A stretch of DNA of 62,715 bases, counting the filler, from Nemertoderma westbladi (lineage: Eukaryota > Animalia > Xenacoelomorpha), in NCBI GenBank assembly GCA_032718475.1. It is 3 parts of 3 records of this genome, joined end to end, with 100 filler letters (N's around TTAATTAATTAA, not from the genome) between each part and the next. Parts side by side here need not be neighbours in the genome. Positions count along the whole stretch, not along the records: positions 27,298 to 51,639 come from JAUCBJ010004889.1; 2 more parts are not named here. One strand, written 5' to 3'. A program made the translations under genes and the position numbers. How positions within the stretch are numbered: the stretch's first letter is position 1; the number at the start of each line of letters is the position of its first letter. Below are positions 1 to 62,715 of this stretch, one piece after another. The notes under the pieces were generated by a model. The model was not told the origin of the DNA. It did not search any database and saw nothing but the letters and a program-made list of their open reading frames with translations.

Positions 1-837
1 CTTAGTTTTAAACCCAGATAGGCCAACCAAAATGAGTCAGGGAATATTATGATTGATTATTCTTTATAACAAGCATTAAATTTAATTTTTTTTCATACAT
101 GAGTGACAATGACAATACTTTTTTCTCCGTCCCATTATGCAACGGTCGGTCTTAATGGTAATCAGTCTAACTGTATCTGCTAAAAGTTCGTGCCTTGGAG
201 TTGTTATTCAATGAACTATCCTTTGCTCGACTTTTTGACTTAATTTTTGGCCTACTCTCTCGTTAATGGAGATGTTTATAAACTCTATGAAAATTAGCAA
301 AATAAATTAAAATCGTCATCATTTGTGCGGGACAAAAAATGGAAAGGTTTTCACAACAATTTTAATCTCCATAAAAGATAACTCGGTTTCATGAAGTGCC
401 AACTGGAATAGACCTACAGTAGATACTAAATTCGGCTATAGGTTTAGTGTTCTGAAATTTAGCTGCTTCAACAAAACATAGAGTTAAGGTTTAAAAATTA
501 CTTTTTTCGTGGCTCTTTTTTTGTCCCCGTCCCGTTCCGTACGTGACGCAGGCTATAAATGCCATTTGTGACGACTACAATTAGCCAATCTGATATGTTA
601 TCCTAATAGGGTAATATTCTGATACTATTCTAGACCTATACTGTATCGTATTGGCTTTATTTTTTTGTGTCCGAAAAAATTTCCCGGACGTGGACGCCAC
701 TTTCTACAATTTCCCGTTATGCAAATTAATGTAGATATTTAGCAATAACAGCGTTATTTAATATTGAAGTGTCCCAGTGGATTGGAAGACCAAAATTGGA
801 AACTGGAAAGAAAGCTAACAATGTTAGAACAAAGCAA

Positions 838-2034
838 ATGTCCCGTACGTGACGCTGACCCGTACTCGACGCTGTCCCGTACTCGACGCTGTTCCGTACT
901 CGTCGCTGTCCCGTAAGCGACACTGTCCCCTACCTGACGCTATCCCCTACGTGGCACTGTCCCCGTACTCGACGCTGGTCCCGTACGTGACCCCTGTCCC
1001 GTAGGTGACCTTGTCCCGTAGGTGACCCTTGTCCCGTAGGTGACCCTGTCCCGTAGGTGACCCTGTCCCGTAGGTGACCCTGTCCCCGTACGTGACCCTG
1101 TCCCGTACGCAACGATGTCCCCTACGTGACACTGTCCCGTACGTGACCCTGTCCCCGTACGTGACCCTGTCCCGTAGGTGACCCTGTCCCGTACGTGACC
1201 CTGTCCCGTACGCAACGATGTCCCCTACGTGACACTGTCCCGTACGTGACCCTATCCCGTACGTGACCCTGTCCCGTACTCGACGCTGTCCCGTACTCGA
1301 CGCTGTTCCGTACTCGACGCTGTCCCGTACTCGACACTGTCCCGTACTCAACGCTGTCCCGTACGCGACGCTGTCCCCTACGTGACGCTGTCCCCTACGT
1401 GGCCGCTGTCCCCGTACTTGACCCTGTCCCGTACGTGACCCTATCCCGTACGTGACGCTGTCCCCTACGTGACCCTGTCCCCTACGTGACCCTGTCCCGT
1501 ACGCGACGCTGTCCCGCACGCGACGCTGTCCCGTACTCAACGCTGTCCCGTACGCGACGCTGTCCCGTACGCGACGCTGTCCCGTACGCGACGCTGTCCC
1601 GTACGCGACGCTGTCCCGTACGCGACGCTGTCCCGTACGCGACGCTGTCCCGTACGCGACGCTGTCCCGTACGCGACGCTGTCCCGTACGCGACGCTGTC
1701 CCGTACGCGACGCTGTCCCGTACGCGACGCTGTCCCGTACGCGACGCTGTCCCGTACTCGACGCTGTCCCGTACCCCTGTCCCGTACGTGACGCTGTCCC
1801 CCACGACAGTGACGCAGTCCCCTACGTGACCATGTCCCGTACGTGACGCTGCCCCCCCACGACAGTGACGCTGCCCCACGACAGTGACGCAGTACCCTAC
1901 GTGACCATGTCCCGTACGTGACGATGTCCCCCACGACAGTGACGCTGCCCCCCACGACAGTGACACAGTCCCCTACGTGACCATGTCCCGTACGTGACGC
2001 TGTCCCCCACGACAGTGACGCAGTCCCCTACGTG
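838..2034. repeat. ~17-bp GC/CpG-rich minisatellite (consensus CTGTCCCGTACG(C/T)GAC(G/C))
   Basis: Directly visible tandem units. Homogeneous core at ~1545-1760, more diverged 17-18-bp variants at both ends. The overlapping ORFs are repeat translations. Confidence 0.95.
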
Positions 2035-2489
2035 CACGGAATTGTCGAGTACGGAATACGCTGTCCCACTTGTGTTCTATCCTAATTGATAAGAAAGACT
2101 ATGTTCTCTTATATACAGCAGTAGGCCTATATCTCTATCAAATTCAAACTTCACATACAAGTCAACTTACCCGTGTAGAAAAGCGCCACCTAGAGAGTAT
2201 TATGCAAACGTAATTTTCTGGTTTTTATACAATAGGTTGCCGGTAGTAGGCCTGTCAATCTATTATATCCGAACCAACTTCCAGTCCCCCCCCCCCCCCC
2301 CCCCCCATCTGAATTAACGAGGTGTTTAGTTTGCGCGATATAGCAATAATTAATGTGCGACAGATAACAGTAGGTGTTAATTTTATTAATTTCACATTAA
2401 ATCACAGCTGATTGCACAATTGATTAAATTATTATTGAACATCATCAATTCTATTACTATTAAATATTATTATCTACTTCTTCTTTACT

Positions 2490-3480
2490 GTGCAGCGGGT
2501 GACGAAGTAAGCGAGCTTGATATACGGGCACCGCTGTTTGATTCAAGCGTTGCGTGTCTGCGTCTATATGTATCCAATGGTTGAAGGGAAGACAAATAAT
2601 AATTCACGCAATCTTTTATGAAATTACACAAAACTTGGTAAACATATCGTCTATAAAAAGTTTGAAATATAATTTACTTGGGGGACTCAGCAGTTCTCCA
2701 GTTTACTACTAGAGGGCGACTAGGCAATTGTTGAAATATTTGTGGGGCGAGCAACGAAACTAAGCGACCTTAGAATATGTGTACCACTACTATCTCAATC
2801 GGTGTGTCTGTTGATCTGTCGCATCCAATATGTAAACGTTAATAACTCGGCTAATCCTCTTTGAAATCTAACCAAACTTGGTACACAAGTTGTTGGGCAA
2901 AAGTTTATAAATTTTCCAATTATATTTTTCGGGGGGCCTTCAGGACGAGCGCAACGAGGCAAAGTAGGGGAGGAGTATTGTGTTGGCTATACTAGTAAAC
3001 AACCTGGACTAGCATATTGGATGATACTGTATAATGTAATATTGATCAATACCGGTGGTGTAATATTTTATGCTAGGGACCGGTAGTTATTTATATTTTG
3101 GTGTCTAGATGTACATGACGAGTGCAACGAGGGTTGTAATGAAGACGAGTCTCTGTTGACTAAACTCGCGTAATAACGACGTATTGTTTTGACTATACTC
3201 GTAACCATATGGTTTAGTATATTGGATGATTATAATGTAAATTTTTTTAGTACTGTGATAATGGAATGTTGTAAGGTATATATTTGGTGACCAGGTTGTA
3301 CAGGACGAACGCAATGAGTTTTGCAGTGGAAACGGGTATCGATCTACCATAAATCCACAGGTACTCCGTTACTCGCACAGTTTCGAGACTTTGCATAGTT
3401 ATAAAGGTCATCAGTTTGCGTTTAGGAAATTTTTTAAGGTAAAACAGGATGAGCAAAACGAGGCTATTGAAGGAGGCGAG
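2490..3480. repeat. Degenerate tandem duplications (~260-bp pair, then ~150-190-bp units), possibly Helitron/Helentron-type non-autonomous DNA
   Basis: ACGAA.TAAGCGA.CTT...CCAAT...AAACTTGGTA recurs at ~2500-2640 and ~2750-2885. A CAGGACGAGCGCAACGAGG-like motif recurs at ~2941, 3113, 3301 and 3444. The family assignment is inference. Confidence 0.45.
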
Positions 3481-3651
3481 TAATGTAAAACTAAAAAATG
3501 CCTTACTTAACTAAATAATCCTAGTTAATAGCTTTACAATGACAGTTAAGCGTGTAAGGGCAAACTGAAATTGACCTCTGTTTTTTACAACCAGTTTAAC
3601 GCAAACAGAAAGCATCACTCATTGATATTTTGGGAAGGGCGTTTTCGTGTT

Positions 3652-6600
3652 TGGTTACATCGTCCTGTACGAAGGGCGCGGTTACATCGTCCTGTACGAA
3701 GGGCGCGGTTACATCGTCCTGTACGAAGGGCGTGGTTACATCGTCCTGTACGAAGGGCGCGGTTACATCGTCCTGTACAAAGAGCGCGGTTACATCGTCC
3801 TGTACGAAGGGCGTGGTTACATCGTCCTGTACGAAGGGCGTGGTTACATCGTCCTGTACGAAGGGCGCGGTTACATCGTCCTGTACGAAGGGCGCGGTTA
3901 CATCGTCCTGGTCGAAGGGCGCGGTTACATCGTCCTGTACGAAGGGCTCGGTTACATCCTGTACGAAGGGCGCGGTTACATCCTGTACGAAGGGCGCGGT
4001 TACATCGTCCTGTACAAAGGGCGCGGTTACATCGTCCTGTACGAAGGGCGCGGTTACATCGTCCTGTACGAAGGGCGTGGTTACATCGTCCTGTACGAAG
4101 GGCGTGGTTACATCGTCCTGTACGAAGGGCGCGGTTACATCGTCCTGTACGAAGGGCGCGGTTACATCGTCCTGGTCGAAGGGCGCGGTTACATCGACCT
4201 GTACGAAGGGCGCGGTTACATCGTCCTGTACAAAGGGCGCGGTTACATCGTCCTGTACAAAGGGCGCGGTTACATCGTCCTGTACGAAGGGCGTGGTTAC
4301 ATCGTCCTGTACGAAGGGCGCGGATACATCGTCCTGTACGAAGGGCGCGGTTACATCGTCCTGTACGAAGGGCGTGGTTACATCGTCCTGTACGAAGGGC
4401 GCGGATACATCGTCCTGTACGAAGGGCGCGGTTACATCGTCCTGTACGAAGGGCGCGGTTACATCGTCCTGTACGAAGGGCGCGGTTACATCGTCCTGTA
4501 CGAAGGGCGCGGTTACATCGTCCTGTACGAAGGGCGCGGTTACATCGTCCTGTACTAGGGCGCGGTTACATCGTCCTGTACGAAGGGCGCGGTTACATCG
4601 TCCTGTACGAAGGGCGCGGTTACATCGTCCTGTACGAAGGGCGCGGTTACATCGTCCTGTACAAAGGGCGCGGTTACATCGTCCTGGTCGAAGGGCGCGG
4701 TTACATCGTCCTGTACGAAGGGCGCGGTTACATCGTCCTGTACGAAGGGCGCGGTTACATCGTCCTGTACAAAGGGCGCGGTTACATCGTCCTGTACAAA
4801 GGGCGCGGTTACATCGTCCTGTACAAAGGGCGCGGTTACATCGTCCTGGTCGAAGGGCGCGGTTACATCGTCCTGGTCGAAGGGCGCGGTTACATCGTCC
4901 TGTACAAAGGGCGCGGTTACATCGTCCTGTACGAAGGGCGCGGTTACATCGTCCTGTACGAAGGGCTCGGTTACATCGTCCTGTACGAAGGGCGCGGTTA
5001 CATCGTCCTGTACTAAGGGCGCGGTTACATCGTCCTGTACGAAGGGCGCGGTTACATCGTCCTGTACGAAGGGCGTGGTTACATCGTCCTGTACGAAGGG
5101 CGCGGTTACATCCTGTACGAAGGGCGCGGTTACATCGTCCTGGTCGAAGGGTGCGGTTACATCGTCCTGTACGAAGGGCGCGGTTACATCGTCCTGTACA
5201 AAGGGCGCGGTTACATCGTCCTGTACGAAGGGCGCGGTTACATCGTCCTGTACGAAGGGCTCGGTTACATCGTCCTGTACGAAGGGCGCGGTTACATCGT
5301 CCTGGTCGAAGGGCGTGGTTACATCGTCCTGTACGAAGGGCGCGGTTACATCGTCCTGTACGAAGGGCGCGGTTACATCGTCCTGTACAAAGGGCGCGGT
5401 TACATCGTCCTGTACAAAGGGCGCGGTTACATCGTCCTGGTCGAAGGGCGCGGTTACATCGTCCTGGTCGAAGGGCGCGGTTACATCGTCCTGTACGAAG
5501 GGCGCGGTTACATCGTCCTGTACTAAGGGCGCGGTTACATCGTCCTGGTCGAAGGGCGCGGTTACATCGTCCTGTACGAAGGGCGCGGTTACATCGTCCT
5601 GTACAAAGAGCGCGGTTACATCGTCCTGGTCGAAGGGCGCGGTTACATCGTCCTGGTCGAAGGGCGCGGTTACATCGTCCTGTACGAAGGGCGCGGTTAC
5701 ATCGTCCTGTACGAAGGGCGCGGTTACATCGTCCTGTACTAAGGGCGCGGTTACATCGTCCTGGTCGAAGGGCGCGGTTACATCGTCCTGTACGAAGGGC
5801 GCGGTTACATCGTCCTGTACGAAGGGCTCGGTTACATCCTGTACGAAGGGCGCGGTTACATCGTCCTGGTCGAAGGGTGCGGTTACATCGTCCTGTACGA
5901 AGGGCGCGGTTACATCGTCCTGTACAAAGGGCGCGGTTACATCGTCCTGTACGAAGGGCGCGGTTACATCGTCCTGTACAAAGGGCGCGGTTACATCGTC
6001 CTGTACGAAGGGCGCGGTTACATCGTCCTGTACAAAGGGCGCGGTTACATCGTCCTGTACGAAGGGCGCGGTTACATCGTCCTGTACTAGGGCGCGGTTA
6101 CATCGTCCTGTACTAGGGCGCGGTTACATCGTCCTGTACTAGGGCGCGGTTACATCGTCCTGTACGAAGGGCGCGGTTACATCGTCCTGTACGAAGGGCG
6201 CGGTTACATCGTCCTGTACTAGGGCGCGGTTACATCGTCCTGTACAAAGGGCGCGGTTACATCGTCCTGTACGAAGGGCGCGGTTACATCGTCCTGTACG
6301 AAGGGCGCGGTTACATCGTCCTGTACAAAGGGCGCGGATACATCGTCCTGTACGAAGGGCGCGGTTACATCGTCCTGTACGAAGGGCGCGGTTACATCGT
6401 CCTGTACGAAGGGCGCGGTTACATCGTCCTGTACGAAGGGCGCGGTTACATCGTCCTGTACAAAGGGCGCGGATACATCGTCCTGTACGAAGGGCGCGGA
6501 TACATCGTCCTGTACGAAGGGCGCGGTTACATCGTCCTGTACGAAGGGCGCGGTTACATCGTCCTGTACGAAGGGCGCGGTTACATCGTCCTGTACGAAG

Positions 6601-6893
6601 GGCGCGGTTACATCGTCCTGTACAAAGGGCGCGGTTACATCGTCCTGTACGAAGGGCGCGGTTACATCGTCCTGTACGAAGGGCGCGGTTACATCGTCCT
6701 GTACGAAGGGCGTGGTTACATCGTCCTGTACGAAGGGCGCGGTTACATCGTCCTGTACGAAGGGCGCGGTTACATCGTCCTGTACAAAGGGCGCGGTTAC
6801 ATCGTCCTGTACGAAGGGCGCGGTTACATCGTCCTGTACGAAGGGCGCGGTTACATCGTCCTGTACGAAGGGCGCGGTTACATCGTCCTGTAC
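3652..6893. repeat. 27-bp minisatellite GGTTACATCGTCCTGTACGAAGGGCGC, ~120 copies
   Basis: Tandem array; the 9-aa periodicity in all ORF frames confirms a 27-bp unit. Occasional 24- and 26-bp units. Confidence 0.97.
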
Positions 6894-9298
6894 TGTACTG
6901 TCTCCGTAGTGTACGTCCCGCCCTACGAACGTGTCCCTTTTGTTTGGCTTGTATTTGGCCAATTTCCGTGGAATTTCCATGAATAAACAAAATATGATCC
7001 GCAAAATACAATTTAATATACTTTTTTTGAGGCATAAATATGTTCTGAAATTTATAACCCTAAAAAAATCATTTTGGGATATTTGGAAATATCCAAAATG
7101 GCAAAAAAATTATTAGCTTAGAGGATCGTGACATGGGGTTTAATTACAGCTTTATTAGGGTTTGAGCTGCCAATTATTGCAACCTGCGAGGCCCATGGGA
7201 ACGATAAATTAATGGCACACTCTACGTGTGAAATGCTCGAAATCCCCGGAGTAGCATTTTATATTAAAGTAAAGTAAAGCTAAACCGAACATTAAGGTAG
7301 AATGAAATAATATTATATAAAAAAGCAATGTATAGAGTTGAGTCAACAAGACATTTAAATTTTTACCAAATATTTGATTCATCACACATGGAATGACAGG
7401 ATTATAAACAGTTTAATGATTTCACTTTTAGCTTGAAGTCTACAAAGTTTCAACTTTGACAGTCAGTATACATGTGAAATTATTACTATGCACCGTTATA
7501 TTCGTTAGGATGGATACATTGTTATGTTGGTCCAATCCGAATCCGCAAGGCTAAATATGAAATAACGAAACATGAATAATAATCATATTGCTTTCCGCAA
7601 GTCAATATTTGGTTATCAAAAGATTCCGTAATTCGTCTGTTGAGTCAATGGGATTACTACTTAAACAAAGCCAGTAATATTGAAGAAGTTTCTATAAAGA
7701 ATATTATAGCATTGATACCATTCATCGTCAGAAACTTAACTACAGTACATGTATGAATGTGTGTATGTCGGTGACACAATATCATGACTCATAGCTAATA
7801 GCGTTGTGCTGGATAATGAATGTGTGTAAGAATCTTTGCCAACAATAAATTATACTGCCAAGTTCGTCATTTATTTGTTAATAATACCGTAGCTACCACA
7901 CCAAGAACGCTGACGCATTAGTTTATGAGTTTCCACTTGGGAGGGGGGGGGGGGGGGGGGGATAGCGTTTCCTAATTTTTATGTTTTAGATGCTGAATAA
8001 TAAAACACAACCGCCAGTATAACGGTAGATGTAGACGTAGTCGGAATACCCGTGGCGGAATAAAGTTCGTTCCCCCACAAATATAGTCTCCCGCATCCAC
8101 CAAGTCACACAGTAAATCATCATTAATTTTATTGTAATCAATATTGCATAAATAAATATATTAATGAACGTTCGGGCGTTTATATGAGGAGGGTGTTGGG
8201 CACTTATTGGGTCAATAAAGTAATTAGGAATCGGATAATATAGCTGCTAGCTTGAAATTAATGTGCTTCTCTGTTGTGTGATATATTCTGAATGGAGTTT
8301 GATAAAAGGCCTATTGGCCGAAATATTACTCAGGTAACCTAGATTTTTTCTGTCACCTTAATTGGTCTCTGAATCCGAAACTAGTTTAATATGATTAACG
8401 CGGTGACAAGGGCTCGTTCTCACTTACTAAATAGTCACCTCGGCGATTATATTAGTCTAGTCAATAATAGTACAGGCTATTAACGGTAATCAATCTGTAA
8501 TTGACGTTGATTTTCCCCTGTAGGAGATGAAGCTTCGAGATCCCCCCCCCCCCCCCCCCTGCACTCTCCCTTTCACCATATGTTCACTTAAGGACAGGAT
8601 GAGTTTATATCCGTATTAGCGAATATTAAATAGGAAAAAGTAATATTTTAAATGTTTGTTTTCAACATGAGTCTCCCAATTATTGAACATTTATATTTGG
8701 GTAGATCGCCTAACGGGATATGTTGGGCTACACGGCGAGCACTCATGCTACACTTAGAAAGTTAAACGATAGTGCTTAGCAACAATAACTAATGTATATA
8801 TACATTTTATAAGTGTATAGCTGACATAATATGAACAAAGGTTTAAAAAAAAACAACCAATCACATATTAGTTCCGTTCATTAACATGGCCTAACTAAAA
8901 AACATAGAGTCTTGGCTAAATCCGGTTGCTGCTGCAGGGGATGATGGGTTTACGTCTAAAGCAATTCGTATAACGATGTTGGTTGGATCAGTCGGTTTAC
9001 TGTCTGTAAATAAGTATACTGTATAAGCGCAGACCGGTGATTATTAACCACGCATAGCCCCACAGCGTGTTGTAGTCGTCTGCCAATAATGTTTTGGATA
9101 TCGAGTGTTACAATAACTGGCCGAGACAATTCAGTTCATATTACACGGTGCCCGTCCTTAAATACCGTCCTATAGGAAATCGGATTTATTTTATATAAAC
9201 AAAAAAAACTATTTTCCGAGGTGAATATTTCCGAGGTCGGATTCCGAAACATTTCCGGAATCGCCCGCATTTCATAGTTTTATAGCGAAGCCTTTCGC

Positions 9299-10843
9299 TC
9301 AAACGTTCAAAGAAGGATTCAACATGGGCGAACAAATACTAGACTGATTGTTCATGTGAATGGAGGGGATGGATGTGGTGAGGGGCTCGGGGCCATTACT
9401 GGGAGACAGATGGGAAGAGAGGAGCGGGTTACTGGGGGGATAGAGAACCATGTCGGAGGCCGTCGGGGGGACGCCCCCCGTGGGGGTCGGGAGGGGGGAG
9501 TCCCGCAGATGGAACCCCTTGTGATGGTCCCCCCCGCCCCCGCCGTCCTCCAGACTCTCGACGTCCATGGCGAGGTCGTCGTCGTCGTCGTTGAGACCAC
9601 CGGTATCCATTAGGGAGTCGTGTTCGCCCGAGTCGTTGAGCTTCCCGTCGACCATGTCGTCGAACGCCGACAACGGAAAGTTAATGTCGGTCCCTTTGGC
9701 CGCGAGTTTCTTCATTTTGGCTCGTTGGTTCTGGAACCAGACCTGTATGAACCTCATAGAGACGCTACACTTGTTGGCGAGGTCTTCTCGGACTTTTCGC
9801 GACGGTTTCGCGCTCGCGTCGAAGGCGAGTTGGAAGATCTTCCGTTGCTCCGGGGACAGGACTACCCGCTTACGCGATCCGTCCTTATCGAGACTCATCG
9901 CCTTTTTGTTGTTGTTGTTTATCCCGATTCCTCCCGAGGTGGGGAGGGACCCCGGCGGGAGGGATCCCGGGATCAGGGTGCCGGGTGGGAGGCCTCCGGG
10001 GGGAGCGCCCCCCGGCATTATACCCCCCAGGGAGCTCGGCTTCATAGACATGGAGGATAGCGGGTCGATGGGAGGGAGGCCGACCGGCTGCTGGGGGAGT
10101 TGAGAGGGAGGGAGTGTCGGTCGGAGGTGCGAGATGGGGAGGTTGGGGATGCCCTGGGCGCCGCCGGAGGGGTCTGGGAGCATGATGAGGGAGGAACCGA
10201 GGGAGGCGGCTGGCCGCACCATCAGCGAGGGGTTGAGGGGGAGGGAGTGGGGCGGAGGGGCTGAGGCCACCGCGGGGGCCATCGATAGACCCTCCCCTAC
10301 GGACATTGAGGACGGCGCCCCGGCCATCAGTACTTGCTGGTGGGTCTCGCGCAGTTTCTCTTCCGCTTCTTCCCGTTCGAAGTCCGTCTTACAGAGGAGT
10401 CGGTTGTCTTTCAGGATGAACTCGTCGCCTTGTTTCAGTCGCTCGCCGCACAGAACGCACGCGAAACACTTTAGGTGGTAAACGTATCCGGTCGCTTTCA
10501 TGACGAGTTCTTTGGGGGGAATGGCGTCGAGACACACGTGACAACGGGCGCCGTATAATCTCTCGTAGTCGTCCTTACAGTACACCGAACGGTCCTTCAC
10601 GTAGCACGAGTCAGACAACGGAGTTCTACATTCCGCACAGATCATACACTGTTCGTGCCACGACTTATCGTTTACTTTCAGTATGTATTTGTCGTCGATG
10701 TACGTCTGGCAGCCGTAACAGACCTCGCGTTTAAAGTCGCCCGCCCCACCACCCCCCAGCACGCCACCATGCGGCAGCTGGCTGCAATTATTATTGGCCG
10801 TGTCAGTTTGACCTGGGATAAGATCCATGCCGGTAACAGTCAT
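9299..10843 (-). CDS. Lmx1: LIM-homeodomain transcription factor, Lmx class (single-exon CDS, 514 aa)
   Basis: Two complete LIM domains (CYGC...WHEQC..CAEC...C..D and CHVC...YHLKCFACVLC...GDEFILKDNRLLCKTDF). The homeodomain contains KPSRKVRE and VWFQNQRAKMKKLA, which match the Lmx1 signatures KPCRKVRE and WFQNQRAKMKKLA. There is an in-frame TAG 8 codons upstream of the ATG. Confidence 0.93.
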   Translation of the reverse strand: MTVTGMDLIPGQTDTANNNCSQLPHGGVLGGGGAGDFKREVCYGCQTYIDDKYILKVNDKSWHEQCMICAECRTPLSDSCYVKDRSVYCKDDYERLYGARCHVCLDAIPPKELVMKATGYVYHLKCFACVLCGERLKQGDEFILKDNRLLCKTDFEREEAEEKLRETHQQVLMAGAPSSMSVGEGLSMAPAVASAPPPHSLPLNPSLMVRPAASLGSSLIMLPDPSGGAQGIPNLPISHLRPTLPPSQLPQQPVGLPPIDPLSSMSMKPSSLGGIMPGGAPPGGLPPGTLIPGSLPPGSLPTSGGIGINNNNKKAMSLDKDGSRKRVVLSPEQRKIFQLAFDASAKPSRKVREDLANKCSVSMRFIQVWFQNQRAKMKKLAAKGTDINFPLSAFDDMVDGKLNDSGEHDSLMDTGGLNDDDDDLAMDVESLEDGGGGGDHHKGFHLRDSPLPTPTGGVPPTASDMVLYPPSNPLLSSHLSPSNGPEPLTTSIPSIHMNNQSSICSPMLNPSLNV

Positions 10844-12394
10844 GACAATAAGAATAACGTAACTCTATTGATAACCGGTGGTCCGCGAAACCAACACGCC
10901 AAATATTCTAATAATTCAAAGATTCCAAATAAAATATAAAGTATATAATATTGTTATGATCTCCTCAATTCGATAAAATAACTAAAACATTAACAAAACT
11001 ATTTCTGTATTTTAAATTACTGAATTACAGTACAGCAGTAACGTACCGGTACGGTACTGGATGTAAAATTTAATAAAGTAGGCGATTTTCTCCCGTGATA
11101 TTCTGTCCGCCTTAATTCCGTAATTAATTTTGTGCTTCTTTCTAATAGTCCTACATTCTTTTCTTATCTGCTTATTGAATAAACTATTTTATCTGTACAA
11201 TATTCTGCTGTGGCTGTACTGCTGCTGTGCTGTACTCAGATACCTGGATAATTGCAGAATTGTTAATATGATGCTATTTTTTGGATAATCATTCTACATG
11301 TTCTAACAGGCATACAACAACAACAGTACAAATTATGATTCAGTGGATCTTTCTTAGCGAACCCGAACCCAATGCCGTACAACACTCTGCCGTCAGATCT
11401 ATCTTTCGCACTTTCTACCACTAAATTTAGTGACGGAAGGAGAGACTTACCGTATTAACAGTGTACCGGTATTTATTAGGTGTAATGTAATAAACTGATG
11501 AATACAGAAATAGTGAGCGAACTTTCATACACTACACTGTCATCGTCATCTATAAATACAGAAATATAAAGTGGGAAAAAGATAATGTAACTTTATTAGA
11601 TAAATAAAATAATTTGGAAAGAATTCCTTCTTGTCGCAATTTATGATTTATATTTGACAGAATTTAAACTAAACTAGGCAATATACAGACAGGCCTATAC
11701 TGCTATAGGCCTACTATAATTATTGTCTGTTTGAGAACGGAATATATGGATATAATAATACCTGAAGCAAATTAATTTGTATAACTACTGAGACCGTAAG
11801 CCGAAGTAGTTATACATGATTTATTTGCTGAAGGTATTTAAGTATTAATAATTAGTGAAATATTATGAGAATATAGGCCTACTAGCTAGTAATCGATTGT
11901 AGGCCTACTAAAAAACTATATATTTAAAGCGCTGCTACGCAAGTTGCAACTGCGATGGAAATAGCTAAACTTGGAACTTAATCTTCACGTTTTGTACTGA
12001 TCTGCTGATTTTTGGAAAGAATAAACCTACCGTACAGCCGTACCGCATACCGGTAACGAATTTCAATTTCACTCCATAATATTTTCCTTACTGCCTTATG
12101 CCATTTTCTTTTTAGTCTGTGTGGATTTGCGCAATAATAAAGTACGTCACACTTGTTTTTAAACAACTGATCAGCATTTTTGACAAACATACGATTAGGA
12201 CTGTTTTACTATAATCTAATACGTAACTCAAATACTCTCACTGTATATTAATAATACAGTAATTATAATACTGTAATAGAACAGCAAACCTTACCGTATT
12301 ATTTTATTTATTCTTATAATAATGCCCAATGCCATAACTACTGAACTAGGCTTAGTAGGCTTCCCTCTAAATATAGAAATAAATTATTAATATT

Positions 12395-12550
12395 GACGTG
12401 CGGCGAGGTGTCCGATAATTTGCGGCAAAATGGCATTCACAGTGAGACACCTCGCTGCCTCGCCGCAAGACACCTCGCCGCACATGATCCAGTTATCTGC
12501 GCGGCGAGATGACTTGCGGCGAAGTGGCAGTGCGGCGAGGTGACCCTGAC
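12395..12550. mobile_element. Remnant of a foldback/MITE-like element with inverted GACACCTCGCCGCA / TGCGGCGAGGTG subrepeats
   Basis: A short motif repeated in both orientations within 155 bp. Confidence 0.5.
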
Positions 12551-15154
12551 CAGCACCCGTACAAAGCTTTCATAAGAATGTGAAAATAAAAGTATTAAGG
12601 AAAATAAATTAAGATGCATTACAGCATTGCATTACTGTATGCTAAAATAAAGAATTATTTTCAAAAATTATTGTTGCTTTTTACTGTAGCCCCAGAGAGG
12701 CGAACTTTAGCCTTAGGGAGGGTCAACTATCGTTAGAAGATAACCTCTAGTTTGTAATAATTACAAACTAATTGATTTATCATGTTAATAAATACTACAG
12801 TACTGTACTGCTGTATACAGCAAAACTCTTCGCCTGAAAGTAACTAATTTCTTACCCACTCTCAGCAAAACTGGCAAAAAGTTCGAATAAATGATAAACC
12901 CACAATCTTGAACAAATTCACGTTCCCACCCAGTAGTGCCCAGATAGCGAGACAAAGTACCGGTAAAAATTTCAAAACACAAGACACAAAGTTTGTGTGT
13001 TGATGTTAAAATGAATACATATACGAATACGGTATGGCTGCAGGTGATACAATAACAGAATAATGAGATAATAAAAAATACAATAATTACAGAATTAATA
13101 TTCGTTGAAATACAGAAATAATGCTATAGGCCTACCCTGTTACCCATTACCGGTACTTCTGTAATTGCAGACTTGGGGAAAAAAAGTATAACCTTTTTTC
13201 TTTATTCTCGATGCATTTTATTTCTCATTTCCCAGTCAAAAGCGTAATTTTATTCTTAAATTGGAACTAAAAACGTAATTTTATTCTTAAAATGGAGAGT
13301 TTTGGAGTAGGGCCTACGTCTCGCAGACACTGAATTCTAAAGTTGCAATAACGTTTGAGTGTGTAAAGGGATTTTGCTCAAATTACTTGCAAACCGCTTC
13401 TACTTCGATGCTCTTTCAAGATGTAATAAAATTTAAGAAATTCCACCAAAAATAGTATATTTTACTATTTTCGCCGGGAAAAAGTCAAATCAATGGAATC
13501 CCATGGGCTGATGTGTTACTCTCTCGTTTTTGCATTGGAGTGAAAAAGTAACAATTTTAGAATAAAAACGTTTTTAAAGTAACTACGCTTATAGGCCTAA
13601 CCGATATTAAAAATAATTTATTTTAAGTATTTATTTTTAAAAAATTGTTAGGCCTACGTTGCTGCATTGGTATCAGTATTCAGTAGCCTAAACTCTTATG
13701 TAAAAAATATGTTTCATTTATTTATTTATTTAAATTGTGTTATGGAATATCTGACTACCGCTAGCATAATTACAAAACAATTTAGAATAGGTTTTGCAGG
13801 TTACGAAATAAGGAAAAACGCAGTAAGTAATTCATAATGTACTTGACAGTATTACATATTATACAAATATCAATGATTCATCATATTGCCTATCCACAAT
13901 CTAATATCCAATAAACTCAAAGTCCATTGCACAATATGTTTGTCAACTGACACGCAGTCAATACTGTACGGTACTCTCCTCCCAAACGCAATATATATAT
14001 CTATATGTATTGTTAGGGCAATGAATGAAAGGGGACGCAGCTGACGACCAATACTGCAATATAAATACACTGGCGAATAGAACAGGGCAGGCAATATGAG
14101 CTGGGAGAGATAGTGCTGCCAGCCCTTGTATTACATAGAACGGATGGGCAAGATAGGCAAGGCAGGCTCTGGAGTACAGTAACCACGCCACTGAATGGAT
14201 ATTGCTTTTGACCAATCTCTCCAATCTACGCTATCTTGCCAACCTATGGCCAGAGTGTGCAGGGCTGGGTAATAACATAACGTGTCCACAGAGAGAGAGA
14301 GAGAGAGGCCTATATGCCGCCAGTCAGCGAGAGCTGGGCGGGCACGCTATCCGACCAATATACATTTAACTAGCCCAGGCCAAATTGATGGCCGCCCTAT
14401 AACTGGGGAGGAAGGAGCCTTGGCTTGGAAATGACAAATAGAAAACCAATATTAAAAAAAGCTCATTTCCCATGCCAGGCAGGGACAGGATGTTCAACTT
14501 GCTCACAGGTAAGCTTCATTCAAAGCAGAGCAATGGATGGTAGGGATTGCAACAGGCGTGCCTTCACCGCGCTCGGTATATTACAGTGCCAGGTAGCAAG
14601 TGCAATTGGATATGTTGGAAGGAAGTGCAGTCAGTTGGTATGTTGGGATCTGATTAGTATATTGGGTATGGGCAGGGGCAGCGGCAGCTAGCTGGGCATT
14701 ATATCAGCTGAGGATGACTGTGCTGTGTAGGCGTAGTGCATTGATTGTTAATGAAGTAAGAGCCTGCGATATGATAATCATCAGAGGGTTACATTGGACA
14801 GGCAGGGATCATATTGCTGGTTCCTGCTACAGTTTCTTGCCGGAGGGGAATTTATTAGGCCGTCTTTAGTAATAATTCAATAAAGATATAGAACGCTTTT
14901 ATCTTTTCCGTCTTAATTATAAAAGGGGATTTTATTTCCAAGGCTGTTGCAGTTAATTTGTGCGAAAGCAGCGCAAGGTCGGCGAATACTAGCCATCATC
15001 AGTGAGCGGGTACGGAACAAACCTCCTCCGTAATAAAGCTTCGCCCACGCCCAACCTTCGCCCAGTCAATCCATTTCCTCATAATGAGCATATATTATAG
15101 ATGATGAAAAACTAATTACCTTATCATATATCATATATTGTACCTTGATCAATG

Positions 15155-15630
15155 AGTCACTTGCCCAATACAATACTTGCCGAATATACCACTTCCCATT
15201 ATTTTAAATGCGTTTAATAATTAATTATTGCCTTGCTTGCTTATTAAACTGGAAATTTTATCCATATGTTAATGAATGTCATGTAATGTAATTGTGTACG
15301 TAGACATGGTTAAAATTGAATATTGGCTATATGTAAATTCCTTTTTTAATAATGTATCATATTATTATATACATTATCATACTTCATATAGCCTTGAGAA
15401 GGATTAATTTTACACAAAGATTAGAATGCGGCTATGTCAATATTAGGCTAACGAGTATTTGTTTGGAAATGTAGAAATTATGTTTGTACTGTATGGAATG
15501 TATTGTTTGCGCGAAATTCTAACTGGAACATTAATTATCAATATGATACATTTATATTATTAATATTGTAGAGAGATGGGGTTTATAGCAACGTATTGGG
15601 CATGTGATTTATTGGGAAAGTGACCTTCAC
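15155..15630. mobile_element. Degenerate MITE with inverted GTCACTTGCCCAATA subterminal repeats
   Basis: CACTTGCCCAATA-like copies at 15157-15200 and reverse-complement copies (TATTGGGAAAGTGAC) at 15594-15625, with an AT-rich spacer. Confidence 0.5.
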
Positions 15631-15751
15631 CCACGCCACATGTAATATTCGCAGTCAGTTTGACAATAAATAATAAGGCCTACCACCTCAATTATTTATC
15701 ATTGTATAAATAGGATATAGCTATTAGAGCACAGGCCGGGTCGAACCGGCG

Positions 15752-16340
15752 GGGTGCAGTCACTTGCCCAATAGGAAACTTCCCCAAGTCACTTGCCCAT
15801 TAAAAAAATATTTCAAGTCACTTGCCCAATATTTCATGTTTAACCGAAAGTAGGTCACTTTACCAATAAGTCACTTGCCCAATATTCGACTTACAGAATA
15901 AGTCACTTGCCCAATAAGTTTTTTGAGACCATAATTTCCATTCACTACGTATTCTGCCTGTTACTAGGCCTACTACATCAGAAAATCAGATGAGAAGTGG
16001 CGCACATTGAGCGCAAGTGAAAATAGTGATCCTCTGCGCAAATTGACAGCAAGTTAAATAATTTATTGTTTTGGTTAGAAAACACCGCCACTGTAACCTG
16101 CTCCTTTCCATTAATGTTCTTAATTAAATAAAGCTAAATCTCAAAGTATTGGGGAAGTGTCCTATTCGAAAACTGGCCTATTGGGATTGGGCATGGGCAA
16201 GTGTCCTATTGGGAAAGTGACCTATCAGATCTAGTTATCGGGGAAGTGACTCATAGGGAAAGTGTCTTAGGTAAATATTATTGGGCAAAAGTCTCATTGG
16301 GGAAATGGCACTACTATTGGGTATCGACAGTTTACCGGGC
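15752..16340. mobile_element. MITE/foldback element with multiple inverted GTCACTTGCCCAATA subrepeats
   Basis: About 6 forward copies at 15757-15916 and about 6 reverse copies at 16147-16322. Confidence 0.7.
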
Positions 16341-16356
16341 CGGCTTCACAATTCCA

Positions 16357-19300
16357 TTTGTAGGTCCTTTGGGTTGTAGGTGCTGTGGGTTGTAGGTGCT
16401 GTAGGTTGTAGGTGCTGTGTGTTGTAGGTGCTGTGGGTTGTAGGTACTGTGGGTTGTAGGTACTGTGGGTTGTAGATCCTATGGGTTGTAGGTACTGTGG
16501 GTTTAGGTGCTGTGGGTTGTAGGTGCTGTGGGTTGTAGGTGCTGTGGGTTGTATGTGCAGTGGGTTGTAGGTGCTGTGGGTTGTAGGTGCTGAGGGTTGT
16601 AGGTGCTGTAGGTTGTAGGTGCTGTGTGTTGTAGGTGCTGTGGGTTGTAGGTACTGTGGGTTGTAGGTACTGTGGGTTGTAGATCCTATGGGTTGTAGGT
16701 ACTGTGGGTTTAGGTGCTGTGGGTTGTAGGTGCTGTGGGTTGTAGGTGCTGTGGGTAGTAGGTCTTGTGGGTTGTAGGTGCTGTGGGTTGTAGATGCTGT
16801 GGGTTGTAGGTGCTGTGGGTTGTAGGTCCTATGGGTTGTAGGTGCTGTGGGTTGTAGGTGCTGTGGGTTGTAGGTGCTGTTGGTTGTAGGTCCTATGGGT
16901 TGTAGGTCCTATGGGTTGTAGGTACTGTGGGTTGTAGGTGCTCTGGGTTGTAGGTGCTGTGGGTTGAAGGTGCTGTGGGTTGTAGGTGCTGTGGGTTGTA
17001 GGTGCTGTGGGTTGTATGTGCAGTGGGTTGTAGGTGCTGTGGGTTGTAGGTGCTGTGGTTTGTAGGTGCTGTGGGTTGTAGGTGCTGTGGGTTGTAGGTG
17101 CTGTGGGTTGTAGGTGCTGTGGGTTGTAGGTGCTGTGGGTTGTAGGTCCTATGGGTTGTAGGTGCTGTGGGTTGTAGGTGCTGTGGGTTGTAGGTGCTGT
17201 GGGTTGTAGGTCCTATGGGTTGTAGGTCCTATGGGTTGTAGGTGCTATGGGTTGTAGGTGCTGTGGGTTGTAGGTGCTGTGGGTTGTAGGTACTGTGGGT
17301 TGTAGGTACTGTGGGTTGTAGGTGCTGTGGGTTGTAGGTGCTGTGGGTTGTAGGTCCTATGGGTTGTAGGTGCCGTGGGTTGTAGGTGCTGTGGGTTGTA
17401 GATGCTGTGGGTTGTAGGTGCTGTGGGTTGTAGGTGCTGTGGGTTGTAGGTCCTATGGGTTGTAGGTGCCGTGGGTTGTAGGTGCTGTGGGTTGTAGATG
17501 CTGTGGGTTGTAGGTGCTGTGGGTTGTAGGTGCTGTGGGTTGTAGGTACTGTGGGTTGTAGGTGCTGTGGGTTGTACGTGATGTGGGTTGTAGGTGCTGT
17601 GGGTTGTAGGTACTGTGGGTTGTAGGTGCTGAGGGTTGTAGGTGCTGTGGGTTGTAGGTGCTGTGGGTTGTAGGTGCTGTGGGTTGTAGGTACTGTGGGT
17701 TGTAGGTGCTGAGGGTTGTAGGTGCTGTGGGTTGTAGGTGCTGTGGGTTGTAGGTGCTGTGGGTTGTAGGTCCTATGGGTTGTAGGTGCTGTGGGTTGTA
17801 GGTGCTGTGGGTTGTAGGTCCTATGGGTTGTAGGTGCTGTGGGTTGTAGGTGCTATGGGTTGTAGGTACTGTGGGTTGTAGGTGCTGTGGGTTGTAGGTG
17901 CTGTGGGTTGTAGGTGCTGTGGGTTGTAGGTGCTGTGGGTTGTAGGTCCTATGGGTTGTAGGTGCTGTGGGTTGTAGGTCCTATGGGTTGTAGGTGCTGT
18001 GGGTTGTAGGTGCTGTGGGTTGTAGGTCCTATGGGTTGTAGGTGCTGTGGGTTGTAGGTGCTGTGGGTTGTAGGTCCTATGGGTTGTAGGTGCTGTGGGT
18101 TGTAGGTGCTGTGGGTTGTAGGTCCTATGGGTTGTAGGTGCTGTGGGTTGTAGGTGCTGTGGGTTGTAGGTCCTATGGGTTGTAGGTGCTGTGGGTTGTA
18201 GGTGCTGTGGGTTGTAGGTCCTATGGGTTGTAGGTGCTGTGGGTTGTAGGTGCTGTGGGTTGTAGGTACTGTGGGTTGTAGGTGCTGTGGGTTGTAGGTG
18301 CTGTGGGTTGTAGGTGCTGTGGGTTGTAGGTCCTATGGGTTGTAGGTGCTGTGGGTTGTAGGTCCTATGGGTTGTAGGTGCTGTGGGTTGTAGGTGCTGT
18401 GGGTTGTAGGTGCTGTGGGTTGTAGGTCCTATGGGTTGTAGGTGCTGTGGGTTGTAGGTCCTATGGGTTGTAGGTGCTGTGGGTTGTAGGTGCTGTGGGT
18501 TGTAGGTGCTGTGGGTTGTAGGTCCTATGGGTTGTAGGTGCTGTGGGTTGTAGGTGCTGTGGGTTGTAGGTCCTATGGGTTGTAGGTGCTGTGGGTTGTA
18601 GGTGCTGTGGGTTGTAGGTCCTATGGGTTGTAGGTGCTGCGGGTTGTAGGTGCTGTGGGTTGTAGGTCCTATGGGTTGTAGGTGCTGTGGGTTGTAGGTG
18701 CTGTGGGTTGTAGGTCCTATGGGTTGTAGGTGCTGTGGGTTGTAGGTGCTGTGGGTTGTAGGTACTGTGGGTTGTAGGTGCTGTGGGTTGTAGGTGCTGT
18801 GGGTTGTAGGTCCTATGGGTTGTAGGTCCTATGGGTTGTAGGTGCTGTGGGTTGTAGGTCCTATGGGTTGTAGGTGCTGTGGGTTGTAGGTGCTGTGGGT
18901 TGTAGGTGCTGTGGGTTGTAGGTCCTATGGGTTGTAGGTGCTGTGGGTTGTAGGTGCTGTGGGTTGTAGGTCCTATGGGTTGTAGGTGCTGTGGGTTGTA
19001 GGTGCTGTGGGTTGTAGGTCCTATGGGTTGTAGGTGCTGTGGGTTGTAGGTGCTGTGGGTTGTAGGTCCTATGGGTTGTAGGTGCTGTGGGTTGTAGGTG
19101 CTGTGGGTTGTAGGTGCTGTGGGTTGTAGGTCCTATGGGTTGTAGGTGCTGTGGGTTGTAGGTGCTGTGGGTTGTAGGTCCTATGGGTTGTAGGTGCTGT
19201 AGGTTGTAGGTGCTGTGTGTTGTAGGTGCTGTGGGTTGTAGGTACTGTGGGTTGTAGGTACTGTGGGTTGTAGATCCTATGGGTTGTAGGTACTGTGGGT

Positions 19301-21605
19301 TTAGGTGCTGTGGGTTGTAGGTGCTGTGGGTTGTAGGTGCTGTGGGTAGTAGGTCTTGTGGGTTGTAGGTGCTGTGGGTTGTAGATGCTGTGGGTTGTAG
19401 GTGCTGTGGGTTGTAGGTGCTGTGGGTTGTAGGTCCTATGGGTTGTAGGTGCTGTGGGTTGTAGGTGCTGTGGGTTGTAGGTCCTATGGGTTGTAGGTGC
19501 TGTGGGTTGTAGGTGCTGTGGGTTGTAGGTGCTGTGGGTTGTAGGTGCTGTGGGTTGTAGGTCCTATGGGTTGTAGGTCCTATGGGTTGTAGGTGCTGTG
19601 GGTTATAGCAGTAGGTGCTGTGGGTTGAAGGTGCTGTGGGTTGTAGGTGCTGTGGGTTGTAGGTGCTGTGGGTTGTATGTGCTGTGGGTTGTAGGTGCTG
19701 TGGGTTGTAGGTACTGTGGGTTGTAGGTCCTATGGGTTGTAGGTGCTGTGGGTTGTAGGTGCTGTGGGTTGTAGGTGATGTGGGTTGTAGGTCCTATGGG
19801 TTGTAGGTCCTATGGGTTGTAGGTGCTGTGGGTTGTAGGTGCTGTGGGTTGTAGGTGCTGTGGGTTGTAGGTGCTGTGGGTTGTAGGTGCTGTGGGTTGT
19901 ATGTGCTGTGGGTTGTAGGTACTGTGGGTTGTAGATGCTGTGGGTTGTAGATGCTGTGGGTTGTAGGTGCTGTGGGTTGTAGGTGCTGTGGGTTGTAGGT
20001 GCACTATGGGTTGTAGGTCCTATGGGTTGTAGGTGCTGTGGGTTGTAGATGCTGTGGGTTGTAGGTGCTGTGGGTTGTAGGTGCTGTGGGTTGTAGGTGC
20101 TGTGGGTTGTAGGTGCTGTGGGTTGTAGGTGCTGTGGGTTGTAGGTGCTGTGGGTTGTAGGTCCTATGGGTTGTAGGTGCTGTGGGTTGTAGGTGCAGTG
20201 GGTTGTAGGTGCTGTGGGTTGTAGGTCCTATGGGTTGTAGGTCCTATGGGTTGTAGGTGCTGTGGGTTGTAGGTGTTGTGGGTTGTAGGTGCTGTGGGTT
20301 GTAGGTGCTGTGGGTTGTAGGTGCTGTGGGTTGTAGGTACTGTGGGTTGTAGGTACTGTGGGTTGTAGGTACTGTGGGTTGTAGGTGCTGTGGGTTGTAG
20401 GTACTGTGGGTTGTAGGTACTGTGGGTTGTAGGTACTGTGGGTTGTAGGTACTGTGGGTTGTAGGTGCTGTGGGTTGTAGGTACTGCGGGTTTTAGGTGC
20501 TGTGGGTTGTAGGTGCTGTGTGTTGTAGGTGCTGTGGGTTGTAGGTGCTGTGGGTTGTAGGTGCTGTGGGTTGTAGGTCCTATGGGTTGTAGGTGTCGTG
20601 GGTTGTAGGTGTTGTGGGTTGTAGATGCTGTGGGTTGTAGGTGCTGTGGGTTGTAGGTGCTGTGGGTTGTAGGTCCTATGGGTTGTAGGTGCCGTGGGTT
20701 GTAGGTGCTGTGGGTTGTAGATGCTGTGGGTTGTAGGTGCTGTGGGTTGTAGGTGCTGTGGGTTGTAGGTGCTGTGGGTTGTAGGTGCTGTGGGTTGTAG
20801 GTGCTATGGGTTGTAGGTGCTGTGGGTTGTAGGTGCTGTGGGTTGTAGGTACTGTGGGTTGTAGGTGCTGTGGGTTGTAGATGCTGTGGGTTGTAGGTGC
20901 TGTGGGTTGTAGGTGCTGTGGGTTGTAGGTGCTGTGGGTTGTAGGTGCTGTGGGTTGTAGGTGCTGTGGGTTGTAGGTGCTGTGGGTTGTAGGTCCTATG
21001 GGTTGTAGGTGCCGTGGGTTGTAGGTGCTGTGGGTTGTAGATGCTGTGGGTTGTAGGTGCTGTGGGTTGTAGGTGCTGTGGGTTGTAGGTGCTGTGGGTT
21101 GTAGGTACTGTGGGTTGTAGGTGCTGTGGGTTGTAGATGCTGTGGGTTGTAGGTGCTGTGGGTTGTAGGTGCTGTGGGTTGTAGGTGCTGTGGGTTGTAG
21201 GTGCTGTGGGTTGTAGGTGCTGTGGGTTGTAGGTGCTGTGGGTTGTAGGTGCTATGGGTTGTAGGTGCTGTGGGTTGTAGGTGCTGTGGGTTGTAGGTAC
21301 TGTGGGTTGTAGGTGCTGTGGGTTGTAGGTCCTATGGGTTGTAGGTGCCGTGGGTTGTAGGTGCTGTGGGTTGTAGATGCTGTGGGTTGTAGGTGCTGTG
21401 GGTTGTAGGTGCTGTAGGTTGTAGGTGCTATGGGTTGTAGGTGCTGTGGGTTGTAGGTGCTGTGGGTTGTAGGTCCTATGGGTTGTAGGTACTGTGGGTT
21501 GTAGGTGCTGTGTGTTATAGGTGCTGTGGGTTGTAGGTACTGTGGGTTGTAGGTGCTGTGGGTTGTAGGTGCTGTGTGTTGTGTGTTGTAGGTGCTGTGG
21601 GTTGT
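16357..21605. repeat. 16-bp G/T-rich satellite GGTTGTAGGTGCTGTG (variant GGTTGTAGGTCCTATG), ~325 copies
   Basis: Continuous 5.2-kb tandem array; the 16-aa period (3 x 16 bp) in the minus-strand ORF confirms the unit length. Confidence 0.97.
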
Positions 21606-21779
21606 GAAACCGTGGCTCTAACCTCGCCCGTTATTTTCATACAGGATTTTCGAAAATAAAAAATAAAAAATTATAGAGTAAATTATAAAGTTGCCCAAAA
21701 CCATACAATCCTATTCTATATCGTTTTTTTTATGTGGAGTTGAGTACAATATAATATAATGTTTAGTTCAGAGGCCTAA

Positions 21780-22560
21780 CAGGTATTTTTCGTGCGGGCA
21801 CCAAAATTGGGTGCTTCACGAAATTTCCAAAATTGATTGTTTCGAAATTATCATTATATGATCTATATTCCTGTGATTTATAGGTTTTCTGTGATTGTGA
21901 ATTCTATGGTAATAAAATGGAGTTCATCCGAGTAACGCAAATGCCATTTATATAAATATTTTTCTCCGCAAGGAAGATTATAGTCTCAGGATTAAGTTAG
22001 CAAAGATAGGGAGGAGATAACATAATATATTAGTCATAGTAAGTCTACTACATTCTCCACAGACAAACACTGGGCACATCAATACATAATGTGTGACAGG
22101 TAAAAAATCAATTTAGAAGTTGTAGCTTGCAGCTCCATTTTTAACATAATATATCCTGCAGACAAGAAAAGCTATACCAAATTATCTACAACACTATTTA
22201 TATTAGTCAGCATCAGTAATTATTTAATTGGCGTTCATTCCACCCTGACCCTTCCTTCCCTTTACTATCAACCCTGATTAGAATCATGTTATTATGCCAG
22301 AAATTATATTTAACTGAGATGGGATAGCACGAAAAGTGGTTGTTGCGTTACTTGGATTATCTCAGTTTCATTACCATTGAATTTACAATCACAGAAAACC
22401 TATAAATCGGGGGTATATAAATTATAAAATTAATATTAGAAAAAAATACAAATTTTCAAAATTTCCTGCTGAACCCACTTTTGGTGCCAACACGAAAAAT
22501 GGTAGTTGCATTGCTTGTATCAACTCAATTGTATTACCATTGAATTCGCCACCACAAATA
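21780..22560. mobile_element. Degenerate DNA-transposon relic with inverted internal subrepeats
   Basis: GATTTATAGGTTTTCTGTGATTGTGAATTCTATGGTAAT (~21875) is inverted at ~22370 (ATTACCATTGAATTTACAATCACAGAAAACCTATAAATC). The subrepeats resemble those of the piggyBac-like element at 28288. Confidence 0.5.
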
Positions 22561-24229
22561 TACACGTTAACACTTGAAAATCAGGTACATATATCACATT
22601 GTCCGCAATTAAATTTTTGCATTGCGAAAAACCACAATTTTTCCTTGTGGCACTTCCAAAATTTTTTTAGATTTTTTCACGAAGTGGTAAAATATACTAC
22701 CAAGCTGTGGCTGTGGGAAGATCTAAAAGGCCAGGGTAGATAGGGTTAGGGGGGGGGGGGGGGGGGGGGTGGTATAACACCCCCCCCCCCCCCCAGGTCA
22801 AATTTTCAAATTGTTGTTTCTTTATTTTATATAGGGAGGAATTTAATGAGGATTACAAATTTGAAAACCGCTTAGTGGGACCTATTTTAGTTCTTGAGTT
22901 ATTACTGTTTTTCTCTATGACGGTCTGTCCGTCAAATTGTAAGAAAGACAGACCGATCAACAGACAGGCAGACTAGATTCCAAGAAACATTAAAAGTGAC
23001 ATCGGAGATGAAATCAGCGACCCTTGAAAACCACAGTTATGAAAATGTTATAGTAAACCAACCCTAACACAGACAGCCAATTTTGACGGGAAGGTTTATC
23101 GAACGAGCTTTGGTAGATCTTAAAAAGTTATCTTATGGAATTGAAACAACATATGAACGCCGAGATGCCAACAAAATAGAGTAGCTACTAGAGCTCTCGC
23201 AATGTGGAGCTAAAAAACCTCTTCCGGTCTAATTTTATAAAATACGTAAAATGATTCGGGGGAATGAAAGGTGGTATAAACATGTTGTCCTTGGAAATAT
23301 CCTGGTCCACTAAATATATAGATATAGTCGGTTAGTTAAACTGATTCAGTATCAGCCATACAAAATGTATTTCTATGATGTAGGGAGAACCTATACCGTT
23401 AGACAAAGCTCTAAGATTTGGGAAACAACAAAAAAATTCCTCAATATTCTTAATATAATGTTACGAATAAATTAATTAAATAGTTTATACACATATTTTA
23501 ACACAGAAAAAATAGTCGTAGGATAACGACAGATTGCAAATAAATAAATTATCTATTAATAACCGCACCAAATAAAGGAATAAATGCCACCTGCGATCTT
23601 TCTCATTGTAGTATTTGCACAGTTTGTATTACATAGTATACAGTTAGGCGCCCGTATTAATTCATTCTATATAGACATCAATTACATAAATAAATATGCA
23701 GCTAGCTTGACGCACATTAGTAGTAACAGCTAGCCACAACTTATGAAGGACATGCGTCATACACCAGTTAGTACCAGCAACCCATGCAGTAACTAATAAT
23801 ATACGCTATCTCCTATTTATAATATAAGTAACAGAGATGCAATTAGGATAGGGAATGTTAATAAAGAAGAACCACGGAAACTGGACATGTGCGTGCAAGC
23901 GGGCTGCGTAATTAGGGATGGCTCTGTATTTATTGGATTACTCAAGGATCAGTACACACCCTCCTCGCTTCCTTGTCAGCAAGTGGAAACTGACTGGTAT
24001 AGCTAAATAAGTATTGCAATGACAAAAAAATTCCAAAATGGTGAGCTGGGGTGATTTTTCTGACATCAAAAACGTGAATTTAATTAATTTAATCTGAAAG
24101 ATTTTACAGCTGCAAGAATAAATATATAACAATCTAAAGACAATAAATAATTTACTTTACTACCAACCACACCAAACTTAACAGGTGACTACAAAACAAA
24201 GACCCAAATAATAAAGACCTGTACAAAAC

Positions 24230-24574
24230 ACATGTGTTAACTTTCGTTTATTGTTTTGGTTCCCCCAACACGCCTCTGTAAGCGGCTCCTTTACTAACCT
24301 GCTCCTTTAAATGGCAATGTGACCTAACGGCCTAACGCTCTATGGCAATGGGACTTAACGCTCTTTGGGAACTAAAGCTCTTTGGGACCTAACGCTCTTT
24401 GGGACCTAACGCTCTTTGGGACCTAACGCTCTTTGGGACGGGACGTAACTTTGTTTTGTACAGGTCCCAAAGAGCGTTAGGTGCCCGTGCCATTTAAAGA
24501 AGCAGGTTAGTAAAGGAGCAGCTTATAGAGGCGCGTTGGGGGAACCAAAACAATAGACGACAGTTAACACATGT
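24230..24574. mobile_element. Palindromic MITE with ~85-bp TIRs and internal GGGACCTAACGCTCTTT tandem repeats
   Basis: ACATGTGTTAACT...TTTAAATGGCA is mirrored by TGCCATTTAAAG...AGTTAACACATGT. Confidence 0.8.
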
Positions 24575-26112
24575 TACAATATTATTCAATGCAATGGCAA
24601 TGGAACTTCGCTCACACTCCGCTGACGACAATGCACACTACTGGGAAACACGCCGACGGTATAAACAAATTATAAAGTTCAAAAAAGACGCATTCGAGAA
24701 TGTTAAGAAAACTGGAGGATCCTTTAGTAATGGCCTTTTGCTTTTAGTAAATTTTCCTTAAGTACAGTAAACATCACATCAGGGTCAAAATCACTAAAAA
24801 TGGCCAAAACTAAACAAAAACATTAGACACGCCGTAAATTGTGACTTCCTCGATCATTTACAATAATTTATATCTTATAATGAAATTTTTTTTGCAACGC
24901 TACCTTGTATTAATGTGTCAGAATATCTGAGCGAATTTGAAAAAACATAGATTTTTCAGTGTAGACACTCAATACATAAGTTAAGAGCATTTAAATTTCA
25001 TAATGTTAACGAACCAGATATGTTGATATCATATACCATTTGAAAGAGCATACAATTCTGCAGTAGCTAATACATTATTTATTGTTGTCCAATATATCTA
25101 AGGTACGTCCAAATTTCAGCCAATTGAATGATAGTATATTCATGTAGTGGAAGTTTAAAGTTATGAAGTCCGGGTGTGTCGCTTACTTTGCCCCCCCCCC
25201 CCCCCCCCCCCCCCCCCGTAATGCCACTTAAATGTCAATAAAATATTCCCAAGAAACATAAGCCTTATTGCTTAGAATTTTTAACTTTTTTTTTTAAAAA
25301 TTTTAACTTGCCCAAACATTATAAAATATGTAGAAGTTTATTGAAATAAAAGATAAAAAAACAAGCAGGAAATGTCCACCCCTGTATTGCGTCCCCCCAT
25401 TACAGGCTCTATACTGTCCTTATAAAATATGTAGCCCCCCCCCCCTGTAATGCGTGCCCCCTGTAATGCTCTATACTGCTGTTACTATACGAAGATGGCA
25501 TTACTGGGGGGTGTGGACTTAACTTAAAACCCAAATAGAATTTGTGTAGTAAATTTTATTAGCTGCCCACTAGGGGTGCGACAGAGCTAAAATTTCATCC
25601 GGAGCCGGAGCCCGGAGGTTTCTCCGGGTTACAATATGAGCTCCGACCGGAGACGGAGCCGGAGATTTGGTGATTGATAATTCAAGTGTATTATTATAGT
25701 AGACATAGACAGATATGCGTCCATTAAACAGGGGAGGGGGGGGGGGGGATTTGATGCAAATTCTTACTCAATTATCAATTAAGAGAAATGAGCAGTTTGC
25801 AGTCGCATGCTATTCTTTTCTAATCAAAACAATAAACTATATTCAATAGAACAGGTTACAATTATATTTTTGGGAGTAATCTGCAGTTATTTGCGTCGAT
25901 TTTCTCCTGGAGAGGGATGCATTTTGATTGCGTCCAAAGACTCCCTTATCTCATCTGGTGTTCAATGGGCTAAAATATACTAATGTTTTAGACTTTTCAG
26001 TTCACACTCATTACACAAACTCTGTTATTTTTATATTTCTTACGACTAGGCTATCAGTAACTTCGGTTTGTTGTCAACTTATCATCGACACTATTTTATG
26101 GGACATTGTGTA

Positions 26113-26183
26113 ATTAATTTCCAGGAGTTGGTGCAGTATTCATTATAATATAATGAATACTGCACCAACTCCTGGAAATTAAT
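26113..26183. repeat. Perfect 35-bp inverted repeat with a 1-nt spacer
   Basis: ATTAATTTCCAGGAGTTGGTGCAGTATTCATTATA-A-TATAATGAATACTGCACCAACTCCTGGAAATTAAT. Confidence 0.95.
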
Positions 26184-27197
26184 ATTTGTTTTAAATATTT
26201 GTTTAAAATAATTATTTTATTTAAATTTGAAAAAAAAAATTTCGCTTACATTTTTTTTTTAAATATTTCTTTAACCACATTAATAGTTTCAAAGTGTTAA
26301 AAGTTGTATAAAAAGCCGAATAACATTGAGCTGCCTAACTATATAGTAAGAATTGCTATGATATTATTAATATTTTCCATTTTTTTTTAATAACAATTAT
26401 TTTGAAAAGAGCTACCCGATTCACCTTCACATAAATCGCTATAACTTTTTTTTGGAAATAGATATTGAGACACAGTTTTTTTTGTTAAAATCTCTGGAAA
26501 ATTCTGCATCTCATAGGCCTAATAACTCAAAATCGACCCCCGGTGACATAAGGTCCCTTTTCTCGTGGCCAGCCACATATTGTCATTGATAAACGCTAAA
26601 ACATGTACCACCTACCTCACAGTACGTACGTAGGCTGGCATAAACCGGATATCTAAAATAATATTAGTAATTTGGATATATCACAACAGTTTAAGAGGGT
26701 CCTCGGGCTCTATTTACATTATTGAATCAGGAACTTAAATACAATCTCCGCACACAAATATTGTATAACTACTAAAATTATTATTACATCAATTTAATAA
26801 AGTTCTATAATATAAATAGTTCTAGAATTATAAGTATTTAAACTGATTATTTTATACAAATGAAGTACCAGCCTGTTAGGGATGGGGATGGGTCAGTGGA
26901 ATTGAGGTTCTGGAGACGAACGAAACGATAGTGTGACGTATTTAAGATTTTTTAATTAGGGAAGAATATTAATTGAATTAACTGAATCATTTCAATGTTT
27001 TTGTTCAAACATTTAAACAATTTCACAAAGGGGGTGGGAGGTTATCAGGAAACTTAAAAAAAACAGCTGTAAATTACTTACTGAGTTATTATGTTAATTA
27101 CTATGATATTTACATTATTCACACATCAGAAAAACTTATTATTTTAATTCGAATTTAAACAATATAAGCTCCGGATTGGCTCCGGGTTAATTTGCCC

Positions 27198-27297
27198 NNN
27201 NNNNNNNNNNNNNNNNNNNNNNNNNNNNNNNNNNNNNNNNNTTAATTAATTAANNNNNNNNNNNNNNNNNNNNNNNNNNNNNNNNNNNNNNNNNNNN
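27198..27297. other. Assembly gap with artificial TTAATTAATTAA (stop-in-all-frames) linker
   Basis: N-run, TTAATTAATTAA, N-run; an identical structure occurs at ~51640-51740. Confidence 0.95.
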
Positions 27298-30200
27298 CTG
27301 GTTGGTGATGTGTGCATTTGTACTTGACACAATGTACCCGGCGTAGCATTCTTGTGAATGTGCCATCCAGAGAGTTGGTGTCCTCCCTCAGCAGTTAGAG
27401 CCCAGCATGGACTCCCGTAGAAGAGGTACTGGAACTACTGCTGCTCTAAATAATCGGACCTTAAGTTTCCGATTAATTCTAGGTGACTTCCTAATCCTGG
27501 AAAGCCTATTCAAGGCTGCCCATGCCTTTCTTTCCCTTACGTATTCGAAGGTCCTCACCTGACTTCCGGATCCATGATCCCAGGTAACAGAAGTCGTCCA
27601 CATGCTCAAGCATACCATCCTTTGAGCTTATGCTCATCCGATCAGAGACTTGCTGAGGACTTTCAAACTTAACTGTCAAAATTTTGGTCTTTTTGGAGTT
27701 AATAAAAAGACCAACACTAGAAGCAGCATGTTCTAATGAGCTGAGGAGCCGTTGGGCTCCCTCTAGTGATTCTGAGAGTACTCCTAAGTCATCAGCAAAG
27801 TCTAGATCAGTTTGGTACTTGGCAGGATTTCCTTGACTTCTGGAGCCAGTAGGTGGTGTTACCATCACCCCATCATCATTATGATGATCTAAGGACATGC
27901 GTAGAACATAGTCAACCACAATAATGAACAAGAATGGTGCAAGTGTGTCTCCTTGGAGGACGCCCCATAACACTTCAAATGGTTCTGTGTCACCGTCAAC
28001 AGAGACACAAATGTTGTCGAACCATCGTATACTGATCTGATTGCTGCAATAATTTCATCAGGAATCCCATATAATGAAAGTATGCTGAACATACGTGAGC
28101 GAGGGACTGAATCAAAGGCCTTGAAGAAGTCAACAACCATAAGAGCAAGATGCCTGTGTTTCTTTTTTGATAACTCTTCACTTATCCTTCTAAGTGCCAA
28201 AATGGGCTCCATGGTCCCACGACCTTTACAAAACCCATTCTGATTTCCATGGAGCAGCCTCTCAATGGGATCCCTGTTGCGATTTAACCCTATTAGTACC
28301 GGGCTATAAAATGCTGTACAAATACCGGGGGGGGGGGGGGGGGGGGGGGTCATATTGACCCTTCCCTCTAAAATCTACAAATATTAACGAAAACGTCTGA
28401 TTTTTTGTTTGTACGTAGGTATCACTAGTCTGGATCCGACCGAAAAAAAAAATTTCGAAAAAATATACTGGGGTGGTAATATTGCAGCACCAAAATTACA
28501 AGTAGTGCACAATTTTCACAAAATTTGAAAGTTACATTTTTCGGCTAATTGTTTTTCAATACAGGTTTTCTGGGGCGCAAAATACATTGGAAAATATTTA
28601 AAAATGATATGATTACCATAAATGGCTGTTTAGTCCTCTATGCGTAGGAAAAAAAATGAAAAAAACAAGTAACCAGCACTTTTCAGTTAGAACACAAAAT
28701 TTTTAATTAACTTATACGATGCTATAGATTCACATTTTCAGGTTTTCTAGGGCGCTGATTCTAATGGAATACATTTCAAATATGCAAGGTCATTGCTACT
28801 TGTATTTTTCGGCGTAATTTGGCAAATTTTGGTGCTAGCACCAAATTTCGTACCCATCACCAAAAAGTACAAGTTTGCGATGTCCAGTGTTGTTTTTATT
28901 GATTCCATCAGATTCCGGACCCTCATAAACCCGTATAACACAAGAAACAAGATGAGACTATCTAGTGATCAATTTACTCATTTTCCAAAATTTGGTGCTG
29001 GCACAACAATTTTCACCCACCGGCGAAAAATACAAGTTTGAAAACTCTTATGAAATTTTTACTGATTCCATTGAATTCAGAACCCTAACAAACCTGTATA
29101 ACGCAAGAAACAAGATGAAACAATCAATTGATATATTTGATGGTTTTCAAAATTTGGTGCTAGTACCACATTTTGCACCCACTTCCAAAAAATACAAGTT
29201 TGAGATGTCTAGTTCGATAATTATATATTCAATTGTATTTAGAACAGCCATAAACCTCTAAAATGCAAGAAATAAATTGTCACAAGCAATTTTATCTATT
29301 GAATGGATTTTCAAAATTTCGTGCTAGCACCAAAATTTGCACACAGCACCGAAAAATACAAGTTTGATACGCTTGGTGCAACTCGTATATATTTCTTCGA
29401 AACCAGAACCCCCCAAAAACCCCAATGGCGTAAAAAACAAGTTTCAAACAATCAATTTACAAAATTGACATATTTCAAAATTTGGTGCTGGTACCAAAAT
29501 TTGGCACCCGCCGAAAAAAACAAGTTTGAAATTTCTAAATCAATTTATATGAATTCCATCCAATTGCTAACACTAAAAAACCGGTGTAAATCAAAAATAG
29601 AGATGTTACAATTAATATTTAATGAAATGTAATTTTCAAAAAACGTCTCAAAAAAAAAAGTGCCAAAAGTAGGGTTAAAAAATGGTGCTATAACTCGAAA
29701 ACTACCAAATATGTTTGAAAACGGTTTTCACTACTAGGAAGACAATAGATTTTTAGGAAAAGTCATAAAATTCCAGATTCCCACCTGCGTTTGTTTCAGA
29801 ATTATAATAAAAAAACCACGGGGGAGGTCATATTGACCCCCCCCCCCCCCCGGGTTTAATAGGAGTAATAGAATTCTACTGTATAGCTTTGCAGCAATGG
29901 AGATCAATGAGATTCCCCGAAAAGAACCATAGAGTGTTTGGTTGCCCTTCTTAGAAACTGGCACTAACTTATTTGTTTTCATTTCTTGTGGGACTCTTGT
30001 TGTTCGGTACATGTCTACTATGATGGGATAGATGAGCTTTAAACACTCAGGTATTTTAGATCTACTGAGCCATCTTCTCCACTGGCACGATTGGTCTTAA
30101 TGCTCTTGATTAATATGTTATTAATAATATATTAATATGATGAATAATGATTAATATTATGATTAAAATGTACTATAAAATGAACAATGTCCACAGATAT

Positions 30201-30888
30201 GACCATAACGTCATTAACAACATCAACTCATCATTCCCTTTAGCTTCTCTAACTTTTAGGTAATGTTTTCTTGTTGTGTTGAACCATTTTCATGAACTCA
30301 TGGCGGTCATGGGTCATCTCTGTCATGGGTCATTTTTGAGACTTTGCCGGATTGGTGCTAGTATTTCTTCAATATTTTCTCGAATTCTGGTAACAGTACT
30401 TATTCCTCGAATCTTTTTATCCTTATTCTTACCGCCAATCGATTTATTCCTGCCCTTTCCTCTACGACATCTTTTCCTGCCTTTCTCTCTTTCCCTCTCT
30501 CTCTCAACTCCTTCTACGACCTTTTCTCTCTCTCCTTTAACTCCTTATCCCGTCTCACCCTCTCTTTGCTTTTTACCCTCATCTTCTTTCACTCTCACCT
30601 CTTCTTACTTTTTCCATCCGTGCCCTTTCTCTTTTTTTCCATTTCCATTCCACCAGTCCTATCTAGATCTGAAACTTTTACAATGACACACTAATTACAT
30701 ACTGTAAGGTGTTAAATTTATATAAAATTAAATTTGCGATTTGTGGAAACTAAAATGTCTTCTCTTTGCAGCAGCCTTAATTCTGCAAAGGAGATATGAC
30801 CAATGGGAATATCATGGGAATATCATAATAATGGGAGTACAGATTCAGACACTTTTACTTCTATAAAGTTATCGGACGCAATGCCCTG
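27298..30888 (-). mobile_element. RTE-clade LINE copy A (RT region), split into 27298-28287, 29865-30110 and 30768-30888 by insertions
   Basis: RT motifs GVLQGDTLAPFLF, DLDFADDL and NQNGF, collinear with copy B. Contains frameshifts. Confidence 0.9.
28288..29864. mobile_element. Non-autonomous piggyBac-like DNA transposon inserted at a TTAA in LINE copy A
   Basis: TTAA|CCCTATTA...TAATAGGA|GTAA termini with G/C runs next to GGTCATATTGACC. It interrupts the LINE exactly at GCGATTTAA/TAGAATTC. Internal ~135-bp subrepeats (AAATTTGGTGCTAGCACCAAATTT...AAAAATACAAGTTTG); no transposase. Confidence 0.8.
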
Positions 30889-31199
30889 AAAAGACTTCTT
30901 ACTTGGTCTCGTTTAACTCGTTAAACCGAAAAGTTTTAATTACACATATGTGCAATATGCCCCTGTTAATATGCCCCGCAATATGCCCTTGTACTGTATC
31001 TTCAGAGAGAGTAAGCCGTACACCCGCGTTTGACCAAAATCTCCACAGCGTCGAAGAAAAGCTGGCTGAGGTTCAAGAGGTACTCACAGAAGTTGGACTG
31101 AAGCAAACTACCCTAAACGCCATCTAATAACGAGACTAAGTACCCACGGATTTCACATCTGTCAACTCTGTACACTCCCTCGACTGGCCTGTCATCAAA

Positions 31200-31262
31200 C
31201 CTCATTAGAGCGTCAGACTTGCAACCCGGAGGTCACCAGTTCGATCCCACATGGACGTCTTT
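31200..31262 (+). mobile_element. tRNA-derived SINE head fragment
   Basis: TTAGAGCGTCAGACTTGCAACCCGGAGGTCACCAGTTCGATCCC has a D-stem 3' half, an anticodon-like arm and a B box. The 5' half and acceptor stem are missing. Confidence 0.5.
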
Positions 31263-31789
31263 GCCAACTTCCTCACGCATGGCCTCCACTATCTCGATAA
31301 AAATCCAAACTAAATGAAGTTTCGATAAATATGAATTACTTTTACCGTGTTAACTATTGATTTACACTTTTATTAACAGGCCGAAAGGTGCATCTGTTCA
31401 AATAAGTATATTGAACTCTGGCGCAGACAGACTGTTCGCTCTACTGCAATGGTGCTATTGTTAATTGGTGTGCCACCCTCGCACTAGCGTTGCTACCGGG
31501 CCCGTATTGATGTCACAGTTGGGTTTATGAGATGGCGGTAACGCCGTACCTATTGATTCAGCGAATGTTGGTTCGTACTCCTCTGGAAGACAACAGGGTG
31601 GAGGCGAGATCGAAGTAAAAAAATAATGTTATGTACCTTTACATATTTTACAAAGGAAATTTTTAAATAAAAATACTAGCTACCATAAAAATGCTAAGCA
31701 ACAACTATAATTTGTTGTAGTTATAGTTTTGACACAAATCAGTTTAAAAAAATGCACAAAAAAAAATATTTTTTATATAATGTTCTAGA

Positions 31790-32190
31790 ACATATTGGAC
31801 TAGAAACAATAGGATAAGTGGTAACAATGTGACCTGCATCGAGTGGCGGGGTGTGTTTTTTTTTGTAAAACCACGAGGAAACGGTCCAAATGGCGGGTTT
31901 AAGTAAGCCCGGGAAGCCAATTTTGAGAATCGGCTGTGATTGGATGCTAAATATATTTCGTCACTATTCAGTGCTCTGAAAAATAATTTCTTATAGTGGG
32001 TTCATTATCAGAGCACTGGGTAGTGACGTCAAAAATGTCCTGCCAATCACAGTGATTTTAAAAATTGGCTTCCCGGGCTTACTTAAACTCGCAATTTCGA
32101 CCATTTCCATGTGTTTTTACAAAGAACACACGCCGCCACTCGATTCGTGGCACCTTGTTACCTCTTATTCGATTGTTTCTAGCCCAACAA
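31790..32190. mobile_element. Palindromic MITE with ~160-bp imperfect TIRs
   Basis: CTAGAAACAAT...ATCGAGTGGCGG...TTTAAGTAAGCCCGGGAAGCCAATTTT...TGTGATTGG is mirrored by CCAATCACAG...AAAATTGGCTTCCCGGGCTTACTTAAA...CCGCCACTCGAT...ATTGTTTCTAG. Confidence 0.85.
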
Positions 32191-32449
32191 TTTTTTCGCG
32201 CACCAACCCTATTATCTGTTCTAGAACAATACTTTTAAAAGAAATGGGAAAGGATAATATGTTCTAGAACGTTTTCTTACAAAAAAACAAAGTATCAAAA
32301 CTAGCTACAATAATTTGGAGAGGATGTGTTCAAAACACAGTAGTAGAATAGGCCTATACAATACATGCATTACAATGAAATTTAATACAGTAAACAGTAA
32401 TTACTTTTGGCACGAAAAATGAAAGAAATATTGAGAAAATAATACTTAC

Positions 32450-32524
32450 AATATTAACAGCGACGGTAAATTGCGAAATGCCAGTGGACTGTAAGAGGAA
32501 ATTGGATTGCTGTTGTAAATATCC
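32450..32524 (-). CDS. Single leucine-rich-repeat exon (75 bp, phase 2-2), glycoprotein-hormone-receptor/LGR-like
   Basis: On the minus strand ttgcttttAG|GGATATT...AATATT|GTAAGT. It translates as DIYNSNPISSYSPLAFRNLPSLLIL, an LRR of the N-x-I...P-x-AF-x-NLP-x-L type. 72-75-bp symmetric exons are typical of LGR ectodomains. Confidence 0.7.
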
Positions 32525-32614
32525 CTAAAAGCAATATATTATTATTAAAACAATAAATTACTTGAGTTTTTTATAAATGACATAAATATAAATGACCCAA
32601 TAACTCGAAGATTA

Positions 32615-33080
32615 GCACCCGCAAACTAAAATAAGTAAAGGCCATGATACACCACAGGAGCGGCGAGCGGCAGCGCAGCGGCGGGCGGCCGCGGCGAGCG
32701 GCCGATGTGAGCGGCTACTTTTGGTATGATACACTATAGGAGCGCGAGCGGCAGCAGCCATTTCTGGTCTATCATCACCCATAGAAAATAATGTGTTCTA
32801 TTTTTAAAAAGCCGCTGCCGCTCGCCGCTCCTGTGGTGTATCATGGCCTTAAGGAATACATGCTAGCTTTCTCACTATTATTATAGTCCTTCTTTCAGGT
32901 AAATATAATGAACACAACAGAGAACTGAACGGCATGTCATACACATAACTTCCGGTTACTTACTTATAAGTAAGTATCCTCGGTTACACCCCTACTTACT
33001 TATAAGTAAGTAACCTCGGTTACACCCCTACTTACTTATAAGTAAGTATCCTTACTTACAGTATTTTTGTTTGCGGGTGC
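32615..33080. mobile_element. PIF/Harbinger (Tourist-like) MITE, outer element, TTA TSD
   Basis: TTA|GCACCCGCAAAC...GTTTGCGGGTGC|TTA, with three internal TACTTACTTATAAGTAAGTA-type palindromes. Confidence 0.7.
32639..32849. mobile_element. PIF/Harbinger (Tourist-like) MITE, TAA TSD, nested in the previous element
   Basis: TAA|AGGCCATGATACACCACAGGAGCGGCGAGCGGCAGCG...CGCTGCCGCTCGCCGCTCCTGTGGTGTATCATGGCCT|TAA; perfect ~37-bp TIRs. Confidence 0.88.
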
Positions 33081-33744
33081 TTACCACTTCATTCCCTGTA
33101 ATATTTACTCCCCCACTTTCCCATCATCTCAATTTATTTTCGTCAGCTGAAGTAACACAACTTTTAAATAAAGCTGAAAAGTATAACTTCTTATCGTCGG
33201 TGATATGGCAGAACAGACAAAGTGCAATTTTGGATAAAATTAGGTTTTAACTGAAATTTGTACTAGAGTATCTCAAGGAGGAGTGGTATAAACGCCAAAG
33301 TGATACTGACATCCACTGCTTCAGAAAAGAGATGCGCCACTTAGCCAAAGTGAGAATTGCAAATAAAGAGTCCTGGCAGAAACGCCAAAGTGCAAGATAT
33401 TAAAAATCGCACTTTGTTGTTTCTGCCATGTTACTGTTACAGGGTATTTTTTGTTTAGAAATCCCAAACTTGGTATGACAAAAAAGCCAAAGTGATGAAT
33501 TAACATAAGTTTGCCAGTGTAGGCCTATATTACGGCTGTAGTCTGGAGAATAAATAGTTTGATAAACTTTCAGTTTATATTTAAATTCATTATAAAACAT
33601 CATACTAACTGCTACTACAATTCCTTTGTTTTCTTAAAATTTATTTGTATGCAAATCCAGAGTAAAAAATAATAATTGCCAGTTATGTTTTAGAAACATT
33701 AGTATATATGACGTGATGCCAGTATACGTTACCGTATAAATTTC

Positions 33745-33905
33745 TCACTGTTGTTTCCCTAGGCAAGACACTTTAGACATTAGTGCCTACGCCAACCCAT
33801 CGGTAATGGGAACCTGGCTTTGCTGGGGTAATAATAATAAAAGCGCTTTGAGTATGTCGACCGTAGAAAAGCGCTATATAAATAACCAATGTTATTATAA
33901 TTATA
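33745..33905 (+). mobile_element. 5'-truncated SINE body with CORE-like segment and L2-like 3' tail
   Basis: GTTTCCCTAGGCAAGACACTTTA resembles the CCTTGGGCAAG.CACTT core. The 3' end reads AAAGCGCTTTGAG...GAAAAGCGCTATATAAAT...TTATTAT. Confidence 0.6.
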
Positions 33906-34659
33906 AATAATTAAATGAAATATTACCCCCCCCCCCCCCCTCCCTGTATTAATTAAGAATTAAGTTAAAAGATAATACCTATGGCAACGTAATAAAGAAT
34001 TTAGCCATAGCTACTGTAACCAATATTAGGTAATATTGTTACATATTCACTGCACTTAACTTAGTCTGCCAGTGTTTAAGTGTAATCGATTTTTCGCGCC
34101 TCCATAGAAACAAACATACAAACATACAAAAATACACTCCGTCGTGATTCTGATTTAAAAATGCAATGATCACTACACAATTATTCCCTATTTCCCCCTT
34201 TCCCAGCGTAATATTTATCTCCGATTATATCCAATATTACGACATATTTCCATCCCAGACATCCTTAGCCGGCCTCACCCACAAATTCCAACCAATATTG
34301 CCGGTTACTCCCCTACAAATCATTGCAATCCAATGAAGGAAGTCGCTACACAACCTCCCTCCTTTCTCTCATTGGCCCCTTAGTATGCCAACCTCACCCA
34401 CCTATTACTCTCACCTAATTATTAACAAAGGAATAATTGATAACCGTTAAACTCTATTGCCGTTCATCAATAAACGGTTATTGGTCAGTCAAACAACCAC
34501 GTATTAATTATAATTACATGGGTTGAACATAAAATCACTGCACAAGAAAGACAAAGTGTGTTTAGGTGATAATTAGAGGTCAACTTCATATTGACCATAC
34601 ACCAGGTTTAAAAGGGGCCACATTTGGATGGAAAAGTCAGATCCAAAAACCAGCCTTAT

Positions 34660-34865
34660 AGTTTGGCTGCCTCGGCAGCATAAACTAGGCGTCTTTGTTC
34701 CCTGGCCGGCCTTAGCGGGTTCGCGGTTGCTGGGAAGGTAAGACGATTCCGCCAAGGACTGTGTTTTGGCTGACTATCCTTAAAGTGGGGTGTCTTTGTT
34801 CCCAGGCCGGCCTTACGGGTTCGCAGTTGCTGGGAAGGTAAGACCATTCCGCCTAGGACTGAGAT
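34660..34865. repeat. ~105-bp tandem duplication within an unidentified repeat that is the LINE target
   Basis: GTCTTTGTTCCC.GGCCGGCCTTA.CGGGTTCGC.GTTGCTGGGAAGGTAAGAC.ATTCCGCC.AGGACTG occurs twice. Confidence 0.8.
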
Positions 34866-34938
34866 CGCTGGCTAACTAGCCCCAGAGCGCTTTTGCACTC
34901 TGTCCACTAGCTACTTAGTTTGTCTCAGGACTGACTAT

Positions 34939-36732
34939 CGATCAATCTGCTTACTGGGCGGAAAAGCCAACCAACCACCAAGGAAGGTTAAGGCTGAATC
35001 ACCAGCCGATCGCCTCAATGGTTGGAAAGCCCACTTTGAGAAGCTCCTCAATAATGACAGGGTATTGCCTGATAACTTTATAGAAGTAAAAGTGTCTGAG
35101 TTTGTACTCCCAGATATTCCCATTGGCGATATCTCCTTTGCAGAAGTGAAGGCTGCTGCAAAGAGCATTAAGACCAATCGTGCCAGTGGAGTAGATGGTG
35201 TTCCCCCTGAGGTCTTTAAAATAGCTGAGTGTTTAAAGCTCATCTATCCCATCATAGTAGACATGTACCGAACAACAAGAGTCCCACAAGAAATGAAAAC
35301 AAATAAGTTGGTGCCAGTTCCCAAGAAGGGCAACCTAACACTCTATGGTTCTTTTCGGGGAATCTCATTGATCTCGATTGCTGCAAAGCTATACAATAGG
35401 ATTCTATTAAATCGCATCAGGGATCCCATTGAGAGACTGCTCCGTGGAAATCAGAATGGGTTCCGTAAAGGTCGTGGGACCATGGAGCCCATTTTGGCAC
35501 TTAGAAGGATAATTGAAGAGTTATCAAAAAAGAAAGACAGGCATCTGGCTGTTATCTTTGTTGACTTCTTCAAGGCCTTTGATTCAGTCTCTCGTTCATG
35601 TATGTTCAGCATACTTTCATTATATGGGATTCCTGATGAAATTATTGCAGCAATCAGATCAGATCAGTATATGATGGTTCGACAACATTTGTGTCTACTG
35701 TTGACGGTGACACAGAACCATTTGAAGTGTTATGGGGCATCCTCCAAGGAGACACACTTGCACCATTCTTGTTCATTATTGTGGTTGACTATGTTCTACG
35801 CATGTCCTTAGATCATTATAATGATGATGGGGTGATGATAACTCCACCTACTGGCTCCAGAAGTCGAGGAAATCCTGCCAAGTACCTAACTGATCTAGAC
35901 TTTGCTGTTGACTTAGGAGTACTCTCAGAATCATTAGAGGGAGCCCAACGGCTCCTCAGCTCATTAGAACATGCTGCTTCTAGTGTTGGTCTTTTTATTA
36001 ACTCCAGAAAGACCAAAATTCTGACAGTTAACTTTGAAAGTCCTCAGCAAGTCTCTGATCGGATGAGCATAAGCTCAAAGAATGGTATGCTTGAGCATGT
36101 GGACGACTTCTGTTACCTGGGATCATGGATCCGGAAGTCAGGTGAGGACCTTCGAATACGTAAGGGAAAGGCATGGGCAGCCTTGAATAGGCTTTCCAGG
36201 ATTTGGAAGTTACCGATAATTAAACGGAAACTTAAGGTCCGATTATTTAGAGCAGCAGTAGTTCCAGTACTCCTCTACGGGAGTCCATGCTGGGCTCTAA
36301 CTGCTGAGGACACCAAATCTCTGGATGGCACATTCACAAGAATGCTACGCCGGGTTCATTGTGTCAAGTACAATGCACACATCTCCAACCAGACACTATA
36401 TAACATTGGTGGTGTCTCATTGGTTCCCCCAAGCTTGACACTAGAACAAAATCGCCTCCGCTTTGCAGGACATTGCTTTCGCCGTGAGGACCAGCCAGTG
36501 CATAATCTTGTACTTTGGCAGCCTCATGGAGTGAATAAGCATGGTGGACAGCCCATGACTTTGTTGAGACGCATCTTAAAGGACACTGGCCTTGAAGATG
36601 CGGATGATCTAGCAAATGTCATGGGTGATAGGGAGTTGTGGCGGTGCAATTTTGTCGATAAGCCGGCACAGCATTCTTAAAAATGCAGCTGCAATGCAGC
36701 ATGCCGATCCTAGTAGTAGTAGTAGTAGTAGT
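34939..36732 (+). mobile_element. RTE-clade LINE copy B, 5'-truncated, with (TAG)n tail and 12-bp TSD AGGACTGACTAT
   Basis: RT ORFs 35065-35811 and 35691-36680, frameshifted by an AGATC duplication near 35660. The catalytic FADD reads FAVD. TSD at 34927-34938 and 36733-36744. Confidence 0.93.
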
Positions 36733-37159
36733 AGGACTGACTATTTAGTTTTGGGGGCAGAGTAGAGTAGCAAGTGTTTCCTATAGGCTTCGGCTCTGTC
36801 ATTTACGGTTGTGCTTGTGCACTCTGTCCGCTATCTATACAGTTCATCCCAGGCTCGCCAGGATCGACGGTATAGTTTTGAGGGCAAAGTAACAGCTAAC
36901 CGTTTGCATCCAATCCGTCCCACCCCTGTTTGGACTCAGACTGACGGTATCCTGGTGTTCTGCACTATCGCCAAGTTCCAATAGCGTGAAGCTGCACCAA
37001 GTTTATTACGACGAGTATACTTTTTTCCATGACTTTGATATTCTACGACTTTTTTCAAATATATTTTTTCAGTGTATTTTTAGCATAACGAAATGACTAA
37101 AATACTGTATATTTTCTGTATATTTTGGATTATTTTGAGGCTATACTTTAGATCCATTA

Positions 37160-38125
37160 ATTGGATTCACTTTGGAAAAATCACTTCAGCAACTTGCTTG
37201 GGCAGCCACCAAACATTGAGGTCAGTTCTACAAGGAAAATATATGACAAGACACTACCTATAGAAACAGGGGACTTCACACCTGCCGAACTCCAAAGAAG
37301 CATTAAATGCATGTCCAATAATAAAGCGAGTGGATTAGATGAAATCCCAGTGGAGGTATGGAAAACCGGAGTGCTAAACAGACCATTATTGAATGTTTGC
37401 AACCGGATGTTAAAAGGGGAAAAGCCACCACCAATGTGGACTAAAGGTCAACTAAAGCCTCTCCCCAAGAAAGGAGACCTTGGCATACCAACAAACTATC
37501 GTGGGATCTATCTGCTTGTGGTAGCTACCAAAATATACAATAAAATGATTCTATTTAGGCCTCACATAGAGAAACTACTGCGAAGAGCCAAAACGGATTT
37601 CGACCAAGTAGATGAACAATAGCTCAGATACTTGCACTACTGGATACTGATTAAAGGAATTAAGTCAAAGAATCTCCCCGCAGTCATGAATTTTGTGGAC
37701 TTCAAGAAGGCATTCGACTCCGTCCATAGAGGTAAAATGCATGAAATCCTAAGAGCTTATGGAATACCAGAAGTAATTGTTGCTGGCATTGGATTGTTAT
37801 GTTGTGACACAGAAGCGCAGGTACTCTCACCAGAAGGTGAAACTGAGTTTTCTCAATCCTGGCTGGCATACTGCAAGGTGACACATTAGCACCATTACTA
37901 TTTGTAATTGTGCTGGATTACGCAATAAGGACAGCCACAAAGGGTGAAGATCTGGGATTCACACTTCAAGAACGCAAAGTAGTAGATATCCGGCAACTAC
38001 AGTCACAGACACCGACTTTGCGGATGACATCGCCCTGCTCTCTAATACGCTAGCAGATGCACAGCTTCTACTAAATAAAGTGGAGAGGGCTGCTAAAGAG
38101 GTTGGATTGCATATAAACGCATATA
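37160..38125 (+). mobile_element. Older RTE-clade LINE RT fragment (second family), degenerate
   Basis: KASGLDEIP, PKKGDL..PTNYRGI, FVDFKKAFDSV, LQGDTLAP and DFADDIAL across frameshifts. Confidence 0.85.
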
Positions 38126-38639
38126 AGCGAGCTAGTTACACCGCTCTAGGCCCCCACCTAGAGAACAAATCACCACTATGGTTACAACTACATTCGCAAT
38201 ACACATCTTTGTAAGGCTGATATGGCCATATAGTTAACGTCGATTAAATACAAATAGGCTGCCATTGATACATTCGACCCTGTGGTCAGCATGAACATTC
38301 CGCAGGGTGACGCTGGACTTTGCATACATCACAAAGGAAATTAATCCTGATGGTTTAGGTGAGTTGCATCATTTCAATTCACATAGAATTCCATAACTCG
38401 TCGTAATTTATGATTATCATTTGTCAACTTTATAGGATGGGTATTCTACTTTATATGATTGACTCCATTACTTGATATCGCTAGCATCAGTATCGAACTT
38501 GAGGTTGAGAAGTTTGTTGTCCATCGTGATTCCAACACCTCCATTAGCTGCCTCAAGCAGACACAAAGCCTGTAAGGGCCCATTGCTGTTCATATCATTA
38601 CGGTTCGAGTGAGTCCATCTTTGCTCAGGAATATTTTGG

Positions 38640-41600
38640 TTACTCGTGCTGTGGACCAATGCCCGCGTCTCTCAGTTCTTCATTGACCAGGACCATTTCT
38701 CCTACCACGATGTTGCGATGGGTATGGTTCCACTTCAGTCTGGTTCGCAGGATGATGAGGTATTTGTGGGACCATATTCACCACCAGTGGGCTGCCAGGG
38801 CTTGTCACTTCTTCCAGTCAGTGTGGCAGTTAATCTCGCCGGGATCGGGAAACATCCCTTTGGGGAGGATATCGGTTTTGGGTTGGCCCAGTAGATGGTT
38901 TGGTGTCAGAGGTTTGAGATCGGTGGGGTTGTCTTGGATTGGTACGATGTGGCTATTGTTGAGCATCGCCGTAATTTCACAGAACATTGTGCGCAATGCA
39001 TCGTGTGTTACCCTTGTGTCTCCTAACTATGGACCTATTTACTAGGTTGATAAGCTTCTCCCAGATTCCGCTTGTGTGTAGGGCCTTTGGGGTTTGGAAA
39101 TTCCATTCTATCTGATGCTCGTTCGGAGAACCATTCAGCCAGGGTTTCCCGCAACTGCCTTTCCCCTCCAATGAAGTTTGTGCCGTTATCCGAGTACATG
39201 TGGCAACATGATCCGTTTCCGACAATAAACTGTTGTAGTGCATTTAGAAACGCATGTTGGGATAGATTTATTACGATGTCCAGGTAGACCGCTCGAGATC
39301 TCAGGCATGTAAAAATATTCCCCCCAGTATTTGATATTGGAACACCTCTCGATTATGGTGAATGGTCCAAAGCAATCCAATCCTGCGATATAGAATGGGG
39401 GCAAGCAGGGAGCGAGGAAGTATAATCCAATGCTGGATGTTGGTGATGATACAATTTTGTCCAGCAGGTAGGTTCGTCTAGTGGCATTGTCTTACCAGGA
39501 GTTTAGCGAGATGGAATCCTCCATGGATGATCGCAGGATACTTGATGTCACACTCCGTTGGTGCGTTTGCCATGTTGGTGTCCATCCAGATCAAGTTATC
39601 CTTTCCCATGACCGGTTTGAGTTGATAAATAGGGCTGTCAGATTTAAGGGTACAACTCTTTTCAAACTGTTCCCACTCGTCCAGGAAGTATTATCTTTGT
39701 GTATAACAGACTATATATCATTCGGCGAGTTGGTTTTCCTTGATGCTATACTTCACGATTGGGAGGTGTAATTTCCATCTCATGAAGTTTTGGAGTACCA
39801 GAATATAGTCGGTGAGCTGCTTCATATAGGAATCCATAGAGATTGATTAAGCAGTGGCTTGCGGTATCATTAGGGATTGAATATGCTCCAATTGTCATAT
39901 AGAGCAAGTTTGAATCCTTTTCAGGCTTGCACAAGCAACTATAGACCGATGGATCGGACATTATATAGAGCAAGTTCGAATCCTTTTCAGGCTCGCACAA
40001 GCAACTATAGATGTCCCTTATCTTGGCACCCTTAACTTTCCAGAGTTCTTTATCGTCTTCCTATTACTTCCCGCTATCCCATGGTAGGTCAAACTTCATG
40101 CTCCAGGTGAGCTGGGGTTGTCTCAAGAACTCTGGGCCTTCCAACCACATTTGGCTCATCTATTATCGCTGCATATCGCACAGCATGTCTGCTTGTTGCA
40201 GTCTCTTATGTAATGTCCAATGCTCAGGCATTTCAAGCAACCCTGATGTTTCATTATTGCCTCGAAACGGGGAACCAAATCCGCGTATTTGAAACATTGG
40301 CAAAGTTCTACGGCGTGTTTCTCCCCACAGAAGATGCAAATGAGTTGGTTGTGGGTTACGTCCCGCTTGGGAACCCAAATAGTGAAGAAGCTGGCCCATT
40401 CTTCAGCCATCTCGATTTCGTTCTCCTCATCTTCATCATCATCGGAGCAATATATAGCCATAGTGCAGACGGGTTCGTGGAACCTAGGTTTGGGTATTGG
40501 AATCCGGGATCTGGTCGCCGTCCCCCACCCCCCCCCCCCCATCCTGCTTCACCAGACTCTGTTTGGAAAATATAGAGTCATTCATCGCTTCTGAGACGTC
40601 GTCGAGGAATCTAGACATTTCCAGATATGTAGGATCGTATTCTGGATGACGTTGGCGTAGATCGACGCATTTGTAGGCCTATTTGGTCTGCAACCATCCG
40701 GGAAATTTTCGAGAAATCTGTTGGATGTTTAATATGTTGTTGACTTTATCCTACTTCTGTAAAGGTTTTAAACTATAATCTGCCTCCTACATTGAGTCCA
40801 AAAACTTTTGAATATTTTGGGGGGTCTCCCAATGAACCTGCATCCTGTACCAGTTTCTCTAGAGTTTTATTAATGATGGTCCCGGTATTTCCATATCGCC
40901 GGTTTAAAATGTCCCATGCATCTTGATATGCTTCATCATCGCCCCCCCCCCCCCCCCCCCCTGAAGCAACAGATTAATCTCTTTGGTTTATCTCCGAGAT
41001 ATTGAGGTAGATAAACGAGCGGTTTTCCAGCACTCGAATAATACTTAGATCCATCGATGTGGGTTTGCCGGAGGTGTTGAGAGGGCCGGGTGCACTGCCG
41101 ACATAGGATGGGTCCAACAGGATTTTGGCGTGTCGGGGATTATTCGAACGTGGGTGTCAGGGGTTGAGTTCTGTGGACCAGGCGGAACTCCCTCCTGCCG
41201 AATCCTTTTCAGGCTCATCCACTACAATTCACCTGTTAATCAGACCCACTTCATCTTCTGAGGACCTCTCACAACCATATTGGGCATTCCGGCCAGGAAG
41301 GTGCATAGCAATCCCCTCCGAATCATTTTCAGGCTCATATCAGGTACTATGACTTCCATGGTCCGCTTCTGATATGAACTTTTGTGCTGCGGGAGAGAGT
41401 TTGTGGGATTTAAGGATAGGTTGGAGGAGAGCGGGTTCTTCAAAAGGAAGTGTTTTCTCCAACTCAGGAATGGGGATGGGTTCATACCCCTGCTCGATCC
41501 CTCTTTCCCTATCCTCCTCAATTAGGAGATCTCGCTCGAGTAAAGCAGTTTCATACTTGGCTAATTTGGCATCATCCATACTTTTCTTTTGGATCATTAT

Positions 41601-42300
41601 ATTTTCTGCCTTTATATCTCGAGATCGTTGTTCCGCATCCCATTGTTGTATCCTTTTTATCTTATTGAGTTCTCTCTTATGTTTATTGTTCTCTAACTGA
41701 GTTTCCATTTTGCGTTTTTTGATTTCGAGTTGAGTTTCTAGTTCACGTTTTTCGATTTTGAGTTGGGTTTCTCATTCACGATTTTCGATTTCGAGTTGAG
41801 TTTCTGCGTCTCGTTCCTCGATGTCGACTGCCTGATACTGATTGATCATTTCTTGCACCAATTTATTTCTATCCAAATCCAGCTGCGCTTATTCATTCTC
41901 CAATCGCGGTTTGACTGTGCCAGCCCGTTGCTCCCGCATCTGGTCTTGGAGTCTGTTTCTCTGAGAGTGGGTGGAGGTCGTGCTCCAGAACCTAGACTCC
42001 GATTGTCTAGTAGTCCTCCTTGTAGCCATTCGTCTCGTAACAACTGTGGATACAGACTCTGCTTAACTCTCGAGTCTATGGTGTGACTGTTCCCCATACC
42101 TCCTGACGAGTTGGATGATCCGGGAGTGTTGATGCTGGAACTAGTCAAGGTGTCGCATGTGTTCCTCAAGTTTGGATTTATGTTTGCTCTAGGATTTTCT
42201 CACCAGTTTCCTTCGTGTTTACGTGCCAGTGTAGCACGGAAGTAGAATTTGGTGTCCAAAATTTGTCGCTCGGCGAAGCTCCGTCGGGAAGTTGCCATGG
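38640..42300 (-). mobile_element. Degenerate BEL/Pao LTR retrotransposon 1 (gag with Zn knuckles joined to post-RNaseH region and integrase; PR/RT absent)
   Basis: Gag CIFCGEKH...C and CLKCLSIGH...C; WLEGPEFL; integrase GLDCFGP, WNFQTP..HTSGIWE and PLTPNHLL. Many frameshifts. LTRs were not confidently delimited. Confidence 0.85.
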
Positions 42301-42769
42301 TTGGAATTCCGCAGGTTTATCTGAATTTTGCGCTGGCAAAAATTCACCGCTATATTTGGAATTTTGTTGCCGTTATTTCATAACACCGGAGTAAGTTTGA
42401 AAGGGTTGTGGATCTCCGCAATACTAGTCACTGGATATTGGATCAGGGAGTGATTGGTAATGCAGTCGAAAAGGAAAAAGAACAAGTTGGGTTGAATCAT
42501 CAATTTTATTCTAATTGATCAAGTTATCTTTGCACTGTTACACACTGATTCCAAATATATGGGACTCCCCAATGCGGCAATAGGCCAATATAAATGAAAT
42601 ATACACAATAATAATAATCAAATGAGTTATCAAAATAAGCCTACATTTACGAGTTATTTGGTCAGTCAGAATTATTTATTTAGATTTTAACCCCCCCAGA
42701 ACTACGTTTGATACACGTCTGTCTGGTCTGTCTATATCCATCATAAGTAAAATCCATCGGTATTCTGTC

Positions 42770-43385
42770 AGGTCAATCCTTTTCTTGCTTTGCCTACCCC
42801 GAATCCTTTCAGGCTCGTGATAACACTGACCTCAGCTGTCCATTGGTGTCTATGAGTCTGTGAGAGAATGCAGCAGTGATACTGCATATCACTCCATCTA
42901 GTCGGTAAAGCATCGACCCTTCAGTGCACCGCTCACCCCTTGCCATCCCTTACAGGTTGAGTCCTCAGGCAAGTCAAGTGGCTTAACTTCGGGGTTTGTT
43001 GGGACCTTATGACACCTAGTGTCACCAGCGTTCGAATCCTTTTCAGGCTCGCACAAAGCTGACCAGCGCCACTCAGGCAGTCCAAGTCCCTCAGTAAGGT
43101 GTTGCATACCCCTCACCCCACGCCGCCATCCCTTTAGGGGGTGGGTCCAAAGGCAAGTCAAGAGGCTTAGCTCGGGGTCGGCTGTTCATGTCCCTTTCTC
43201 CCGCGCTCTGCCTAGTTTCACCCTAGGTCGAATCCTTTTCAGGCTCACCCCAGGCTGACCAGCTCGGCTTGGGGTCCCCACCTTTCTTTGTGACACCAAG
43301 TGTCACCCTAACCCAAATCCTTTGCGGCTCGTGCTAGGCTGACCAGCACAACTCAGGCATTTGTCCCTTGGCTACCAGGAATTCT
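42770..43385. repeat. Structured repeat region upstream of BEL element 1 (probable 5' UTR/LTR) with reiterated GAATCCTTTTCAGGCTC
   Basis: Motif at ~42800, 43033, 43229 and a degenerate copy at ~43315, plus GACAC(C)NAGTGTCAC palindromes and GCTGACCAGC repeats. Confidence 0.6.
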
Positions 43386-43619
43386 ACCTGGAGCCAGATT
43401 GTACTTGAATTCTTAGAATTTGGGCCCCAATAAAAGCACTGAGAGTGGCGATTTTGTATTTAGTCGTCAATATAAATCGCCGTAACTATGTTATTTTTAA
43501 CTTTTAATCGTTCCGGTTTTTTGCACATGGTATCCGGGACTTTTTGGAATATTCGTTCATTATCGTTTATAATTTTTATATATGCCCGGCACCTGATTTG
43601 AAAATAACGCAAACAACCA

Positions 43620-43760
43620 CAGCACATTCTAAATGTTGCGGTAGACCATGGCACATTTATTATGGCACATTCTAAATGTTGCAGTAGACCATGGCACATT
43701 TACCATGACACATTCTAAATGTTGCGGTTGACCACAGCAAATTTACAACGGCACATTAAG
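43620..43760. repeat. ~43-bp tandem repeat, 3 copies
   Basis: CACATTCTAAATGTTGC(G/A)GT(A/T)GACCA repeated. Confidence 0.8.
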
Positions 43761-45329
43761 CTCCCATTGAGTTAATGCTATATTTTCTTTATGGTAATGT
43801 GGCCATTATGGGCTTCCATACTACTGACCTAGAGTACTGTAAAACGCTGTAACGATTTTTATGAAATTTTGCTAATTAAAGAACAATACACTACATAATA
43901 ACATGTCACTATTGTAGCCTATTATTCTTACCATTATTCTAGTTTGTTTTTACACTTGTTTTTTTTACGGACCACCGAAAGAGACATGAAAAATTTTCTA
44001 ATACGTATGTTTGGATACAGGTGGTAGCTAATACGTCCACAAGTAAAACTAACTCGTCTACACGTATTTGTAACAGTGCAGCCATACAAATGCCAAAGTG
44101 GGACACATCACTTATTTACAATGTTGTTGGAATACAGCATGCCTGTGTATCATTGGACAAACGTAGGCCTAATTGTGATGTTAAGGAATAAATAATGCGC
44201 AAGCCACAGTTCCTAGGTCACGATTAACTAAAATAATATTCTTAGTGTAGAACATTCAATGAAAAGAATTGAGAGTGGCTTAGATTGCACAACAGCTAAA
44301 TAACAGTATAACTGAAGTGCAGAACTGCAGATAGTCATATATCACGAATTCATCGAGTCAAGTCATCGATTCAGTCGAGTAAAATATAAATTGTATATAA
44401 CATTAATTTGTTAACTTCATTAATATCAAAACATTAGGCCTATATGTATCGTTACTAACACTTTTGTGAGAGCGGTTAATCCTTGAAAGGCGTATTCGCC
44501 AATGTATTTAATCGCATTCTGGTGAAGTTTCAGGTCTTCTAATCTAGACAGATTTCTGAAATTAAATTACCAAACTTAAGTAAAGATATAATTCGTATAA
44601 TATATCATTGTTTCAAGATTATTATCATCAAAATGGTATTAAAATTTTTCGCTTGAGCATATATGGTGCGAGCGACATCACACATGTCACACCATATCGT
44701 GGTAATATCAATGGTCTTTTGGTATTCTTTTAATTCCACACCCTGACATGCCCACAATGTTGTATTATACTGTGTCACTTTAATTTCCCTGATAATGTGC
44801 CATACTGTACCATGCCATGACATATCATGCAGTGCAATGACAGCACTGCCATGCCTAATAAAGTGACCATCGCATGCTATGTATTGTAAGTTTCCCAGTT
44901 GTAAAACCATTCCCAGTATTATTATACAATATGCGATCGTGTGTTGTGATATGCCATATCATTGCCAATTTGTAGAGTTATAACTGTTATAACTGCGCTA
45001 TAACTGTTATAACTGTGCTATAACAGGTACCACGTAACACGCTGAACCATGCTATCCAATGTTATGGCCAACAACATGATGTGAATGACATCCTACCAAT
45101 TCCATATGCATTGCCATGTAAAGCCATGTAGTGCCAGTCTCTATCTAATTTAGCAAGCCATGTCGCATGTGGGTAGCTGTTGGTGTTCCCAGCGTCTTGT
45201 GCCTTTTCATGACAATGCTAATCTATGCCATGCATTATATGTGATCATGATCATTGTGATCTAAAAATGCAAAATAAAAGTTTTCTTCGGCCGTTAGTCC
45301 AGTGAATACACACAAAGAGTCTGACTGAT

Positions 45330-45845
45330 AATTTTGGAAATGTAATTTTTCCCTATGTTATAAATGTGTGAAATTGCCTAAAACCACATAAAGACATCGC
45401 TTTCCAAATTTTTGACAATGAATGACCCCCGCACAATTATTTCAAACAAACAACATTTTTTACAAAACTACAGTATGTAAAATTAATTCATTTAGAAAGA
45501 AATTTTTTTTTTTTAATATGACTTTCCCCAGTGTTAAAAGTGTCTGAAATGGCCTAAAACCATAAAAAAACACAACTTTTCAAATTTTTGCCAATGCATG
45601 ACCCCCGCACAATTAGTGCAAACAAACAACATTTTTTACAAAACTATGTAAAATTAATTCATTTAGAAAGAAATTTTTTTTTTTTTAATATGACTTTCCC
45701 CAGTGTTAAAGTGTCTGAAATGGCTTATAACCGCAAAAAAACACAACTTTTCAAATTTTTGACAATGCAAGACCCCTGCACAAATAGTGTAAACAAACAT
45801 AATTTTGCTAACCTACAAAACTATGTAATAATTATTAACTGTTAG
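45330..45845. repeat. ~175-bp tandem repeat, about 3 copies
   Basis: CAAATTTTTG.CAATG...GACCCC.GCACAA recurs at ~45405, 45581 and 45752. Confidence 0.85.
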
Positions 45846-46337
45846 ACTGTGGGAAGCAGTTCTTTATTTACCAACCCAAATCCACCATGTCGGGAATTAC
45901 CTTTATACAGTAAATTACAACTTTTTAACCTCCAAAGACTAGGCCAACCAGAATGTTGACGGACACTGAAACGGAGCTGGACCTGCTAACACTTGAGAGC
46001 CGACAACAGTACACATTACATACTATATACTTATCCATATCCACTCTGCGTCCACTTAATTTCTATCTTAATTATAATTACACTTTATTCGAACTAAAGA
46101 CAAGATGCTTCTTACAGTCTTAATAAAAGCCTAACCCACCTACTAGACTACCACTACTAAACCACCTACTAGACTGAACTGCTAGATATACTTTCTAATC
46201 ATATTTAGACCTACTTCCATCCCCTGCAACACTGCATACTGTACCTATGTCCTATATTGAATTTAATATATTTTGTAGTGTTTTGGTTATTAATACTCAT
46301 GACACTATGGAGTGGAATCAGCTTGAGTGGAAAGTTC

Positions 46338-47581
46338 GGTGTTCGGACACTTCCCCCCCGGACACTTCCCCCCCGGACAGTTCCCCCCCGCTCAAGTAGG
46401 ACACTTCCCCCCCGGACACTTCCCCCCCAGACACTTCCCCCCCGCGGACACTTCCCCCCCGACTGATCTTAACTTCGCACATTCGTATTTTTCATTTTGT
46501 AAGGTAAACGGACCGCTTGTATCCAGATAAGTTGTATCCAATTTTCCTTTCGTAGCTCAGAAAGTGAACTTTTGCATCCCGATTTTACATTTTATATCCA
46601 AGTTTTATTTATGGGTTTTATCAATGCAATTACATCGTATTGTTTGCTAATCTTTAAACAATTAATTATATTAGATGACCTATAAATTCCATCCCCCGAA
46701 TGATATACTGTTTTTATTAACTATAGAATTATAATAATTAATTGTTTTAATTATAGGTATTATTATGTAATAGTCTTCTTCAAATTGTAGCAGATGGGGA
46801 TGAATCTTATTGTTGCAATCAAAATTATACCTCTCCAGGGTAAAATCGACATGCGTCTACCTGTATTCTATGTTCAGCATTACATATTGATATATATATT
46901 ACTACTATACATACTATATAGATATTATACACACTACATATTAAATTTCCTGGTTACTTGCAATATTTTTAATAGGATTTTGTTGAATTATATAATATTG
47001 TAGTAATTTATATATTAAATTGGTTAACATTCAATACAGCTCCTACTTTAGGCTTAGTCAATTTATTATCTGATGATACAAACATGAATTAATTATTTCA
47101 AATTGGTCTTAAGTCTTTCACCACGGGCACTCAGGGAAATGCCGGGGTCTGGGGGCGATAACCCCCAAGAAAAGAAGCGGGGGTTTGGGGGCGGCAGCCC
47201 CCAAGAAAAGAAGCGGGGATTTGGGGGCGGTAGCCCCCAACAAAAGAAGCGGGGGTTTGGGGGCGGCAGCCCCCAATTAAAAGAAATTAAAAGAATTGAA
47301 GGAATTAAAAGAAAAACTAACAAAATTTGACTATAAAAATGTTTCTTTTATAATTTTGAAAAAACTTGTCTAGATACAACTTGTCCTGTAACCATCTTTA
47401 ACTTTTGTTTATTGCTTTGATGCACCCAGATTAATTTTAACACTTTAACTGGGGGGGGGGAAGTGTCCGGGGGGCAAGTGTCCGGGGGGGAAGTATCCGG
47501 GGGGGAAGTGTCCTACTTGGGCGGGGGGGAAGTGTCCGGGGGGGGAAGTGTCCGGGGGGGGGGGGGAAGTGTCCTAGATCC
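46338..47581. mobile_element. Foldback-like non-autonomous DNA transposon with GGACACTTCCCCCCC subrepeat TIRs and 8-bp TSD GAAAGTTC
   Basis: TSD at 46330-46337 and 47582-47589. About 7 forward subrepeats (46345-46460) and about 7 reverse (47450-47575). Internal 36-bp repeat at 47143-47276. Confidence 0.88.
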
Positions 47582-47849
47582 GAAAGTTCAACCCCACTTC
47601 TCGAATCTTGTCTCAGTGGATAAATGTGATAGTGCTCCGCTCTCATTCGGTAAACTTTCTGTTAACAACCGCTCAATAGTGAATAAATACTGTACATCTC
47701 TATTACTACTACAGTACTACTATAATCGGCCTGCTGCATTGATACTGCAAATTGAGATGCTACATGCCGTCTTATCAAAAACATTTTGTCACCACCACCA
47801 CCATGCAATCCACCAATGAGGCATGCATGCATTAAGAATGCTATGTTAA

Positions 47850-48648
47850 CCCTATTAAACCCGGGGGGGGGGGGGGGTCAATATCACCCCCCCCCCCCCG
47901 TGGTTTTTTTATTATAATTCTGAAACAAACGCAGTTGGGAATCTGAAATTTTATGACTTTTCCTAAAAATCTATTGTCTTCCTAGTAGTGAAAACCGTTT
48001 TCAAAAATATTGGGTACTTTTCGAGTTATAGCACCATTTTTTAACCCTACTTTTGGCACTTTTTTTGAGACGTTTTTGGAAAATTACATTTCATTAAATA
48101 TGAATTGTAACATCTCGATTTATTATTTACACCGGTTTTTTGGTGTTAGAAATTTGATGGAATTCATATAAATTGATTTAGAAATTTCAAACTTGTTTAT
48201 TTCGGTGGGTGCCAAATTTTGGTGCCAGCACCAAATTTTGAAATAAGTCAATTTTGTAAATTGATCGTTTGAAACTTGTTTTTTACGCAATTGGGGTTTT
48301 TTGGGTTTCTGGATTCGATGAAATATATACGAGTTGCACCAAGCGTATCAAACTTGTATTTTTCGGTACTGTGTGCAAATTTTGGTGCTAGCACGAAATT
48401 TTGAAAATCCATTCAATAGATAAAATTGCTTGTGACAACGTATTTCTTGCGTTTTAGAGGTTTATGGCTGTTCTGAATTCAATGGAAAATATAATTATCG
48501 AACTAGACATCTCAAACTTGTATTTTTCGGATGTGGGTGCAAAATGTGGTGCTAGCACCAAATTTTGAAAACCATCAAATATATCAATTGATTGTGTCAC
48601 CTTGTTTCTTGCGTTATACGGGTTTGTGATGGTTCTGAATTCAATGTT
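47850..48648. mobile_element. Second, truncated copy of the piggyBac-like element (inverted relative to 28288-29864)
   Basis: TTAA|CCCTATTAAACCCGGGG...; reverse complement of ~29070-29864. Confidence 0.85.
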
Positions 48649-48673
48649 TTTAGACAGACAGACATACTGACGG

Positions 48674-49729
48674 ACTACTACTAGGATCGGCATGCTGCAT
48701 TGCAGCTGCATTTTTAAGAATGCTGTGCCGGCTTGTCAACAAAATTGCACCGCCACAACTCCCTATCACCCATGACATTTGCTAGATCATCCACATCTTT
48801 AAGGCCAGTGTCCTTTAAGATGCGTCTCAAGAAAGTCATGGGCTGTCCACCATGCTTATTCACTCCATGAGGCTGCCAAAGTACAAGATTATGCACTGGC
48901 TGGTCCTCACGGCGAAAGCAATGTCTTGCAAAGCGGAGGCGATTTTGTTCTAGTGTCAAGCTTGGGGGAACCAATGAGACACCTCCAATGTTATATAGTG
49001 TCTGGTTGGAGATGTGTGCATTGTACTTGACACAATGTACCCGGCGTAGCATTCTTGTGAATGTGCCATCCAGAGATTTGGTGTCCTCAGCAGTTAGAGC
49101 CCAGCATGGACTCCCGTAGAGGAGTACTGGAACTACTGCTTCTCTAAATAATCGGACCTTAAGTTTCCGATTAATTCTAGGTGACTTCCAAATCCTGGAA
49201 AGCCTATTCAAGGCTGCCCATGCCTTTCCCTTACGTATTCGAAGGTCCTCACCTGACTTCCGGATCCATGATCCCAGGTAACAGAAGTCGTCCACATGCT
49301 CAAGCATACCATCCTTTGAGCTTATGCTCATCCGATCAGAGACTTGCTGACTGTCAGAATGTCAGTTGTTAACTGTCAGAATTTTGGTCTTTCTGGAGTT
49401 AATAAAAAGACCAACACTAGAAGCAGCATGTTCTAATGAGCTGAGGAGCCGCTGGGCTCCCTCTAATGATTCTGAGAGTACTCCTAAGTCATCAGCAAAG
49501 TCTAGATCAGTTAGGTACTTGGCAGGATTTCCTCGACTTCTGGAGCCAGTAGGTGGAGTTATCATCACCCCATCATCATTATGATGATCTAAGGACAAGC
49601 GTAGAACATAGTCAACCACAATAATGAACAAGAATGGTGCAAGTGTGTCTCCTTGGAGGACGCCCCATAACACTTCAAATGGTTCTGTGTCACCGTCAAC
49701 AGTAGACACAAATGTTGTCGAACCATCGT
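48674..49729 (-). mobile_element. RTE LINE copy C (3' part with short TAG tail)
   Basis: ORFs 49362-49799 and 48714-49331 are nearly identical to copy B; the tail reads ACTACTACTAGGATC on +. Confidence 0.92.
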
Positions 49730-50250
49730 GGAATGGCAAACCAGGGTGTGGTATTTGCCCCGAGAGCTGACTCAGCAAAAAGCACCCCCCAACCCCCACT
49801 ATTGATTACATTAGTAATGCGGAGGTCCGGCCACTAGAGGCCAGTGGAATTACCGGACACAATCGGCTTCACAGGCGTCAGTTATCTCCTGACCGGCTGC
49901 CTGTGCCTGTGCCCCCTACTGGAGAGAGAGCAGCCAACAATTCTTTGAGTTCCTTTCCTGATGACCTTTCTGGCCCAAAGTCTGGGTCACCAGGGAGGCC
50001 AGATTGTGAGGGGGAGAGGGATTCTGGAGTTGGAGGCTACTCTCATGTTCCACCCCGACCAACAAAGCCATTGGTGAATCTGAGTCACTAGACTAGCCTC
50101 AGTAAACACCTTAAAACTCGGGTCCCCAATGCGACAAGGTGAGCTGACTGCCTTGGCAGATGAGCTTTCTCTTAGTGCAGTGGGTGGTCAAGAGCACCGA
50201 ATGCAGACTGGACAGACTGATGAGGTTCTGATTAAAAACATGGGGGGCGG
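49730..50250 (+). mobile_element. RTE LINE 5' UTR and start of APE endonuclease, opposite in orientation to copy C
   Basis: Begins with the RTE-type 5' hairpin ATGGCAAACC...TTTGCC and later encodes ELTALADELSLSAVGGQEHR (APE QEHR motif). Confidence 0.65.
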
Positions 50251-50286
50251 TTGGCGACTCACCCTATAGCGAATAAATCTTCTACT

Positions 50287-50380
50287 GCCCTGGTAGCTCT
50301 GTGGTCTTAAGACACACAGTCGGCTGATGATAACCGGAAGTTTGAAACTTAGGTACCGGGTTCGAGCCCCAATAGGGGGC
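50287..50380 (+). mobile_element. tRNA-derived SINE head with over-long A-B box spacing
   Basis: A box TAGCTCTGTGG (50294-50304), B box GGTTCGAGCCC (50359-50369), partial acceptor pairing GCCCT/GGGGC. Confidence 0.65.
50320..50359 (+). ncRNA. Minimal type I hammerhead ribozyme motif (slightly degenerate)
   Basis: Stem I TCGG, CTGATGA, stem II (T)AAC-CGGAA-GTT(T), GAAAC, TTAG loop, GT, A (cleavage site), stem I' CCGG. Confidence 0.6.
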
Positions 50381-50586
50381 GGTTGATATTTTTCGCTATG
50401 GAGAGGAGAGCATTATCATAATGTACTATAACATACATTTATTCGCCGTCACCACCCCACAACAATTCATTTATAATTAATTAACTCGCATGGACGGCAT
50501 ACGGGGTTACAGCGGTTTCTACAACACTGTATAATAGTTATTCTTTGAGGCATGGTTGCCACTTCTGGCAGACCACGGGAATAACA

Positions 50587-51630
50587 TGAGCTTATGCTCA
50601 TCCGATCAGAGACTTGCTGAGGACTTTGAAAGTTAACTGTCAGAATTTTGGTCTTTCTGGAGTTAATAAAAAGACCAACACTAGAAGCAGCATGTTCTAA
50701 TGAGCTGAGGAGCCGCTGGGCTCCCTCTAATGATTCTGAGAGTACTCCTAAGTCATCAGCAAAGTCTAGATCAGTTAGATACTTGGCAGGATTTCCTCGA
50801 CTTCTGGAGCCAGTAGGTGGAGGTATCATCACCCCATCATCATTATGATGATCTAAGGACATGCGTAGAACATAGTCAACCACAATAATGAACAAGAATG
50901 GTGCAAGTGTGTCTCCTTGGAGGACGCCCCATAACACTTCAAATGGTTCTGTGTCACCGTCAACAGTAGACACAAATGTTGTCGAACCATCGTATACTGA
51001 TCTGATTGCTGCAATAATTTCATCAGGAATCCCATATAATGAAAGTATGCTGAACATACGTGAGCGAGAGACTGAATCAAAGGCCTTGAAGAAGTCAACA
51101 AAGATAACAGCCAGATGCCTGTCTTTCTTTTTTGATAACTCTTCAATTATCCTTCTAAGTGCCAAAATGGGCTCCATGGTCCCACGACCTTTACGGAACC
51201 CATTCTGATTTCCACGTAGCAGTCTCTCAATGGGATCCCTGATGCGATTTAATAGAATTCTATTGTATAGTTTTGCAGCAATCGAGATCAATGAGATTCC
51301 CCGAAAAGAACCATAGAGTGTTAGGTTGCCCTTCTTGGGAACTGGCACCAACTTATTTGTTTTCATTTCTTGTGGGACTCTTGTTGTACGGTACATGTCT
51401 ACTATGATGGGATAGATGAGCTTTAAACACTCAGGTATTTTAAAGACCTCAGGGGGAACACCATCTACTCCACTGGCACGATTGGTCTTAATGCTCTTTC
51501 CAGCAGCCTTCACTTCTGCAAAGGAGATATCGCCAATGGGAATATCTGGGAGTACAGACTCAGACACTTTTACTTCTATAAAGTTATCAGGCAATACCCT
51601 GTCATTATTGAGGAGCTTTTCAAAGTGGGC
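50587..51630 (-). mobile_element. RTE LINE copy D (uninterrupted RT segment, FADD intact, 3' end missing)
   Basis: ORF 50467-51594 matches copy B up to MSISS, then diverges into unrelated sequence. Confidence 0.92.
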
Positions 51631-51639
51631 CGATCGCCA

Positions 51640-51739
51640 NNNNNNNNNNNNNNNNNNNNNNNNNNNNNNNNNNNNNNNNNNNNTTAATTAATTAANNNNN
51701 NNNNNNNNNNNNNNNNNNNNNNNNNNNNNNNNNNNNNNN
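51640..51739. other. Assembly gap with artificial TTAATTAATTAA linker
   Basis: N-runs flanking the stop linker. Confidence 0.95.
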
Positions 51740-52495
51740 TTATCGTTATTCCAAATATAATTATTCATCAACCATATTATGAAGAACTGACGGTAAATAG
51801 CAGTATAACAATATAAAGGTATGCACAATGTTACACAGTACAACAATGCAGTGTATGCAGTACTGCAGTATGCAGACATCAGTCATCAGTATGCAGTGAT
51901 TCCATGAGTCAGATAGGTGCGTTAAAGGATATATGCCCTTTATAATTAAACCTACTAGTGTAAGACTAAAAACTAAAACACAGAGGTGCCAAAGCCGGTT
52001 CTTAGGCTCTGGACAAAAACATAACACTGAACTACTGAGTTTCTGTATATACCTCCAACACAAAGACAACAAACGCTCTGATTGGTCAACCTGAACAACG
52101 AGAGAACAGAGAAACAAAGAAACGTCGACGTGGCAATATCAGCTGCTAGCTGTCGTCATGGTAGCGACACTGTTTTCAAGAGTATCGAGCTTTTACGTCA
52201 CGGAATTACGGATTATGTCCTCTAAAGTACAAATACAGAAGAAATAGCTCTTATGTCCGCTAAAACACCAGTACAGCAAGGACACGGCCTTTTTATGCCT
52301 GGTAAACCAACTACAGAGTACTTTACGGGAAAAATAAGGAAAAATAACCGGACAATTCAGTAAAAGCTTTTACACTCCCATTCATATGCATTACATTACA
52401 GAGCTAGGCTGTACAGTACAAGTCTCCACACCACCACCCCCACCCGCCTCCCTTACTTTTTGAGTTTGTTTTAGTCTAGTGATTTCTCACTGCAG

Positions 52496-52679
52496 ATTGG
52501 CTGGAGGTTACGAAGCTCTAGACCTCGGTAACATGGGAGACGCTCTGGTTGATTTCTCTGGGGGGATCAGTGAAGAAATGAACTTGGATGATTTTCGGGA
52601 TCGGAATAAAATGGAAGAACTCTGGAAGATTTTAGTGCTCGCTTTCCAGAGGGATGCATTACTGGGCTGTTTTGTAGCT
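52496..52679 (+). CDS. Internal exon of a calpain (CysPc catalytic domain; resembles calpain-5/tra-3)
   Basis: tttctcactgcAG|ATTG...GCT|GTAAGT. It translates as LAGGYEALDLGNMGDALVDFSGGISEE...LWKIL...ALLGC, matching calpain KL.G.YEAL..G...DALVDFTGGVSE. Confidence 0.88.
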
Positions 52680-53484
52680 GTAAGTAAAATATATATGAAT
52701 TATTGGGTTGTTTGTAGCTTTAAGTAAAATATATATGAATTATTGGGTTGTTTTGTAGCTTTAAGTCAAATATATACGAATTATTGGGTTGTTTGTAGCT
52801 GTAAGTAAAATATATGCGAATTATTGGGTTGTTTATGTTGCTCTAAATAAAATATATACCAATTATTGGGGTATTATGTTGCTGTGAGTAAAATATATAT
52901 AAATTATTGGGTTGTTTGTAGCTTTAAGTAAAATATATACGAATTATTGGATTATTTTGTAGCTGTGAGTAGAATATATATACGAATTATAGGTTATTTG
53001 TAGCTGTAATTAAAATATATACGAATTATTGGGTTGTTTGTAGCTTTAAGTAGAATATATACGAATTATTGGGTTGTTTTGTTGCTGTGAGTAAAATATA
53101 TACGAATTATTGGGGTATTATGTTGCTGTGAGTAAAATATATATAAATTATTGGGTTGTTTGTAGCTTTAAGTAAAATATATACGAATTATTGGGTTATT
53201 TTGTAGCTGTGAGTAGAATATATATACGAATTATAGGTTATTTGTAGCTGTAATTAAAATATATACGAATTATTGGGTTGTTTGTAGCTTTAAGTAAAAT
53301 ATATACGAATTATTGGGTTGTTTTGTTGCTGTGAGTAAAATATATACTAATTATTGGGTTGTTTGTAGCTTTAAGTAAAATATATACGAATTATTGTGTT
53401 GTTGTGTTGCTGTGAGTAAAATATATATGAATTATTGGGTTGTTTGTAACTCTGAGTAAATAATATATACGAATTATTGGGTTG
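52662..53484. repeat. ~40-42-bp minisatellite spanning the calpain exon/intron junction, ~20 copies
   Basis: Unit GGGTTGTTTGTAGCT(G/T)T(A/G)AGTAAAATATATACGAATTATT; the first unit is the exon end plus donor. Confidence 0.92.
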
Positions 53485-54058
53485 TGTGACGGGATCGGAG
53501 ATCCCGACCTGGTAAATATACAGTACTACGCGGCACCGTTCTGCTTTAGGGATGGTGCTAGCAGGTTGGCCGAGGCCGATGTAGGAAAAAACAATGGGAG
53601 TTCGATGTTGTCTCTTGATATTGTAAATGCCGAAATGATAGCACAATAATAAGCAGAAGTACAGATGTTACCGGTCTGCACTAAAACTAAGTAACTGGGT
53701 AAACTGAATAATCAAACCAGTAACGGGATAATATATGTATGATTACTTCACCCCTACATTACTTTGGCCTCTTACCTAGTGGATGCTCTCCTTCGCCCCC
53801 ATTGGCTAACAACCTACCACACACCCTTCCACTCTCTGGGAGTGTTTCCCCTCTGTTGCTAGCCCCTGCTAGCTGTGTCCCCTCCGAGGTGGTTTGACCT
53901 CTAACCTCCCTTTGTGTGTGGCTTCGGGGTTCGTACTGTCCCCCGATGTTGGTTGTGATACGAGATTAATTATTGCTAATCTCGTATCTCCAACATATTG
54001 CTGAAAATGCCACTATCCCATTTATGAGGGTAATGAGGCGGAATTGAATCCGCTTACA
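53485..54058 (-). mobile_element. 3' LTR of BEL/Pao element 2 (TG...CA), preceded on the minus strand by a polypurine tract
   Basis: On the minus strand GGGGGGGAG (54059-54067) is followed by TGTAAGCG...CCGTCACA. It abuts the minisatellite abruptly. Confidence 0.75.
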
Positions 54059-57000
54059 CTCCCCCCCATGCTATCTTCCCGGTCGGAGGATAGCATCAAC
54101 TACAAGTGCGCTTCAATTCCGCTGGAACCCGATCTACTATCGGGTGTGGGGTGGAGTTCTTTTCTCGGAGTCGGCTTTCCAGGCCGCTCCCTCTGGGTAT
54201 GATATTACTACCCCTTCTTGGTGCAACCGCAACCTATGTTGCACCAAGACATCTGACGTCTCTGTTTGAGACAATTGTGGACTCTTCACACAATTTTCAA
54301 AAACTATCACTCTGAATTCACTCTCGGACCCTTCTGTCCCTTACTCTCTCTATCTCACTGCTCGCTCCCCACACTTGAATTGCACTCCTCTCACTTTCTC
54401 TCATCGTGTCAACACCTCCTCTCCATTCTTCCCCCCGATTCCCCATTCTCGTTTTCATTCCTTATACACTTATTGGGCCCCACACATGTGCGCATCATGT
54501 TCGTGGGAGCCGTCTAAGTCCCGTCCTGTCGCCCTAGTCAATTAGTCCCCAGTCCCAGTAGCTAATTGGAAAAAGGTTGTACTTGACTACGGTGCATATT
54601 ATACCTCCCTTCCTTCTTTCGTGCCAATATCCACTAACTTTATTTTAGATTTTGTTTTATCTGTATTTTCCCCCTATTCTGTGCTATCATCGTACTTACC
54701 TTCTACTTGTTTCTTACTACGTACTTACTACTTACTACTATGGTATGTTGTATCCATATACCATATTCTCTACTCTATTACTGCTAACTCTACTAACTCA
54801 ACTAACTCCACTAACTCTACTAACTCTACTAACTCTACTAATTCCAACGGTACTATGTACCCTCCTACTACCCTCGTGGTATGTCTCTATACCACACTCC
54901 CTATACTTCTAACTCTGATGGTACTATGTACCCTATTACTCCCGTGGTATGTCTCTATACCACACTCCCTATACTTCTAACTCTCCTCTTACTCTTGCTA
55001 ACTTCTATTAACTTTCTAACTACTACTAACTTCTGCTAACTTTCTAACTACTACTAACTTCTGCTAACTTTCTAACTACTACTAACTTCTGCTAACTTTC
55101 TAACTATTACTAACTTCTGCTAACTTTCTAACTATTACTTAGTGCTACGTACTATCTACTACTATCACTTTCTGAGTTTCTGCTTTCTCACTTTATTTTA
55201 TTATTTTTATTTTTTTTTATATTTTGTGTGGGAAGGGCGTCTCGCCCTCAATCCCACCCCCTCAGTCCAACACTTGGACGACTAAACTCTATGCTGCCCC
55301 TTCTAATAGGCAGCACTTCCCTACAGCCCTCCTGTAGGTCTTTCTACCTTTCGCTCCTATCTTACCCACTATCCGCACTTCCACCGATCGGACTCTTCCG
55401 TCCTCGTCGGGGTAAGTGTCTAGTACTCTCGCTAGCCTCCACTGATTGTTGATGATTGTGTCGTCAGTGACGATCACTAAGTCACCTTTCTTTAACTCTC
55501 TAGTGGTGTTTCTCCACTTGCTCCTCCTGTGTAGCGTGGGTAGGTATTCCTCGACCCACCTCCTCCAATACTCGGCGCTTATCGCCTTGGCAACTTTCCA
55601 ACTCTGTCGGGAGTGTATGTCATCTGGGTCTACACCCCGCATGTCGATGGTCGCCAGCCTTTCCATCAGAAAGTGGCTCGGCTCGGTGTCGTCTAGTGAT
55701 TCCGGGTCGTCATTCTGTATAGCGGTCTGCTATTAATGATTCCCTCACACTTAGCTAGCACCGTTCTTAGAATATCCTCTGTCACCATGTGGGTGTTCAT
55801 CAACTTCGTCATCAGACGTTTGGAACTACCCACAAGCCTCTCGACGCATCCTAAAGTATGTGGCGCATACGGCATCCTCCTTTCCCACTTCACCTGTCGT
55901 CTCCTCATGGCTGCCCTGACCTCTTCTCCTTCTAGGATGTCCAAGGCCTCCGCCAACTCGTTATCCGCTCCCACAAAGTTGGTTCCATTGTCGGAATAGA
56001 TCACTGCGATTGTTCCACCTTTGCAGTCTCTAAATTTTTCTAAGGCATTGATGAATGCCGATGCCGTGGCATCTTGGGCGAGTTCTATTCCTACCGCCCT
56101 CGTGTTGTTACATACGAAGATGCTGCCGTATCGTTTCTCCGTGTGTCGCATCACCTTGATCTTAATCGGCCCGAACATGTCTACACTGCAGTGCGTGACC
56201 AGCAGGGTCGTGCTGTCTCACCCTACTGGCCGGTAATGGCGCCATCTCCTGTACGGCCCTATCCTTTCTTGTCCATCGGCAGGTCTGGCACTGCCCCCTA
56301 CCGCCTTTACCTTCTTCCTTAGCTGTGCGATCCAGAAGGTCCTCCGTATCTCTGTGAGGGTCTGGTTGGTGCCTCCGTGCAATATCGACTTGTGGGAGTC
56401 CCAAATGATCTGGTGGACTATCGGCGATCTGTTGGGGATGATAATGGGTTTTGGTGGGATGATAAGGCTGTTGTTATTCAGCACTATGGAATTCATCACC
56501 AGAATCCCGTCATCGTTGAGTTGTGGTGACAGCGTGATGAGCTCGCTGTCCCGACGAAGATGTTCGATCGATCCAGTTCGTCGGCGTAGTTCCTTCTCTG
56601 TTCGTATCGTATCACGGCCTTGGCCGCTCCATCCAGATCGATGCTTGGTTTCCTCTTGGCGTCCTTGCCAACTCCCTTGAGGAAATCCCTGTAGGCCCTC
56701 CAGTACGCTACCAACTTCTTGGTCTTGTACCAGCTGGAGCTGTAGCTGAGTAGCCTATCCGTCGGGTTGTCACATGGTTCTTCTGATTTCGGTTGCACCT
56801 CCCTGACCTCCCTCACCATCTGATTATTTATCTGAATCTTCTCCCTCTTCCCCTGGTGCTATCTCCTCTGAGCCCGGGTCCACCTTCTTCATTGGTGGCC
56901 TGGCCGATCTATCGTTCAGGAAGTGTGGCCCGTGCTGCCACAACACTTCCTTCTTTGAGAAAGTGTGGCGTGCCACGCCCCTCAATAACAAGTCTGCTGT

Positions 57001-60000
57001 GTTCTCGTCCGTAGGGCAGTAGTGCCACCTTTCCAAGTCTGTCGTCGCCCTTATTTCGTCCACCCTATTCGCGACGAATATAGGGTTATCTCGTCTTCAC
57101 GTTGTGCAGCCACCCGAGCACTACCGTGGAGTCTGTCCAGTAGTGTGTTTCCACTATGTTGGGAATATTGTCCATCAAGTAGGCTGTGGCCCTTACACAC
57201 CATGCACACCGATGTCTGTGACATCCTAAATGGAATTTTGGTTTTGATTGGGCCGCTTAGTGTCCATCTGAATGGTGTGAGAATTGCCATCGGATCGCGC
57301 TGTCTGTCTTCCCCGAAGATCGTCTGTACTCTTTCGTGAGCCGTCGGGCAGTCCATTCCCACTATGATGGATACCTTCCTGACGTCCACCTCCGGTATCA
57401 AGAAATCGATGTTGTCCAGGAATCTGTATTGCTCGACCTCGATGTTGGTTGGTCGCCTGGCGTTTATGTTGATCAATTCTATCACCTGGATGGGGTCGAT
57501 GGTCGCCCCATAGTCACATCCCGGTGCTATCGCTGATATCTGGCACCTTCCCATCCTCATCTCCAGGACCTCATCTTTGCTGGAGATGGTAGTTACCGCC
57601 ATCCAACTTGGCCTCGTCCTTAACCCTATCTCCTCGGCCACCCAATTCTCCACCAATGTGAAGGCTGCTCCGCTGTCGACCAGCATCAAGGTAGTAACTG
57701 ATTGACCGCCCTCTCCTATTACCCTCACCGGTACCACCCCCAGTAGCACCGTTCCCCTTTTCTTCGCCCCTATGGTGCTTGTCGCCATTGTTTGACCTTT
57801 GCCTTGATCGAATCTTACTGGTGTCTCCTTACACTCTTCAACCTTGTGTCCGCCTACCACACATCAGTGAAAAATTCCATTCTTATCCGCATAGGCTTTC
57901 CGATCTTGTTCGGGTAATGCCTGCCAATGCTTACAGTCCATGGTCTTATGGGTTCTCTCTTTATGCAATTGACATTTGTATTCTTGGTTGTAACGTTCCC
58001 TATATAGCTCTACACGTATTGCGCGTAGGTTCACATCTACCGGTTTAGTGTTTTATTTGGGTTTGGCCTACTGGGTGTGTTGGGATTATATTTGTTCGTA
58101 TTGTTATTTTGTCCCTGTTTGTGCCACAGTCTGGCCCCACTCCCAGCTATCTGTTGACTTGCAGTCCCCTGTGTCGCCGCGTATGGTAGGGATTGTCTTA
58201 ATTTTGGCAAGGCATTTGCCGCATTGTGCTCTGGTTTCAGCCTGTTGTATTCGGCCCTCAGCGCCTTCCCCAGACTATCCTCGCTGTAGACTGGGTCCAT
58301 GATTAACTCTGCTTCGTAGTTGAGGAAGTTCGACATTTCCTCTAGGCCCGGTTCCGCACCTTTCTTCTCCCGGGTGGAGAAGGCGATCTTCCTCCATTTG
58401 TTGCGTAGCCATATTGGCAGTGCCTGCGCTATCGTGGTGATGTTATTAGATGCGTTGAGTTCGTATGGCGCGTCTAGCGTCTTCAGCACGATTAAGGCCT
58501 TCTCAACCTTATTCGCGAAGGTCTTTATACTAACAGGGTTATCCTGTAGGCCACCCGATTTTATCCCCCTTAAGGTCTGCCGGATGATCTTGGCAGGGTG
58601 TCCGTATTCCCTGTCTAGGGCCCGCCATGCAGTCATGAAGCCACCCTCGATGCCCTGATACTGCCTCACGATGTCGTACGCTGGGCCTCCTGTGTATACC
58701 TGTAGATATTTTAGGCACTCCGCCTGCGTCAGGTTCTTAGTTTAATATCTCGTTGCTGTACATGCGTCGGAATTGCAGGTATTCTTCCAGTCTGCTTCCG
58801 TCGAATTTAAATGGCTCTACTGGTGGTAGCTCGATCCTGGTCTTGAGCGCATCGATAAGTGTTGCCATTCCTATTGCCTGTGCTTCCGATGGGTTCGAGG
58901 GATGCTGTATACAGATTCTCCCGTTGGGTGTGGTCTGCCCGTCGGGCCTGTTGACTTTCTTTGAGTCGGATATACCATTGGCGGTAACGGCCCCCTCCAT
59001 ATCTCAGTGTCGCAAGATCTGTTCTCCTCCAGGGGGTTCGATGTTCGTATTCCCGCTTGAGTGTATTGTTGATATTGTAATGGGGGAATGTCACCCTGCC
59101 CCCCCCCCCCCCCCCACCGGTGGTATATTTGCTACTGGGGTTGATGTTAATATATTGGGGCCCATAGACCTATCTGCAATAACTCTCCCCTCCCCTGGAT
59201 ATATGTTATGTCCCTGCATATTATAGTCATACTGCTGTGCCGGTACTGGTATAGGCCTATCCACTTCTTGCCTACCTACCGGTATATACGCTGCGACTTC
59301 CGGATCTAATCCCGTCGTTTGTGCTACCCTATTGCCTACACTATCTCTCCCAGCATGGCCTATAGTATGTGCAGTAAGGCCTACAGTATGTCCTGCAGTC
59401 TGCATGTGTCCTTCCGGACCGAAGTTTAACCTTCTCGAATAATCCGAGAAGTCCTCCACGTGACAACCGTACTCTCGATCGGCAGCTATATCCCGTCGGG
59501 AAGTCTCTCTTCGATCCACTCTCCTGTTCTCGTCCTCGTACCGGTACATCCTGTACCCCTCTCCCGGCGTATGATATATCTCGCCAGGCTGCGTCTCTCC
59601 GGGGCGACGGCAATCTCCCGGAGTTTGACCCCACTGACTTTCCAACTCCATCTCTACTACCGATGGTTCGCTATCCGTTCTCGCTCTCCAGTCGCTCGTA
59701 GCAACGCTTCTTCTATTCTCTTCGCTTCTTCTCTCTTCAGTATAGCATCCCCGCTCATGAGATCTCTCTTCGACCTCCCGGTTAAACTCCACTGTTCTTC
59801 TTCTGTCTTCCGACTAGGCTCGACGTCTCATCGCTCGCCCGCTCACGACGCCAACCTCTCTCTCTCTACCAGGTTGGACGCTCCTGGGGATATTCGCAAT
59901 CCCCCTACTATTCTCCGTCGTCGGGTGCCGCGGTTCATCTGACATGGTTCGCCCCGCGCATTATCCGTCGATGCTTGTGGGGCATTCTCTGCCCCCCCCC

Positions 60001-60344
60001 CCTCTCGCCACTAATCTCTCGTGGTGAGGTGCCGTAGCCCCCCCCCCCCCCCCCCCTTCCCGTTCGCCACCTCTTACTTCACTATCTCCCACTTCGCTTC
60101 TACACCCCTCTCTAGTCGACGCACTGTCTCTACTGCGGCTGGGTCTACTCACCCCCACCTCTCCCTGTGCAACTGCGTGGCCTGGCAGGCTTCCGTCGGG
60201 TTGACTCACCCCCGCTACTCCCTGCATAACTACGTGGCCTTGCAGGCTCCCGTCGGGGTGACTCACCCCCGCTACTCCCTGCATACTAACTACGTGGCCT
60301 TCCAGGCTCTCGCTGGTTGGACCACCTACGCTTGTTGCGTTCAT
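54059..60344 (-). mobile_element. BEL/Pao LTR retrotransposon 2 internal region (gag, protease, RNaseH C-terminus, integrase; RT deleted)
   Basis: Gag PFKFDG...EYLQF and AWRALDREYG; protease LLGVVPV...LVDSGAAFTLV; WHYCPTDENTADL, LWQHGPHFL; integrase FGPI, YSDNGTNFVGA, GCVERLV, YWRRWVEEYLPTL...GDLV...WRLARV...DGRVRSVEV. Frameshifted. Confidence 0.92.
54775..55140. repeat. Short tandem repeats in the 3' UTR of BEL element 2 (9-bp ACTAACTCT, ~69-bp duplication, 26-bp ACTACTAACTTCTGCTAACTTTCTA)
   Basis: Directly visible. Confidence 0.85.
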
Positions 60345-60530
60345 ATTAATAGCACCATTATCAACAACATTATTGCTTAAATTATTTAAATTTGATGAAT
60401 TATTTCACTATAAGGTAGCATTTGTAGTTTAACTTTAACGTAAAAACTTTTGAAAATCCGACGTATTTTGATTAAATTACAGTAATGTAATATGCCTATT
60501 CATATTTGTACACATAAAACCCTTAGGTAC

Positions 60531-60605
60531 TCTCGTGGCGTAGTGGTCAGATGGTTAAGGCGTTGGTTACATTACGTAGGTTACGAGTTCGAATCCCAGT
60601 CGGGA
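60531..60605 (+). mobile_element. tRNA-like SINE head
   Basis: A box TGGCGTAGTGG and B box GAGTTCGAATCCC; does not form a clean cloverleaf. Confidence 0.55.
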
Positions 60606-60644
60606 AATTTGTATTTTGGGGCCATTTATTTTCGTGTGGTGCTA

Positions 60645-60900
60645 ATTGATAGGCCAATGAGAAGCGTACAGCGTAGCGAATAATGAGCCAGGCCAATCAT
60701 AGGGCATAAATTACCTTATTGCTCAAATGTGAGGCAGTGGAAAATTCTGTTAGGATTCCATGTCCCAGATTAGTGTAAGGGCTGGACTGCGTTGAACGAT
60801 GAGCTGGGCCAATCATAGGGCACGACGCACTTCATTGCTCAATGGTGAAGCTGTGGAAAATTCTGTTTAGTTTCCATGTGCAATTTCTAGTATAAAAAGG
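60645..60900 (+). promoter_or_regulatory. Pol II promoter-like cluster (3x GGCCAAT, TATAAAA), possibly the U3 of an LTR
   Basis: GGCCAAT at ~60652, 60691 and 60807 (the last two within a ~116-bp duplication); TATAAAA at 60891. Confidence 0.4.
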
Positions 60901-62715
60901 GCCGTTTTGCCTTCGGTTATCACTTCCGTTATAATTTCTTATAACTTATCACTTCCGTTATAATTTCTTATAACGTTACTCTATCACTTTATTCTTGTAA
61001 AATTAGTTAATTCGGTTTCTTGTTGAAACTTATTTTGATAAATCCTTTTGTAAAACTGTAAATATACTGCAATTTCCTGACATGTTTTCTTTTGGTCCGA
61101 CTTCGGGACAGCCGAACACCAGGGAGATGGCAGCCTAGATCGTTAGGCCGTAAGCAACGCAGGGAAGGGATGTCCACAACACGCTAGCACCCACATTGGA
61201 TCGACCGCGCACCCCCTTTGCCCCTTCGAAATACTCCACTTGCCATGCAGCACCCGCTTTGTGAGAAAGGTAAGACTTTGTTCGACGCCCTTGCCCGCCG
61301 TAAGACCTATAGATCAGGGTAAGCGTGACACCGCACTGGACGCCGCAAATTTAGGATCAAATAATTATATCCAGACACCCCCCCTTTGTCAAGTCCTTCG
61401 AATCCCTGGGTTAACCTGTACTTCCTACAGGTGCGAACTATTGCCATTCGTCAGTACGCGAGTACACATTAGGTATGGACAGCATACGTTCCATAATTTA
61501 GTGATTCATAGCACTGACTGTTTGGTACCGGTTCGCTTTGTAGAACGTACATTAGTACCCCCCCCCCTCCTGTCTGGAGTTAGCTATTTGATCAGGCAAG
61601 GAGTATTTCTGCTACCGGCACACTGCTTGGCCTAGGGAGGTTTATTAATATCCTACCGCGCCTTGCCACGTACTGATAGGTATTGCTGCTAACTACCGCA
61701 GCAACAAAATTCTAGAATTAAATTAGTATACCAGATCAGCTAACGTACGGTAGCGATTAACCCCTATTCTTATCTTACAACCAGAATCTGGTATTAGTGC
61801 CGATCACGGGTGTAGTTACTAACACTGTGGTTGCCCATTGGGTTGTGGATAGGAAGGAGAGAGCTTTGACGTCATTCGTGAGTATAAAGTTCTACAAACG
61901 CGACTAGTTTATTTTAGTAGCTAGCGCACGGTATCATTTTAGTCAGAAAATCACTAAAACCTAGTAAAAGGAATTACACGAAATTGTTTTATTTGTAACA
62001 CACCCACACACACACGCCCTAAAACATACCGCCCTTAAAGTTCTACTAGCTATAGCGTACTATACATTACTTTAGGTGGAAATTATCTGTATTTGTAAAA
62101 TTAGGATCTGATTTAGTTGCGGCACAATAAGGAGTATTTCACTTTCGTTATTAAACTGTTGTTTGTCTGGACAACGGTATTGTTACATTTAGGCCTGACC
62201 TTTTAGACTGATTTCGTACAGGGGGATCAGTTATTGTTACATTTAGGCACGACCCCCTTTCGACTGATTTAGGACTGTCAGTGTTGTTACGCTAGGTCTG
62301 TTAACCCACTAGCTCGTATATAAACCATATAAATCACACCGCGGCAAGTTACTGTATTTAGGACTGTCAGTAATAGTTAGGATTCGCTGCGCGGGGATTG
62401 TTTTCCCGTGAGTTTGGTCTGTTACTGTAACTGTACATCTGCCTCACCAGTTAGAGGACAGGTATCCTTCTGTCTAGTACGTAGGCATTAGACTCGCTCA
62501 CGTACATAGAATAGATACAAGGCTCTGTTCCTCGCCAGTAGTCGTTTGTGTACTATATCTGTTTGTTTAGATATCCTGGACTGGGATTTGTTGTCAGATA
62601 CTGTACAAGCCCGTATACATTACTAGAGTCTCATAGTAAGATACATCGTTACTAGGATCTGGTAAGCGGTATACTACTGGACCCTTACAGTAGGAAGTAT
62701 ATTATACAAATTCTG

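Follow-up and report, generated by a model that had tools for sequence, protein, structure and literature searches.

A hairpin motif repeated through a decayed BEL/Pao retrotransposon of Nemertoderma westbladi: a possible family-specific RNA signal for Gag binding

Introduction

Dispersed packaging signals of ssRNA viruses and HBV are sense-strand stem-loops that share a common sequence-structure motif and lie in coding as well as noncoding RNA; they are short and degenerate, and their binding by coat protein has been demonstrated (PMC6281560). The MS2 operator TR, described in the same paper, combines a short stem, a single bulged A, and a four-base loop. Retroviral psi and the 5' packaging region of Ty1 are structured sense RNAs near the 5' end of elements with a zinc-knuckle Gag (PMC8396678). 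The BEL/Pao element Achilles uses tRNA-Tyr as its primer (PMC4580426). In the literature, we found no packaging or Gag-binding RNA signal described for BEL/Pao, and the two main papers on the group do not contain such terms.

We analyzed a window of 62,715 nucleotides (nt) of the Nemertoderma westbladi genome, in which a preliminary description had noted a bulged-A hairpin repeated about eight times along a BEL/Pao element. The motif likely forms an RNA hairpin. We tentatively propose that this hairpin is family specific and is a repeated binding site of the element's own Gag for packaging.

A decayed BEL/Pao element

The assignment to BEL/Pao held: PF05380 was present in 24 of 24 protein matches, and the pieces of the element aligned to relatives in order. 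Its integrase and Gag are related to BEL/Pao polyproteins (PF05380, PF17921, PF18701, PF03564). All features described here lie on the minus strand. BEL/Pao elements have the order gag, protease, RT, RNase H, integrase, with CCHC knuckles in Gag; here, gag, knuckles, and integrase follow one another in order, with ~800 residues deleted between the gag and integrase parts; at the junction (~40155-40170), residue ~533 of a 1915-aa relative is followed by residue ~1348. Loss of the reverse transcriptase (RT) was confirmed, the protease, RT, and most of RNase H being deleted. The gag N-terminal frame (40761..42029) has 7 stops and comprises a coiled coil, an acidic linker with two motif copies, and a DUF1759 piece, whose PF03564 match (E 0.007) is below the cut-off. 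Protein searches returned no relatives of this frame, and an ORF over the coiled coil (41340-41771), whose frame may differ from the gag frame, reached scores of at most 0.8 in the ESM Atlas. The Gag zinc-knuckle region (40156..40548) contains two complete CCHC knuckles and the beginning of another, followed by the deletion. The integrase region (38593..39830), similar to BEL/Pao polyproteins, is frameshifted; in a tree of 43 rows, the window sequence was placed on a long branch and in no supported clade.

At the 3' end (38118..38158), a polypurine-tract-like stretch (38158-38141), resembling the tracts that precede the 3' LTR in the related loci L027 and L029, is followed from 38140 by ~23 nt of 3' LTR, which is all that remains of it; this piece adjoins an RTE-like LINE. 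Positions 42365..43615 are likely a 5' LTR remnant; together with the 3' piece, it is what the window shows of the two TG..CA-bounded LTRs of a BEL/Pao element. The remnant has a TATA-like box at 43582, AATAAA at 42510, and an inferred end at 42365, and its 5' start lies outside the window. Its layout agrees with L027 and L029, and the depth of related contigs climbs over 42274-43575. Just after the inferred LTR end there is no tRNA-type primer site; the 12-nt stretch at this place (42351..42362) is complementary to 42548-42559 within the LTR. The preliminary description had suggested that the RT-less copy could be mobilized in trans. The short 3' LTR piece and the stops in gag do not support this, and the deleted form of the element showed single-locus depth only.

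Copies of the motif

A fuzzy search of the window revealed exactly 8 copies of the 19-nt motif, at the positions first described and in one orientation throughout; at ≤4 edits, no copy was found on the opposite strand or elsewhere in the 62,715 nt. Confinement to the sense strand of the element was thereby borne out within the window (8/8 copies). First-order simulations (n=20) produced 0 matches at ≤3 edits. An ungapped search gave 6 matches with 0.10 expected, and at least 6 were reached in 0/100 shuffles. With a covariance model of the 8 copies and filters off, no ninth copy was detected in the window, the best other match scoring 9 bits compared to 34-57 bits for the copies.

Four copies (43314..43331, 43229..43247, 43033..43051, and 42800..42817), earlier placed upstream of gag, are most likely old tandem units inside the 5' LTR; the other placements, in gag and before the integrase, stood. 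The two gag copies are in frame, as EPEKDS at 41199..41217 and as EPENDS, with one stem mismatch, at 41319..41337. The copy at 39977..39995, also in the EPEKDS frame, lies in the pol linker from the RNase H end to the integrase. Its decayed duplicate at 39911..39929 differs by two changes, both at CpG positions; a 66-nt tandem duplication gave rise to this pair, whose members are 96% alike over a 49-nt stretch. The flanks had been called mostly unrelated, a description that fits only 42800, the pol copy at 39977, and the two copies in gag; 43033, 43229, and 43314 have common flanks (15-23/30 identical; 4-12/30 for every other pair).

In three DNA runs, contigs of diverged relatives concentrated on the motif, with 890, 1256, and 423 at 43024-43045 versus 58, 158, and 68 at 43090-43111. 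Among 40 of 171 substitution rows from these contigs, whose differences are unphased, none fell inside the cores at 43033 or 43229, and the flank changes at 43251 and 43217 among these rows kept or added a pair. The copy at 42800 is one loop base short, and a high-depth contig has the 19-nt form at its position. The motif was present in 0/20 other BEL loci, and a second BEL element lying in the window lacked it as well; this fits an element-encoded partner. Scans of viral contigs revealed neither the exact motif (0 matches) nor loci related to the element. Metagenome contigs gave 12 single matches to the exact motif, all lacking both a further copy and any similarity to BEL, and we read these as chance matches.

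Predicted RNA fold

For the sense core, energy minimization returned the claimed 7-bp stem with a bulged A and a GAAA loop (-5.4 kcal/mol versus -1.7 kcal/mol for the antisense), with the bulged A on the 3' side; individual copies depart from it by 5-nt loops (42800, 43314) or by the mismatch at 41319. With DNA parameters, the core reached only -1.7. Extended hairpins are predicted for three LTR copies, at 43302-43343 (43314), 43217-43259 (43229), and 43021-43063 (43033), with sense fold z-scores of -4.46, -4.35, and -2.67 versus -0.44, -0.59, and -0.87 for the antisense. The pol copy lies in a long hairpin (39955-40017; z -5.03). Folding was weaker at 42800 (z -1.21) and 41199 (z -0.45), and 41319 did not fold in silico (z +0.78); in a 200-nt context, the hairpin pair probabilities at these three copies were 0.4, 0.16, and 0.0, respectively. 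Over the 661-nt array, the sense strand had no advantage (z -1.87 versus -1.91 for the other strand).

Rfam 15 covariance models gave no match over any motif copy at E values up to 10. Hammerhead, twister, and group I cores were rejected on this ground, as was the histone stem-loop, which the top of the hairpin resembles on the antisense strand but with the base unpaired. A tRNA-Phe anticodon mimic was rejected by its 7-nt-loop register (+2.9 versus -5.4 kcal/mol). A Pol III B box, present in only 2-3 copies and on the antisense strand, was rejected as well. Likeness to lambda boxB and group II domain V was set aside. A deletion breakpoint was also discarded, the junction being ~160 nt distant.

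Paired changes in the flanks

Structure-preserving variation among the copies was seen in the flanks, whereas the core varied without compensation. Immediately flanking the core, 7/7 independent copies have a purine-purine pair, G.A in 3 and A.G in 4, and the position beyond it forms a Watson-Crick pair in 7/7 (U-A, G-C, C-G). Both pairings were kept together in 4/5040 flank permutations, the two positions having been chosen after inspection. Across the whole structure, 80.6% of cells were paired, a value reached by 2/500 shuffles; slid controls gave 27-48%. The covariation score of 0.273 (7/500 shuffles) has to be read with the common ancestry of three of its rows, since related rows can beat shuffles. 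The copies' own 5' and 3' flanks out-paired swapped flanks, with 283, 72, 38, and 5 of 5040 permutations for 8, 12, 16, and 22 nt, respectively. Pairs with a change on both sides (41/500) and further pair types (228/500) were not significant. Inside the core, no compensatory change was found across the motif copies; its C-to-U and G-to-A changes fall on CpG sites and could reflect decay alone.

Alternative explanations

The invariant core, lacking compensation, would also suit an imperfect dyad in DNA to which an insulator protein or a dimeric transcription factor binds, arrayed in the LTR as an enhancer and repeated internally; tandem arrays in LTRs are indeed common, and L027, L029, and L025 carry arrays of other kinds. 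We consider such a DNA site improbable: 8/8 copies are on one strand, the G.U pairs function on the sense strand only, and the flanks keep pairing rather than sequence. A peptide repeat, EPEKDS, acting for example as a cleavage or docking motif, appears very improbable. The 3 independent copies in coding sequence share a single frame, EPE(K/N)DS, a pattern named beforehand as evidence against an RNA signal; it holds for these copies, but no ORF of 120 aa covers the four noncoding ones. Since one of the two other frames has a stop, a single shared frame has a chance of 0.25. The coding copies have near-identical codons with synonymous positions fixed (chance ~0.003 per copy), and EPEKDS was found in 0/24 related polyproteins. 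The initial view that the motif is not a peptide repeat is supported by the noncoding copies and this codon identity. A possible but unlikely alternative is that a host factor recognizes the hairpin, be it to export unspliced RNA from the nucleus, for germ-line localization, or for LTR splicing/3'-end control, with extra copies raising avidity. Flank pairing, covariation, and the sense-strand fold would apply to it equally. Purine-purine stem mismatches, a usual feature of export elements that proteins bind (the HIV RRE, for example), count in its favor, as does the intron predicted in the LTRs of L027 and L029, by which unspliced RNA would need handling. On the other side, a host-read signal might be common to families, yet the 20 BEL loci and the second BEL element lack the motif, and it matches no Rfam family.

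It is also rather unlikely, although somewhat less so than the DNA site, that the motif is a functionless relic, a hairpin derived from a tRNA-Tyr primer site after a shift to self-priming and spread by LTR tandem duplication and template switching. tRNA-Tyr is the primer of a BEL/Pao element (PMC4580426), which counts for this origin. Apart from 5-6 inserted nt, the core is identical to the middle part of the tRNA-Tyr 3'-end complement, and the LTR units have the first block of this complement upstream (tRNA sequences from PMC12268536 and PMC13537249, which may not equal those of the host). A 20-nt tRNA-Tyr probe paired with 7 copies better than shuffled probes (2/500), and four LTR copies ranked 2, 3, 4, and 8 among nonoverlapping windows. 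The identity of the pol copy with 43033 over 27 nt points to copying. However, a relic leaves unexplained the invariant core amid unrelated flanks and the paired changes beside the gag copies, and because the tRNA stretch is close to a palindrome on its own, either arm largely implies its partner. A working primer site is unlikely according to the binding model: net tRNA binding with hairpin opening was +1.4 to -6.1 kcal/mol, no better than background (other windows: median -3.9, 5th percentile -8.4). A tRNA-Tyr primer site would be an unbroken complement of ~18 nt that adjoins the 5' LTR; the motif is interrupted and misplaced. A scan for tRNA-Tyr-type primer motifs yielded 1 locus, in a phage, where no tRNA lies at the matching site. 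Descent from a primer site would not conflict with a packaging function.

Discussion

Under the packaging hypothesis, the hairpin would be a repeated landing site for the element's Gag during selection and packaging of genomic RNA. Its predicted tip has the 7-bp stem with a G.U pair, the 3' bulged A, and the GAAA loop; this tip would sit on a purine-purine pair and on a lower stem whose sequence is free to vary. For the three LTR units, the prediction is 6 pair positions followed by a G.G mismatch and 4 further pairs. The four noncoding copies probably belong to the transcribed part of the LTR and would then be present at both ends of the genomic RNA. Short-patch copying (template switching) may have given rise to new copies, which would have persisted at sites where an acidic stretch of six residues was tolerated by the protein. 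A bolder version, in which a multicopy, high-fidelity Gag operator was built from an abandoned tRNA-Tyr primer site after a switch to self-priming and spread over the LTR and coding linkers, is improbable as a whole. If true, it would be the first defined packaging code for BEL/Pao, and a former primer site would have been reused as a capsid signal. Should a host factor be the partner, a new export or localization element would be defined. The near-invariant 19-nt hairpin and its natural stem variants are a ready substrate for probing and binding tests.

Among known systems, the colinearity of the core and upstream block with the tRNA-Tyr 3'-end complement recalls the Achilles primer site (PMC4580426); the motif differs in being interrupted, repeated, located elsewhere than after the LTR, and devoid of favorable net binding. 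The analogy to bulged-A phage operators that had been drawn does not extend to MS2 TR (PMC6281560), in which the A is in a 5' bulge, the loop ends with pyrimidine-A, and there is a single copy; here, the bulge is on the opposite side, and the GAAA loop lacks a pyrimidine. The analogy to psi also failed in the confinement to the 5' leader. According to PMC8396678, psi is usually confined near the 5' terminus and Ty1 Gag binds RNA with low specificity, both of which count against packaging here, where copies likely lie in the LTR and also 1-2.5 kb into gag/pol. Dispersed viral packaging signals (PMC6281560) differ in their degeneracy and demonstrated coat-protein ligand from a nearly invariant 19-nt motif of an LTR retrotransposon with a putative ligand. 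They are matched, even with two gag copies folding poorly in silico, in the multiple sense-strand copies of one sequence-structure motif, and binding tests would show whether such signals, known from RNA viruses, also operate in LTR retrotransposons.

Eight motif copies share one orientation

A fuzzy search of the 62,715-nt window (up to 3 or 4 edits) retrieved exactly eight copies of the 19-nt motif, starting at 39911, 39977, 41199, 41319, 42800, 43033, 43229, and 43314. This bore out the positions in the preliminary description. Random orientation, named there as an argument against the motif, was not seen: all eight copies point the same way, and none lies elsewhere in the window. Simulated sequences contained no match at ≤3 edits, and an ungapped search gave six matches versus 0.10 expected. 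A covariance model built from the eight copies, with filters off, detected no ninth copy in the window. Copies 39911 and 39977 form a 66-nt tandem duplication, and independent copies were counted as seven, with 39911 left out. Copies 43033, 43229, and 43314 are old tandem units whose flanks are alike.

The host element is decayed

The minus strand carries a decayed BEL/Pao retrotransposon, with BEL/Pao domains in 24/24 protein matches (identity ≤38%). Mapping of these matches placed gag from 42029 onward, with seven stops within its first 423 codons, zinc knuckles at 40365-40174, and a frameshifted integrase that reaches 38593, all on the minus strand. An ~800-residue jump in the mapped matches marks a minus-strand deletion at 40155-40170, which removed the protease, the reverse transcriptase (RT), and most of RNase H. 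A polypurine-like tract (38158-38141, minus) is followed by a 3′ LTR remnant of only ~23 nt, after which an RTE-like LINE resumes. LINE 3′ parts that are 98 to 99% identical flank the element in opposite orientations (35673-36720, plus; 48674-49727, minus).

One 1,972-nt contig, spanning the deletion, corresponds to 38293-40264 without any difference in all three runs. Its depth (26, 64, and 26) was similar to that of other exact pieces, which hints at a single locus for the deleted form, contig depth being no measure of copy number. The three runs represent two samples, and the window itself may derive from the best of them. Given the deletion, the stops, the short 3′ LTR, and the single-locus-like depth, mobility of this copy, whether in cis or in trans, is unlikely, and the earlier proposal that the RT-less copy is mobilized in trans is thus not upheld.

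Four copies map to a putative 5′ LTR

On the minus strand, copies 41199 and 41319 lie in the acidic linker of gag, and 39977 with its duplicate 39911 in the pol linker before the integrase; each encodes EPE(K/N)DS in frame. Copies 42800, 43033, 43229, and 43314 are non-coding. They are upstream of gag, as previously described, but layout comparison would place them within the 5′ LTR. Two whole marine BEL elements with both LTRs (L027 and L029) have long LTRs (770 and ~1,630 nt) with tandem repeats. In place of a tRNA site, these LTRs are followed by a stretch that can pair with LTR sequence immediately 5′ of AATAAA. The same minus-strand layout is found here: a TATA-like box at 43582, AATAAA at 42510, and a BEL-type LTR end at 42365, after which 12 nt (42351-42362) pair contiguously with 42548-42559. 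From ~42274 upward, the depth of related contigs is several-fold higher. From this layout and depth rise we infer a position within the 5′ LTR for the four copies, with the TATA-like box upstream of them, in an element that offers no second LTR for comparison.

In both whole elements the post-LTR sequence is not tRNA-like (L027, 1771-1785; L029, 3203-3217). Within it, 11 nt can pair with the exon-exon junction predicted for an LTR intron, just 5′ of AATAAA (L027, 1381/1719; L029, 2095/3117; best of 4 donors × 19 or 56 acceptors). This suggests that spliced LTR RNA may act in self-priming, on which titles and abstract beginnings in the literature yielded no report. The L029 LTR also contains (1745-3040) several GC-rich hairpins from one word pair, tandem and dispersed, with a loop unrelated to our motif.

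Constraint acts on nucleotides

The preliminary description held that confinement to one protein frame would count against an RNA signal. The coding copies do share one frame, as a peptide repeat would; the chance of this is 0.25, because one of the three frames contains a stop. However, four copies are non-coding, and codons are the same across the coding copies except for one K-to-N change (~0.003 per copy under the element's codon use). Constraint is therefore, as judged from the copies, on nucleotides. The peptide was absent from 24/24 related polyproteins, and a peptide repeat is highly improbable.

Predicted RNA structure and paired flank changes

The predicted fold of the sense core agrees with the hairpin drawn earlier (-5.4 kcal/mol versus -1.7 for the antisense and -1.7 as DNA). 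Structure-preserving variation, called for earlier, was absent from the core, where no compensatory change occurs among copies and most variation is at CpG positions, but present in the flanks; structural evidence is thus placed there. Directly below the core, 7/7 copies carry G·A (3) or A·G (4); one position further out, the pair is Watson-Crick in 7/7, of three types. Both features coincided in 4/5040 flank permutations, no clean probability, as the two positions were chosen after the flank-swap result was seen. Own flanks paired better than swapped ones (283, 72, 38, and 5 of 5040 as flank length grows). Across all 17 pairs of the structure, 80.6% of cells were paired (2/500 shuffles) and the covariation score was 0.273 (7/500 shuffles); two other measures were not significant (41/500 and 228/500).

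On the sense strand, the pol copy and three LTR copies gave far more stable folds than shuffles (z, -2.7 to -5.0), unlike the three antisense controls. In the same test copy 42800 folded weakly, and gag copies 41199 and 41319 were not outstanding (z, -0.45 and +0.78; pair probabilities in sequence context, 0.16 and 0.0). The 661-nt array had equal z on both strands, with no sense-strand excess.

Relatives in the same species

Contigs at 80% likeness were compared with 42760-43400, and depth peaks fell on the motif copies. The cores at 43033 and 43229 had no substitutions among 40 of 171 rows. Where 42800 and 43314 deviate, relatives show the common 19-nt form, the 43314 variant being kept in some. 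Flank differences at 43251 and 43217 preserve or add a pair; those at 43029 and 43055, which are unphased, would jointly exchange one pair for another. Contig joints revealed rearranged units whose number varies among relatives. Region 42795-42951 is covered by single contigs of depth 1237-2103 and 1793-1992 (runs X1 and X2), versus ~22-26 and 45-64 in unique pieces that match exactly; the same LTR unit, motif included, is thus present in a far more abundant near-identical repeat. At 41225-41426, one X2 contig (333 nt, depth 201) spans the 41319 copy twice, indicating a relative with an extra gag-internal unit.

Distribution outside the family

The motif was absent from 20/20 BEL/Pao loci of other animals (best model score, 15 bits), and no comparable dispersed 14-mer was found inside the 16 scanned, the four shortest being left out. 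These loci were located in prokaryote genome bins and are most likely contaminating animal host DNA. Rfam gave no match to the copies. The comparison shows apparent family specificity at a coarse level only, the compared BEL elements all being distant.

A second, unrelated BEL/Pao element of the window (55290-60400, minus), also without an RT core, lacks the motif. Its sense strand carries CCCGACGG six times (60257, 60200, 59500, 58946, 57348, and 56766), with ~0.1 copies expected and any equally dispersed 8-mer in 1-3/100 simulations. These copies have no clear covarying stem; the first element contains a further copy at 42288. GACG loops are reminiscent of gammaretroviral hairpins. Elsewhere, an intron-free 521-aa ORF (9299-10864, minus), which encodes two LIM domains plus a homeodomain, lies between long tandem arrays. 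Long minisatellite arrays occupy 839-2032, 3653-6893, and 16358-21582 (units of 17/34, 27, and 16 nt).

Possible readers and comparison with known systems

Repetition, strand, location, paired flank changes, and family restriction are observed and the hairpin itself is predicted; we regard the motif as a real signal, family-specific and probably structured. A protein reader would recognize the invariant tip, the lower stem needing only pairing. Family restriction points to an element-encoded reader, for which Gag with its zinc knuckles would be the obvious candidate; Gag binding and packaging is a plausible reading that we hold tentatively. New copies may be seeded by short-patch copying, as suggested by 27 nt that the pol copy shares unchanged with one of the LTR copies.

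A host export or localization factor reading the hairpin is a rather doubtful alternative. That the motif is a functionless self-spreading relic is unlikely, and a DNA site is still less probable.

The core is colinear with the tRNA-Tyr 3′-end complement given in PMC12268536 and PMC13537249, the loop being inserted midway; use of tRNA-Tyr as primer is documented for at least one BEL/Pao element (PMC4580426). Pairing of a 20-nt tRNA-Tyr probe with the copies exceeded that of shuffled probes (2/500). With hairpin opening included, net binding did not exceed that at other sites of the element, and we do not read this likeness as a present function. A tRNA-Tyr primer site is a possible, somewhat unlikely origin of the motif.

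No such motif was reported for BEL/Pao elements in titles and abstract beginnings outside subscription journals and Repbase. Primer sites and tRNA went unmentioned in term look-ups of PMC554778 and PMC3118150, as did hairpins and packaging in the latter. The motif lacks the defining features of a primer binding site and of the MS2 TR, and the phage coat operator analogy finds no support. The retroviral psi analogy likewise fails: psi is usually confined to the 5′ region (PMC8396678), whereas motif copies also occur in the gag and pol linkers. We liken the set of copies, here known from sequence and predicted folds, to packaging signals dispersed through RNA virus genomes (PMC6281560).

Follow-up and report, generated by a model that had tools for sequence, protein, structure and literature searches.

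Do a tRNA-derived promoter and a self-cleaving ribozyme occupy the same bases of one repeat, and if so, to what kind of element does such a repeat belong? This question was raised by a locus in the genome of Nemertoderma westbladi (assembly GCA_032718475.1), where a first-pass annotation had described a SINE carrying a hammerhead ribozyme within its tRNA-like head. The window, that is, the whole stretch of DNA that was analysed, comprises 62,715 nt. We favour, with moderate confidence, the reading that this locus holds a solo and decayed member of a many-copy repeat of approximately 358 nt, a family that probably represents a non-LTR retrozyme equipped with its own Pol III promoter.

Hammerhead and Promoter Boxes of the tRNA-Like Head

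A complete type I hammerhead was read between the A box and the B box on the plus strand of window positions 50287–50380, and the motifs named by the first-pass annotation were all present on this strand. In tRNA numbering, the order of the head was acceptor 5′ strand, A box, D-arm-like segment, hammerhead, positions 49–53, B box, acceptor 3′ strand and a run of five T. The acceptor-stem 5′ strand (50287–50293) made five pairs with 50376–50380. The Pol III A box TAGCTCTGTGG (50294–50304) differed from that of the family at 50300, with a private T in place of A, and the D-arm-like segment (50296–50313) had three of its four pairs in the family majority and two of four in the studied copy. The hammerhead comprised 42 nt (50314–50355) and stood, as had been claimed, in place of the anticodon arm and the variable loop. 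The Pol III B box GGTTCGAGCCC (50359–50369) followed 54 nt after the A box, and the presence of both boxes in a tRNA-like head is a SINE-type feature. The stretch 50368–50380 held the T-stem 3′ strand (CCCAA, positions 61–65), in which only CCC had partners, together with the acceptor 3′ strand. Eight nucleotides behind the tRNA 3′ end, TTTTT (50389–50393) formed a Pol III terminator-like run, which was the only run of at least four T on the plus strand in 50256–50600 and had no family variant of 2% or more.

Stem I was formed by 50318–50323 and 50356–50361; all six pairs were present in the family majority, and one was broken at 50319 in the studied copy. The catalytic core C3–A9 (CUGAUGA; CTGATGA in DNA) occupied 50324–50330. 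Stem II (50331–50343) had a U10.1·U11.1 (T·T) mismatch at its base, three base pairs and a 5-nt loop, CGGAA, and the core G12–A15.1 with the 2-bp stem III and the loop TTAG occupied 50344–50354 (GAAA at 50344–50347). The octamer 50347–50354 was self-complementary in the family majority, but not in the studied copy. The elements C3–A9, G12–A14, A15.1–U16.1 and the NUH triplet were all found in type I order, and no variant of 2% or more occurred in them in the contigs of three runs; a G10.1–C11.1 pair closing helix II was found neither in the studied copy nor in the family. A50355, at the end of the triplet GTA (GUA), is the predicted A17, with cleavage expected 3′ of this base; we take this assignment from established hammerhead numbering. 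The last base of the stem II loop (loop 2) is A and the first base of the loop 1 strand is U, as would be expected for a reverse Hoogsteen contact between the two loops.

The 3′ strand of stem I (50356–50361) corresponded to tRNA positions 49–54, which agreed with the earlier claim that stem I and the T-stem have bases in common. The B box begins with the last three bases of this strand, and CCGGG at 50356–50360 (positions 49–53) overlapped the start of this box. The hammerhead had also been likened to the minimal ones of Penelope-like elements. The helix sizes were canonical instead (6 bp in helix I, four positions in helix II and 2 bp in helix III) and matched those of the canonical metazoan type I motif as described in PMC4209133. 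According to PMC3088659, there are natural hammerheads with U·U at the base of stem II, and no other mismatch is tolerated as well at this place. The axolotl HHR_Amex2, from a 350-bp retrozyme, is defined by U·U; 22% was cleaved in 1 h as a monomer, and cleavage was far better as a dimer (PMC7229834).

A hammerhead descriptor with the core and all three stems had one match in the window, with the B box behind it. When the whole window was shuffled 1,500 times by dinucleotides, the same descriptor had four matches, none of them with a B box, and the plain core pattern had none in 100 shuffles. The core-plus-B-box pattern was matched 45 times in metagenome contigs, which served solely as a chance control; none of the 45 had a stem I of at least 4 bp, and the single loose A-box match was without stem I. 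No match to the core-plus-B-box layout was found in the viral contigs. A chance resemblance to a hammerhead within a tRNA-derived repeat would be compatible with the absence of an Rfam match, with folding predictions that did not return the hammerhead, and with CTGATGAG at 50218 in the neighbouring repeat, where the rest of the core is missing. The shuffles contradict this explanation, as do the family data described below, in which the majority sequence was a better hammerhead than the studied copy at two independent places and the variation followed stem I. Its probability is considered negligible.

Comparison with hammerhead covariance models, proposed by the first-pass annotation, returned no Rfam match for the decayed studied copy at E up to 1, nor at E up to 10. 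ARAGORN reported no tRNA at the locus; the anticodon arm is absent and only three of the five T-stem pairs are formed, unlike in a functional tRNA gene. Hence, standard libraries do not recognise the studied copy.

Two further motifs were seen elsewhere in the window. A hammerhead-like order (CTGATGA ... GAAAC ... GTA, with a possible 3-bp stem III) was present at 3414–3370 on the minus strand; it had no flush stems I and II, failed the hammerhead descriptor and is perhaps a decayed motif. A tRNA-like head at 60529–60605 on the plus strand had an A-box-like motif at 60536, a B-box-like motif near 60586 and TTTT behind, with no ARAGORN call and no hammerhead core.

Repeat Family and Its Majority Sequence

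Self-comparison revealed no second copy within the window. The family was evaluated via contig pile-ups from public DNA runs, in which contigs were placed at 80% likeness on 50255–50600. Runs X1, X3 and X5 carried one organism label and came from three studies, and the sample behind X1 is possibly that of the window itself. The numbers of contigs were 878 (X1), 521 (X3) and 62 (X5), which bore out the earlier claim of a multi-copy family. Run X4, guessed to be RNA, contributed three contigs and X7 none; these counts have no bearing on expression either way. The summed depth at the A box was 8,367 in X1 and 4,967 in X3, compared with approximately 10–40 at single-locus joints. Summed contig depth is not a copy number and was not accepted as one; the data suggest a few hundred copies.

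The family majority differed from the studied copy at four head sites, with each majority base accounting for 96–100% of depth. At 50300, the family had A (99.5% in X1, 99.6% in X3 and 220 of 220 depth in X5), which gave an exact A box. The majority base was G at 50310 and C at 50319, the latter giving the 6-bp stem I. At 50349, the family had C in 99.7, 99.7 and 96.1% of depth in the three runs, which gave the palindrome. The family reads ACCTAGGT with a palindromic stem III, and the studied copy is a decayed one that departs from the majority by four private changes in the head; both points had been anticipated. Among the three repairs proposed at that time, the palindrome change at 50349 was found in the family, whereas the two changes toward G10.1–C11.1 (50331 and 50343) were not. 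Neither site had a variant reaching 2% in any of the three runs (X1 bin depths of 115,000 and 222,000), in a variant table that was complete except for eight indel rows and had a threshold of 2% of depth. Therefore, U10.1·U11.1 is the family state. Where covered, the family A box matched the consensus exactly, with one variant near 2%; the family is young, and invariance alone shows little. With its A box, stem I and palindrome all altered by private changes, the studied copy is predicted to be poorly active, probably inactive or weak. One X5 contig formed a loose end before 50321, with a different acceptor start and an A box much closer to the hammerhead, which possibly represents a second subfamily with the same layout.

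Fold Kept in the Family

Only two sites within 50316–50362, namely 50320 and 50359, were variable in the family (variants of at least 2%, three runs). C at 50320 accounted for 15, 33 and 53% of depth in X1, X3 and X5, respectively, and A at 50359 for 8.0, 2.8 and 2.2%. These sites are the two sides of one U·G pair in stem I, and each single change gives a Watson–Crick pair; the states U·G, U–A and C–G occur in the family. In X5, the depth at 50320 was 465.7, with 245.7 for C; the remaining 220 belonged to a single contig with A50359, hence U–A. The only C-bearing X5 contig seen to span both sites was C–G. A50359 would break the tRNA pair 52–62, and no partner change was present at 50369. The family variation followed stem I and A50359 breaks the T-stem, indicating that the ribozyme fold is the fold kept. 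This evidence is suggestive, concerns one pair only and carries no covariation statistic. The first-pass annotation had envisaged competition between the tRNA fold and the ribozyme fold. The overlap of stem I and T-stem bases was upheld, but the competition appeared lopsided, with a T-stem of three pairs out of five and variation that follows stem I. The CCCAA 3′ strand suggests that the ancestral 5′ strand of the T-stem may have been overwritten to pair with the ribozyme.

The energies of the two folds were compared with their stems enforced. For the family majority, the hammerhead with the acceptor stem had −22.8 kcal/mol and the tRNA-like fold −12.0 kcal/mol, and the corresponding values for the studied copy were −18.2 and −13.1 kcal/mol. 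The unconstrained ViennaRNA minima were −31.0 kcal/mol for the family majority and −34.4 kcal/mol for the studied copy, such that neither enforced fold was the minimum, and the pair probabilities of stems I–III were 0.00 in the 95-nt piece. The self-duplex at the stem III palindrome, which is a true palindrome in the majority only, had −13.4 kcal/mol for the family majority versus −8.0 kcal/mol for the studied copy. The double hammerhead had −22.4 and −9.8 kcal/mol, respectively, whereas the minima of the dimers were −27.2 and −30.5. Nearest-neighbour models take no account of the core or of tertiary contacts, and with these values the ribozyme may or may not be active.

Unit Boundaries, Joints and Neighbouring Repeats

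The body of the studied copy (50266–50587, plus strand) was solo, was cut at both ends, and had 43.5% GC and no ORF of its own. Family depth jumped at 50266–50267 and stopped near 50585; in X1, the summed depth rose from 92 to 7,515 at 50267 and was down to 383 by 50579–50590. One X3 contig closed 50587 to 50266 via 36 nt, which gave the unit of approximately 358 nt. With this length, its GC content and hundreds of contigs, the repeat is small, non-coding and multicopy, within the range of 170–400 nt and below 50% GC. The repeat homology reached 21 nt or more beyond the tRNA start on the upstream side, and other copies shared letters further upstream; the element does not begin at the tRNA 5′ end, as a SINE would. 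Neither an A-tail or simple-repeat tail nor a target duplication was found in the studied copy, which is itself cut at both ends.

The 15 joints listed consisted of three backward joints, six inverted joints and six skips. The backward joints ran from 50581–50584 to 50312–50323, one of them at depth 183 in X5. Joints from 50581–50587 back to 50266–50323 were present in three runs and may reflect tandem units; the studied copy was solo. Partial tandem and inverted insertions (three and six of the 15 joints, respectively) are of the kind known from Penelope pseudo-LTRs; partial tandems with inverted truncated copies are given as hallmarks of Penelope insertion in bioRxiv 2021.04.23.441226. The start of the unit upstream of the tRNA head and the tandem and inverted joints fit a non-LTR retrozyme, and a classical SINE less. 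A joint cluster at 50452–50456 was considered as a reverse-transcription start and rejected; the intervening letters resemble 50429–50451, and the cluster is likely an alignment restart.

"SINE", the label chosen by the first-pass annotation, proved the weaker one on these grounds. A classical LINE-driven tRNA SINE, with the hammerhead in its head and the two folds competing as a switch, would account for the exact A and B boxes, the tRNA-like ends and a dispersed solo copy beside LINE fragments. However, it leaves unexplained that the homology begins upstream of the tRNA, that a terminator follows the head after 8 nt, that the studied copy lacks an A-tail and a target duplication, that the repeat body matched no LINE copy in the window, and that the T-stem has lost pairs without compensation. 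This explanation is very improbable.

The X1 depth around the cut site was 222,000 before and 225,000 after, without a step, so copies mostly do not begin there. The A-box part had a depth of 10,000–12,000 in X1, approximately 20-fold below that of the core and the B box (approximately 220,000), and the loose ends before 50312 and 50321 disagreed among contigs (agreement of 0.48 and 0.56). Many copies may carry another 5′ part, and overlapping short contigs could also account for this depth gap.

A pseudo-LTR of a Penelope-like element, or a short non-autonomous derivative of one, with a captured tRNA promoter was also considered. In this case, uncleaved linear RNA would be copied and cleavage would be dispensable. 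The inverted joints and partial tandems are in line with such an origin, as are copies that cross the cut site intact; Xenopus retrozymes are described as related to pseudo-LTRs (bioRxiv 2026.07.22.740005), and the anole PAc was inserted in vitro without need of cleavage (PMC11167929). The contig that closes the unit on itself after approximately 358 nt tells against it, and so do the canonical helix sizes, since the metazoan hammerheads of Penelope-like elements characterised in PMC4209133 are mostly minimal, with a long helix II and G10.1–C11.1. Furthermore, no Penelope ORF (RT with GIY-YIG) was found among the tested ORFs of the window, and none adjoined the repeat. We regard this origin as improbable.

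The 5′ neighbour (50050–50265, plus strand) is a different repeat outside the unit, with a higher depth (maximum of 839,000 in X1). Elsewhere, this repeat goes on differently behind 50265, indicating that the locus is a chimera or a nested insertion. An A-box-like motif near 50173–50184 and the B-box-like GGTTCTGATT near 50225 were observed in this neighbour. A 14-nt match between the hammerhead element and the upstream repeat was dismissed as not significant, as 19 of 1,000 shuffles were as good. The 3′ neighbour, which abuts the copy and also lies outside the unit, is a LINE reverse-transcriptase fragment (50587–51630, minus strand) with 97.8% identity to the copy at 35029–36077, which has RVT_1. 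No match was found between the repeat body and the LINE copies in the window.

The remainder of the window contained several other features. One young LINE family was represented by four fragments of 95–98% identity with RVT_1 matches (27298–28287, 34876–36720, 48674–49729 and 50587–51630). A broken LTR retrotransposon on the minus strand (55693–59813), which we take to be Bel/Pao-like, had DUF1759, aspartyl protease and integrase matches. Long minisatellites were located at 839–2032, 3653–6893, 16358–21582 and 52658–53485, with periods of 17, 27, 16 and 41/81/122 nt, respectively; long open frames within them were rejected as genes and attributed to repeat artefacts. An Lmx1-like LIM-homeobox ORF of 521 aa at 9299–10864 (minus strand) was apparently intronless and had 43–57% identity over the matched part to annotated relatives, which were distributed across many animal phyla.

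Proposed Mechanism

For a retrozyme with its own Pol III promoter, the following cycle is proposed. With TFIIIC bound to the A and B boxes in DNA, transcription by Pol III would be initiated near 50287. It would mostly end at the five-T run, giving an RNA of approximately 107 nt, and some transcripts would read through into the next tandem unit. The read-through RNA would carry two hammerheads and would be cut after A17, mainly in pairs via the palindromic stem III. The unit-length RNA released in this way would have the B box at its 5′ end, and its 3′ end would lie behind the A box. Its closure by a tRNA ligase would rejoin the split promoter, and the RNA circle may then serve as the template of a Penelope-type reverse transcriptase, with insertions in tandem, permuted and inverted form as the outcome. 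For axolotl monomers, circularisation by RtcB has been achieved in vitro. On the other hand, predicted Xenopus retrozyme dimers were without cleavage in vitro in eight of nine cases, as reported in bioRxiv 2026.07.22.740005.

The weak step in this mechanism is the conserved five-T run at the place where a tRNA gene terminates; unit-length RNA needs Pol III to read through it. The same run, exactly at the termination site, is expected if an ordinary promoter-less retrozyme swallowed a tRNA gene. Its circles would then come from host read-through, on which retrozymes are thought to depend (PMC7761336), the boxes would yield a short terminated RNA or be relics, and the B box would be kept as part of stem I and loop 1. 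Three B-box bases do lie within stem I, and the depth of the A-box part was far below that of the core. However, the A box of the family, where covered, was an exact consensus with its one variant near 2%, and TAGCTCAGT was retained in the X5 contig with the different 5′ part. Moreover, each of the two LTRs of Cassandra contains a Pol III promoter and a terminator, and transcription passes from one LTR into the next (PMC10886601). A promoter-less origin is rated as unlikely, although not negligible.

A bolder form of the retrozyme with its own Pol III promoter was also formulated. The promoter and the ribozyme would be one overlapped sequence with two jobs, with the B box serving as stem I and loop 1. 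The cut would split the promoter, which would be restored only in the circle sealed by tRNA ligase. The abundant 107-nt Pol III RNA would act in trans as the partner half of a double hammerhead and would switch on the cleavage of read-through transcripts. This proposal is speculative and rather doubtful. If true, the element would make its own trans-activator and would attract the ligase by resembling a cleaved pre-tRNA.

Comparison with Known Systems

The family was compared with known systems according to their published descriptions. The metazoan non-LTR retrozymes, above all the axolotl Rtz_353 with HHR_Amex2, are alike in being non-coding repeats of 170–400 nt and less than 50% GC with tandem and solo copies (Cervera and de la Pena, 2020, PMC7229834; Li et al., bioRxiv 10.64898/2026.07.22.740005). 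Rtz_353/HHR_Amex2 also has a canonical type I hammerhead with a 2-bp helix III, a tetraloop and U·U at the base of helix II (PMC7229834), and non-LTR retrozymes have been linked to Penelope pseudo-LTRs (bioRxiv 2026.07.22.740005). The difference is that the ribozyme is flanked here by A and B boxes of tRNA origin, which are exact in the family majority, whereas retrozymes seem to be promoter-less in the account of PMC7761336; circular RNA and cleavage are predictions for the studied family.

The Schistosoma Sm-alpha and Sj-alpha repeats are similar in combining a tRNA-derived Pol III promoter and a type I hammerhead in a short tandem repeat (PMC6765202, PMC2770079). In Sm-alpha, as these sources describe the layout, the promoter precedes the hammerhead, whereas here the hammerhead is inside the promoter. 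Judged from the sequence, the hammerhead of the studied repeat, unlike that of Sm-alpha, replaces the anticodon arm and shares bases with the B box, and a cut would separate the A box from the B box. The hammerheads of Penelope-like pseudo-LTRs are likewise of type I with a palindromic helix III and occur in partial tandem and inverted insertions (PMC4209133; PAc, PMC11167929). The studied repeat differs from those described in PMC4209133 in having no adjoining RT/GIY-YIG ORF in the window, canonical helices, and U·U in place of G10.1–C11.1.

Helenus, Ajax and Cassandra also have an internal Pol III promoter, which derives from tRNA or 5S and lies in a repeated unit that is read from unit to unit (PMC10886601). 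In contrast to the studied repeat, they are LTR elements with a primer-binding site and a short target duplication, and no ribozyme is reported for them in this source, where the word hammerhead occurs once, in a reference. The theta ribozymes of gut phages are also self-cleaving ribozymes tied to tRNA sequence, but they have an HDV-like fold and lie next to phage tRNA genes (PMC10879173) rather than forming a hammerhead within an animal tRNA-derived repeat. In the open-access literature, no description was found of a natural repeat whose hammerhead is enclosed by the A box and the B box; Repbase entries may bear on the point. The architecture is real and belongs to a many-copy repeat, which most likely works as a non-LTR retrozyme with its own split promoter; its new part would be the placement of a hammerhead between the promoter boxes of an otherwise known retrozyme type.

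Animal retrozymes seem to be promoter-less (PMC7761336), and Sm-alpha is the one described Pol III case, with the promoter before the ribozyme. A family with the ribozyme in its promoter offers a direct test of how such elements are transcribed, since the A box, the bases shared by stem I and the B box, and the five-T run can each be altered singly to tell transcription, cleavage and read-through apart. It is this family, rather than the decayed copy studied here, that is of interest. The family may represent a natural hammerhead family of the U·U type outside the amphibians and the conversion of a tRNA scaffold into a ribozyme, in which the 3′ strand of the T-stem persists as a fossil.
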